DNA of 44,874 nucleotides from an uncultured archaeon (GTDB lineage Archaea > Iainarchaeota > Iainarchaeia > Iainarchaeales > JAAZKV01): positions 9,379 to 54,252 of the forward strand of contig CAZPWC010000004.1 of the NCBI GenBank assembly GCA_964590155.1, in the 5' to 3' direction. The translations under genes were made by a program, and so were the position numbers. The notes under the pieces were generated by a model. The model did no database searches and had not been told where the DNA came from. It saw nothing but the letters and a program-made list of their open reading frames with translations. Every line of letters starts with the position of its first letter. Position 1 is the first letter of the stretch. Shown here piece by piece: positions 1-44,874 of this stretch.

Positions 1-347
1 GTGTTTGTGATTGATATTCCTGGAATTACTTTGAACTTGATTTCTTTTTCTTTTGCGTCAAGAATTAATTGGATGTGTGTTGTTGCGGTCAGGGCATTTC
101 CTATTATAAGTAAACCAATATCATTGCTTGTTGCTGAAAGTAGTGCTGACTCGAATTGTTCTTCAACCCCTTTTCTTCCCAAAACAACAACATTTTTTCC
201 AAGCATTTGGGTTAGTTCTTCAAGACTTCCTTGAGCGTACTCTGAAGTGTATCCTTCTAAAAAAAGCTGCCCGCACTTTTTTGCGGATTCTATCGCTTCT
301 AGAGTTATTTGCGCAGGTTTTAGTCCGATTCCAATTAAATAGAGCAT
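1..347 (-). CDS. dphB: diphthine synthase (diphthamide biosynthesis methyltransferase), N-terminal part; the C-terminus lies beyond the window edge
   Basis: Absent from the ORF track because it runs off the left edge. Manual reverse-complement translation from the ATG at 347 gives MLYLIGIGLKPAQITLEAIESAKKCGQLFLEGYTSEYAQGSLEELTQMLGKNVVVLGRKGVEEQFES...GLLIIGNALTATTHIQLILDAKEKEIKFKVIPGISI. This follows the archaeal DphB/Dph5 pattern (LYxIGLGL start, xxATTH motif). The + strand ORFs 1..234 and 128..358 are shadows of it. Confidence 0.75.
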   Translation of the reverse strand, partial: MLYLIGIGLKPAQITLEAIESAKKCGQLFLEGYTSEYAQGSLEELTQMLGKNVVVLGRKGVEEQFESALLSATSNDIGLLIIGNALTATTHIQLILDAKEKEIKFKVIPGISITN

Positions 348-406
348 ATTATCAATAATGGCTTGATTGGAAATGTTTTAATAGCTGTTTATGATTATGT
401 TTTATT

Positions 407-1168
407 ATGGTTAAAAAATCCTTCGATGGAGGGGTACATCTTTGGGGAAATGTTCTTTTAAAGCGTCCTTCAGGAAAGGGGCCAAGGACAAATAATCTTT
501 CTTTGCGTCCAGCTCCAAATGCAGTCGAGCGAATTAGGAAAATAGAGATGAGTCTTCAGAGAAGACTTATTGCTTTTTCCGCTGTTAAGGTTCTTAACGA
601 ACATGGGCCTTTTAGAACAAGGCAAGCGTTGTTTCACGCAATTAAACTAGGTCTTGCGACTCGTAATGTACAAGGAGCACAATTTTTTCATTTGGGTGCA
701 ATGGATAATCTTTTAGCGCATTTTCGTAGACGTAAAATACTCATTTCTTCAAGAAGAGAAAAGGAGAAGGTTAGAAGAGCGTTACCTAAATCAAGACCCA
801 AAGCGCGTGTAGTTGCAGTACCTGCTAAGCGAGAAGTCCCCCCCCAAATAAGTCATGCATTTAAACTTCCTTTGCCCAAAGTTAGGGCGTGGATTGGGAG
901 AAAATATTCGGGAGATGCTGAGCGAGCTACAATTGCTGATGCTATAGTTGCGGCTCTAGAAAAAAAGTCTGCCTCATCCGGAAAGGAGGTCGTTAGTTTG
1001 GTTTATTCTGATTATCGCAAAATTATACGTACGCTTGCCCCTACGCGCCCTTCTGTTAAGAGGATAAGGAGTTTTAATGAATATTCAGTGCGGTTAATAT
1101 ATCAAGATTTAACTAACCCAGAAACAGGGGTTATTGAAATAAATAATCGATTTGCGCGAAAAGGTTAA
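407..1168 (+). CDS. hypothetical Arg-rich basic protein with atypical composition
   Basis: Long ATG-initiated ORF with no recognisable motif. It is rich in Arg, Ala and Pro, whereas neighbouring proteins are Lys-, Ile- and Glu-rich. The DNA looks more GC-rich than its neighbours by eye. Confidence 0.55.
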   Translation: MVKKSFDGGVHLWGNVLLKRPSGKGPRTNNLSLRPAPNAVERIRKIEMSLQRRLIAFSAVKVLNEHGPFRTRQALFHAIKLGLATRNVQGAQFFHLGAMDNLLAHFRRRKILISSRREKEKVRRALPKSRPKARVVAVPAKREVPPQISHAFKLPLPKVRAWIGRKYSGDAERATIADAIVAALEKKSASSGKEVVSLVYSDYRKIIRTLAPTRPSVKRIRSFNEYSVRLIYQDLTNPETGVIEINNRFARKG

Positions 1169-1186
1169 TTAAAGTAATTTTCTTTT

Positions 1187-2071
1187 TTATATTAAACCTA
1201 ATTTGAATAAACTTGCAAGTCCCGTTGCGAATCCAAGAATTGCAATAATTACTTTCACGAATCCAATAATGTTTTTCCTTTCTTTTAATTTTTCAGGGTT
1301 TTTTGAAAGTTTTTCTATTTGCTCTTTTAAATAATCATCAAGGCTCCAGCAAATAAGAACTGCTAATAAAATTTTTATTGCGGCAAAAAGCGCGGGGTGT
1401 ATATTTATAACAAAATTTGATACAACGTGCTGTTCGGAAAAACCAAAAAAAGCAATTGCTGTTGCGGAAGCAATTCCATCAATCGCTTGTCCTAAAACAA
1501 TAAAGTAATTTGTTTTGTCGGAAAATATTTTGTACTTTGTGAATTTGTTTATTGCATAGCAAACAATGTAAGAAATCGCAATAATTAAAACAGCGGTTGC
1601 AATAAACCAAAGCCAATTATTAAATCTTGATAAATTAAAAAGCAAAGGCGTTGCGGTAACTAAAACACCAAACCAAAATACTCTTTCCAATTTTAATTTT
1701 TTCCAAACCTCTCCAATAAGGAGACCAATTGTTACAAGAGCAAATGTAAGAATCCATATTCCTGGCGTAAAAAACCAAAAACCAAATTCTAATGGGCTAG
1801 CAGTTTTGCTTATCAAAGGGATAACTAAAAGTCCTGCCTCTATTTGATGCATTATTACCCGCATTGATATCCCAAATAAAATGTAAGGGATAATGCTAGT
1901 GAAAAATTTTGAATCAAAAACAACTTTTTTACTTAGTATTTTGTAAATAACTGCGCAAGCAATTACAAGTAGGGCAATGTAAACAGTTGTGTTCACTAAA
2001 TTGTATCCTTGCGTTTCTGGACTTATTATTGGTTTTATGAAATAATCAGTAATAATTTGATTTATGTCCAT
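1187..2071 (-). CDS. polytopic membrane protein, DUF63-like (archaeal)
   Basis: The 294-aa ORF has about 8 hydrophobic segments. The N-terminus (IITDYFIKPIISPETQGYNLVNTTVYIALLVIA) resembles the DUF63 family as I remember it. Confidence 0.5.
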   Translation of the reverse strand: MDINQIITDYFIKPIISPETQGYNLVNTTVYIALLVIACAVIYKILSKKVVFDSKFFTSIIPYILFGISMRVIMHQIEAGLLVIPLISKTASPLEFGFWFFTPGIWILTFALVTIGLLIGEVWKKLKLERVFWFGVLVTATPLLFNLSRFNNWLWFIATAVLIIAISYIVCYAINKFTKYKIFSDKTNYFIVLGQAIDGIASATAIAFFGFSEQHVVSNFVINIHPALFAAIKILLAVLICWSLDDYLKEQIEKLSKNPEKLKERKNIIGFVKVIIAILGFATGLASLFKLGLI

Positions 2072-2130
2072 GACTGATGAGTGTTGAATGATTATTTAAT
2101 TGTTTTCAACCAACATTATTTTGTGTTTTT

Positions 2131-2979
2131 ATGAACTTAAAAGAAGCGTTGCAAATAAAACTCCCTAAAAAAGAAAAGCAATTTGCTACAGGAGCGTATG
2201 ATTCTTTTGGCAATATTGCTGTTATTGAAATTCCTAAAGAATTATCTAAGTGCAAAAAACTAATTGGAAAAACTTTGATTGAGTTAAATCCTAGATTTGA
2301 AACTGTTTGTTCTATTGAGAGCAATCACGAAGGGGAGTATAGAGTTCAAAAAGTGAAAATTATTGCGGGAAAAAAACAAACAATTGCGAATTACAAAGAA
2401 AGTGGTTGTAACTTTTTAGTTCCTTTAGGGAAAGTGTTTTTTTCTCCTCGGCTTGGAGGGGAAAGAACAAGAATTGCTTCTTTAATTGCTCAAGGTGAAG
2501 TTGTTGGTGCGTGGTTTAGCGGAGTTGGGCCTTATCCGATTATTTTTGCAAAAAACTCTAAGGCAGAAAAAATTGTTGCAATTGAACTAAATCCTGTTGC
2601 GCACAAATTTGCAGTTAAAAATGCTGAACTAAATAAAGTAAACAAAGGCTGCGTTAAAGGAAAAGAAAAAGGTGTTTTCATTAAGGGTGATGTGAAGAAA
2701 GTTTACAAAAAATTCAAGCGAATGTTTGACAGAATTGCAATGCCCTTGCCTCACACAGGGTGTCAATTTCTAAAAGAAGCTTTTCATTGCATTAAACCAA
2801 AAGGAGTAATTCATTTTTACGAAATTGTAGTGAAAGAAGATTATGCTACTCCAGAAAAACAAATTCTTGACGCGGCAATGAAAGCAAAGAGAAAAGTTGA
2901 AATTATTAGAAAAGCAAGGGTCAGACAATTCTCTCCGACAAAAGAACAAGTAGTATTTGACATTAAGGTTCTGAACTAA
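2131..2979 (+). CDS. class I SAM-dependent tRNA methyltransferase, Trm5/Taw2 (Met-10+) family
   Basis: FGNIAVIEIP, FFSPRLGGERTRIA, the SAM-binding stretch VVGAWFSGVGPYPIIFAK and DRIAMPLPHTGCQFL match the archaeal Trm5/TYW2 layout. Confidence 0.7.
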   Translation: MNLKEALQIKLPKKEKQFATGAYDSFGNIAVIEIPKELSKCKKLIGKTLIELNPRFETVCSIESNHEGEYRVQKVKIIAGKKQTIANYKESGCNFLVPLGKVFFSPRLGGERTRIASLIAQGEVVGAWFSGVGPYPIIFAKNSKAEKIVAIELNPVAHKFAVKNAELNKVNKGCVKGKEKGVFIKGDVKKVYKKFKRMFDRIAMPLPHTGCQFLKEAFHCIKPKGVIHFYEIVVKEDYATPEKQILDAAMKAKRKVEIIRKARVRQFSPTKEQVVFDIKVLN

Positions 2980-3058
2980 TAGTTAGACTCAATTTGTTGG
3001 ACAACTTTTGCGAGGTTTTTTAAATTGTTTTTGTTTTTATTTTATTGGTGAGTATAAA

Positions 3059-3730
3059 ATGGTTTTGAATTTGATTTTTTTAGGGGCTCCTGGTGCAGGA
3101 AAAGGAACTGTGGCGCAAAAAGCAGTTGAGCATTATGGGGTTGTTCAGATTTCTACAGGGGATTTGTTTCGTGCAAAAGCGAAAGAAGATTCAGAAGAAG
3201 GAAAAAGAATTAAGGGATTACTTGAACAAGGAAAATATGTTGATGATGAAACCACTGTAAAATTATTAAAAGAAAGATTGTCAAAAGATGATGTACATAA
3301 TGGTTTTGTTTTAGACGGTTTTCCAAGAACTCTTGCGCAGGCAGAAGAGCTTGATGTTCTTTTAGCTGGGCTTGAAAAAAAACTTTCTTTGGTTGTAAAT
3401 ATTGATGTTACTGAAGAAAAAGTTGTTGAGAGAATTTGCAACAGATTGACTTGTCCGGTTTGTAAAAGAATTTACAATAAAATCAGTGTTGGAATGATTC
3501 CTCAAGTTGAAGGAAAATGTGATGTTGACGGATCAATATTAACTCAAAGAGAGGATGATAAAGAAGAAGTTGTTAGATCAAGATTCAAGACCTATGTTGA
3601 AAAAACCCTTCCCTTAATTGAGTTCTATGAGAAGAAAGGTTTGCTTGTTTCTTTTGACGGCAACCCGCCAATGGAAGAAAGTGTTCGCAGAGCATTTGAA
3701 ATAATTGATAAAAAAGTTTTGAAGGAATAG
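3059..3730 (+). CDS. adk: adenylate kinase, bacterial long type with Zn-binding lid
   Basis: P-loop GAPGAGKGT directly after the ATG at 3059. Also DGFPRT and a lid with CPVCKRIYN...CDVDG. The track ORF starts at an upstream TTG (3008), which adds a non-homologous leader. Confidence 0.9.
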   Translation: MVLNLIFLGAPGAGKGTVAQKAVEHYGVVQISTGDLFRAKAKEDSEEGKRIKGLLEQGKYVDDETTVKLLKERLSKDDVHNGFVLDGFPRTLAQAEELDVLLAGLEKKLSLVVNIDVTEEKVVERICNRLTCPVCKRIYNKISVGMIPQVEGKCDVDGSILTQREDDKEEVVRSRFKTYVEKTLPLIEFYEKKGLLVSFDGNPPMEESVRRAFEIIDKKVLKE

Positions 3731-3737
3731 TGGTTGC

Positions 3738-4313
3738 GTGGAAAAGACGATAATTGAAGATGCAAGAAACTATGCTTTGCAAGAAATGGAAAAGTTTGGT
3801 TCTCCTACGTTGGATATTTTTGAGTTAGCTTGTATGAAAGGACAAGAAATAGCTACAAAACTCAATGCTGATAAAGATGTTGTTTTGCTTGGAACAATTT
3901 TAATGGACTTAAAGCTTCCTGAGTGTCTAAAAAATGGAAAGCTTTCTGAGCATGTTATTGAGAGCTCAAAAGCTGCCAAAGTTTTTTTAGAAGGATATGA
4001 TCTACGTGATGACGACAAGTTAAAAATATTAAATTGTATTGAAGCGCATCATAAAGTTGTTCCATTTTCTTGCATAGAATCTGAAATTTGTGCAAATGCT
4101 GATTGCTACAAATTTTTGCATCCGCGGGGTTTTATTGCTTATGCAAAAATTCTTGCAGTATCTGATCGCGGTGATTTGAATTATATAATAAATCAAATTG
4201 AGTATAAAATTGATGAAAAGTATTCTATCTTGTCTTTGGATTTATGTAAAGCAGAACTTAATGAATTTTATCCAATGTTTAAGAAAATACTTGCGGAAGC
4301 AAAAAAGTTATAA
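3738..4313 (+). CDS. HD-domain-like protein with degenerate metal ligands
   Basis: GTG start 8 nt after the adk stop. The layout is HD-like (…VVLLGTILMDLKL…, …CIEAHHK…), but the canonical HD dyad reads MD. Confidence 0.4.
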   Translation: MEKTIIEDARNYALQEMEKFGSPTLDIFELACMKGQEIATKLNADKDVVLLGTILMDLKLPECLKNGKLSEHVIESSKAAKVFLEGYDLRDDDKLKILNCIEAHHKVVPFSCIESEICANADCYKFLHPRGFIAYAKILAVSDRGDLNYIINQIEYKIDEKYSILSLDLCKAELNEFYPMFKKILAEAKKL

Positions 4314-4351
4314 TTCTATTTGATTGTCTACAATTACTTTATTGCTCGCAA

Positions 4352-5071
4352 TTACTTAATTGCTTCCCACAATATATTGTCTTTTGATTTGATTTCTATT
4401 CCTTTTGGATTTATGTCCATTGGGTGCGGGTTTTTGTCGTGTTGTGTTCCGCGCATTTTTCTTATGAAAAAGCTTCTGTTTGGAGGAGAGAAATATAAAG
4501 CAAATATTCCGTCAGCAACAAATTCTTCAACACCGAATGCTGAGAACGTTGTTTTTGTTGGTTGAGTTTCTGATGTTAGCAGAGTGGTGCAACCAATTGT
4601 TTTTAGTCTGTCGCAAAATTGGAACAAAGTTGTTCTTAGCATGCTTGGTTCTATGTATGCTCCAAATACTGTTGTTGAATCAACAACTAATCTTTTTGCA
4701 TTTATTTCTTGAACTTCTTTTTCTATTTCAGCTAATTGCTCTTCTATTTTTTCTTCAAGAGAAGTTTTTTCTTTTAAAAAACCTAAATTTAATCTATAAA
4801 TAGTTAACATGTTTTTGTCTTGTAGTGCTTTAATATTCCATTGAAAGCTTTCCATGTTCCATGCAATGTCTTTAACATTTCCTTCAAGCGTAACAAATAA
4901 TCCTGCTTCGCCGTATTGAGTTGCTCCGTTGTATAAGTATTGTGTTGAAAGAATTGTTTTTCCGGTTCCTGCTCCTCCGGCTACTAGCACATTACTTCCT
5001 TGAGGGATTCCTCCTCCTAATAATTCGTCAAGTCCTGGGATACCTGTTTTTGTTCGCTCCAACAACACCAC
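4352..5071 (-). CDS. single-domain KaiC/RecA-superfamily ATPase
   Basis: TGIPGLDELLGGGIPQGSNVLVAGGAGTGKT (Walker A) and a Walker B-like LVVDS. The size of about 240 aa is typical of archaeal KaiC-like proteins. Confidence 0.8.
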   Translation of the reverse strand: MVLLERTKTGIPGLDELLGGGIPQGSNVLVAGGAGTGKTILSTQYLYNGATQYGEAGLFVTLEGNVKDIAWNMESFQWNIKALQDKNMLTIYRLNLGFLKEKTSLEEKIEEQLAEIEKEVQEINAKRLVVDSTTVFGAYIEPSMLRTTLFQFCDRLKTIGCTTLLTSETQPTKTTFSAFGVEEFVADGIFALYFSPPNRSFFIRKMRGTQHDKNPHPMDINPKGIEIKSKDNILWEAIK

Positions 5072-5188
5072 CTGTTTTTATTAGGAAAAACCAGTATTTA
5101 ATCCTTTCTTGGCTTTTTTGCTGAAATAAAGCCATTTTAGCCTTTTTTTCTCGTAATTCTTATAAACTTCCTCAAAGCTTTAACTATT

Positions 5189-5968
5189 ATGCCTAAACCT
5201 AGTACTATTAAGATTGATAGCGACAGCGACGCTATAGCGCCTGTTGTTTCTCCTGCTCAAGAAATTGTTGAAGAAACAGTGTATGAGCGCGACTACTCAA
5301 AAATGGATTTAGTTGACTTAATTGATCAGCCTGCGTGGAAAACCATTTTACTGGATTTGGTTGAAACAGAAAAAATGAATCCTTGGGATATTGATGTAGT
5401 TGTTTTGGCAGAAAAATATTTAGTAAAAATAAATGAGTTAGAAACTAATAATTTGCGTGTTCCTGCAAATGCTATTCTTGCGTGCGCAATTTTAGTGAAA
5501 ACAAAAAGCAAGTATTTGCGTTTAAGTTCTCTTGATGATGTGGATGAAAAAGAAAAACTTACTCCTGAACAAAGAGCAATGATGCTTGGGGAAATTCCTG
5601 ATTTAGTTGCTAATCGTTCTTTTAGAGAAGGAAAAATAACTCTTGACGAACTTGTATCAAGCATTGAAGACATTATTCACAGAACAAGTCCGAAAAAAAA
5701 TGCTGCTCGTATTATTCCGAGAATGGAAATTAATTTTGATTCAACAAGTATTGAAGAAAAAATGGGTTCAGTTTTGGATTTAATAAAAAAGAAAGTTGAC
5801 TCTCAAGGAGTAGTTTTGTTTAAGGACTTACTTGACGAGAACAGTGTTGATGGTTTGGTTGACACTTTCCTTCCAGTGCTTTTCTTAATGAACAGCGGAA
5901 AAGTATTGGCTTACCAGAACGAGTTCTTTGGCGAAATATTTGTGCAATTAATACAAGAAGCTAGCTAA
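5189..5968 (+). CDS. scpA: segregation and condensation protein A (kleisin ScpA)
   Basis: The MNPWDIDVVVLAEKYLVKINELE...LRVPANAILACAILVKTK pattern and the C-terminal winged-helix-like FLPVLFLMNSGKV are typical of ScpA. Confidence 0.7.
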   Translation: MPKPSTIKIDSDSDAIAPVVSPAQEIVEETVYERDYSKMDLVDLIDQPAWKTILLDLVETEKMNPWDIDVVVLAEKYLVKINELETNNLRVPANAILACAILVKTKSKYLRLSSLDDVDEKEKLTPEQRAMMLGEIPDLVANRSFREGKITLDELVSSIEDIIHRTSPKKNAARIIPRMEINFDSTSIEEKMGSVLDLIKKKVDSQGVVLFKDLLDENSVDGLVDTFLPVLFLMNSGKVLAYQNEFFGEIFVQLIQEAS

Positions 5969-6038
5969 TCCAGCCACTTCTATGTCGATTTTGCTTTGCT
6001 CCGCAACTATTATATATCTCTTTTTCTCATTAGTTGTC

Positions 6039-6710
6039 ATGGCAATGAAGAAATCTAAAAAGAAAAGAGCCCCCGCACGGCAAGCTGTGCGTGTTAGGCC
6101 TGTGGCAAAAAAGAGGGACTCCTTTTTGGGCTCAATTGAAAGAATAGCTAGGCCTAAAGAAAAAGAAGTTAGGGTAAAAACTTTTATTGTTGAGCGGCCG
6201 GTTTACATTTCTTCTGATAAGAAGTTTCCTGCAAGAGGTTATGATTCACCTGAAAAAGAAGAACCTGTTTATGATTCAAGAAAAAGTCGTTATATAAAAA
6301 AAAGACAGCAAGAAAAAGAATTGGCTGACATTGATGATGATTCGCTTGATGATAAGCAAGGCGATTATGACGGTGGCGCTAATGCTGAATTTGATGAGCA
6401 AAGTGATGTGCAGGGCGATGAACAAGTAGATACTGATTTGGATCAGGATTTTGATGGCGAAGTGGATGAAGAAAACGTAAAAAAAAGATTTAGTCATCAG
6501 CGTTCCGGTCTTAAGAGCTTGCTTGAAAATTGGTGGAAGCGAGCAATTGTTTTTGGGCTTTTGTGGTGGCTTGCTTTATTGGCTTTTGCTTTTGTAATGC
6601 AGGTATTCAATTTAGTTACTGTTGATTTGACTCGCGATTGGTGGGTATTTTTAGGAATAGTCCTTGCCTTAAGTATGGTTTACCAAAAATTCTTAAGCGG
6701 AAAAATATAA
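6039..6710 (+). CDS. hypothetical protein with a basic N-terminus, an acidic D/E-rich middle and two C-terminal TM helices
   Basis: Long ORF. The start at 6039 (MAMKKSKKK) is preferred over the track start at 5982, which adds a hydrophobic leader. No known domain recognised. Confidence 0.5.
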   Translation: MAMKKSKKKRAPARQAVRVRPVAKKRDSFLGSIERIARPKEKEVRVKTFIVERPVYISSDKKFPARGYDSPEKEEPVYDSRKSRYIKKRQQEKELADIDDDSLDDKQGDYDGGANAEFDEQSDVQGDEQVDTDLDQDFDGEVDEENVKKRFSHQRSGLKSLLENWWKRAIVFGLLWWLALLAFAFVMQVFNLVTVDLTRDWWVFLGIVLALSMVYQKFLSGKI

Positions 6711-6789
6711 AAAGTATATAAAAAGTATAATTCTTCTTTTTTGTCTTCTTCCGCGAGCTTTTTTGCCCCTGTTATGCCCGCGCTAGTGT

Positions 6790-7035
6790 TTACATCAATT
6801 TATTTTTCTTTAACGCTTCTTCTATTGCGGGTTTGTCAAAACCAATTATTACTTTGCCGTTAATGTCAAGTACAGGAACACCCATTTGTCCGCTTTTTTG
6901 AATCATTTCTCTTGCTTTTTCTTGGTCCGCTCCAACATTATAATCTTTAAAATCGACTTTGTGTTGCTTTAGCCAGTCCTTTGCCATTACACAATAGGGG
7001 CAAGTCGCCGTAGAATAAACAATTACTTTTTCCAT
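6790..7035 (-). CDS. glutaredoxin-like small redox protein
   Basis: 81 aa with a CPYC active site (VYSTATCPYCVMAKDWL) and GVPVLDINGKVIIGFD. Confidence 0.85.
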   Translation of the reverse strand: MEKVIVYSTATCPYCVMAKDWLKQHKVDFKDYNVGADQEKAREMIQKSGQMGVPVLDINGKVIIGFDKPAIEEALKKNKLM

Positions 7036-7185
7036 TAAAACACCTCAATAATATAATTGATTCTTTTGTGTTTAAATTCTTTTTGCGGAAGAGAAAAAAT
7101 ATTAAATTAATGAACAACTGCTAAAAAAGAATGTTTTTATTAAAAAAAGAAATTTCTAAATTATTTTTCTAAAAATACACGTTTT

Positions 7186-7263
7186 AGGAGTCAAGGGGTT
7201 ACACATACAATAAACACTGTTGGGGTTTACCCTTTCCGGGTTAGGCTGTGCTCCCCTTGATCC
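7186..7263. ncRNA. candidate structured RNA of unknown class; strand undetermined
   Basis: GC-rich island inside a 395-bp gene-free region. AGGAGTCAAGGGG (7186-7198) pairs with CCCCTTGATCCT (7252-7263). Internal alternative hairpins are GGGG-TTTA-CCC and ACCC-TTTCC-GGGT. No tRNA T-arm, C/D boxes or SRP helix-8 motif recognised. Confidence 0.3.
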
Positions 7264-7430
7264 TGTTCGTGCTACATGACAATTCTTCTCATGCGATTGT
7301 ATATTGGGGTTTGTTCTTATTAAAGGTTCATAGTTTTTTGCTGTATGAAAGATACACCAAAAAATCTTTTTGTGTACTAATTCTGCATTAACTTTGATGC
7401 GTTTTTTTGTGAATAACTTTTTTTTGTAAA

Positions 7431-8198
7431 TTATCTTTTTTTACCTATCATGACGAAGAAAGCATTTTTTCTTTTAACAAACCACAGTACTTCGTCAATC
7501 GTTGGAGTATTGTATTTAGGATATGATTCTAAAAAATCAATTTTTTCTTCGCAAAACCAATTGAGTACCTCTCTTATTGAGTGGTAGCTTTCATGTACCT
7601 GTCCATATTTATCAGCCAGCCATGACTTTGCTTCGTTTCCCTTAAACCATTTTTTCCCAAAAGAGATTCGTTTTTCTATGTTTGTTCCGCAAAAAAGCCA
7701 TAAAAGAAATCTTTTCATTCTGTGTCTTGCTCTTGAATACTTGTTGTACAAACCTACAATGATAATCCCTTTCTTTTTTACGTGTTTTGCCGCGATTTTG
7801 AATCCTTTTCTTGCGTTAATTGTATGATGCAAGCTTCCTAGTGCTACTATAACGTCAAATTTTTGTTTAGAGGAGAATTCAAGGATATTTTTTTCTTTAA
7901 AAAGCACGTTTGTCCCTAATCTTTTTGCAGTTTTTTTTGCTTTTTTTATTGATGTTGAAGAAAAATCTATTGCTGTAACATTTGCTCCTGCAAGGGCCAA
8001 TCCACAAGCGAGTTCTCCTGTCCCACAGCCAAGTTCAAGTACTTTTTTCCCTTTCCAAAAAGAAGTTCCTTCGCCAAATATCCTAGAAACCCACTTTACA
8101 TACTTTTCCGCTTCTTTTTTTGTAGTAATTTCGCGGTTAGGGTAGGGGTATTTTTCATAGAGTTCTTTTACAAGCTTTTCTTTTTCTTTGCCATTCAT
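7431..8198 (-). CDS. class I SAM-dependent methyltransferase
   Basis: Motif I VLELGCGTGELACGLALAGANVTAIDFS and post-I/II spacing typical of Methyltransf_11/25. Substrate unknown. Confidence 0.75.
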   Translation of the reverse strand: MNGKEKEKLVKELYEKYPYPNREITTKKEAEKYVKWVSRIFGEGTSFWKGKKVLELGCGTGELACGLALAGANVTAIDFSSTSIKKAKKTAKRLGTNVLFKEKNILEFSSKQKFDVIVALGSLHHTINARKGFKIAAKHVKKKGIIIVGLYNKYSRARHRMKRFLLWLFCGTNIEKRISFGKKWFKGNEAKSWLADKYGQVHESYHSIREVLNWFCEEKIDFLESYPKYNTPTIDEVLWFVKRKNAFFVMIGKKR

Positions 8199-8287
8199 TT
8201 AGGGGTCATCCAAAAGAGTTGTTTTTCCAAACCAATTAAAAAGCATTTGAATAAACAAATTGTTAGTGTTGTGTTGGGGGGGTGCTA

Positions 8288-9364
8288 ATGGAAAACATTG
8301 TTGCATTGCTTGATCTTGATTACTTTTATGCGCAGTGCGAAATTCTAAGAAACCCTGCGATTAGAGAAAAGCCTGTTGTAATAGTAGTGCCTTCTTTGAG
8401 AGAAAATTCGGGCGCAATTGCAACGTGCAATTATGAAGCGCGTGCGCTTAAGATAAAATCAGGAATGCCTCTTGGGTTAGCAAAAAAACTTGCGAGCAAA
8501 GAAACCATTTTCATTAATGCGGACAAACCCTATTATGAGGAAGTTTCTCAGAAAGTTTTTGACATAGTTGATTTTTTTTCAGAAAAAGTAGAGCAAGTAT
8601 CAATTGATGAAGCTTATTTTGATTTAAGTAATCCTAGTGGTTTTGAAAAAGCAAAAGAAATTTGTTTAAAGATAAAGGAAAGGGTAAAATCAGAAACTGG
8701 GCTTACCTGTTCCGTTGGGTTGAGTTATAATAAATTGCTTTCAAAAATGGCTGCGTCTTTTAAAAAGCCTGATGGTTTTTTTGTTATTGAAAAAAAAGAT
8801 GCTGAACTTTTTTTAAATAAACAAAAAGTCGGTTCGCTCTTTGGGGTGGGGCCTAAAGCGGAAGAAATATTTGAAAAAAATGGAGTGAGGGTTGTTGCGG
8901 ATATAAAGAAACATTCTGTTGCTGAGTTAATTAAATGGTTCGGTGAAGCAAAAGGAAAACAGTTCTATGATTTTGCTTTTGCTGTTGATAGTAGAGAAAT
9001 TGAGCCTAATAGAGAAAAACAACAACTTTCTCGTTTAATGACAATAAAAAAAGACACAAATGATTTTGATGAAGCAAAACAATATATTGAGTTTTTATCA
9101 GAATTAGTTTTCAAAGAAGCGACAAAATTGAATAAATCGTTCAAAACCGTTTCTTTAATTATAGTGACGCCAAAATATGAGACAGTTACACGGTCAACCA
9201 CTGTTGAAGAAAAAATTACTTCTGTTGAACAACTCAAAGAAATCCAGTATTCTTTGTTAAAAGGTTTTTTGAGTGAATCTTTTTCAAGCATCAGAAGATT
9301 AGGTGTTAGGGTATCAAATTTTGGGGATGATGCAGGTTTTCAAAAGAAGTTATTTGATTATTGA
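8288..9364 (+). CDS. dinB: Y-family DNA polymerase IV (DinB/Dpo4)
   Basis: ALLDLDYFYAQCE, SIDEAYFDLS, SVGLSYNKLLSKMAS and FGVGPK motifs. The ATG at 8288 lies two codons after the track GTG. Confidence 0.9.
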   Translation: MENIVALLDLDYFYAQCEILRNPAIREKPVVIVVPSLRENSGAIATCNYEARALKIKSGMPLGLAKKLASKETIFINADKPYYEEVSQKVFDIVDFFSEKVEQVSIDEAYFDLSNPSGFEKAKEICLKIKERVKSETGLTCSVGLSYNKLLSKMAASFKKPDGFFVIEKKDAELFLNKQKVGSLFGVGPKAEEIFEKNGVRVVADIKKHSVAELIKWFGEAKGKQFYDFAFAVDSREIEPNREKQQLSRLMTIKKDTNDFDEAKQYIEFLSELVFKEATKLNKSFKTVSLIIVTPKYETVTRSTTVEEKITSVEQLKEIQYSLLKGFLSESFSSIRRLGVRVSNFGDDAGFQKKLFDY

Positions 9365-9383
9365 ATTTAGTTGATTATGTTTG

Positions 9384-9431
9384 GTTGTTGGATTTGGTTG
9401 ATTGATTTTTGTTGTTGGATTTGGTTGATTG
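9384..9431. repeat. 21-bp direct repeat x2 (GTTGTTGGATTTGGTTGATTG), period 27 bp, inside a cytosine-free stretch
   Basis: Identical copies at 9384-9404 and 9411-9431. TTGATT motifs recur through 9470. Confidence 0.8.
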
Positions 9432-9495
9432 GGTTTGATTAGTTGATTTAGTTAGTAATTTTGATTATTATTTTAATGCGTGCAAGTTGATTTTT

Positions 9496-10137
9496 ATGGA
9501 AACAAAAGAAAGAGCAAAAAAGGTTTTTCTTGAATTAAAGAAAAATTATCCTCATGTTCCTCTCCTTTTTTTAAGTCACAAAACAGATGCGCAAATGCTT
9601 TGCGCAATTATTCTTTCTGCGCAGAGCACTGATGCGCAAGTGAACAAAGTTACTGAAAGTCTTTTTAAGAAATATAAAATCGTTAATGATTTTGCTTCTG
9701 CCAACTTGCGCTCTTTTCAGAAAGAAGTTTTTTCAACAGGGTTTTACAAGTCCAAAGGAAAAAGAGTTATTGAGTGTTTCAAAAAAATAAAAAATGATTT
9801 TAAAGGAAAAGTTCCATTAGAGATGAGTGATTTAATTTCTTTGCCTGGGGTTGGAAGAAAAACGGCGAACCTTGTTTTAGCAAACAAAGGAATTACTGAA
9901 GGGATAGCTGTTGATACTCACGTTTTTCGCCTGGCTAATAGAATTGGATTTTCTTGTGGGAAAACTCCTGAACAAGTTGAAAAAGATTTAATGGACGTTT
10001 TTGATAGGAGGGTTTGGGCAGAAATTAACGGATTGTTAATAAGTCATGGGAGAGCGGTTTGTGCCGCAAAAAGGCCTTTGTGCGAAAAGTGCTTTTTGAA
10101 CGAGAAAAAACTTTGCCCAAGAAAGGGTCTTGTTTAG
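9496..10137 (+). CDS. nth: endonuclease III (DNA glycosylase/AP lyase)
   Basis: HhH-GPD motif LPGVGRKTANLVL, catalytic region VDTHVFR, and C-terminal 4Fe-4S ligands C-x6-C-x2-C-x8-C (CAAKRPLCEKCFLNEKKLC). Confidence 0.9.
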   Translation: METKERAKKVFLELKKNYPHVPLLFLSHKTDAQMLCAIILSAQSTDAQVNKVTESLFKKYKIVNDFASANLRSFQKEVFSTGFYKSKGKRVIECFKKIKNDFKGKVPLEMSDLISLPGVGRKTANLVLANKGITEGIAVDTHVFRLANRIGFSCGKTPEQVEKDLMDVFDRRVWAEINGLLISHGRAVCAAKRPLCEKCFLNEKKLCPRKGLV

Positions 10138-10202
10138 TTGACTTTTTTTCGCGCGATTTTATTTAAGCAACCTTTTTATTCTTCATTTTCCTCTTATTTT
10201 GC

Positions 10203-11717
10203 ATGTCAGAAGCGTTAGTTTTGCCTTTAACCACTATTGGAATAATTATTATTCTGGCTTTATTTTTCAGCGTAATGGTTAGAAAGATAGGGCAGAATGA
10301 AGTTATTGGTTTTATTCTTGCCGGTTTTTTGCTTGGCCCATTTTTTCTTGGTTTTATAAATCCTGCAGATCCGTTGGTTGTTGGTTTTGCGGAGTTAGGA
10401 TTATTTATTTTATTATTTTACTTAGGGGTAGAACTTTCCTTAAAAGAATTTCTTGGTTCGGGAGCAACTATTTTTGGTTTAGCTATAATTGATATGGCTC
10501 TTACGACAGGGATTGGGGTATTAATTTTATTGGCTTTGGGCAACTCTTTTTTGTTCTCGGTAATTGTAGGGATAATGCTTTTTAGTACTAGTACTGCGAT
10601 TGTAGCAAAATTTATCTTGGACAAAAAGCTTTTGGAAAATGCTGCGGCAAAAGTTTCTTTATCTATCTTGATTTTGCAGGACTTTTTAGGAATTCTTCTT
10701 TTAGTTTTTATAACAACTTTGTCTGCGCCTACAGGGCAATCCCCTGCAGCGTTAGCTATTGCGGCAGTTGTTTTTGCTGTCAGCGCGTTTTATGCAGTTT
10801 ATCATTTATCAAAAATTGTTGAAAATTGGTTGTATACTAATGGCTTTGGGCACACTGAAATGACGCTGTATGCTTTAGGTATTGGTTTAGTTGTTGCAAC
10901 CCTTGCGAGCGTTATTGGTTTGTCGACAGCCATTGGTGCTTATTTTGCTGGTTTTGCTTTGAGTGAAACAAAAGCCAGTAATTCAATTAAAAAAGATGTT
11001 GGCTTTTTGAGAGATTTTTTCCTTGTTTTCTTTTTTGTCGGGTTTGGAACAACTTTGTTTTATGATTTTGCTCTTCACGCGGTTGTTTTGCCTTCAATTG
11101 ATGAAGCAATATTTATGATTCTACTAGCGACTATCTTGGGGGTGGGGGCGATTTTTGCACATTCTCTTGCCTCAAGAGTATTTGGTTCATTATTTGGTTT
11201 GAGTGCTGATGATGCTTCTCTTTCAGCAATTCTTCTATCGCCTTTAGGGGAATTTGTTGTAATTATTGCTACTGTTGCTGTTGCTTCCGCTGTTTTGTCT
11301 CCTGCTGAAGCAAAATTTATTAGTCCCCTAGCTTTTTTGTTGATAATAATTACACTTATTCTTTTCCAGCCGATGTACTCCGCAAAAGAATTGCACAAAA
11401 AATTATTTGCTTTAATTCCTAGAATTCCTGTGCACGAAAAAGAAACTTCTTTAAAACCGCATAATGATTATACAATTGAGCATATAAAAGAAATCGGGAT
11501 AAGTGTTTTTGTAATTATTTGTTTTGCTTGGGTAACTATTTTGCTTTACAATGATCTTCCTCGATTTGGTGTTCCTATTCTTTACAGTAGGCAAATAACT
11601 TCCGCAATAATCTTCATTTTCTTTGCCTCATTCCCCTTCTATCGCGCTTCAAGAGCTTTTTGGAGAATATACAAACATATTAGAATCACAAAAAAACCTA
11701 TTCACTCATTAAAGTAA
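10203..11717 (+). CDS. cation:proton antiporter (CPA2/Kef-type) with an extra C-terminal membrane extension
   Basis: About 12 or more TM segments. IGQNEVIGFILAGFLLGP and LFILLFYLGVELS are typical of the Na_H_Exchanger family. Confidence 0.75.
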   Translation: MSEALVLPLTTIGIIIILALFFSVMVRKIGQNEVIGFILAGFLLGPFFLGFINPADPLVVGFAELGLFILLFYLGVELSLKEFLGSGATIFGLAIIDMALTTGIGVLILLALGNSFLFSVIVGIMLFSTSTAIVAKFILDKKLLENAAAKVSLSILILQDFLGILLLVFITTLSAPTGQSPAALAIAAVVFAVSAFYAVYHLSKIVENWLYTNGFGHTEMTLYALGIGLVVATLASVIGLSTAIGAYFAGFALSETKASNSIKKDVGFLRDFFLVFFFVGFGTTLFYDFALHAVVLPSIDEAIFMILLATILGVGAIFAHSLASRVFGSLFGLSADDASLSAILLSPLGEFVVIIATVAVASAVLSPAEAKFISPLAFLLIIITLILFQPMYSAKELHKKLFALIPRIPVHEKETSLKPHNDYTIEHIKEIGISVFVIICFAWVTILLYNDLPRFGVPILYSRQITSAIIFIFFASFPFYRASRAFWRIYKHIRITKKPIHSLK

Positions 11718-11826
11718 TGAATCTTTTGGGAAGCCTAAGTTTTGAGAAAAGATTAAGCTCTGGGAAAAAATTGATTTTTTCTTCACAAATGAAGTATTAA
11801 AAAAGGATTGATGGAAAACTTCTTTT

Positions 11827-12342
11827 ATGATTTCGAGAAAAACGGTTCTTGGCGATATTATTTCCTCTAATCCGGAGATTATTCCTTTGCTTGCACAAGC
11901 TGGGCTTCATTGTATTGGTTGCCATGTGTCAGCATATGAATCTATCGAAGATGGCTGCAAGACTCACGGGATGACTGATAAGCAAATTGATGATCTTATT
12001 GTGGAAGCAAATAAACGCGCAAAGGAATATGACGGGATGCCAAAAATTGCTTTGACAAAAAGTGCTGTTTTGGAACTAAAAAAAAGAGTTACCTCTTCAA
12101 AAGCAAAGTATGCTAAGATTTTCCAGGTGTATGGGGGGGACTTTGATTTTGATGCGGTTAATGAAAAAGAACCAACCGATGTTGAGATTGATGCGGGTGT
12201 AAAATTGCTTCTTGAAAAGAGAATTGAAAGGATTTTGCGCGGTATTGAAATTGATTTTAACTCAAAATTGAAAGATTTTACTGCAAAGAAAGTTGGAGTA
12301 AAAAAAGAAAATAAAGCAAAGAAAAAAGCGAGTAAAAAATAA
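11827..12342 (+). CDS. DUF1858 (hybrid-cluster-protein-associated redox disulfide) domain fused to a Cys-less HesB/IscA-like domain and a Lys-rich tail
   Basis: N-terminal half: VLGDIISSNPEIIPLLAQAGLHCIGCHVSAYESIEDGCKTHG. C-terminal half: IALTKSAVLELKK...GVKLLLEKRIERILRGIEIDF, which resembles the IscA fold without its cysteines. Confidence 0.6.
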   Translation: MISRKTVLGDIISSNPEIIPLLAQAGLHCIGCHVSAYESIEDGCKTHGMTDKQIDDLIVEANKRAKEYDGMPKIALTKSAVLELKKRVTSSKAKYAKIFQVYGGDFDFDAVNEKEPTDVEIDAGVKLLLEKRIERILRGIEIDFNSKLKDFTAKKVGVKKENKAKKKASKK

Positions 12343-12420
12343 AAAACGAAAGGAAAATGACAAGCAAAGCGATAAAACCAAAATAGGTGCTGGAAAAATA
12401 CAAAAAAAGTAACTAAAATT

Positions 12421-12999
12421 TTAAATGGCTTTTTTTGCCCCAATCCATCCGATTATTATTCCTGCTATGAGTGATAGCGAAACTGTTATTACAAAAAATT
12501 CTCGGGTTATTTCTTGCGCTGCTGAATAACTTGTTTGAGTAATGTTAGCTTCTTTTGTTACGGTGGCAAGCATGGGTTGATCTTCAATATTGCTGCTGCC
12601 TAGTAGTGTATCTTGATTTGATTGTGCAGCACCGATGTTACTTGTTGAAGAAAGTACAACGAATAATAAGCCGCTAAAGAGTATCGCTCCCATGCAAAGA
12701 GTTATTAGGACACGCACTTGCTCCATTAAGTTTGGAACAATAATAGTTTTTCCTTTTCCTGTTAACTCATAATATTTCCATTTATGCCCATCGTCAATAA
12801 GTTTTATCAAACTGGCATCCATTAGTACGGAGCAGTGTTCTTTTATTGTTGAACTCTCTTTGCTCAACTTTTTGCTTAGCTCAGTTAGCGTCATTCTCCT
12901 TTGGCTTAGTGATTTAAGTATGTTAACTCTACTGTCTGCCGATAGTGCCTTAAAACTTTTATCATCAAGGATTATTTCTTTTTCTTGCATAAGTATCAC
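12421..12999 (-). CDS. ArsR-type winged-helix regulator with two TM segments (membrane-anchored)
   Basis: LSADSRVNILKSLSQRRMTLTELSKKLSKESSTIKEHCSVLMDASLI is followed by two hydrophobic helices (LITLCMGAILFSGLLFVVL; FFVITVSLSLIAGIIIGWI). Confidence 0.7.
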   Translation of the reverse strand: MILMQEKEIILDDKSFKALSADSRVNILKSLSQRRMTLTELSKKLSKESSTIKEHCSVLMDASLIKLIDDGHKWKYYELTGKGKTIIVPNLMEQVRVLITLCMGAILFSGLLFVVLSSTSNIGAAQSNQDTLLGSSNIEDQPMLATVTKEANITQTSYSAAQEITREFFVITVSLSLIAGIIIGWIGAKKAI

Positions 13000-13039
13000 T
13001 AACTAACTACACTATAAATACCTTCGCGAATTCGTATTT

Positions 13040-14074
13040 TTAATTGTTTGGATTTTGTTCGGTCTTTTGTTTTGTTGGAGTAAATCCTTCGATTGAGTAA
13101 AGTATGTAATAAAAAAGTCCTGCAAAATTTTTCACCAAAACTTCGCTGATAAACGTTACTAAGAAAAAGGAAGTCATTATGTAAAGCAACCAAGCGTATT
13201 TCTTGAAGAAACCAATTGCGGGTATTTGCTCTATTATTGTTTCTCCTAAGTTAGTTTGAGGGTTGAGACTTATCTGGTCATTTAATTGTTTCTTATAAGC
13301 ATCTGTTTTGAATTGGGTTTCTATTGCTTCCATTGTTGCGACAAACGAAAGAGAATCAACATCTGTTTTTTTCTCAAGAGTTAGGTACGCGGGGGTACTT
13401 TTTATTCCTTGTACTGTTGCTTGCTGTCCGCTAACAAGCATTCCAACAAATTGGTCTTGGATTTGCTTAGCAAGTGTGTCTTGATTACCTATTGATACTT
13501 CCAAAATATCAGTGGCAACATTTTTCTCTAAAGTGTCTCTTGTCGAGTAACTTACCATTGCAAGGTACAATATAAAAGCTATTCCAAAAATAATCAAAAA
13601 TCTTCCCGCGCCCGAAGCCCCTGACCTAAATTTTTTCATATACTTTACTTCTTCTTCTCTTTTTGAAAGGTAACTAACTGACAGGGGAACTCCTATCAAA
13701 CTTATAATTATGACAAAAAGGTATTCCGCAAGGTTGAACAATAGTAACGCGATTATTGCGCCTACAAGAAAGGCTCCGCCGGGAACTATAAAATTCAGTG
13801 GTTTAATAAGTTCTTTTCCGCAAACAAGCAAAAGAGCTATTGTTATTGCTCCTGATAAAATAAAGTAAACAAAATTTAGGGACATCATGGCTTGCATTAG
13901 TGGAATAAAATTTATCGTCAAAAACATTTGGGTAGTTATTTTTGTCGCTGAAAAAAGCATCCCTGTTATTATACAAAAAATAACTATCAATAAAGCAAGC
14001 GCCCCTATTTTCAAGTCAGAGTTCATTAGGATAAAACTAGTTTTTTTCTTTATTTTAAGCTTTCGTTTAGGCAT
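13040..14074 (-). CDS. hypothetical polytopic membrane protein
   Basis: 344-aa ORF with several TM helices and a central soluble loop. It ends 40 nt upstream of the ArsR-TM gene on the same strand. Confidence 0.6.
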   Translation of the reverse strand: MPKRKLKIKKKTSFILMNSDLKIGALALLIVIFCIITGMLFSATKITTQMFLTINFIPLMQAMMSLNFVYFILSGAITIALLLVCGKELIKPLNFIVPGGAFLVGAIIALLLFNLAEYLFVIIISLIGVPLSVSYLSKREEEVKYMKKFRSGASGAGRFLIIFGIAFILYLAMVSYSTRDTLEKNVATDILEVSIGNQDTLAKQIQDQFVGMLVSGQQATVQGIKSTPAYLTLEKKTDVDSLSFVATMEAIETQFKTDAYKKQLNDQISLNPQTNLGETIIEQIPAIGFFKKYAWLLYIMTSFFLVTFISEVLVKNFAGLFYYILYSIEGFTPTKQKTEQNPNN

Positions 14075-14109
14075 AAAACATTAAAAATACTTGCAAACAG
14101 CATTTCTTC

Positions 14110-17100
14110 ATGGAAAGTGCGCAGGAACAATCAATTGATTTTTCTTCTATTGAAAAAAAATGGCAAAAAGCTTGGGAAAAAGAAAATATTTTTGCTGTTA
14201 AAGAGTCATTAAAGAAAGAAAAATACTATGTTCTTGAAATGTACCCTTATCCAAGTGCTAGCTTTTTGCACATGGGTCATGTTAGAAACTTTACAATAGG
14301 GGACGCTTTTGCCAGATTTAAGCGAATGAATGGATTTAATGTTCTTTACCCGATGGGTTATGATTCTTTTGGGCTCCCTGCAGAAACTGCTTCTAAAAAA
14401 GAAGGGATTCATCCAAGGGTTTACACTGAGTCTGCAATAAAGAAAATCATGGAGTACCAAAAAGCAATGGGGAATAGTTATGACTGGGACAGAGTTATTG
14501 CAAGCCACGAGCCTGAATATTACAGGTGGAACCAGTTCTTTTTTATAAAACTTTTTGAGAGAGGACTTGCTGTTAGAAAAAAGGCTCCAGTAAATTGGTG
14601 TGAAACTTGCCAATCAGTTCTTGCTAATGAAGAAGCGGAAGGCGGAAAATGTTGGAGATGCAATAGTGAAGTAATTCAAAAAGATATGGAACAATGGTTT
14701 TTGAAAATTACCAAATACGCTGATAGATTGCTTGTCGACCTTGACAAATTAGATTGGCCTGAAAGAATAAAAGTAATGCAAAGAAATTGGATAGGGCGAA
14801 GCGAGGGAACCGAAATTAATTTTGAGATTAATGGAGCTAAGTGGCCGATTTTTACCACTCGTCCTGACACAATTTTTGGAGTAACTTTTGTTGTAGTGAG
14901 TGCTGAGCACCCGAAATTGTTTGAACTTGTTACAAAAGAACAAAAGGTTGCGGTTGAAGAATTTTTGAAGAAACTAAAATCTGCGGGGGATAAAGCAACT
15001 GAACTTTACGAGAAGGAAGGCGTATTTACTGGCGCTTACGCAATTAACCCAATGACTAAAGAAAAAATTCCTGTTTATGCAGGAAATTTTGTTGTTGCGA
15101 GTTACGGTTCAGGGATGGTAATGGCTGTTCCTGCTCATGATCAGAGAGATTATGAGTTTGCGGTGAAGTACAAAATCCCAATAAAGCAAGTTATTGTGCC
15201 AACGTTTATTACTGACACTGGCGTTGATGCAATAAGACCAAACCTGCCAGTGGTTGAAAGGAAAGCAGTGTTTGGAATTGTGAAACACTGGGTAGAAGAT
15301 AAGTACTATTGTCTGGATTGGACTAAATTTAATTGGAAAACTTTTGTTATTGGGGGGGTAGAAAATAATGAAACTGCTGAGGAAGCGGTTATTCGTGAAG
15401 TGAAAGAAGAAACTGGCTACTTGGATATTAAGTCAGTAAAAAAAGAAGGGTTTGAAGTTTTTTCAAAGTTTTTTGCTACTCACAAGGGGGTAAATAGAGC
15501 AGCTTGGCAAACTGCTTTCATTGTAGAACTTGCTTCTGATAAACATGTTGAACCAGAAGCAAAGCATGTAAAGAACCACAAAGGGCAATGGGTTGCAAAA
15601 AAAGATATGGCAAAATTTTTGAATATTAAATGCCAACAATACTTTTGGAGTAATTACTTAAAAGGCGGGGAAGCGTTTACAGAAGAAGGGCTTTTGATTA
15701 ATTCGGATCCTTTTAACGGAATGGAAAGCGAGAAAGCTATTGAAGAAATTACTAACACACTTGCAAAGAAAGGATTGGGCAAAAAAACTGTTAATTACAA
15801 AATTCGTGATTGGCTTGTTTCTCGTCAAAGATATTGGGGGACACCAATTCCTGCAGTTCATTGTGAAGCGTGCGGAGTAGTAATGGTTTCTGAAAAAGAT
15901 TTGCCTGTTTTGCTTCCTGAAAAAGTTGATTTTAAGGTTTCTGGAAATCCGCTAAATTCCAATAAAGAATTTGTCAACACAAAGTGTCCTAAGTGCGGGG
16001 GTAATGCGAAGAGAGAAACTGACACAATGGGCGGATTTGTTGATTCAAGTTGGTACTTCTTAAGGTATTGTGATAATAAAAATAAAACAAAACCATTTGA
16101 TCCAAAAAAAGCAAAGTACTGGATGCCTGTTGATCAATATATTGGCGGAGCGGAGCATGCGGTAATGCACTTAATGTATGCGCGCTTCTTTGTCAAAGCG
16201 TTAAAGGACATGAAATTTGTTGATTTTGATGAACCTTTTCAAAAACTTTTCAATCAAGGAATAGTTTACAAAGACGGGGCAAAAATGTCTAAGTCAAAAG
16301 GTAATGTTGTTTTCCAAACGGATATTTCAAACAAGTACGGGATTGATACGGCAAGATTGTTTTTGATGTTTGTTTCTTCTCCTGACAAACAAATGGAGTG
16401 GAATGATGAGGGTGTTGAAGGGGCATTTAGAATAATTAATCGTTTTTTTAGAATTGCGGAAAAAGTTAAAGATGTTGCTCCTGATAAAAAAACCCAGAGT
16501 AAATTAAATATTACAATTAGGGATGTTACAAACAATGTTGAGTCATTTGATTATCCTAAAGCAATTATTGCAATCTCAAATTTTGTGGATTATCTTTTGA
16601 CTTTGGATGTTGTTCCAAAATCTGCTTTTGAGGAAACATTAAAACTTATTTCCGTGTTTTGCCCGCACATTGCTGAAGAATTGTGGCATAGAATTGGGAA
16701 TAAATCATTTGTTTCAGTTGCTAAATGGCCAAAACTTAATGAAAAATTAATTGACGAGAATTTTGAACGCATTGAGCAACTTGTTCAATCTTTAAGATTA
16801 GATATTTTGAAGATAAAAGAACTTGCAAAGATAGAGAAAGTTTCTAAAGTGAAAATATTTGTTGCTCCTGAGTGGAAGTGGAAAGTTATTGATTTAGTGA
16901 AGAAGGCTTGTGATAACAAACCTGATTTTGGTGCGGCAATGAAAGCTGTTATGGCTGATGTTTCGTTGAGAAAATACGGTGGCGAAGTTTCGGGTGTTGT
17001 AAAAACAGCGGTGAACAAATTAGTTGACATTTCTTTGCTTGAGAGGTTTGACGAAGTTGCGGTTTTAAAAGAAGTTAAATCTTCTCTTGAAAAAGAATTT

Positions 17101-17190
17101 GGTTCAATAGAAATTATTCCTGCCCAGGAATCTAAAGAACAGAAAGCAAAAAATGCTTTTCCTGGAAAACCCGCTCTTTTGGTTGAATAA
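14110..17190 (+). CDS. leuS: leucyl-tRNA synthetase, bacterial-type core, with a Nudix-domain insertion in the CP1 editing domain
   Basis: HMGH (SFLHMGHVRNFTIGD), GYDSFGLPAE, TTRPDTIFG, MAVPAHDQRDYEF, RDWLVSRQRYWG and KMSKS (GAKMSKSKGN). There is an extra segment of about 160 aa carrying the Nudix box GGVENNETAEEAVIREVKEETGY at nt 15352-15420. Confidence 0.95.
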   Translation: MESAQEQSIDFSSIEKKWQKAWEKENIFAVKESLKKEKYYVLEMYPYPSASFLHMGHVRNFTIGDAFARFKRMNGFNVLYPMGYDSFGLPAETASKKEGIHPRVYTESAIKKIMEYQKAMGNSYDWDRVIASHEPEYYRWNQFFFIKLFERGLAVRKKAPVNWCETCQSVLANEEAEGGKCWRCNSEVIQKDMEQWFLKITKYADRLLVDLDKLDWPERIKVMQRNWIGRSEGTEINFEINGAKWPIFTTRPDTIFGVTFVVVSAEHPKLFELVTKEQKVAVEEFLKKLKSAGDKATELYEKEGVFTGAYAINPMTKEKIPVYAGNFVVASYGSGMVMAVPAHDQRDYEFAVKYKIPIKQVIVPTFITDTGVDAIRPNLPVVERKAVFGIVKHWVEDKYYCLDWTKFNWKTFVIGGVENNETAEEAVIREVKEETGYLDIKSVKKEGFEVFSKFFATHKGVNRAAWQTAFIVELASDKHVEPEAKHVKNHKGQWVAKKDMAKFLNIKCQQYFWSNYLKGGEAFTEEGLLINSDPFNGMESEKAIEEITNTLAKKGLGKKTVNYKIRDWLVSRQRYWGTPIPAVHCEACGVVMVSEKDLPVLLPEKVDFKVSGNPLNSNKEFVNTKCPKCGGNAKRETDTMGGFVDSSWYFLRYCDNKNKTKPFDPKKAKYWMPVDQYIGGAEHAVMHLMYARFFVKALKDMKFVDFDEPFQKLFNQGIVYKDGAKMSKSKGNVVFQTDISNKYGIDTARLFLMFVSSPDKQMEWNDEGVEGAFRIINRFFRIAEKVKDVAPDKKTQSKLNITIRDVTNNVESFDYPKAIIAISNFVDYLLTLDVVPKSAFEETLKLISVFCPHIAEELWHRIGNKSFVSVAKWPKLNEKLIDENFERIEQLVQSLRLDILKIKELAKIEKVSKVKIFVAPEWKWKVIDLVKKACDNKPDFGAAMKAVMADVSLRKYGGEVSGVVKTAVNKLVDISLLERFDEVAVLKEVKSSLEKEFGSIEIIPAQESKEQKAKNAFPGKPALLVE

Positions 17191-17259
17191 TGCGATTGGT
17201 TAAATAATAAAGTTAGTCGGATAATAAGATTGGCTGAATAACAAGGTAATTAGTTTTTT

Positions 17260-18825
17260 TTAGCTCTTTCTAACAGTTATTTCTATTGCATCGCTTTTTT
17301 CTTTTATTAAATCAGCAGGATTTAGGGGATCATTGTATTCCCAACTTATAAAGCAAACAAATCGAGTTTCGTTAGTTTTTCCTGGGTTAACTTCTGCTAT
17401 TATTTTCTGTGAGTCTCCTGGCTTTATTGAATCTAGGCTTGGGGTTTCAATATTTACCCAATCACATTCAGTGTCAGGGCTTGTTGGGTCTATCATTATT
17501 TTTTTTATCGATTTTACTTCTTCAGTTCCAATATTTTTTAATGAACCTATTTCTGTTGAACTAATTTTAGTGCATAGGTCAGTATCCTTATCGCAATTTA
17601 GTGTTAGATTTTTCTTACTAAAAGTTAGTCCTACAGTTCTTTCTTTTGTTACTTTCAGATATATTGCAAAGTTCTGATCCGCTTCCATGCTTAGTGAACT
17701 TATTGTTAATATTCCGCTGAATTCAGTGTCTGCTTTTGTTTCAATGGTTGGTTGCAAATTTAATGGGATTGTTTCTTTTGATGCTGGATTTATTACATTG
17801 ATAGTGTATGTACTTTTTTCTCCAAGCGATTTTGAAAACTCAAACCAACTTACTTTATCCGCGTCTTCGTCATTAAGCGGGCTTATAGTTAAAGTAACAT
17901 TTTCTAACGGGACTTTTTTGTTTTTGTTTTCGATTGTTATTGTTAAAGCAATTCTTTTTCCTGCTTCAAGAGTTGTTTTTTCTATTTTGCTTGACCTTAT
18001 GTCTCCACTAAAAATAGTATCTTTAGTTGCTACGTAAGGCATTAGTATTATTTTGAAAGCATCCTTTATTGTAGTGTCTTTTATTGATATTGTTGGGTTT
18101 AATGTTTTTTGTTCAAGAACAGGGCTTTTTTGTTTTACACTAAACATTATGCTTGTTGCGCCTCCTGCTGAAACACTAAATTTATCAGGGGTAAGCGTTA
18201 TGTCAAGTCCTGTCGCGTCTTTGATAATTAGTGGTTCGTCTTGAAGAATTTCTCCGCTAGTGTTTGTTATTACTATTATTCCGTTAAGTTCTTGTTTTGG
18301 AAATAGTTTTTCATAATCAAATTGTACATCTAGTTCGGCTGTTAACTTTTTCTCCATTTTTATTGGTAGGTCGCTTATTCTTTCTCCGCCTTCTTCGTTA
18401 GGGATTTGTAAACTTAGTGTTTCGGTTTTATAATTTTCCGCAATTACCCTGACTGTGTATGTTCCTGATTGTAGTGCTACAGTGTGCGAGCTTCCATTTT
18501 GTGAGTATACTGGCTTGTTGTCGCTTGAAATGATTGTTACTTTTGCAGTGCCAATAGAGGCCGTATCAATTCCGCTTACTGTAATATTCATTGTTTGGTT
18601 TTGCCCAAGCCACCAAACTATTCCACCAATTATTGCTAGAACTATTATCCCGATTACTACTAAAGGGATTATTTTTTTTGCAGTATTTTTTCCTGTATCA
18701 GCAGCTACTCCTGCGTAATAAGCGGCGCTAGAAGCAGCATTTCCTGCCATGTCAGCCATAGTGGGCTCTTGGGACTCAGGATTAGATCCTCCAGGATAAT
18801 AATTTTCGTCTTTTTCGAACATCAA
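17260..18825 (-). CDS. membrane-anchored cell-surface protein with PEGA/CARDB-like beta-sandwich repeats
   Basis: Short cytoplasmic N-terminus and one TM helix (IIPLVVIGIIVLAIIGGIVWWL). These are followed by Thr/Ser/Ile-rich beta-type repeats (e.g. HTVALQSGTYTVRVIAENYKTETLSLQI). Confidence 0.6.
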   Translation of the reverse strand: MMFEKDENYYPGGSNPESQEPTMADMAGNAASSAAYYAGVAADTGKNTAKKIIPLVVIGIIVLAIIGGIVWWLGQNQTMNITVSGIDTASIGTAKVTIISSDNKPVYSQNGSSHTVALQSGTYTVRVIAENYKTETLSLQIPNEEGGERISDLPIKMEKKLTAELDVQFDYEKLFPKQELNGIIVITNTSGEILQDEPLIIKDATGLDITLTPDKFSVSAGGATSIMFSVKQKSPVLEQKTLNPTISIKDTTIKDAFKIILMPYVATKDTIFSGDIRSSKIEKTTLEAGKRIALTITIENKNKKVPLENVTLTISPLNDEDADKVSWFEFSKSLGEKSTYTINVINPASKETIPLNLQPTIETKADTEFSGILTISSLSMEADQNFAIYLKVTKERTVGLTFSKKNLTLNCDKDTDLCTKISSTEIGSLKNIGTEEVKSIKKIMIDPTSPDTECDWVNIETPSLDSIKPGDSQKIIAEVNPGKTNETRFVCFISWEYNDPLNPADLIKEKSDAIEITVRKS

Positions 18826-18943
18826 TTACAACTCTTTTTCCAGAGTATTAAGTATTTTTACTATTATAAATCTTTTCTTTTGGCGGGCTTTTGCCTATTT
18901 TGCCTCTTCTTTTTGCAAAGAATTAAATTAGGGGTATGTAGTT

Positions 18944-19369
18944 ATGGTTAGTATGAAGATGGCTTTTATTGGTTGGAAAGATAACGAGATAAGTATATTC
19001 AAAGAGCTGGCTGCTTCGCTTTCCAAGAGAATTTCTGGTTTAGAATTAGAGGAAAGATTTGTTCCTTTTTTAGAGGATCTTCCACTAGTGGCTAATGAGT
19101 GCGCAAAGGAGTGCGATTTTGTTTTTGTTTTTGCACTGGTTGATGATATTGAGGATGCGCGGTTTGTTAAGCAAAAATTAGTTGATGTTGAATTGTCAAC
19201 AGGTACAAGAATATTAAAAGCTATTACTGATGATGCAATTTCTGGGATGGATGAGAACGATTATGTTGAGGCTAGGGCTGAACTGGTCAAGGGGTATTCT
19301 GACACAATAGTTAATATTTTATTTAATGAAAGAGAGTTTGAGCCAAAAGACGTTGATTTTGGGTTATGA
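18944..19369 (+). CDS. small protein resembling archaeal riboflavin synthase/lumazine-synthase fold (degenerate)
   Basis: VPFLEDLPLVANECAKECDFVFVFALVD aligns by eye with [28 protein letters not shown] of archaeal RibC. The N-terminal substrate-binding motif is absent. Confidence 0.35.
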   Translation: MVSMKMAFIGWKDNEISIFKELAASLSKRISGLELEERFVPFLEDLPLVANECAKECDFVFVFALVDDIEDARFVKQKLVDVELSTGTRILKAITDDAISGMDENDYVEARAELVKGYSDTIVNILFNEREFEPKDVDFGL

Positions 19370-19421
19370 TTTTTTAGAAACTAATCCCTTACTTCAAATA
19401 AGAAGTAGCTGTCTTGTTTGT

Positions 19422-20468
19422 TCATTGGTTTTTTTCCAAGAGCTTTTTTAAGTGAGTTATTTCTTTTTCCTGTTCAGAAATTAATTTATTTAAATTAATA
19501 TTGGAAACAGTTTTTTCCTCAAGTTCTCTTTTTAAGTCATTTATTTGTTTTAAGTATTTTTCTCTGATTTTTTCTTCGATTTCAGCTTTTTTCTTTTCAA
19601 GCTCAAGTAATTGGTGAGTATAACTGTTCCTTATTGACATTGTTTCGTGTTCTACTTCAAGAGCAATATTTTTTGCAAAATCTCTTTCTTGCTTTAGTTC
19701 TTTTATAAGTTCAAGGGCTTTTCTTGAAAAGTGTTCGTGTTGTGATTCTATTTTGTCAACTTCTTGTTTTAGTTGTGAAAAACTTCCTTCCACATATTGT
19801 ATTTGGGCAAAGTGTCCTTTGAGTGTTTTTGTTGCTTCGCTTACTGATTCTGAAAGTTTTTTTTCTGAATCAAATAATTCTCTTTCTATTTCCGCAATAC
19901 TTTTTTCAGGAAGGTTACCGAAAAAGTTTTTCCTTTTGAGTTCGAAATGTTTTTCTTTTACCGACTTTAATTCGTTTTCTTTTTGTTCAAGCATTTCAAT
20001 AAGCGCACGGGCAGTGCTTCCTTTTTTTACAAAAGTGTTTTGTTTTGCAAGCAAAAAGGTCTTTGCTCTTTCAATAGAGTGTCTTATTTTTAGTGATAGT
20101 GCAATCAATTTTTGTTGCATTGAGGAATATAGTTCAGGAACTTCAAGCTTTTCTGTTTGATTTACAAGAGTGTCCCTGATTTTTTTTGATTTCTCCATTT
20201 TTATGTTTGATTCAAGTACCGTCATTTCTCTGGAAAGTTCGCTTAAAATATCCTCAAATGTGGGCGAATTTCTTTCAAGAAGCATTTTGAATTCGCGATT
20301 TGCTTCTTCCAAATCAAGAAATATCTCTTTTAATTTGTGCGAGGCGCGCTCTAACTCAAAAACAAATCCTTCGCGACTTATTTTTGCCCAGTCATTTCTG
20401 TTTACTGTATCATGCAAAGAATTAACATTTGTTATGATTTCCTCTATTCTTTCTTCGAGCTTTGACAT
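19422..20468 (-). CDS. long coiled-coil protein (hypothetical)
   Basis: 348 aa, E/K/L-rich with heptad-like periodicity throughout. No enzymatic motif. Confidence 0.6.
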   Translation of the reverse strand: MSKLEERIEEIITNVNSLHDTVNRNDWAKISREGFVFELERASHKLKEIFLDLEEANREFKMLLERNSPTFEDILSELSREMTVLESNIKMEKSKKIRDTLVNQTEKLEVPELYSSMQQKLIALSLKIRHSIERAKTFLLAKQNTFVKKGSTARALIEMLEQKENELKSVKEKHFELKRKNFFGNLPEKSIAEIERELFDSEKKLSESVSEATKTLKGHFAQIQYVEGSFSQLKQEVDKIESQHEHFSRKALELIKELKQERDFAKNIALEVEHETMSIRNSYTHQLLELEKKKAEIEEKIREKYLKQINDLKRELEEKTVSNINLNKLISEQEKEITHLKKLLEKNQ

Positions 20469-20600
20469 GTCAAAATAGTGTTTTTTCTGATTTAAATAGC
20501 TTATTGATATTCACGTTTTGGTTTTTGCTGTTGTTTTTATGGTTGTTTTTGCTGTTATTTTTGCGGTACTTAGTTCACTTTTTATTCTCTTTTAGCGTTT

Positions 20601-21587
20601 ATGTTATTTATGTTTGAGCATAAAGGGGGGTTGGTTTTTAAGGATTTGATTATTGACCCTCATCGTTCGCCAAAACAAGACAAAGTGATTTTTACTCATG
20701 CTCATTCGGATCATGTAAAACTAAACGCTAAATCAAATTTTTTTTCTACTCCTGAAACAAGAGCGCTGATAAAGAATAGGTTTAGTAAGAGTGATAAACA
20801 CAAATTTGAAGAAATTCCTTTCGGTTCAAAGAAACAATTTAATGGTTGTGAAGTTGTTTTGCGTCCTAATGGGCATATTCTTGGTTCCGCTCAAGCTGAA
20901 ATTATTTCTGATGGAACAACTAATGCAGTTACTTCCGATTTTCGCTTAAAAGATTCTTTATTTTTTAAAGGAGCTGAACCGATAAAGGCCGACACACTTG
21001 TTGTTGAAACTACTTTTGGCGACCCCAAATATGTTTTTCCTAATCAGGACGATGTTGTTTCTGAAATGGTTTCTTGGATTGAAGCTAGTGCAAAAAGTGG
21101 TTTGGTTGTACTGGGGGGTTATTCTTTGGGCAAAGCACAAGAACTAACTTACATAGCTAATCAAGCGGGGTTTACTCCTCTTGTTCATGAAAAAATATTT
21201 GAATTAAATAAAATATATAATCAATTTGGGACAAATGTTGGAAAGTATGAAAAACTTGATCATAATTTAAAAGATTTTAGTGTTTTGATTATGCCTCCTC
21301 AACTTGTTGATAGGCACTTGATGGCTGTTTTGGATAATTTTGACAAGAGAAAAGTTTTTAGTGCGATGGCTACGGGTTGGGAATTTCGCGGAATGTTTAA
21401 CAAAACTTTTCCTTTAAGTAATCACGCTGATTTTAATGACTTGGTTGAATATGTAAAACTTTCTGATCCGAAGTTGGTTTTAACCGATCATGGTTTTTGT
21501 GAGAGTTTTGCAAGAAAATTGAATAGATTAGGTTTTAACGCAAAACCATTACAGCAACATAATCAGCGGATTTTGGGGGAATATTAG
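20601..21587 (+). CDS. metallo-beta-lactamase-fold nuclease (beta-CASP-related, similar to DNA-ligase-associated exonucleases)
   Basis: The THAHSDH motif lies near the N-terminus (VIFTHAHSDHVKL). The length of about 330 aa and a C-terminal HADF...TDHG motif are as in short COG1236-type proteins. Confidence 0.65.
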   Translation: MLFMFEHKGGLVFKDLIIDPHRSPKQDKVIFTHAHSDHVKLNAKSNFFSTPETRALIKNRFSKSDKHKFEEIPFGSKKQFNGCEVVLRPNGHILGSAQAEIISDGTTNAVTSDFRLKDSLFFKGAEPIKADTLVVETTFGDPKYVFPNQDDVVSEMVSWIEASAKSGLVVLGGYSLGKAQELTYIANQAGFTPLVHEKIFELNKIYNQFGTNVGKYEKLDHNLKDFSVLIMPPQLVDRHLMAVLDNFDKRKVFSAMATGWEFRGMFNKTFPLSNHADFNDLVEYVKLSDPKLVLTDHGFCESFARKLNRLGFNAKPLQQHNQRILGEY

Positions 21588-21670
21588 TTCAAGGCCCTTG
21601 CGGAGCAAGGGTCTCCCATATTGGCAGTGGGCTGCCACAACATAATCAAAGGATTTTGGGGGAGTACTAA
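21555..21670 (+). repeat. 33-nt direct duplication of the 3' coding end of the MBL-fold gene (copies at 21555-21587 and 21638-21670) flanking two GC-rich hairpins
   Basis: 28 of 33 positions are identical. Both copies encode Q-H-N-Q-R-I-L-G-E-Y-stop. Hairpins at 21593-21613 and 21622-21637. Confidence 0.85.
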
Positions 21671-21745
21671 TTTGCCAAAATTTTCCTTTAAAAAACCTTT
21701 TTAGTATTATTTTTATTATTGTTTTGTGTTTATTTTTGTGATTTT

Positions 21746-22045
21746 ATGGCCAAAGTTGAAGTTACTAAGGATTTAATAAAAAAAGTTGCTGAAAATGCAA
21801 GGCTTAAACTTACTGAAGAAGAGCTGAAAAAGTTTGTTCCCCAAATAAAAGAAGTTATTGTTGATTCTTTTAGTAAGTTGGACGAGATTGATGCGACTGA
21901 AGAGCCTAGTTTTCAGCCCCTTCCTTTGAGTAATAAATTTAGAAAAGATGAGCCGAAGGGTTCAGTGAGTCAAGAGAGTGCTCTTGAAAATGTTTCTCCT
22001 AAGTTAAAAGAAAATGGTTACATTAAGGGGCCGAAGGCATTGTAA
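21746..22045 (+). CDS. gatC: aspartyl/glutamyl-tRNA amidotransferase subunit C
   Basis: MAKVEVTKDLIKKVAENARLKLTEEELKKF...FRKDEP matches the GatC pattern. It lies upstream of gatA-gatB. Confidence 0.85.
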   Translation: MAKVEVTKDLIKKVAENARLKLTEEELKKFVPQIKEVIVDSFSKLDEIDATEEPSFQPLPLSNKFRKDEPKGSVSQESALENVSPKLKENGYIKGPKAL

Positions 22046-22115
22046 TTGAAAATAGTTTTTTCATTGATTTTTTTTGGTTTGTTTTGATTGGTTTTATTTT
22101 TTTGAGTTGATTGTT

Positions 22116-23525
22116 GTGAAAAAAGAAGAAACTGTGAAGTTTTTTGTTGAGCAGGCAAGAAATAATTTTTCGCTTGTCGAAGAAAATTTGCATAAAATTA
22201 TTGAAGAAGTTAAAGAGACACAAAAAAAAGAGCTAAATTATTTTGAAACCTTTGATGAAGAGTTTGTTTTAAAACAACTTGAAGAGTTAAAAGAAAAATC
22301 AAAAAGCAAAGATTTTGTGAAAGGAAAATTGTTTGGTGTTCCTGTTTCTGTTAAAGATGCTATTTGTGTTAAAGGGCTTGAAAGTAAAGCTGGTTCAAAG
22401 ATACTCGAAGGGTATGTTCCTTTGTTTGATGCTACTGTGATTGAGAGTGTTAAGCGCGAAGGAGCAATAATTTTAGGGAAAACAACGCAGGATGAATTTG
22501 GTTTTGGGACATTTAGCACTAATACTGAAAAAATCCCGCTAAACCCTTTTGATAATTCGCGTTCTTGCGGTGGCTCAAGCGGTGGCGGTTCTGGTTTCGC
22601 AGCGTATACAAAAAATTATCACTTAAGTATTGGAGAAAGTACTGGCGGAAGTATCGCTTGTCCTGCAAGTTTTTGCGGAGTTAATGGTTTTACTCCTACT
22701 TATGGTTTGGTTTCCAGATATGGTTTGATTGATTATGCAAATAGTTTGGACAAAATTGGTTCAATTGCAAGAAATTTTGAGGACTCTGCTTTGTTGCTTG
22801 AAGTTATTTCAGGGAATGATGTGAAAGATTCAACTAACTTGGGGCACAAATTTTCTGTTGGTGAAGAGCCAATGAAAAGAATTGGAGTCATAAAAGAACT
22901 AATTGATTCTTCAGATCCTGAAGTAAAAAAAATCATTCAAGACAAAATTGTGGAATTAAAAAAGTTTTTTGTTGTTGAAGAGGTTTCTTTGCCCCTGAAT
23001 TTTAAATATGCATTGTCAGTTTATTATATTATTGCGACTTGCGAGGCTTCAACAAATCTTGCAAAATTGTGCGGTTTGCGTTATGGTGTGCAAGGTAGTG
23101 TTGAAGGGAAACACTTTGATGATTACTTTTCAGAAATAAGAAGTGAAGAGTTTTCTGCAGAATCAAAAAGAAGAATAATTTTGGGGACATTTGCCAGAAT
23201 GTCTGGTTATCGTGATGCGTATTATCTCAAAGCGATGCGCGTTCGTACAAAATTAATTAATGAGTTTAATTCTGCTTTCAAGAAATTTGATATTCTAATT
23301 AGCCCAACAATGCCTGTTGTTTCTCCAAGGTTTGATGAAATAGAAAAGCTCACTCCGCTCCAAAATTATTCGATGGATTTGTGCACTATTCCTGTTAATT
23401 TAGCCGGGTTGCCTCATGTTAATATTAATGCGGGTTTTTCAAGAGGGCTTCCTGTTGGCTTAATGGCAATTGCTCCTCACTTGAAAGAACAAAGACTTTA
23501 CTCATTTGCAAAGGTGGTTGAATGA
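22116..23525 (+). CDS. gatA: aspartyl/glutamyl-tRNA amidotransferase subunit A
   Basis: Amidase signature GGSSGGGSGFAA and VSVKDAICVKG. The start is uncertain: GTG 22116, TTG 22107, or the track TTG 22074. Confidence 0.9.
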   Translation: MKKEETVKFFVEQARNNFSLVEENLHKIIEEVKETQKKELNYFETFDEEFVLKQLEELKEKSKSKDFVKGKLFGVPVSVKDAICVKGLESKAGSKILEGYVPLFDATVIESVKREGAIILGKTTQDEFGFGTFSTNTEKIPLNPFDNSRSCGGSSGGGSGFAAYTKNYHLSIGESTGGSIACPASFCGVNGFTPTYGLVSRYGLIDYANSLDKIGSIARNFEDSALLLEVISGNDVKDSTNLGHKFSVGEEPMKRIGVIKELIDSSDPEVKKIIQDKIVELKKFFVVEEVSLPLNFKYALSVYYIIATCEASTNLAKLCGLRYGVQGSVEGKHFDDYFSEIRSEEFSAESKRRIILGTFARMSGYRDAYYLKAMRVRTKLINEFNSAFKKFDILISPTMPVVSPRFDEIEKLTPLQNYSMDLCTIPVNLAGLPHVNINAGFSRGLPVGLMAIAPHLKEQRLYSFAKVVE

Positions 23526-24937
23526 GCGAAACAAATCTTGATAAAGTAATGATTGGATTAGAAATTCACGCTTATCTTGATACTAAAAGTAAATTGTTTT
23601 GTTCTTGTTCGACTAGTGATGAGACTGCTGAGCCAAATTCTTTGTGTTGTAATATTTGTCTGGGTCATCCTGGGAGTAAACCTGTTCTTAACGAAAAAGC
23701 GGTTGAGCTTGCGGTGAAAATTGGTTTGGCTCTTAATTGTACTATTAACAAAGATTTTTTCTTTTCAAGAAAAACTTATTTTTATCCAGATATGAGCATG
23801 AATTATCAAATTACTCAATATGAAGTGCCTGTTGCAGAAAAAGGTTTTGTGATTCTTTCAAGTGGAAAAAAGGTTCGGATAAAAAGAGCGCACATTGAGT
23901 GGGATCCTGCTGCTTTAGTTCATCCTAATGGGATGGGCAAAAGTCAATATGTTTTAATTGATTATAATCGTTCAGGCTTTCCGCTAGTAGAAATTGTTAC
24001 TCAACCTGATTTAGAAAGTCCGCGGGAAGCAAGAGAATTTCTCAACTTGTTGGAAAATATTTTAGGTTACCTAAATGTGTTAAAACCAAACACAACAATG
24101 AAATCTGATTGTAATATTTCTATTCATGGAGGGAACAGAGCTGAAATAAAAAATGTTTCTGGTTTTGCGGCTGCAGAGAAAGCTCTAACTTATGAACTTG
24201 CTAGGCAAAAAAAAGAGGTTGATTCTGGAAAAATAATTGAACAGCACACTAGGGCATTTAATGCTGATACTGGGGTAACAACCATGTTAAGAAAAAAAGA
24301 AACAGAAGACGATTATGGTTACATTTTTGACCCAGACCTTGTCAAAGTAAGTTTAGAAGAACAATACATTTCAAAGATAAAAAAAGAATTGCCTGAATTG
24401 CCCGAGGCTAAGTCAAAGAGATACCAAGTAGAGTACAAGCTACCTGAATTTGATGCGGTTGTTTTGTGCGGAAATTTTGGTTTAACAAAACTATTTGAAG
24501 AAATGGTAAAGCAGTCAGCCGACTCTATTATTTCAGCAAGGTTACTTACACGAGAATTGCTTGCCGTATTAAATCATGATTCTTTGCAACTTGGCGACGT
24601 TAAAGTTTCTGCCGGAGCTTTAGTTGAGCTGGTTGATTTGATAAAAATAGGAAAAGTTTCTGACAAAAACGCAAAGCAATCAATAATTAATTATGTAAGC
24701 GGGGACAAAACAATGCCGGTTGGGTATTTGAAAAAAAATGACTTGTTAATTTCTTCAGATATTAATCTTGAAGAAATTGTTTCAAAAGTTGTTGCTGAAA
24801 ATCAGAAGGCTGTTGCCGATTACAAATCAGGGAATGAGAAGTCATTAAATTTCTTGGCAGGCCTTGTGATGCGACAGACAAAGGGTACTGCTGCTCCACA
24901 AAAAGTTCAGGAAATGCTTAGGCAAAAACTTTCGTAA
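23522..24937 (+). CDS. gatB: aspartyl/glutamyl-tRNA amidotransferase subunit B
   Basis: IGLEIHAYLDTKSKLFC, NRSGFPLVEIVT, and a C-terminal YqeY-like tail. ATGA overlap with gatA. Confidence 0.95.
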   Translation: MSETNLDKVMIGLEIHAYLDTKSKLFCSCSTSDETAEPNSLCCNICLGHPGSKPVLNEKAVELAVKIGLALNCTINKDFFFSRKTYFYPDMSMNYQITQYEVPVAEKGFVILSSGKKVRIKRAHIEWDPAALVHPNGMGKSQYVLIDYNRSGFPLVEIVTQPDLESPREAREFLNLLENILGYLNVLKPNTTMKSDCNISIHGGNRAEIKNVSGFAAAEKALTYELARQKKEVDSGKIIEQHTRAFNADTGVTTMLRKKETEDDYGYIFDPDLVKVSLEEQYISKIKKELPELPEAKSKRYQVEYKLPEFDAVVLCGNFGLTKLFEEMVKQSADSIISARLLTRELLAVLNHDSLQLGDVKVSAGALVELVDLIKIGKVSDKNAKQSIINYVSGDKTMPVGYLKKNDLLISSDINLEEIVSKVVAENQKAVADYKSGNEKSLNFLAGLVMRQTKGTAAPQKVQEMLRQKLS

Positions 24938-24945
24938 TTTTTTTT
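24938..24945 (+). terminator. oligo-T tract (T8) immediately after the gatB stop
   Basis: TAA at 24935-24937 is followed by TTTTTTTT. Archaeal RNA polymerase terminates at such tracts. Confidence 0.4.
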
Positions 24946-24961
24946 ATCTAGTTCGTTTAAT

Positions 24962-25381
24962 TTGATTTGTTTTTTTGGTGGTTTGTTGTTAAAGGAAATT
25001 GCATTAAAAACTTCAAAAAGATGCGAACTAAAAGACATAACGCAAAATGTTGGACGACTTTTGGTTGGTAGCGGAGTGAAAGACGGTTTGTGCGTTATTT
25101 ATTGCCCCCACACAACCGCGGGGTTATTGATTAATGAGAACGCTGACCCTGATGTAAAAACTGATTTATTAAATGCGCTTGAGGCGCTGGTTCCTGCTCT
25201 AAAGTTTAAGCATTCGGAAGGGAATTCGGACGCGCATCTAAAATCGTCTCTTGTCGGAAAGTCATTAACTTTAATTGTGCGTGATGGAAAGCTTGTTTTA
25301 GGTACTTGGGATGCGATTTATTTTGCTGAATTTGACGGTCCAAGAAACAGAAAAGTGTTAATAAAAGTTATTGAGGCTTAG
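24962..25381 (+). CDS. yjbQ: YjbQ/UPF0047 family protein (secondary thiamine-phosphate synthase-like)
   Basis: DITQNV...GLCVIYCPHTTAGLLINENADPDV...NSDAHLKSSLVG...GTWDAIYFAEFDGPR. The start codon is uncertain (track TTG). Confidence 0.8.
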   Translation: MICFFGGLLLKEIALKTSKRCELKDITQNVGRLLVGSGVKDGLCVIYCPHTTAGLLINENADPDVKTDLLNALEALVPALKFKHSEGNSDAHLKSSLVGKSLTLIVRDGKLVLGTWDAIYFAEFDGPRNRKVLIKVIEA

Positions 25382-25511
25382 TAACTTCTTTTTTTAAGGT
25401 ACAACTTTGTTTTTAGGGTTTTCCTCTTCGTACCAAAATCGCTTTATAATATACAAACCAATTGTTAGTTATCCTATCATCTATCCTCCTTTGTAGCGGA
25501 AAATTAGATTT

Positions 25512-25534
25512 ATTAAGGGGTTTACCCCCTTAAT
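25512..25534. promoter_or_regulatory. perfect 9-bp inverted repeat ATTAAGGGG-N5-CCCCTTAAT, 17 nt upstream of the ATG at 25551
   Basis: Read directly from the sequence. It sits just before the Shine-Dalgarno-like AAAGGTGG of the membrane-protein/wHTH gene pair. Confidence 0.55.
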
Positions 25535-25550
25535 TACAAAGGTGGTAATC

Positions 25551-25856
25551 ATGTCTGTTCCATGGGAATTTTTAAGAGAACCAATGAATTTGGTTAGCGG
25601 CTTTTCAATGCCAATTAATGTGCTTTTTTTTATTGTAGCATTTTTTTTGTTTGCTATATCTTTCCTTGCTTGGAGGAAAAAACCTTCACAAAAACTTTTA
25701 TTGGTTGCCAGCGCATTTGGGATCTTTTTCTTAAAATCAGTATTAATGGTTCTTGATTATTTCCTTTCGCCAGGATATTTCATGAATTATGCGGTTCAGG
25801 GCTTTTTTGATTTAGTAATTTTAGGTTTGCTGTTTATTGCAATCTTTAGAAAATAA
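25551..25856 (+). CDS. small membrane protein with three TM helices
   Basis: The ATG at 25551 is preceded by AGGTGG. Three hydrophobic segments. It overlaps or abuts the wHTH gene. Confidence 0.6.
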   Translation: MSVPWEFLREPMNLVSGFSMPINVLFFIVAFFLFAISFLAWRKKPSQKLLLVASAFGIFFLKSVLMVLDYFLSPGYFMNYAVQGFFDLVILGLLFIAIFRK

Positions 25857-26418
25857 GTGCTGGCAAAAAATTTGGTGTGATTTTGTGGATCCTAGATTAG
25901 AAGAAGCAGTTGCCTTAACTCCTCGCGACCGTGTGTATTCTGAAGTAGTGCGAAGTCCGGGGCTTCATTTTCGCGAGGTGCAGAGAAGAACTGGTTTGGC
26001 CACTGGCGCCCTACAATATCACCTTGATTATTTGAAAAAAAAGAACTTTGTTTACGAAAAAAAAGAGGGAAAATTTTCGCGTTTTTACTCGACCCAGGAA
26101 AAAAATGTTGACCCTTCTTTGATGAACTTATTGAGACAAGATCAGGTTAGAAAAATTGCTTTGATTTTGCTTCAAAAGAGAAGGGCGTCTTTACCTACTT
26201 TGAAAAAAGAAACAGGGATGAGTGTTTCTACCCTGAATTTTCATTTAAGCAAACTTGTGGTTTCCGGAATTGCTCAAAGTAAATCAATGCGTGGAAAAGA
26301 ATATTTTTTCATTAAAGATAAAGAGCCTTTGATAGATGTGCTGTACTCTTATCGCGAAAGTTTTTTGGATTCACTTGTTGATAGTTTTCTTGATTTGTGG
26401 GAAAAAGAGCTTAGGTAG
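25837..26418 (+). CDS. tandem winged-helix transcriptional regulator
   Basis: Two wHTH units (GLHFREVQRRTGLATGALQYHLDYLKKKNFV; ASLPTLKKETGMSVSTLNFHLSKLVVSGI). The start is either the track TTG at 25837 or the GTG at 25885. Confidence 0.7.
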   Translation: MQSLENKCWQKIWCDFVDPRLEEAVALTPRDRVYSEVVRSPGLHFREVQRRTGLATGALQYHLDYLKKKNFVYEKKEGKFSRFYSTQEKNVDPSLMNLLRQDQVRKIALILLQKRRASLPTLKKETGMSVSTLNFHLSKLVVSGIAQSKSMRGKEYFFIKDKEPLIDVLYSYRESFLDSLVDSFLDLWEKELR

Positions 26419-26475
26419 GGTCTTTTTTTTTAAAGGGATTTGTTAATTAATTTAGTTTTCTTTTTTTTGTTTTTA

Positions 26476-27285
26476 TTAAGCAATTATTGGCAAAACAATA
26501 GAAATAACTGCTACTAAAATGTAAATTGCTCCAAGCGCTAGGCAAAATTTTCCAAAGTTTATTTTCTTAGCTATTTTTAATAAGAAATCAATTGTTAAGT
26601 AACCCACAATTGCTGCTGCAATTATTCCAAAAATCATTTCGGGGCTCAAAGCAGGTTGTTCTAGCAAGTTGAATGAAAGTTCTCCAAGAATTACTGTTGG
26701 GACTGAAATCAAAAAGCTTAGGTGAAATGCTTTTTCAGGAGCAAATCCTTCAAAAAGCATTATTGATGTTGTTGTTCCAGATCTACTCATCCCAGGAAGG
26801 ACAGTTAATCCTTGCCCTAAGCCTAAAAATAAAGCATTTTTGTCGGTAAGCTTTGCTTCTTTGATTTTTTTCTTTGCCAATTGAAGAAACCCTGTTATTA
26901 TTAAAAAAAATCCAACTACTAAGACAAAAATTGTTTGTGAATAAATAGTCAAACCGAATAGCTCAAGCGAGGATGTTTCGAGTATTTTTTTTAGTAAAAT
27001 ATAGTTCGGCAAGGCCATTACTCCGGTGAAAATTAATGTAATTATGATAAATCTTAAGAGTTGTTTGTTTTCTCCGCGTGCAAGTTCGGCAATTTCTTTT
27101 CGGAAGTAAATTAACGCAGCAAGAAAGGTTCCTATGTGAAGAATTATTGCGTAAGCAAAAGCGTCAGTTGTGTTCATGCCAAGTAATTGCCCTAGTATCG
27201 CAACATTTCCTTTGCTTGAGACGGGAAGCCACTCAGTTATTCCTTGAACTATTCCAAGTAATATGCTTTCAAGCACCCCTACCAC
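26476..27285 (-). CDS. uppP: undecaprenyl-diphosphate phosphatase
   Basis: GIVQGITEWLPVSSKGN and PGMSRSGTT motifs in a protein with about 8 TM helices. Confidence 0.9.
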   Translation of the reverse strand: MVGVLESILLGIVQGITEWLPVSSKGNVAILGQLLGMNTTDAFAYAIILHIGTFLAALIYFRKEIAELARGENKQLLRFIIITLIFTGVMALPNYILLKKILETSSLELFGLTIYSQTIFVLVVGFFLIITGFLQLAKKKIKEAKLTDKNALFLGLGQGLTVLPGMSRSGTTTSIMLFEGFAPEKAFHLSFLISVPTVILGELSFNLLEQPALSPEMIFGIIAAAIVGYLTIDFLLKIAKKINFGKFCLALGAIYILVAVISIVLPIIA

Positions 27286-27377
27286 AATATCATCTTCTCA
27301 AAAATAACTTTTTTCTTGTCAAATATTAGCTCTGAAAGTATTTTAAATTCAGTTAGCGCAATAGTATTGGGTTGTTG

Positions 27378-27950
27378 ATGGTTTCTTCTTTGCTTCTTTT
27401 TAGGCACGGCGCTCTTGATACTAAAGAGAATATTTTTTGCGGATGGCTTGATATTCATTTGAACAAAAAAGGAATTAAAGAAGCAAAAATTCTTGCAAGA
27501 AAAATGCGAAAAGAAAAAATAGATTTTGCTTTTTGCTCTGATCATTTGCGGAGCAAACAATGTCTTGTCGAAGTTTTAAAATACCATAAAAAAGCAAAAG
27601 TTATTGTTGATCATCGCCTGCGTGAAAGACATTACGGCGCATTGACTGGGCATAGTAAATTAATGGCGAAAGTAATGCTTGAAGAACATTTTCAAAAAAT
27701 TCATCGAGGTTATCACACTAATATTCCTTCAGGAGAGAGTTTTAATCAGGTCAGCAAAAGAGTTTTTGCTTTTATGAATGAGTTGTTGAGATTTATGCAG
27801 AAAAATAATTGCAGTGTTGCAATAAGCGCTCATAGTGCTTCTTCGCGTTTAATTCAACAGTACCTTGAGGGGCTTTTGGTAAAAGAAGCAGAAAAACTTG
27901 AGCATCATCCTGAAAAGTATAAGAAATATTTGATAACATTTATTGAATAG
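27378..27950 (+). CDS. histidine phosphatase (phosphoglycerate mutase) family protein
   Basis: LLLFRHGALDTKENIFCGWLD (RHG motif) and a C-terminal SAHSAS (His) motif. Confidence 0.75.
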   Translation: MVSSLLLFRHGALDTKENIFCGWLDIHLNKKGIKEAKILARKMRKEKIDFAFCSDHLRSKQCLVEVLKYHKKAKVIVDHRLRERHYGALTGHSKLMAKVMLEEHFQKIHRGYHTNIPSGESFNQVSKRVFAFMNELLRFMQKNNCSVAISAHSASSRLIQQYLEGLLVKEAEKLEHHPEKYKKYLITFIE

Positions 27951-27986
27951 TTCTTTTTGATTTTTCTTTATTCTTTTTTATTTTTT

Positions 27987-28973
27987 TTAAAGTTTGAATC
28001 CTGCAGCAACTAAGATAGGGAAAGTAATTGTTGCTTCTCCCCAAACTTTTACAGAATTTCCATCGTGGGCAGCTTTTCCCCAACTTTTTGCTTCTTCAGG
28101 ATTTGCTCCAGCGTTGCTTCCTTCTCCTTCATATCCTGTGTTTAAATAAACTGTATAATCAGCTCCTTCTCTTGTCATGCACGCATTCATTATGAAGTGT
28201 TTTGGCACGCTTCCCCCAATAATTATTGCCCCAATTTTTTCTTGTGATAAAACAAAGTCATATATGTGCTCCACTTCTTTTACCATGTCAACAGCAAAGT
28301 CAGGGTGGTCTTTTTTGAAGAAATAAAAATGATCTCCTGTTGCCCCATCATTTATTGGCTCGCACAGCAAAGGAATATTATTTTTGTATGCCCAATAAGT
28401 AAAGCTCTCTTCAGCTTTTTTTGTTCCTTCGAGTTCTTTTCCTAGTGCTTTAACAATATCAATTCCTGTTATTGGTTTTCCTAGTTTTTTGTTTTGATCA
28501 TAAACCTTTTTTATTACTTCTTTGCAAAACTTTTCGTACCAAATATATCTTTCATTAGGGACAAAAATATTTCCTGTTCTATTAACCCCGCTTTTTCTCA
28601 ATTGTGCGCCATCAGCTTCAAATGATCCGTGCAAAAAATTTCCGTGAGTTTTTATTATGTCTTCTTCTAGTCCACCAGTACTTGTTACAACAAAATGCAC
28701 TAATTTATTTTTCACTAAATAAGTAATAATATCTCTTATTCCTGATGTGCTTATGTTTGAGGTAAAACCAAGAATTATTGTAGCTTTTTCTTTCCTCATT
28801 TTTTTTGTTAACTCAATTGCTTTTCCTAAATTTGTTGCTTGAAAACCAGTATCTTTAAATGAGTCAAAAAACTTTTTTGCCTCAAAGTTTTCGTCAAAAT
28901 TATATCCTTGTATTTTTCCTTCGCCAATTTCTTTGCTTTTCTTGTACAAAGCTTTTTTTGGATTAACCTTCAT
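27987..28973 (-). CDS. dys: deoxyhypusine synthase
   Basis: ILGFTSNISTSGIRDIITYLVKNKLVHFVVTSTGGLEEDIIK and GGSVPKHF. The ATG at 28973 is preferred over the GTG at 28982. Confidence 0.9.
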   Translation of the reverse strand: MKVNPKKALYKKSKEIGEGKIQGYNFDENFEAKKFFDSFKDTGFQATNLGKAIELTKKMRKEKATIILGFTSNISTSGIRDIITYLVKNKLVHFVVTSTGGLEEDIIKTHGNFLHGSFEADGAQLRKSGVNRTGNIFVPNERYIWYEKFCKEVIKKVYDQNKKLGKPITGIDIVKALGKELEGTKKAEESFTYWAYKNNIPLLCEPINDGATGDHFYFFKKDHPDFAVDMVKEVEHIYDFVLSQEKIGAIIIGGSVPKHFIMNACMTREGADYTVYLNTGYEGEGSNAGANPEEAKSWGKAAHDGNSVKVWGEATITFPILVAAGFKL

Positions 28974-29008
28974 AAAAATCACTTTTTTTGTTTAATTTTA
29001 ATTAAAAG

Positions 29009-29082
29009 TGGGCAGCGGGAGATTTGAACTCCCGACCGCTCGATTATCAGTCGAGTGCTCCAACCGACTAAGCTAGCCGCCC
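29009..29082 (-). tRNA. tRNA-Ile (anticodon GAU)
   Basis: Manual cloverleaf: GGGCGGC/TA/GCTT-AGTCGGTTG-GAGC/A/CTCGA-CTGATAA-TCGAG/CGGTC/GGGAG-TTCAAAT-CTCCC/GCTGCCC/A. 74 nt, no encoded CCA. A TTTAAA box lies about 30 nt upstream. Confidence 0.9.
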
Positions 29083-29156
29083 ATTACTAAAAAGTTGCTG
29101 ACGGAAAGCTTTAAATTGCTACTTCCAACCAATATTTTAGTAGAGCGATTGATTAT

Positions 29157-29229
29157 AGCCCCTTCGTCCAGTGGCCAAGGATGCAGGCCTTTGAAGCCTG
29201 AGACCCCAGTTCGAATCTGGGAGGGGCTA
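29157..29229 (+). tRNA. tRNA-Gln (anticodon UUG)
   Basis: Manual cloverleaf: AGCCCCT/TC/GTCC-AGTGGCCAA-GGAT/G/CAGGC-CTTTGAA-GCCTG/AGAC/CCCAG-TTCGAAT-CTGGG/AGGGGCT/A. The A1-U72 pair is typical of archaeal tRNA-Gln. Confidence 0.9.
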
Positions 29230-29268
29230 ATTTTATTATAAAGTTTAATTCATTTTTTGTGATTTTTT

Positions 29269-30180
29269 ATGGTTAAAGTAAAAGTTCTTGTCGCGGGTTC
29301 TATTGGTTTGGATGAAATTAGCACTCCTTTTGGTTCGGTGAAAGATGTTCCTGGTGGATCAGCTACTTTCGCTTCTTTAGCTTCTTCTATTTTTTCAAAG
29401 ACAGCAATGCTTGGTTCTATTGGAAAGGACTTTCCAAAAGAAAAATTAAAAGTGTTTGAAAGTAAAGGAATTGATTTGAGCGCGTTGCAAGAAAATTCAC
29501 AAAAAAGTATGCGTTGGAAAGCTCATTATGGTGTTGATGTTAATGTTGCGCACACTGATTTGTTTGAAGCTAATGCTTTAGCTGAGTTAAGACCAGAAGT
29601 GCCTGAACAATTTAAAGAACTTGATTATGCTTTTATTGGGAATTTTGATCCAGATGCCCAACTCGCTTTGCTTTCTTCGTTCAAAAAGAAGCCAAAGGTT
29701 TTTGTTTCTGACACAATGGATTATTATATTAAAAGCAAAAAAGAAAAAGTTCTTGAAGTAGTGAAAGCCGCAGATATTGCTCTAATGAATGATTCTGAAG
29801 CAAGAATGCTTTTTAACACACCAAATTTAGCAAAAGCTGCGCAAGAAATATTAAAACTTAATTCAAAGTATGCCGTAATAAAAAAAGGAGAACATGGTTG
29901 TTTGTTGTTTTCAAAAAGTACTCACTTTTCCTGTATTGGTTATCCATTAGAAAATGTGCTGGACCCTACTGGTTGTGGAGATAGTTTTGCAGGGGCATTT
30001 ATAGGTTATCTTGCTTCTACTGAAGATTTTTCCGAAAAGAATTTGAGAAAAGCGATTGTTAGTGCTTCTGCTGTTGCTTCTTTTAACGCGGAATCCTTTT
30101 CGTTTGAAAGACTTTCCCAAGTTACAAAAAAAGATGTGAAAGAAAGGGTAAAAGAGTTCAAAGAATTTGCAAAATTTTGA
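29269..30180 (+). CDS. PfkB/ribokinase-family sugar or nucleoside kinase
   Basis: N-terminal GG motif (VPGGSATF) and C-terminal DPTGCGDSFAGAFIGYL. Confidence 0.8.
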   Translation: MVKVKVLVAGSIGLDEISTPFGSVKDVPGGSATFASLASSIFSKTAMLGSIGKDFPKEKLKVFESKGIDLSALQENSQKSMRWKAHYGVDVNVAHTDLFEANALAELRPEVPEQFKELDYAFIGNFDPDAQLALLSSFKKKPKVFVSDTMDYYIKSKKEKVLEVVKAADIALMNDSEARMLFNTPNLAKAAQEILKLNSKYAVIKKGEHGCLLFSKSTHFSCIGYPLENVLDPTGCGDSFAGAFIGYLASTEDFSEKNLRKAIVSASAVASFNAESFSFERLSQVTKKDVKERVKEFKEFAKF

Positions 30181-30257
30181 TAAATTCTTAGTAGTTTGAG
30201 GCATATCTTTATTTTTAAACATTTTGCAATTAAAAATGATTAAAGGAGGATTTATTT

Positions 30258-31067
30258 ATGGCACTTCTAGATTTAGTAATTGGCTTGTTCGCTGTTCTTT
30301 TTCCTTTGGTAGTAATTGTCCTGATAATTTTATTAATTTCAGGAATAAGAATTATTGCCCAGTGGGAAAGAGGCGTTCGATTCAGGCTAGGTAGATATAA
30401 AGACACTTTAGAGCCCGGATTTAGGCTTATAATACCCGTATTGGATTCAGTTAGGCGCGTTGATATTAGAATAATAACTATTGATATTCAACGACAACAA
30501 GTTATCACAAGAGATAATGTTCCAATAATGATTAATGGTGTTGTTTATTTCAGAGTGACTGATCCTGCAGCCGCTATCATAAAAGTACAGGAATATGAGT
30601 ACGCAATGTCACAGTATGCTCAAACAGCTCTAAGAGATGTTGTTGGAAGCAGAAACCTGGATGATGTTTTGACCGAAAGAGAAAGTATCGGAAGACAAAT
30701 TGAGGAAATAGTTGACAAAGCAACAGATCCTTGGGGTATCGAAGTAACTGAAATAAAGTTACAAGATGTTGATATGCCTGAAGATTTGAAGAGATTAATG
30801 TCTAGACAAGCTAGTTCTGAAAGAGAAAAAAGAGCTAACATAATTAAGTCCGAAGGAGATAGAATGGCTGCTGATAATTTATCAAAAGCGGCTACAATAA
30901 TGGCTAAAACTCCTGGAGCAATGCAGCTTAGAACTCTTCAAACAATTGATGGCTTAGGACCAACAGCAAGTAATACAGTAATAATGGCTGTGCCTGTTGA
31001 TATCCTTGAACTAGTTCAAAACCTTAACAAAGCATTAGGCAAATCTAAAAAAGCAAAGAAAAATTGA
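30258..31067 (+). CDS. SPFH/band-7 (stomatin-like) membrane protein
   Basis: N-terminal TM helix, then IIAQWERGVRFRLGRY...GFRLIIP...TRDNVPIMINGVVYFRV...ALRDVVG, the stomatin signature pattern. Confidence 0.9.
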   Translation: MALLDLVIGLFAVLFPLVVIVLIILLISGIRIIAQWERGVRFRLGRYKDTLEPGFRLIIPVLDSVRRVDIRIITIDIQRQQVITRDNVPIMINGVVYFRVTDPAAAIIKVQEYEYAMSQYAQTALRDVVGSRNLDDVLTERESIGRQIEEIVDKATDPWGIEVTEIKLQDVDMPEDLKRLMSRQASSEREKRANIIKSEGDRMAADNLSKAATIMAKTPGAMQLRTLQTIDGLGPTASNTVIMAVPVDILELVQNLNKALGKSKKAKKN

Positions 31068-31072
31068 TTTTG

Positions 31073-31106
31073 TTTTGGCGGCTTTGCCGCCAAAAACTAT
31101 TTTTTT
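31073..31106 (+). terminator. intrinsic-terminator-like hairpin (10-bp perfect stem, 3-nt loop) followed by T7
   Basis: TTTTGGCGGC-TTT-GCCGCCAAAA at 31073-31095, then ACTA and TTTTTTT (31100-31106). It begins 6 nt after the stomatin stop. Confidence 0.6.
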
Positions 31107-31225
31107 CAAAAATAAACAATATTTCTCAAAATGAACAATATTTTTCAAAAACAAGCAATATTTTTCAGAAGCAAACAAGGTTTTTTAAAAACAAGCAATA
31201 TTTTGTAGAAATAAACAACGTGCAT
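31107..31225. repeat. six abutting, degenerate 19-21-bp tandem repeats (consensus about CAAAAAYAARCAATATTTTT)
   Basis: Units at 31107-26, 31127-45, 31146-65, 31166-86, 31187-205 and 31206-25. Units 3 and 5 share an identical 18-mer, AAAAACAAGCAATATTTT. Confidence 0.8.
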
Positions 31226-31258
31226 CAGATATAAAAATAACAAAACAATTAGTTAGTT

Positions 31259-31726
31259 ATGTTCTGTATGGGTTTTATTGAGGGTGCGCAAAAAGAAGCT
31301 CTTTTTGGAATAAGGAAAAATCACGGAGGTCCTTTTGGTGCTGTTATTACAAAAGGAAATAAAGTAATTGCTTCCGCCCATAATGAGGTTTTGAAAACAA
31401 ATGATCCGACAATGCATGCGGAAATTAATGCGATAAGAAAAGCAACAAAAAAATTAAAAAGATTTGATTTAAGCGACTGTGTGTTGTACACTTCTTGCGA
31501 GCCCTGCCCTATGTGCTTTTCGGCAATTCATTGGGCAAGAATAAAAAAGGTTTATTATTACGCAGAACAAAGTGATGCAAAAAAAGCTGGTTTTGATGAC
31601 AAGTTATTTTATGATGTTCTCAAAGGAAAAAGAAAACCTGAATTTAAGTTAGTGAAAGTAAAAATGAGCCGTCCGTTGAAAGAGTTTGACGAATGGGCTA
31701 AAAAGAGCGATAAAAAGATTTACTAA
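31259..31726 (+). CDS. guaD: CDA-fold nucleoside/nucleobase deaminase, closest in pattern to GuaD-type guanine deaminase
   Basis: GGPFGAVITKGNKVIA...NDPTMHAEINAIRKA...LYTSCEPCPMCFSAIHWARIKKVYYYAE...AGFDD parallels Bacillus GuaD almost motif for motif. A TadA-like role is not excluded. Confidence 0.65.
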   Translation: MFCMGFIEGAQKEALFGIRKNHGGPFGAVITKGNKVIASAHNEVLKTNDPTMHAEINAIRKATKKLKRFDLSDCVLYTSCEPCPMCFSAIHWARIKKVYYYAEQSDAKKAGFDDKLFYDVLKGKRKPEFKLVKVKMSRPLKEFDEWAKKSDKKIY

Positions 31727-31821
31727 TTTAGTTAAAATTACTTGTTTTTTCCTTTTGTGGGTAAGCTTTTATTGCTTTTTAGCTTTGAGGGTTATAGAGC
31801 TTACTTTAGTTTGGTGTTTTG

Positions 31822-32286
31822 ATGAATGACGAGATTGTTGGAAAAGTTCGTCACATTATAGGGATAATTGTTTTTGATGGGGAAAGATTCTTGTTGCTTC
31901 GTCGTTGCTTGAATTGGCACGGCTGGGAATATGCTAAAGGGGGTATTGAGGAAAATGAAGGCTTTGAAGAAGCTATAAAGAGAGAACTTTTTGAAGAAAC
32001 TGGTCTTAAGAAGTACGAAGTTATTGGGAAAGTTAATGAAGTAGAGTTTTTTGATAATGTCAGAAAAGGAAAAGGGCATATGTTTAATTATTTAGTCAGG
32101 GTTTCAAGCAATTCAGTGGTTAAGTTAAATAATGAGCACGTTCTTGATTCAAAGGAAGTAAGAGAACATGATGATTTTAAATGGTGTTTCCCGCAAGAAG
32201 CACTAAAAAAATTGACTCATGCTGATACAAAAAAATCTTTGAGAGAAGCAATCAAGATGCTTGGGTTAAGTTTGAAAGAAAATTGA
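31822..32286 (+). CDS. Nudix hydrolase
   Basis: Canonical Nudix box GGIEENEGFEEAIKRELFEETGL. The ATG at 31822 lies one codon after the track TTG. Confidence 0.85.
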   Translation: MNDEIVGKVRHIIGIIVFDGERFLLLRRCLNWHGWEYAKGGIEENEGFEEAIKRELFEETGLKKYEVIGKVNEVEFFDNVRKGKGHMFNYLVRVSSNSVVKLNNEHVLDSKEVREHDDFKWCFPQEALKKLTHADTKKSLREAIKMLGLSLKEN

Positions 32287-32316
32287 GTTTGTGGAAATTA
32301 TTTTTGGTGATAAATT

Positions 32317-32520
32317 ATGGATTTGCCGTTTTTAGGGAAAAAAGAAGAAAAAATTGAGGACAAAGAAGAAGTTGATTCTGACGGAGATACAACTTCTGGA
32401 AAATATAACGAACCTTGCGGGGTTTGTGGAAAACAACCCACAGATAAACACTGGGCCGGGCAATACTTCCACAAAAAATGTTTTCGAAGAATGCGAAGAG
32501 CTGCGAAAGGAATGATTTGA
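32317..32520 (+). CDS. small acidic-then-basic protein with a C-x2-C...H-x2-C zinc-knuckle
   Basis: 67 aa with CGVCGKQPTDKHWAGQYFHKKC and a basic tail, RRMRRAAKG. It ends 5 nt before the convergent NAPRT-like gene. Confidence 0.45.
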   Translation: MDLPFLGKKEEKIEDKEEVDSDGDTTSGKYNEPCGVCGKQPTDKHWAGQYFHKKCFRRMRRAAKGMI

Positions 32521-32525
32521 AGTAT

Positions 32526-33932
32526 TTATCCTAAGTGGTGTTTTTTTAGTTTTTTGATAATTTCTTTTATTTCTTTACTTTCTTCTACAGGGTATTTTTG
32601 TTTTGAATAAATTGATTTTGAATCTTCTTGTAGTTTTGGGAAGTTTTTAAAAAATCTTTTTTTTGTTTCAAAAATGCTTTCTCTTTGAATTATTCTTTCC
32701 CCTTTTTTAATAAATTGTTTTAGCATTGCTTCTCCGAGTTTTTCTGTTTCAAGTCCGATTATGTCTTTTTTCATTTTTCCATTAGAGTTATAAATTCTAA
32801 ATATTTGTTTTCTTCCGGGGTAGGATTCTTTTCCTTTTGTTAATTTGGCTTTGTATTCAACTTTTCCATTAGGGTAAATTATCTCCGATATTTTGAAAAC
32901 CAGTTCAAGTGCTGGTGCGTCTGTAATATTTGTTACTTCAGTTACGCAAATATAATAATCAATGGGTGCTTTTTTGTCTTCGAGTTTTTTTATTTTGTAT
33001 TCTTGTAAGTTAGAAAAAGCGGTTATATTTACGTGTTTCAATCCGTTTTTGTCTAGTTCTTTTCGCATATACTTGGCGGATTTTATTATGTCTCCGCTAT
33101 CAATTGGTATTCTTATTTTTTCTTGTTCTTTGCGGGTTAAATGTTTCATTTCTTCTATGAGTGTTTTGAGTCCTTTTTTCATGTTGTAAGTATCAACCAT
33201 AATTGTCACCATTTGGGTTTTTGGAACAACTTCTTTGATAGCAATTTTGTATGCTTCTCTTTCTGTGTTAAAAGATTTTATTGTTGCGTGGTTTATGTTT
33301 GGTTGGAAAAAATAGTTTCCTTTATCAGCTTCTTTTGTTCTTTTGTAAAAGTTTGGTTGAATTGGACTTGCGTCTCCCGTAATAAAAGCGGCTTTTTGTC
33401 CTATAATTACTTGTTCAAACCCTTGTCCTCTTACAACCGCAACTGCTGGTGAAACTCTTTTTCCATTTGAGGCTGTTCTTACTCTTGAACCTTTTGTAAT
33501 TACTCTCATGGGGTAAGAGAACGCATTAAGCGCAAGGGCTGTCATTAGGTTTACTTGCCATAGCTGTCCTGAAATTCTTATTATTGGTTCTTTTGCAAAA
33601 AAGGGGACTCCTTCTTCTATTGACCATACATCTCCATCAAATTTAAAGTTCCTGTAAAGTTCTTCTTGTTCCTTGTCAACAAGATTCATTTTTCTTAGTA
33701 ACACAATATCTTCTTCGCTAAACTTAAAATTTTTTATGTGGGTAAGAAATCTATCCAGTCCGTACATTATTAAGTACCCCCAGTTTTTTGGCAAATCCCT
33801 AACAACTAAATCAAAGGTGGCTTCTTCCATTCCTTTCCCTGCTTTCATCCACATGATATTTCCAAGGAATATGTTTGCATATTCCATCATTGGGATGTCA
33901 TCTTCTGAGAAAGAGAATTGGTGTGTTTCCAT
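32526..33932 (-). CDS. nicotinate phosphoribosyltransferase-family protein, divergent (paralog 1)
   Basis: Type II PRTase layout: IMVDTYN, IPIDSGD, AFSNLQEYKI and a C-terminal KLTKGKESYPGRKQIFR. The start is probably the ATG at 33932 (METHQFSF, AAGGA 10 nt upstream); the track uses the GTG at 33956. Confidence 0.65.
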   Translation of the reverse strand: METHQFSFSEDDIPMMEYANIFLGNIMWMKAGKGMEEATFDLVVRDLPKNWGYLIMYGLDRFLTHIKNFKFSEEDIVLLRKMNLVDKEQEELYRNFKFDGDVWSIEEGVPFFAKEPIIRISGQLWQVNLMTALALNAFSYPMRVITKGSRVRTASNGKRVSPAVAVVRGQGFEQVIIGQKAAFITGDASPIQPNFYKRTKEADKGNYFFQPNINHATIKSFNTEREAYKIAIKEVVPKTQMVTIMVDTYNMKKGLKTLIEEMKHLTRKEQEKIRIPIDSGDIIKSAKYMRKELDKNGLKHVNITAFSNLQEYKIKKLEDKKAPIDYYICVTEVTNITDAPALELVFKISEIIYPNGKVEYKAKLTKGKESYPGRKQIFRIYNSNGKMKKDIIGLETEKLGEAMLKQFIKKGERIIQRESIFETKKRFFKNFPKLQEDSKSIYSKQKYPVEESKEIKEIIKKLKKHHLG

Positions 33933-33952
33933 GTTGGTCATTTCCTTAGTAG

Positions 33953-35356
33953 TCACAAGTGTTTCTTTTTTACTTCATTATACATTTTTTTTAAATCCTT
34001 GCTGATTTCAACTTTGTATTTATCTTTAGCATAAATTTTCTTCAACTCTGAGGGGATTTTTTCGATTTGTTCTTTAACAATAATTTTTGTTTCTTTAAGT
34101 GGAGCCACTTCAAGAATTCTTTGTCCTTTTTTGATGTACTGTTTTAGCAAGGGTTCTCCTAGTTTCTCGTTTTCAAGTCCAATAATATCTCTTTCCATTT
34201 TTCCTTTTGCATTAAATTTTCTGAATATTTGTTTTCTTCCGGGGTAAGACTCTTTTCCTTTTGCGAGTTTCGCTTTGTACTCTATTTTTCCATTAGGGTA
34301 AATTAGTTCAGACATTTTGAACACCTGTTCAAGTATGGGAGCATCACTTACGTTCACCACTTCAGTAATACAAATATAGTATTGGATTGGGGCTTTTTGA
34401 GCTTCAAGTTTTTTAATTTTGTATTCGTCAAGGTTTGAGTAAGCCATTATCCCTATTTTTTCAAGCCCGTTTTTGTCAAGCTCTTTTCTCATATAGTTTG
34501 CTGTTTTTAGAACATTTCCGCTGTCGATTGGAATGTTTAATTTTTCCTGTTCTTTAGGTTCCACTTTTTTTATTTCTTCAATTAATGTTTTGAGTCCTTT
34601 TTTCATGTTGTAAGTATCAACCATTATTTGTAGTGCAGTGGAGTTTGGGAGTATTTTTGTAATTGCCACCCTCATCGCTTCTCTTTCATTGTTAAAGGAT
34701 TTTATTGTTGCATGGTTTATGTTTGGTTGGAAAAATAGTTTGTCGTGGAGGAATTCTTTTGATTCTTTAAAGAAGTTCGGTTGAGTGGTACTAGCATCTC
34801 CTGTAATGTAGGAGGCTTTTTGGCATATTACTACTTGTTCGAATCCTTGCGAACGAACAATATTAACTCCTGGGGCTACTCTCTTTTTCCCTGCAGCAAT
34901 TTTTACTCTCGCTCCTTTTGTAAGTATTCTTACTGGGTAAGAAAATGCGTTGAGTGCTAGTGCGGTAAAAAGATTTACTTGCCAAAGTGGTCCGCTCACT
35001 CGGATGATTGGTTCTCCTGCATAAAATGGAGTCCCTTCAGGAATGCTCCAAACATCTCCCGAGAACTTGAAATTTTTATAAAGTTCTTCATGTTCAGGTT
35101 CGATTAGTTTGAGTGTCTTTAATACATATGTATCTTCTTCACTGAAATGAAAACTTTGAATGTAAGCAAGGAATCTGTCCAGCCCGTACATTAATAAGAA
35201 TCCCCAGTTTTTTGGCAAATCTCTAACAACTAAATCAAAGGTGGCTTCTTCCATTCCTTTTCCGCTTGAAAGCCACATAGTGTTTCCAAGAAACATGTTC
35301 CCGTACTCCATCATTGGGATGTCATCTTCCGGAAAAGAAAATTGGTGTTTTTTCAT
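33953..35356 (-). CDS. nicotinate phosphoribosyltransferase-family protein, divergent (paralog 2)
   Basis: About 70 % identical (by eye) to the downstream paralog, with the same motif set (IMVDTYN, IPIDSGN, AYSNLDEYKI, KLAKGKESYPGRKQIFR). Confidence 0.65.
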   Translation of the reverse strand: MKKHQFSFPEDDIPMMEYGNMFLGNTMWLSSGKGMEEATFDLVVRDLPKNWGFLLMYGLDRFLAYIQSFHFSEEDTYVLKTLKLIEPEHEELYKNFKFSGDVWSIPEGTPFYAGEPIIRVSGPLWQVNLFTALALNAFSYPVRILTKGARVKIAAGKKRVAPGVNIVRSQGFEQVVICQKASYITGDASTTQPNFFKESKEFLHDKLFFQPNINHATIKSFNNEREAMRVAITKILPNSTALQIMVDTYNMKKGLKTLIEEIKKVEPKEQEKLNIPIDSGNVLKTANYMRKELDKNGLEKIGIMAYSNLDEYKIKKLEAQKAPIQYYICITEVVNVSDAPILEQVFKMSELIYPNGKIEYKAKLAKGKESYPGRKQIFRKFNAKGKMERDIIGLENEKLGEPLLKQYIKKGQRILEVAPLKETKIIVKEQIEKIPSELKKIYAKDKYKVEISKDLKKMYNEVKKKHL

Positions 35357-35417
35357 GTTTAATCCATATTAATTTTGGTCAATTCTGTTTTTAAAATGTT
35401 AACGGACTAATTTATTT

Positions 35418-36038
35418 ATGCCTGTAAAAAGAAAAGCTTCGGTTATATCTAGCAGAGCGAAGATTAGGCGAAGAGTTTTTGTTGGAGGGTCTTTTTCTTC
35501 TCCTATTGCGCCAGAGTATTCTTGGGTCGGGGATGTTTTAGGTAGGCATAAGTTAACTCTTGTTACTGGGGGTAGGCTTGGTGCTGTAAAAGATGTCGTT
35601 GAGAAAGCGATTGGTGGAAAAGCAAAGAATGTTTCTGTTATCTTCAAAGGTTGGGACAAAAAGTTTAACCCAAAAATTTCTGGGAAAGCGGGGAATGTTG
35701 TTGTTAAAAGGAATGCTTCTGGTATAAGACCTTTTAACCAGAGATTAGGGTTGTTGCTTTCAAGCAATATAGGTGCTTATGCTTTTTTGCCACCAGAAGG
35801 TAAGGTTTTTTCAGGCACAATGCTTGAAGTGCATACGCTTATTCACACAATGATTCTTGAAGCTACTGTGTCAAAGAAAAAAAATCTGCGCCCTGTAATC
35901 TTTATTGGTTATCCGTGGCGATCAACTTTGGAGTACATGCGGGGAAGTTATAAGCCGGCTGATTGGGCAAAAATTCAAAAGTATATTAAGTACGCTAATA
36001 CTGCAGAGGAGCTTGAATCCTTTTTATCACGAAGATGA
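35418..36038 (+). CDS. divergent LOG/SLOG-type (TIGR00730/TIGR00725-like) Rossmann-fold nucleotide-binding protein
   Basis: VFVGGS, LVTGGRLGAVKDVVEKAI (GGGxGxM-like) and AFLPPEGKVFSGTMLEV (PGGxGTxxE with an insertion). It is divergently transcribed from the NAPRT-like pair across 61 bp. The antisense ORF 35399..35767 is rejected. Confidence 0.5.
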   Translation: MPVKRKASVISSRAKIRRRVFVGGSFSSPIAPEYSWVGDVLGRHKLTLVTGGRLGAVKDVVEKAIGGKAKNVSVIFKGWDKKFNPKISGKAGNVVVKRNASGIRPFNQRLGLLLSSNIGAYAFLPPEGKVFSGTMLEVHTLIHTMILEATVSKKKNLRPVIFIGYPWRSTLEYMRGSYKPADWAKIQKYIKYANTAEELESFLSRR

Positions 36039-36053
36039 TTCATTATAAAATTC

Positions 36054-37931
36054 TTATTTCAAATATTTTTGTATTTCTTTTTTCAATAGGTCGCTTAATA
36101 TTTTTCCGTCTATTCCTTTTAGTGCGGGTTCTTTTGCCAAATCGCCCATCAAGGGTCCTATTGCTCCGGGTCCGCGGATTTTTATTAGTGCTTCGTTATT
36201 TGAAACAACTTTTTTAATAATTGGCTCTAATTTTGAAACATCAATAACTTTTTGCATGGAAAGAATTTCTTCAAGAGTTTTTTCTTTTGTTATTTCAACA
36301 AGGGCTTGTTTTATGTTTGACTTGCTAAGTTTTCCGCTTGCTTCAGCGAGAATTATTTCTTCTAAATCACTTTCTTTAATTTTTTCAATAGAAATATTTT
36401 CGCGTTTCATTTCTGTAAGTGTTTGAAGTAGTGTTGTTGCAGCAACTGTTGGACTAGCTCCTTTTTCAACTAACAATTCAAAAAATCGGGCATAGTTGCT
36501 TAATTTCATTTCTTCAATATGATTAACGCTTAAACCAATTTTTTTATAATGTTCTTCTCTCTCCGCAATGCTTTTTGGTAAACCTTTTTTTATTTCCTGC
36601 AAATATTTTTCATTGACTTTTTTGAAAGGGATGTCAGTTTCGGGGTACATTCTTGCTTCTCCTGATATTGGTCGTTGATATTCTGAACTTGCATCTTCTA
36701 GCGCTCCGCGCGTTTCAGAAGGGACTTTTTCTAAAGCGATAAGTATTCTTTCTTTTATCGCTTCAAATGCTTTCTTTGCTTTCTCTTTTTCAGAAACAAT
36801 TAAAACAAAATTATCTTCTTCTCCGCACCCTAATAGAAACATGGTGTCTTTTACTTCTTTCTCAGTTATTCCATAATTTGGAAGCTCGTCGCGGTGTAAT
36901 AATCCGCTTACTCCTGTTGCTTTCGCGTATGCCGATAATTCACTTCCAAATCTTTTTGTTCCAACTTTTTCGCCCAAAAATCCTTTCATTTGTGATAACT
37001 TCATTCCGAAAACTTTTTTGTCTTTCATGAACTTTGCTTGTGTTTCTGCAAAGGCTTTTGTTGCTTCTTTTGGTTCGCAAGTAATTATTTTTTCTAAGTT
37101 TTCGTGGGTTTTGAATTTTTTTGCGAGTTTTTCTCTTAGTGAAAGTAAATCAATTTGTCTTTCTATTTCATTTTCAATTAATGGCTTTATCATTTCAAGT
37201 TCTTGGCATCCTTTTATTTCGCATCTTGTCCCTTCTTTTATTGAGATGTTTACATCCTGTCTTATTGTTCCTTTTCCTCTTTTTGTTTTGCCTGTTAATC
37301 TCATTATTTCTCCTATTTTTGCGGCTGTAAGAACGGCTTCTGTTGGGGTTGTAATATCAGGATCTGTTGCTAGTTCTATTAGAGGTATTCCTAGTCTATC
37401 AAGGTTATAATACACTTTTCCGTTTTCTTTTTTTATTGGTCTGCAAGCATCTTCTTCAAGAATTATTGTTTGTACTCCTATTCTTTTTTCTTTACCCTCT
37501 GTTTGTATAAAAAATTCTCCCCCTATTGAGGTGAGGCAAGTTCTTTGAAAGCCTGAAGTGTTGCTTCCGTCAATCACCGTTTTTCGCATTGGAACAATTG
37601 TGTTAACAATATTACTTTTACATAGTAATGCAACTTCAAGAATTGTTTTGAGCGCTTCTTCGTCAATTGGTTGGGGGGGTTCTTCATCTAATTCAATTAA
37701 AGAAATTGTTTCTTTGTTTCCTGAATAAAAAAATGTTTCGTTTCTTTTAAATGCGTCAAGCGCTGTTTTGTCATATTCTCCAAGTTCGCTAGCGACAGGC
37801 CTTAGTTTTCTTTCTATAGTAAAATCAACTGCGTCGCTTAAAGTGCTTGGGGTTCTGATAAATAACTTTTTTGTGTCAAGTTGTTGGTGCACTTCAAGAC
37901 CGCACTTCAGTCCGATTGTTTGGTAATCCAT
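36054..37931 (-). CDS. gatE: glutamyl-tRNA(Gln) amidotransferase subunit E (archaeal)
   Basis: MDYQTIGLKCGLEVHQQLDTKKLF, a GatB-like core with the AspRS-like insertion, and 625 aa in length. Confidence 0.9.
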   Translation of the reverse strand: MDYQTIGLKCGLEVHQQLDTKKLFIRTPSTLSDAVDFTIERKLRPVASELGEYDKTALDAFKRNETFFYSGNKETISLIELDEEPPQPIDEEALKTILEVALLCKSNIVNTIVPMRKTVIDGSNTSGFQRTCLTSIGGEFFIQTEGKEKRIGVQTIILEEDACRPIKKENGKVYYNLDRLGIPLIELATDPDITTPTEAVLTAAKIGEIMRLTGKTKRGKGTIRQDVNISIKEGTRCEIKGCQELEMIKPLIENEIERQIDLLSLREKLAKKFKTHENLEKIITCEPKEATKAFAETQAKFMKDKKVFGMKLSQMKGFLGEKVGTKRFGSELSAYAKATGVSGLLHRDELPNYGITEKEVKDTMFLLGCGEEDNFVLIVSEKEKAKKAFEAIKERILIALEKVPSETRGALEDASSEYQRPISGEARMYPETDIPFKKVNEKYLQEIKKGLPKSIAEREEHYKKIGLSVNHIEEMKLSNYARFFELLVEKGASPTVAATTLLQTLTEMKRENISIEKIKESDLEEIILAEASGKLSKSNIKQALVEITKEKTLEEILSMQKVIDVSKLEPIIKKVVSNNEALIKIRGPGAIGPLMGDLAKEPALKGIDGKILSDLLKKEIQKYLK

Positions 37932-38118
37932 TAAATCACTTAAAGCAATTAACTAAATTAATAATCTATTCAAGTTTAAAAGGTTTTAAAAAAGAAGTTT
38001 TGGGTTGATTTTTAACTGGGAATAACTCTTTTAAAGTCTCTATATTATAATTCTTGCATGGTTTCAAGACGCAAGTGGGCCATTGGCGATTCAGCCATTC
38101 ATCAGTAGATCTGATTCT

Positions 38119-39669
38119 ATGAATAATAAGAATATTTTCATTCTTGATACTACTTTGCGTGATGGGGAGCAGACTGAGGGTGTTTCTTTTTCTGCTGAAG
38201 AAAAATTGATACTTGCTCAAAAACTTCTTCTTGATGTTGGTGTTAATCGGTTAGAAATCGCTTCTGCTAAAGTTTCTGTGGCGGAGCAGGAGTCTTGCAA
38301 AAAAATTACTGCATGGGCAAAGAAACACGATTTGTTGGACAAAGTTGAGGTGCTCGGTTTTGTTGATTTTAATAAAAGTGTTGATTGGATTAATGGCTGC
38401 GGAGCAAAAGTTTTGAATTTGTTATGTAAGGGTAGCGAAAAGCATTTGCTTCAGCTAAAGAAAACACCCGAAGAGCACTTTGCTGATATTAAGAAAACTT
38501 TTGATTATGCAAAATCGAAGGGTTTCACTGTTAACGCTTATCTTGAGGATTTTTCTAACGGGATGCTTAACTCAACTGAATATGTTTTTTCCCTTGTTAG
38601 TTTTTTGCGGGATAATGGGTTTAATCGGGTCATGCTTGCTGACACTTTGGGTGTTCTTTCTCCTGATTTAGCAAAGAAATTTGTTTCTTCTCTTGTAAGC
38701 GAATTTCCTGATGTTGGTTTTGATTTTCACGCACATAATGATTATGGCTTGGCTTTAGCTAATTCCCTTGCAGCCGTTTCCTCTGGAGCAACTTGTGTTC
38801 ATTGTACTGTTAATGGGTTGGGGGAGAGAGCGGGTAATACCCCTCTTGAAGAATTTGTTCCTGCCTTAAAAGATTTTTTTGATGTTAGTGCTTCTATTAA
38901 TGAAAGTGCTTTATCTTCTGTTTCAAAATTAGTTGAATTGTTTTCCCGCTATAGGGTTGCAAGAAATAAACCTATTGTGGGGACTGTAGTTTTTACCCAA
39001 ACTGCGGGTATTCATGCTGATGGGGACAAGAAAGGTTCTCTTTATATTTCAAAACTTTCTCCTGACAGATTTGGCAGAAAAACAAGGTATGCTCTTGGAA
39101 AACTTTCCGGCAAAGCTTCTGTGGAAATGGCTTTGCGTGATTTGGGTATTTCACTAGATGATGATTTGCTCAAAAAGGTTCTTGGGAAAGTAGTTGAGCT
39201 TGGCGAAAAGAAAGAAAATGTTACAAAAGAGGATTTATTATTTTTGATTGACGAAGTTGCAAATGTCGGCCAGGCAAAGATTTTTTCAATAGACTATTAT
39301 AATGTTGTTTCTTCTTCTTCAGAGAAACCTTTTGCTGGAGTAATTTTTTCTTTTAAGGGTAAGAAGTTTTCTGTTAATGGGGTTGGTGACGGTGGTTATG
39401 ATGCTTTCATGAACGCATTAAAAGAATGGTTTTCTCTTCAGAAATTTGCTCTTCCAAAACTTGTTGATTATGAAGTAAGAATTCCTTCTGGCGGGCAAAC
39501 CGATGCTTTGGTTGAAACAAAAATTGTTTGGGACTTTTCAGGTCGATTAGTTGAAACAGTTGCTTTGAGTACTGATCAATTAGAAGCCGCTATTCGCGCG
39601 ACAGAAAAAATGGTGAATTTGTTATTTATTATTCATAAGCGTGGACATCGCACTTCAAAGAAGAAATGA
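38119..39669 (+). CDS. 2-isopropylmalate/(R)-citramalate synthase family protein with a C-terminal LeuA-dimer regulatory domain
   Basis: ILDTTLRDGEQTEGVSF, HAHNDYGLALANSLAAV, and NGLGERAGNTPLEE. The ATG at 38119 is preferred over the upstream TTG at 38083. Confidence 0.8.
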   Translation: MNNKNIFILDTTLRDGEQTEGVSFSAEEKLILAQKLLLDVGVNRLEIASAKVSVAEQESCKKITAWAKKHDLLDKVEVLGFVDFNKSVDWINGCGAKVLNLLCKGSEKHLLQLKKTPEEHFADIKKTFDYAKSKGFTVNAYLEDFSNGMLNSTEYVFSLVSFLRDNGFNRVMLADTLGVLSPDLAKKFVSSLVSEFPDVGFDFHAHNDYGLALANSLAAVSSGATCVHCTVNGLGERAGNTPLEEFVPALKDFFDVSASINESALSSVSKLVELFSRYRVARNKPIVGTVVFTQTAGIHADGDKKGSLYISKLSPDRFGRKTRYALGKLSGKASVEMALRDLGISLDDDLLKKVLGKVVELGEKKENVTKEDLLFLIDEVANVGQAKIFSIDYYNVVSSSSEKPFAGVIFSFKGKKFSVNGVGDGGYDAFMNALKEWFSLQKFALPKLVDYEVRIPSGGQTDALVETKIVWDFSGRLVETVALSTDQLEAAIRATEKMVNLLFIIHKRGHRTSKKK

Positions 39670-39786
39670 CTTAATGGCTAATGCTTTGTTTCTTAGGGTT
39701 TTGTTCATTAATAGTTTATTCTTAAGAGTGCTTGTTCGCTTCTACTTTTTTTATTAAGATTTATTGTTGCGTGTAGTATTACTTAT

Positions 39787-40179
39787 TTAGCAATATCCAT
39801 ATATTGAACAAACGCTTCCTCTTGAAATTGATACGCCCCAGCCATAATCTCCGCCGCCGTATATTGATACGCTGTTATAATTTCTAACTATTGGCGAATA
39901 ACCATATGATGAGGGGTAATAATTTGAGTAATATGTGTATGAAGGGTAGTAGCTGTATGATGGGTAGTAACTATATGCTGAAGGGTAATAGGTTGAAGTG
40001 TAATATGAAGGAGATGAATATCCGTAGCCATAACTGTTTGCATAATATGGCGTTGGGTAGTAATATGTTGGAGCGTAATAATCAGTGTAATAATATCTAT
40101 TAAATCCTGTGTAAGCCATTGCTCCGCCAACCATCATAACTAGCAAAACAAGCATTATTCCTAATAGTTTCCAATTCAT
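39787..40179 (-). CDS. secreted Tyr/Ser/Pro-rich low-complexity protein
   Basis: Signal-peptide-like MNWKLLGIMLVLLVMMVGGAMA, then about 108 residues of (S/T/P)-Y-Y-type repeats. The start at 40179 is preferred over 40224. ORFs 39888..40130(-) and 39891..40103(+) are alternative frames of the same repeat. Confidence 0.6.
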   Translation of the reverse strand: MNWKLLGIMLVLLVMMVGGAMAYTGFNRYYYTDYYAPTYYYPTPYYANSYGYGYSSPSYYTSTYYPSAYSYYPSYSYYPSYTYYSNYYPSSYGYSPIVRNYNSVSIYGGGDYGWGVSISRGSVCSIYGYC

Positions 40180-40284
40180 CAGCTCACCTACATAAATACT
40201 ACTGCTTAACCCATTTATAAACATTTCGTTAACGTGAACGAGTGAACAAGTTCTTTTTAGGGGGTTTTTTGGGAGCGACCAAAA

Positions 40285-41622
40285 TTAGTAAGTGTCAGTT
40301 CTCGTAAATTCGCTTATTTCTCCGCGTAAGTTCTTTGTAAGTAACTTTTTTGCTTCTTCTGGAGAGTAATTTCCCAAAAGCCATGCTAGTTTAATTAGTG
40401 CTGTTTCTGCAAGCATATCTTCTCCTGGAATAACCCCTATTTCAGTTAGATCAATTGCTTTGTCATAAACGTGCATGTGTACTCTTCCGTTAATGCATTG
40501 TGAGATCATAACTGCTATGCCTCCTTTGTCAACAAATTTTTTTATTGAGGGGAATATTTTTCCATGCCCTTCTTTTTCAGTTATTTCATCAGGTAAATGT
40601 CCGGGTGTTTGCCCTAGGCCAGTTCCTTCAATAACAAGTCCTTTGAATCCTTTTTCGGAATAAAATTCAAATTGTTCGGGAAACATGTTTACGTGAATTT
40701 TTAGTAAAGCAACTCTCGGCTCAAATTTTGGTTTTATAATTATTTTTCCACTTTTGTTTTTCTTTGGATAATTAGTTTTAATGAAATCAATTTTTCCTGT
40801 GCTATAATCAACTTTTGCTATGGGTGTGTCATTTATTGCTTTGAAAGCATCTCTTCTTGAGGTGTGCATTTTTCTTGTTTTACAAGCGGGCAGAATCGCG
40901 CAGGAAGTATCGCTACTTGAATCGTGCATGCATATTGCGACTCCAGAAAAATCTGTTTCTGTGATAAATTTTGCTGCGCAGATAAGATTCATTGCTGCAT
41001 CGCTTGATCCTCGATCAGAACTTCTTTGAGCTCCTACAATAATTACTGGTATGGGGCAATTTTCCAATGTGAAAGCAATTCCGGCAGCGCCTGAACACAG
41101 ATTGTCTGTTCCCATTCCAACTATTATTCCGTCAGCGCCTTTTTCAACTTCTTTTTTTATTTCTTCTGCAACAAAAGAAAAGTGCGCAAATCTAAAATCA
41201 TCACTCCACATTTTTTTAAGCAACCTTGCTTCAAAGTTAGCCATTTTTGTGAGTTCGGGAAACATTGTAATTAAATCTTCTGGAGTAAACGAAGTGTATA
41301 CTCCTCCTGTTCTATAATCAACTCTCGAAGCAATTGTTCCCCCGGTGTGTAGAACAGCGATTGTTGGTAAGTTAGGGTTTTTTTTAATTTCAATTGTTTT
41401 TGCTTTTCCAACGCTTTTTGCTTCGCCAATTAATTTTATTTGTTTTATTTCGCTAGTTTCAAATCCTGCGTTATATCCTGAACTTAGTTTTATCATAAGA
41501 TTATCTTTTGAGGGAATAATAGTTCCTGTTATTTTTTGTCCCTTAAATTCAAATTCAACTAGGGCCCCTTCTTTGAGTTTGTTTTTCTCAAAGAAATCCT
41601 TTATCAAAATGGCGTTTTCCAT
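40285..41622 (-). CDS. gatD: glutamyl-tRNA(Gln) amidotransferase subunit D (archaeal, asparaginase-like)
   Basis: IAVLHTGGTIASRVDYRTGGV and GIIVGMGTDNL asparaginase motifs after an N-terminal GatD-specific domain. ATG at 41622. Confidence 0.9.
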   Translation of the reverse strand: MENAILIKDFFEKNKLKEGALVEFEFKGQKITGTIIPSKDNLMIKLSSGYNAGFETSEIKQIKLIGEAKSVGKAKTIEIKKNPNLPTIAVLHTGGTIASRVDYRTGGVYTSFTPEDLITMFPELTKMANFEARLLKKMWSDDFRFAHFSFVAEEIKKEVEKGADGIIVGMGTDNLCSGAAGIAFTLENCPIPVIIVGAQRSSDRGSSDAAMNLICAAKFITETDFSGVAICMHDSSSDTSCAILPACKTRKMHTSRRDAFKAINDTPIAKVDYSTGKIDFIKTNYPKKNKSGKIIIKPKFEPRVALLKIHVNMFPEQFEFYSEKGFKGLVIEGTGLGQTPGHLPDEITEKEGHGKIFPSIKKFVDKGGIAVMISQCINGRVHMHVYDKAIDLTEIGVIPGEDMLAETALIKLAWLLGNYSPEEAKKLLTKNLRGEISEFTRTDTY

Positions 41623-41659
41623 AATCAATTAACCCTTCAAAACAATTTATAATCTATTT

Positions 41660-42661
41660 TTATGAAGATTCCGATTCACAAGAACTGCTCCCAAGTGATT
41701 CTTTCAAACAATAAGTAGTGTCTTTTGTCAGCACTTCATAATTAATGTTTGGGAATTTTGTTTGCCATGCGCTTGCACACTCATATGCATAGTTGCAGTT
41801 CCCGCATTTTTTTATTTCTTTAAATGTCAATCCATTATCTTCTTCCCTCACCTCATAAGTGCTTTCAATTAGGGGTTTGCAATATGAATTAAACCCTACA
41901 TCAAAATCAGCAGAGTTTTTATCAAACCCCGCGTTTTGTCCTTCAAAAGTAAAAACAGCTCTATATGTTCCCGGAGTAGTAATTCTTGTCGCCCACACAA
42001 ACGAGTGTTCTTGTCCTGGCATTAAAATAGAGGGGTCTGTTTCTGTTTCTATTACTTGTTCAGGGAATTCTTCTTCTGTTTCTTTCCACTCAAAATTAAC
42101 TAATTTTTCAAGCACAAGATTCATCTTTCCCTGCGCCAAATTATTTTCTCCGCTGTTTTTTGCTTTTACTGTGGCTGTAACAATTTCATTTAATTGATCA
42201 AAGTTTATTTCAGTCACTTCTGCTTGCGCGGGTTTTGAGCCGAAATAAACTCTACAAACAGGTAAATCGTCTTGTTTTATGCATCTTAGATTTATTTTTG
42301 CTTGAGTTGCAAAATTAAAAGTTAAATTAGTATAATCCCACTCAACCGCTTTTGTGCATTTGTAATTTATGTCTTGTTCCGCTTTTCTTATGCAGCACAA
42401 ATTAGGGTTGTTGCACTCAAAAGCTAGGGATAATTGCGAGGTGTCAAAAAAACTTTTGTTAATTGTGTATTCTTTTTCCACGCTTCTTTGGCCTAATTCA
42501 ATTGTTTGTCCTAAATAAGTTTCTGTTTGCGCTGTCACTAGCCCTTGTTTTATTTCCAACAAAAGATTTTCTTTTGGAAACATTGCGTTGAAAAGGGTTA
42601 TGGCAATTAGGATTAGCACAACAGCAACTATTGCATAAACCAACAATTCAAATACTTTCAT
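41660..42661 (-). CDS. Cys-rich extracellular protein with an N-terminal hydrophobic anchor (hypothetical)
   Basis: MKVFELLVYAIVAVVLILIAITLF, then a domain with many Cys residues at both ends and a central beta-sandwich-like stretch (VTATVKAKNSGENNLAQG). Confidence 0.55.
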   Translation of the reverse strand: MKVFELLVYAIVAVVLILIAITLFNAMFPKENLLLEIKQGLVTAQTETYLGQTIELGQRSVEKEYTINKSFFDTSQLSLAFECNNPNLCCIRKAEQDINYKCTKAVEWDYTNLTFNFATQAKINLRCIKQDDLPVCRVYFGSKPAQAEVTEINFDQLNEIVTATVKAKNSGENNLAQGKMNLVLEKLVNFEWKETEEEFPEQVIETETDPSILMPGQEHSFVWATRITTPGTYRAVFTFEGQNAGFDKNSADFDVGFNSYCKPLIESTYEVREEDNGLTFKEIKKCGNCNYAYECASAWQTKFPNINYEVLTKDTTYCLKESLGSSSCESESS

Positions 42662-42705
42662 AATATTTCCTCTTAAAATTATTCTTTTTTTCCAAAGTTA
42701 TTCTT

Positions 42706-42954
42706 TTATTTTAATGTTCTTAGTTCCCACTTAAAGAACCATTCAAGTATTCCTTTTAGCGCTAATATCAGCAAGAAAACCATTATCCAACTGAACCAAT
42801 CATCTAAATAAAAAAAAACTTCTCTTAGTTCTTCAAATCTAAAATGTAACGCTACCGCAAAATAAGCTAGGAAAGCAAACGATCCTATTATGATTACCCA
42901 TTTTGTCCAGGTCATGCAAAAATCAATGCTTTTTTGGTTAAAAATCCTTTCCAA
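42706..42954 (-). CDS. small two-TM membrane protein (hypothetical)
   Basis: 82 aa with two hydrophobic helices. It lies on the same strand between lig and the Cys-rich gene. Confidence 0.45.
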   Translation of the reverse strand: MERIFNQKSIDFCMTWTKWVIIIGSFAFLAYFAVALHFRFEELREVFFYLDDWFSWIMVFLLILALKGILEWFFKWELRTLK

Positions 42955-42998
42955 TGCTCAAAAAATGAAAAAAACAGTTGTTTTGTGTTCACTTAGTT

Positions 42999-44819
42999 TT
43001 ATTTTGCGATATAATCTTTTTCTTCCAAAGAAACTCTTTTTTGTATCTTAAACATTTGTTCCACTTCTTTAGTTGTTGTGGCTATTTCAGGTTTTCTATC
43101 ATGTCTAATGGAAATCATTCTTGGAAAACGTAAAGCCAGTCCTTTTCCTTCTTTTTTTGCACACTCATGGGAAGGACTTCTTGTTATTTCGTCCGCGCGC
43201 ACTTCTATTACATATTTTGGCTCGACCCAAAAATCGGGTTCTAATGCGCTCTCGACTCTTACAGGTTTTTTCTTTGTTGTTGTTTTTGATAATATTTCTT
43301 CTAATTGTCCTAACATTTCTTCTGACATTCCTGTGCCGATTTTTGCAACGCTTTCAAAGCAATCTTTTTCTTCGTTATAAGCCGCAACTAGTAAGGCGCC
43401 TAGGCCAAATTCTGTTCTTTTTCCTTTTCCTTTGTAATAACCAATTATAACTAAATCAAGAGTGTCGTCCAAACTTCCTTTGTATGATCTCTTCAACTTT
43501 ATCCAAGCAAATTTTCTTGCCCCTGCAATATATGGCGCGCTCAAATCTTTTGCTATTATTCCTTCAAGTCCTCGCGATATAGCATCTTCAAAAAAATCTT
43601 CAAGTACTTTTGGGTCATCAGTTATTTTCATTTCACTTAGGCCAATGAGTTCTCCTTTTTTTAGAATTTCTGTGAGTTTTTTTCTTCTCTGGATAAATGG
43701 TTCATCCATCATGTTTTTTCCGTCAACAAACATTATGTCAAACAAAAATAATTTTAGCGGGTACTCTTTCGCCTTTTTCTCAACTTCATATTTTCTCTTT
43801 CTCTGAATTGTTATTTGGAAGGGATAATATTCTTGTGTCTCTTCATTAAAAGCTAGTGCTTCTCCTTCAACAATACATTCTTTTGGCAATTGTTTTTTTG
43901 CTGCATTAATTATTTCAGGAAACATTTTTGTTATGTCTTCGCTTTGTCTAGAAAAAATAGTTATTTTGTCTCCCTTTTTTGATAGTTGAACTCTAAATCC
44001 GTCATATTTTGCTTCAACAGCGCACTTCCCTAATTTTTCAATTATTTCTTTTGCGTTAGGTAATCTTTCTGCCGCACTTGGTCTTATTGGAGTTCCGGGG
44101 GTAATATTTATTTTTTTTAGTCCATCAATTCCTTTTTCTTTTAAAAATTCAGCGATTTCTCCGAGGTCAGAGTGAACATTGTAAGCCGCTTCAATTTTTT
44201 CCCTTAATTTCATTTTTTCTTTTCTTTGTTCTTCTTCATTTTTTTCTTCCCATTGTTTGTCCTCTTCTTTTGCAAGCATTATTGCAAAAGCATCCATTAT
44301 TGTAGGGTCGCCCACTCCAAGTCTTATGTTGCTTAGAGGTATTCTAACAATATATCTAGCTTCTATTGGGGTTGCTGAATTAAGTAATTCTGCAAGTAAT
44401 TTCAATCTCATCTCTTGACTTCCAGTTCCTTCTTTTGCGGAGATTTTTTCAAAATTAGCAAATACTTTTTCTACTGTAAGTTTTTGTTCTGATAAAGCAG
44501 ATTGTGTTTTTTTTTCTAAAAACTTTTCCGCAACATTTCCAAGGTCTCCAATTTTTGCATATTCATTATCCACTTCTTTTCTTGTGTACCCACTTGTTTT
44601 CACTATGCCTTCAGCAATCATTTTTTCCCCAAAACCAATTTCTTTTCCTTCAAATTGTGGAGCAATCCTTCCTTGCAATAAGTAAATTATTTTCTTTGCC
44701 TCATTTGTAGGCATTTTTTCAAATAGTTCAGTAAGAATTTTTGTCATTTCTAGGCGAGAAGAAACCTCTTCAATTCTTGAAAAATATTCTGCAACATCTC
44801 GAAAAAGCATTATTATCAT
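42999..44819 (-). CDS. lig: ATP-dependent DNA ligase (archaeal Lig1 type)
   Basis: Adenylation motif I AVEAKYDGFRVQL, then EGIIAK, and an OB-fold C-terminus. An alternative ATG at 44810 gives MLFRDVAEYF, the usual ligase N-terminus. Confidence 0.95.
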   Translation of the reverse strand: MIIMLFRDVAEYFSRIEEVSSRLEMTKILTELFEKMPTNEAKKIIYLLQGRIAPQFEGKEIGFGEKMIAEGIVKTSGYTRKEVDNEYAKIGDLGNVAEKFLEKKTQSALSEQKLTVEKVFANFEKISAKEGTGSQEMRLKLLAELLNSATPIEARYIVRIPLSNIRLGVGDPTIMDAFAIMLAKEEDKQWEEKNEEEQRKEKMKLREKIEAAYNVHSDLGEIAEFLKEKGIDGLKKINITPGTPIRPSAAERLPNAKEIIEKLGKCAVEAKYDGFRVQLSKKGDKITIFSRQSEDITKMFPEIINAAKKQLPKECIVEGEALAFNEETQEYYPFQITIQRKRKYEVEKKAKEYPLKLFLFDIMFVDGKNMMDEPFIQRRKKLTEILKKGELIGLSEMKITDDPKVLEDFFEDAISRGLEGIIAKDLSAPYIAGARKFAWIKLKRSYKGSLDDTLDLVIIGYYKGKGKRTEFGLGALLVAAYNEEKDCFESVAKIGTGMSEEMLGQLEEILSKTTTKKKPVRVESALEPDFWVEPKYVIEVRADEITRSPSHECAKKEGKGLALRFPRMISIRHDRKPEIATTTKEVEQMFKIQKRVSLEEKDYIAK

Positions 44820-44874
44820 ATTAATTAAGTAAAGTTAGGTATTTTAGGGTTTCTTTTTACTTTCTTATTATGTT

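Follow-up and report, generated by a model that had tools for sequence, protein, structure and literature searches.

A predicted Nudix hydrolase domain nested in the CP1 editing domain of a chimeric archaeal leucyl-tRNA synthetase

The editing domains of aminoacyl-tRNA synthetases (aaRSs) serve as textbook cases of quality control; among them, the CP1 domain of leucyl-tRNA synthetase (LeuRS) is a validated drug target. CP1 is missing altogether from the LeuRS of Mycoplasma mobile. This enzyme (3ZIU) is described as lacking a leucine-specific domain and carrying a short GKDG peptide ahead of the KMSKS motif (PMC3643597). Chimeric LeuRSs have also been described: in NmLeuRS1 and NmLeuRS2, haloarchaeal enzymes of Natrialba magadii, the N-terminal body is bacterial-type but the tRNA-binding domain at the C-terminus is archaeal-type (Fang et al. 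2014, PMC4005665). The window analyzed here, a 44,874-nucleotide stretch of contig CAZPWC010000004.1 from an uncultured DPANN-type archaeon, encodes a LeuRS whose features can be compared with these systems.

14110..17190, + strand: leuS, a single open frame of 1026 aa
14269..14280, + strand: HMGH (aa 54-57), a synthetic-site signature of the HIGH type, with no variation at H54, G56 or H57 among 60 homologues
14782..15798, + strand: CP1 editing domain (aa ~225-563), split by an insert; PF13603 matches it in two stretches
14854..14871, + strand: Thr-rich editing motif TTRPDT (aa 249-254); T249, T250, R251, D253 and T254 do not vary among homologues, whether these carry the insert or not
15136..15150, + strand: HDQRD editing motif (aa 343-347); H343, D344, R346 and D347 are invariant
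16282..16296, + strand: KMSKS loop (aa 725-729); S727, K728 and S729 are invariant in homologues

An initial annotation, made before any database search, had called the enzyme an otherwise canonical bacterial-type LeuRS, and the motifs it named (HMGH, TTRPDT, HDQRD, RDWLVSRQRYWG at aa 566-577, and KMSKS) are all located in the open reading frame. The whole 1026-aa protein scores 906.1 bits with the leuS_bact model TIGR00396 (cut-off 548.4), which marks it as a bacterial-type LeuRS. Its best PDB relative by sequence search is the Thermus thermophilus LeuRS (764 bits), with which its numbering runs one-to-one up to residue 362, and the best Foldseek matches of its model are 1h3n and 2bte. The C-terminal domain is archaeal-type: aa 669-1026 align to positions 575-946 of 946 in PRK12300 and 568-938 of 938 in TIGR00395, reaching the end of both models, and aa 667-1026 align to residues 597-967 of the P. 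horikoshii enzyme (1wz2). On sequence grounds, the protein is a chimeric LeuRS, with a bacterial-type body and an archaeal-type C-terminal domain. It has no leucine-specific domain, query residues 720 to 724 corresponding to T. thermophilus 578 to 636 (579-635 absent). The editing residues are invariant in insert-bearing and insert-less homologues alike; the conserved Asp347 of HDQRD has the same number in T. thermophilus and lies 16 residues ahead of the insert. Judged by these motifs, the synthetic and editing sites of the host LeuRS are both intact.

The insert that interrupts CP1 comprises the following elements.

15196..15672, + strand: nested Nudix module (aa 363-521, 159 residues), over the whole of which standalone members of its family align
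15331..15609, + strand: match to Pfam NUDIX, PF00293 (aa 408-500), 41.4 bits against a gathering score of 21.1
15352..15420, + strand: Nudix box GGVENNETAEEAVIREVKEETGY (aa 415-437), a loop-helix-loop with the metal-binding glutamates; the helix spans 423-435 in the model
15481..15498, + strand: family-specific HK-x-x-NR motif (HKGVNR, aa 458-463), whose Lys, Asn and Arg show at least 90% conservation across nested and standalone members

On the window LeuRS, the CP1 model PF13603 (199 bits) aligns its positions 1-143 of 185 to aa 225-365 and the rest after the insert; because the split falls at position 143 of 185, the insert lies within CP1. The initial annotation had seen here a Nudix insert of about 163 residues in one open frame, and our count comes to 162 residues between KYKIPIKQVI (ending at aa 362) and EEGLLINSDPFNG (starting at aa 525), in the single frame 14110..17190. 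The same interval measures 17 residues in the closest insert-less homologues and 13 in T. thermophilus LeuRS (residues 363-375), and the CP1 loop that the insert replaces is 12-17 residues long. At the DNA level, the insert stands in place of the loop codons KEEIISLEKMKK of a syntenic insert-less gene, between VI-x-P and AFTE flanks, and comparison of the junction with that gene gave no flanking repeats, intein motifs or nuclease, but a clean loop replacement. PF00293 also matches the insert alone, at 42.6 bits (E = 7e-11; gathering score 21.1). The box proposed for nucleotides 15352-15420 was recovered exactly, GGVENNETAEEAVIREVKEETGY fitting the complete pattern G-x5-E-x7-R-E-U-x-E-E-x-G-U with Tyr as the final U, which is the norm in the family (163/182 copies). 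The conserved residues of HK-x-x-NR are candidates for substrate binding.

Structure prediction points the same way. The AF2 model of the whole protein has a pLDDT of 88.7, with values of 90-96 for the insert and its junctions. Modeled by itself, the insert adopts an alpha/beta/alpha Nudix fold (pLDDT 93, pTM 0.86), and a Foldseek search with this model returned 442 matches at E<=1e-3; the 50 listed are all Nudix hydrolases, headed by 2azw (TM 0.75). These models show the insert as a complete Nudix domain that is predicted to fold autonomously. Since the Nudix fold accounts for the whole insert and the junction is clean and free of repeats, the insert does not qualify as an intein or a mobile element.

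The architecture recurs. Surveying LeuRS orthologues, we found the same insert at the same site in 38 of the 120 best homologues, from independent contigs of up to 985 kb drawn from NCBI, JGI, ENA and Logan assemblies. The initial annotation had known of no such LeuRS, and we likewise found no published account of a Nudix-LeuRS architecture in the literature searched. Its proviso that the segment might be a common, already annotated LeuRS insertion holds in part: the segment is a frequent one, and many database entries come with a precomputed PF00293 match, but as a LeuRS insertion it has been neither curated nor described. Insert-bearing entries are named "class I tRNA ligase family protein" at NCBI.

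The insert belongs to what is, by its signatures (EETGY, HK-x-x-NR and two conserved Trp), a distinct, uncharacterized Nudix subfamily. An exhaustive HMMER search gathered 350 relatives; a word-index search with the insert alone was too insensitive (0 matches). The scan of reference genomes with the single insert gave one true locus (L005), so the taxonomic breadth of the subfamily rests on source names and gene context. Standalone members are about 160 aa long, and their end-to-end alignment with the insert indicates that a whole gene was inserted. Among 135 representative proteins with a full-length domain, 91 are LeuRSs, and no other host for the nested domain was found among them. The nested copies occupy at least four sites, at core positions ~362 (n=119), ~213 (n=13), ~245 (n=2) and ~422-461 (n=3), most sites clustering in CP1 or at its hinges. 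Seven LeuRS proteins carry at least two Nudix copies, with a maximum of three per protein. Related LeuRSs also nest Ham1, HAD, alpha/beta-hydrolase or nucleotidyltransferase-like domains; the Ham1 of P0134 and the Ser_hydrolase of P0135 sit outside CP1, and in P0093 an unrelated NTase-like domain occupies the same CP1 loop as the insert described here.

Gene neighborhoods add to this picture. At two of the eight standalone loci examined, the Nudix gene appears to share an operon with leuS, a closeness for which a rough chance estimate is ~0.0015: P0189 ends 2 bp ahead of leuS, and 2.4 kb separate P0149 from an insert-less leuS downstream of it, at a locus syntenic with one whose LeuRS has the nested Nudix and which has no free Nudix gene. 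Other standalone members adjoin ArgRS/IleRS, MetRS or ProRS genes, and four of the eight loci have no aaRS neighbor. Genes for dUTPase, NTPase_I-T, a YfbR-like HD protein, thymidylate kinase, nucleoside deoxyribosyltransferase and a MutM-like glycosylase are also found beside standalone members. Some functional tie between the subfamily and LeuRS is supported by LeuRS being the sole nested host and by the leuS operons at two of eight loci. Standalone members bear the generic name "MutT" at JGI. Two other Nudix genes lying next to aaRS genes were rejected as members: NUD145 (upstream of leuS, L009) has no match to the family HMM, and NUD141 (after IleRS, L001) scores 45 bits against 170-215 for true members.

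The insert has a patchy distribution on the LeuRS tree. It is dispensable for LeuRS: P0002, the closest relative, has no insert, although it is encoded at a syntenic locus and shows an identity of 83% over the whole protein and 88-95% within CP1. The loss in P0002 appears recent. Insert and core identities correlate poorly (r = 0.27). CP1 is mosaic, with cassettes recombining between lineages, and the insert is facultative. A 160-aa open reading frame after the insert-less leuS of the syntenic locus L013, considered as a split-off Nudix, has no match to the family HMM, and no family copy was found with that HMM anywhere in L013, L014 or L015.

The strict Nudix box is intact in all 38 homologues with the insert at the same CP1 site (site B). 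Of the 182 family copies, 180 retain the E of RE, and 176 and 181 retain the respective glutamates of the EE pair, at a mean insert identity of ~49%. Such near-invariance of the catalytic glutamates among diverged copies argues for purifying selection on catalysis, and the nested Nudix is likely catalytically competent.

Its substrate class is harder to read from similarity. The nearest solved relatives reach at most 42 bits by profile, at 14-22% identity and with several specificities, and the likeness is mostly confined to the box. The best NCBIfam matches, RppH and YtkD, are weak (25.5 bits against 118 for the RppH PRK00714 models, 22.6 against 154.4 for YtkD TIGR02705), the RppH models as a group giving 25 bits against cut-offs of 116-259. 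MutT 8-oxo-dGTPase models behave in the same way (TIGR00586, 20.3 against 97.9 bits; PRK10776, 20.4 against 148), and no curated NCBIfam subfamily cut-off is reached by the insert. The Ap4A hydrolases 3i7u, 4mpo, 1kt9 and 1f3y are among the fold and profile matches, interleaved at similar scores with NTPases, RppH and NudB. In fold, the insert is about as close to NTP pyrophosphohydrolases as to Ap4A hydrolases, RppH and NudB, and so no substrate can be assigned. Nudix-type Ap4A hydrolases typically have a Tyr about 16-18 residues past the box; positions +17 and +18 are Phe-Phe in the window insert (SKFFATH), and the family consensus is F-Y/F. A search of PADLOC defense models gave a 30-residue, 19-bit match over the box (PDC-S07) and no full-length defense match.

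Taking these observations together, we lean toward reading the insert as an autonomously folding, probably active accessory Nudix pyrophosphohydrolase that is tethered to a functional LeuRS and has a house-cleaning role. A gene from a free-standing family of ~160 aa, genetically linked to leuS, would have come to sit in a permissive surface loop of CP1 in a DPANN-type archaeon. Its predicted target is a small nucleoside-polyphosphate compound, with ApnA, a non-canonical or surplus (d)NTP, or an NDP-X as candidates. The activity would be held on LeuRS without being a step in the catalytic or proofreading cycle of the enzyme, and the tether would give co-expression, 1:1 stoichiometry and closeness to an active site that consumes adenine nucleotides. 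On this reading, the window protein is one instance of a tendency, seen throughout the lineage, to adorn LeuRS with nested small hydrolases: one to three Nudix domains, Ham1/ITPase, HAD, an alpha/beta serine hydrolase or a nucleotidyltransferase-like domain. The nucleotide-metabolism genes beside standalone members and the Ham1 and HAD domains nested in related LeuRSs are consistent with house-cleaning. By itself, however, this role leaves the exclusive use of LeuRS as host, the several sites and the several copies unexplained, features that argue for a tighter coupling than we show; the four standalone loci without an aaRS neighbor also count against this reading.

The initial annotation had proposed an in-cis role of the Nudix in clean-up, proofreading or signaling. 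In such a model, the domain would hydrolyze side products that the LeuRS itself makes when activating leucine, chiefly Ap4A/Ap3A formed from Leu-AMP and ATP/ADP, or else misactivated adenylates. aaRSs make Ap4A and Nudix enzymes hydrolyze it; the LeuRS-exclusive fusions at several sites, the leuS operon neighbors and the standalone members beside ArgRS/IleRS, MetRS and ProRS genes would fit such a role, as would the Ap4A hydrolases among the best matches (Aquifex 3i7u at ranks 4-5, CT771 4mpo, C. elegans 1kt9, and 1f3y). Those matches are, however, no better than the ones to NudI/YfaO NTPases, RppH and NudB. The 83%-identical sister enzyme manages without the insert, whose presence or absence makes no difference to how well the editing residues are conserved, and nested Ham1, HAD and alpha/beta-hydrolase domains in relatives misfit an Ap4A-specific story. 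An aminoacyl-adenylate, moreover, is an acyl-phosphate and no typical Nudix substrate, and LeuRS is not known to rank with the most active producers of Ap4A. We regard this alternative as rather unlikely.

An equally doubtful proposal is that the Nudix is one tool of an unrecognized hydrolase toolbox that tiny-genome archaea and bacteria have built into LeuRS, together with the alpha/beta-esterase, HAD, Ham1 and nucleotidyltransferase-like domains of related enzymes. A ligand bound to LeuRS might then be offered to the extra catalytic sites by way of CP1 and the LeuRS body, be it the ends of tRNA(Leu), dinucleoside polyphosphates made by LeuRS, or nucleotide-mimic inhibitors. If true, this would tie proofreading, repair or detoxification to aminoacylation in a new way.

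It is quite improbable that the Nudix works on RNA held by LeuRS, stripping a 5'-triphosphate, a diphosphate or a cap (NAD, Np4A) from tRNA(Leu) or another RNA in the manner of RppH, NudC and decapping enzymes, with CP1 as a docking platform for tRNA-end repair hydrolases. RppH and YtkD are indeed the best, if weak, NCBIfam matches, the fold and profile searches also turned up RppH structures and AvrM14 decapping effectors, most insertion sites lie in or at the hinges of a domain that handles the tRNA acceptor end, and relatives nest esterase, phosphatase and nucleotidyltransferase-like domains in the CP1 region. Set against this are the RppH scores far below their cut-offs, no evident RNA-binding extension, the Ham1 and Ser_hydrolase domains nested outside CP1, and the placement of standalone members mostly among small-molecule nucleotide-metabolism genes.

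We consider it very unlikely that the insert has no enzymatic role and is a structural or regulatory appendage, or a neutral, quasi-selfish insertion spread by recombination into permissive loops. Patchy presence, the poor correlation between insert and core, the swapping of CP1 cassettes, the apparent recent loss in P0002 and the unrelated domain in the same loop of P0093 might all be expected of such an element, but the catalytic glutamates are nearly invariant in 182 diverged copies, the junction bears no repeats, intein motifs or nuclease, and the family persists as free-standing genes too. Finally, a Nudix gene wrongly joined into leuS by assembly or gene calling, conceivable for a metagenome-type assembly, is effectively refuted by the identical in-frame architecture and junctions in 38 of the 120 nearest homologues from several assembly sources, by an unremarkable GC content over the region, and by junctions modeled at pLDDT >=90.

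A second, unrelated hydrolase nested in CP1 is absent from the aaRS literature searched. If the Nudix acts on nucleotides derived from LeuRS or on tRNA, it would represent a new coupling of translation fidelity and nucleotide metabolism in minimal genomes. Even as a mere tethered house-cleaning enzyme, it offers a natural map of permissive LeuRS sites (core ~213, ~245, ~362, ~430 and ~630) of use in protein engineering, and shows whole CP1 cassettes recombining between lineages. The work also flags an uncharacterized Nudix subfamily with a clear genomic association.

Among known systems, the window LeuRS shares its catalytic body, CP1 insertion point, and Thr-rich and HDQRD motifs with the bacterial-type enzymes of T. 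thermophilus (1H3N/2BYT), E. coli (4AQ7/4ARC) and N. gonorrhoeae (6Q89). It differs from them in lacking the leucine-specific domain (T. thermophilus 579-635) and in its archaeal-type C-terminal domain, and where T. thermophilus has the 13-residue loop 363-375, the window enzyme has the 159-residue Nudix domain. That domain shares its fold, complete box and similar size with free-standing Nudix hydrolases (2AZW of E. faecalis, NudI/YfaO, the Aquifex and Chlamydia Ap4A hydrolases, RppH and NudB), with TM-scores of 0.6-0.75, but is nested in another enzyme and has its own EETGY and HK-x-x-NR signatures. Other translation enzymes likewise carry a second enzymatic module, as in the NCBIfam family NF040702 ([quoted passage not shown]) and in eukaryotic aaRSs with trans-editing or appended domains; in contrast to these, the module of the window LeuRS is a Nudix domain, not reported on an aaRS in the literature searched, and is nested in the editing domain rather than terminal. 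The chimeric layout is common to the window LeuRS and NmLeuRS1/2, all archaeal, whereas the latter come from Halobacteria rather than a DPANN-type lineage and have no nested enzymatic domains described (PMC4005665). As in the M. mobile LeuRS, there is no leucine-specific domain, and a short YKDGA peptide precedes KMSKS where M. mobile has GKDG (PMC3643597). Unlike the M. mobile enzyme, the window LeuRS has a full CP1 and, in addition, an extra domain.

The window's leucyl-tRNA synthetase (LeuRS) carries a Nudix module within its CP1 editing domain. The initial annotation had placed a complete Nudix box in frame inside an otherwise intact LeuRS, and it was correct in this respect: every motif it listed was located in the 1026-aa ORF, and its coordinates for the box were exact. 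The features of the gene and its flanks are as follows.

14110..17190 (+), leuS, a single uninterrupted ORF of 1026 aa
aa 54-57, HMGH motif
aa 249-254, TTRPDT, editing motif
aa 343-347, HDQRD, editing motif
aa 566-577, RDWLVSRQRYWG motif
aa 725-729, KMSKS motif
14770-15195, mosaic CP1 segment, LeuRS aa 221-360
15352-15420, Nudix box, GGVENNETAEEAVIREVKEETGY
13040-14074 (-), gene flanking leuS, 344 aa, no Pfam match
17260-18825 (-), gene directly after leuS, 521 aa, no Pfam match

The ORF matches the bacterial LeuRS equivalog TIGR00396 at 906 bits (cut-off, 548 bits), and the host enzyme is intact. Editing and synthetic-site residues are invariant among homologues with and without the insert, so the Nudix module neither substitutes for LeuRS chemistry nor is needed by it. 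Both flanking genes have the look of membrane or surface proteins and are also kept at the syntenic locus of P0002, the closest relative.

Between ...KYKIPIKQVI (ending at aa 362) and EEGLLINSDPFNG (starting at aa 525) lie 162 residues, where the nearest insert-less homologues have 17 and the Thermus thermophilus LeuRS has 13; in alignment with the latter, query residues 13-362 correspond to 8-362 and residues 522-720 to 376-578. The match to PF13603, the Pfam model of the LeuRS editing domain, is broken at model position 143 of 185, which places the extra sequence within CP1. The box matches the whole consensus G-x5-E-x7-R-E-U-x-E-E-x-G-U, and the Pfam NUDIX profile (gathering score 21.1) reaches 41.4 bits on the full-length protein and, on the insert by itself, 42.6 bits (E = 7e-11). 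An AlphaFold2 model of the whole protein (60-sequence family alignment; mean pLDDT 88.7, pTM 0.77), on which the LeuRSs of T. thermophilus, Neisseria gonorrhoeae and Escherichia coli can be superposed, has pLDDT values of 90-96 in 10-residue blocks over aa 361-520, both junctions included, and suggests a firmly packed rather than floppy domain. Modelled alone (44-sequence alignment; pLDDT 93, pTM 0.86), the insert adopts a Nudix fold with 442 Foldseek matches in the PDB at E<=0.001; all 50 of the matches listed are Nudix hydrolases, with 2AZW (TM 0.75), NudI/YfaO NTPases, Aquifex and Chlamydia Ap4A hydrolases, RppH and NudB at the top.

The insert is recurrent. A Nudix of 152-163 residues occupies precisely this loop in 38 of the best 120 LeuRS homologues, from NCBI, JGI, ENA and Logan assemblies, and all 38 retain the strict box, though positions between the motif residues vary; an assembly artefact is therefore effectively excluded. 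NCBI names these proteins merely "class I tRNA ligase family protein", and organism labels, where given, read "archaeon", "Nanoarchaeota archaeon" or "Candidatus Woesearchaeota archaeon". Taxonomic statements here rest on such source labels and on gene content, and two of the window's other genes, for an archaeal/eukaryal-type ATP-dependent DNA ligase and for a protein resembling GatE, fit an archaeon.

With the insert as query, exhaustive searching by HMMER returned 350 representative proteins at E<=1e-3 (183 of them at E<=1e-10), against no match in an insert-only word-index homology search, and indexed negatives are thus unreliable for short nested domains. LeuRSs or their fragments make up 91 of the 135 representatives with a full-length domain, and mapping onto the LeuRS core found no other host among the 135; the other 44 are free-standing proteins of ~155-205 aa, tandem-Nudix or longer single-Nudix proteins, or LeuRS fragments missed by core mapping. 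In alignments with free-standing members the insert is covered in full, first residue to last. It thus corresponds to an entire gene and derives from a free-standing gene family. Numbered on the LeuRS core, the nested copies lie at four places, with two or three copies per protein in seven proteins.

core ~213, N-terminal CP1 hinge, 13 copies
core ~245, hairpin ahead of the Thr-rich motif, 2 copies
core ~362, the window's site, 119 copies
core ~422-461, 3 copies

The three metal-binding glutamates are retained in 180, 176 and 181 of 182 family copies, and EETGY, HK-x-x-NR and two conserved Trp are signatures proper to the subfamily. It is a distinct, LeuRS-linked Nudix subfamily with an exclusive LeuRS association. 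In one subclade (including P0121, P0122, P0147, P0149 and P0155), E7->Q co-varies with R15->A/M/Q/K/T while the metal-binding glutamates are retained, which could mark a variant form in catalysis or regulation; the copy in the window is canonical.

Other genes of the window bear on Nudix content and on tRNA metabolism.

22074-23525 and 23522-24937 (+), GatA-amidase/GatB pair
29008-29082 (-) and 29156-29230 (+), divergent tRNA-Ile(GAU) and tRNA-Gln(UUG), the sole RNA genes detected in the window
31819-32286 and 31259-31726 (+), free-standing Nudix gene (155 aa; PF00293, 70 bits), paired with a cytidine/dCMP deaminase gene that it adjoins
36054-37931 (-), GatE-like protein, 625 aa, GatB_N split by an insertion

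The 155-aa Nudix is of another family than the LeuRS-linked one, as the HMM of the latter gives it only 41 bits versus 170-215 for true members; with the LeuRS insert, the genome therefore encodes at least two Nudix enzymes. The Gat genes suggest that the organism has both of the archaeal routes of tRNA-dependent transamidation, and neither tRNA-Leu nor RNase P RNA was found within the window.

The insert's presence is optional. P0002 is 83% identical to the window LeuRS, and its locus is syntenic (the seven genes upstream of leuS and the one downstream are shared), yet it has a plain loop, KEEIISLEKMKK, in place of the Nudix. At the DNA level this is a clean swap, free of repeats, and the VI-x-P and AFTE sequences on either side are conserved. 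A 160-aa ORF follows leuS at the insert-less syntenic locus (L013, 11263-11745, +) and is absent from the window; it has no Pfam or Nudix-family similarity and was ruled out as a family member. Nudix presence is patchy on the LeuRS core tree (neighbour-joining, mosaic genes), and insert identity correlates poorly with core identity (r = 0.27), both of which are explained by a sliding comparison. The catalytic body (aa 41-200 and 561-760; nt 14230-14710 and 15790-16390) is nearest the insert-less P0003/P0006 (0.78-1.00), whereas CP1 (aa 221-340) is far from that of P0006 (0.28-0.61) and has its nearest counterparts in P0004/5/7/8, a group that bears the Nudix (0.65-0.95); P0002 has a CP1 like the window's (0.88-0.95), yet is insert-less. 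With CP1 from one lineage and the body from another, whole CP1 cassettes appear to be exchanged by recombination between DPANN lineages. The insert is facultative and travels with CP1, and the simplest reading is that the CP1+Nudix cassette was gained by recombination and that P0002 recently lost the Nudix.

Free-standing members, for eight of which loci were examined, are also found near synthetase genes. P0189 stops 2 bp short of a leuS that also nests a Nudix, on a contig that is bacterial, given its sigma-70, YceG and MnmA-type genes. P0149 is followed, 2.4 kb further downstream, by an insert-less leuS, and the genes there run AI-2E transporter - MetRS - TatD - Nudix - ... - LeuRS; a distantly syntenic locus (30-44% identity) has AI-2E - MetRS - TatD - LeuRS without the free Nudix gene, and its LeuRS contains Nudix and Ham1 domains. 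P0270 sits between ArgRS and an IleRS-like gene, and P0147 immediately downstream of ProRS; the remaining four loci have no synthetase neighbour. The chance of two of eight loci lying so near leuS is ~0.0015, a rough, indicative figure that assumes ~800 genes per genome. Many of the neighbours belong to nucleotide house-cleaning, salvage or DNA repair (dUTPase, NTPase_I-T, YfbR-like HD, thymidylate kinase, nucleoside deoxyribosyltransferase, MutM-like glycosylase, TatD).

Other small enzymes are nested in homologues as well (P0134, P0135, P0206, P0016, P0063, P0083 and P0093).

P0134 LeuRS, aa 984-1167, Ham1/ITPase domain
P0206 LeuRS, aa 654-808, HAD phosphatase
related LeuRSs, core ~245 or ~430, alpha/beta Ser_hydrolase PF06821
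P0093, the exact loop occupied by Nudix elsewhere, aminoglycoside-nucleotidyltransferase-like PF10706 domain
loci L001-L004, about 9386-12890 (+), 1167-aa IleRS-like class I synthetase nesting His_Phos_1 (PF00300)

The last extends domain nesting beyond LeuRS; its surroundings include flanking Nudix genes and nucleotide salvage on a bacterial-looking contig encoding RecO. A free-standing PF06821 gene also occurs near one standalone Nudix gene.

The Nudix fold is thus present, with its catalytic residues intact and conserved. We favor, with moderate confidence, a tethered accessory house-cleaning role, in which the module would be an active Mg-dependent pyrophosphohydrolase acting on a small nucleoside-polyphosphate compound. 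No substrate-specificity class stands out, with best PDB scores of the family profile at <=42 bits and no curated NCBIfam Nudix subfamily near its cut-off for the insert. The in-cis clean-up of Ap4A or adenylates put forward in the initial annotation agrees with the LeuRS linkage and with the Ap4A hydrolases among the fold matches, but it is not preferred over other specificities, and a dispensable insert and co-nested Ham1 and HAD domains are hard to reconcile with it; we consider it unlikely. Weak RppH/decapping similarities and the clustering of insertion sites around CP1 would suit an activity on RNA ends of the tRNA bound by LeuRS, which seems more doubtful still. A non-catalytic or neutral insertion is also improbable, being contradicted by the conserved catalytic residues. 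The specific genetic link to LeuRS makes Nudix function testable.

The literature searched holds no published account of a Nudix on or in any LeuRS, in agreement with the initial annotation, which knew of none; insert-bearing sequences are already public with automatic PF00293 annotation, and the architecture appears to be both undescribed and recurrent. The rest of the enzyme has closer parallels. Residues 669-1026 align to the extreme end of archaeal LeuRS models and of Pyrococcus horikoshii 1wz2, and the window LeuRS is a chimera of a bacterial-type body and an archaeal C-terminal domain, a kind of which haloarchaea have described examples (Fang et al. 2014, PMC4005665). The leucine-specific domain is missing from it (YKDGAKMSKS at aa 720-729), as it is from the Mycoplasma mobile LeuRS (PMC3643597). 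For a synthetase with an extra catalytic domain, the IleRS-with-GNAT NCBIfam model provides a precedent.
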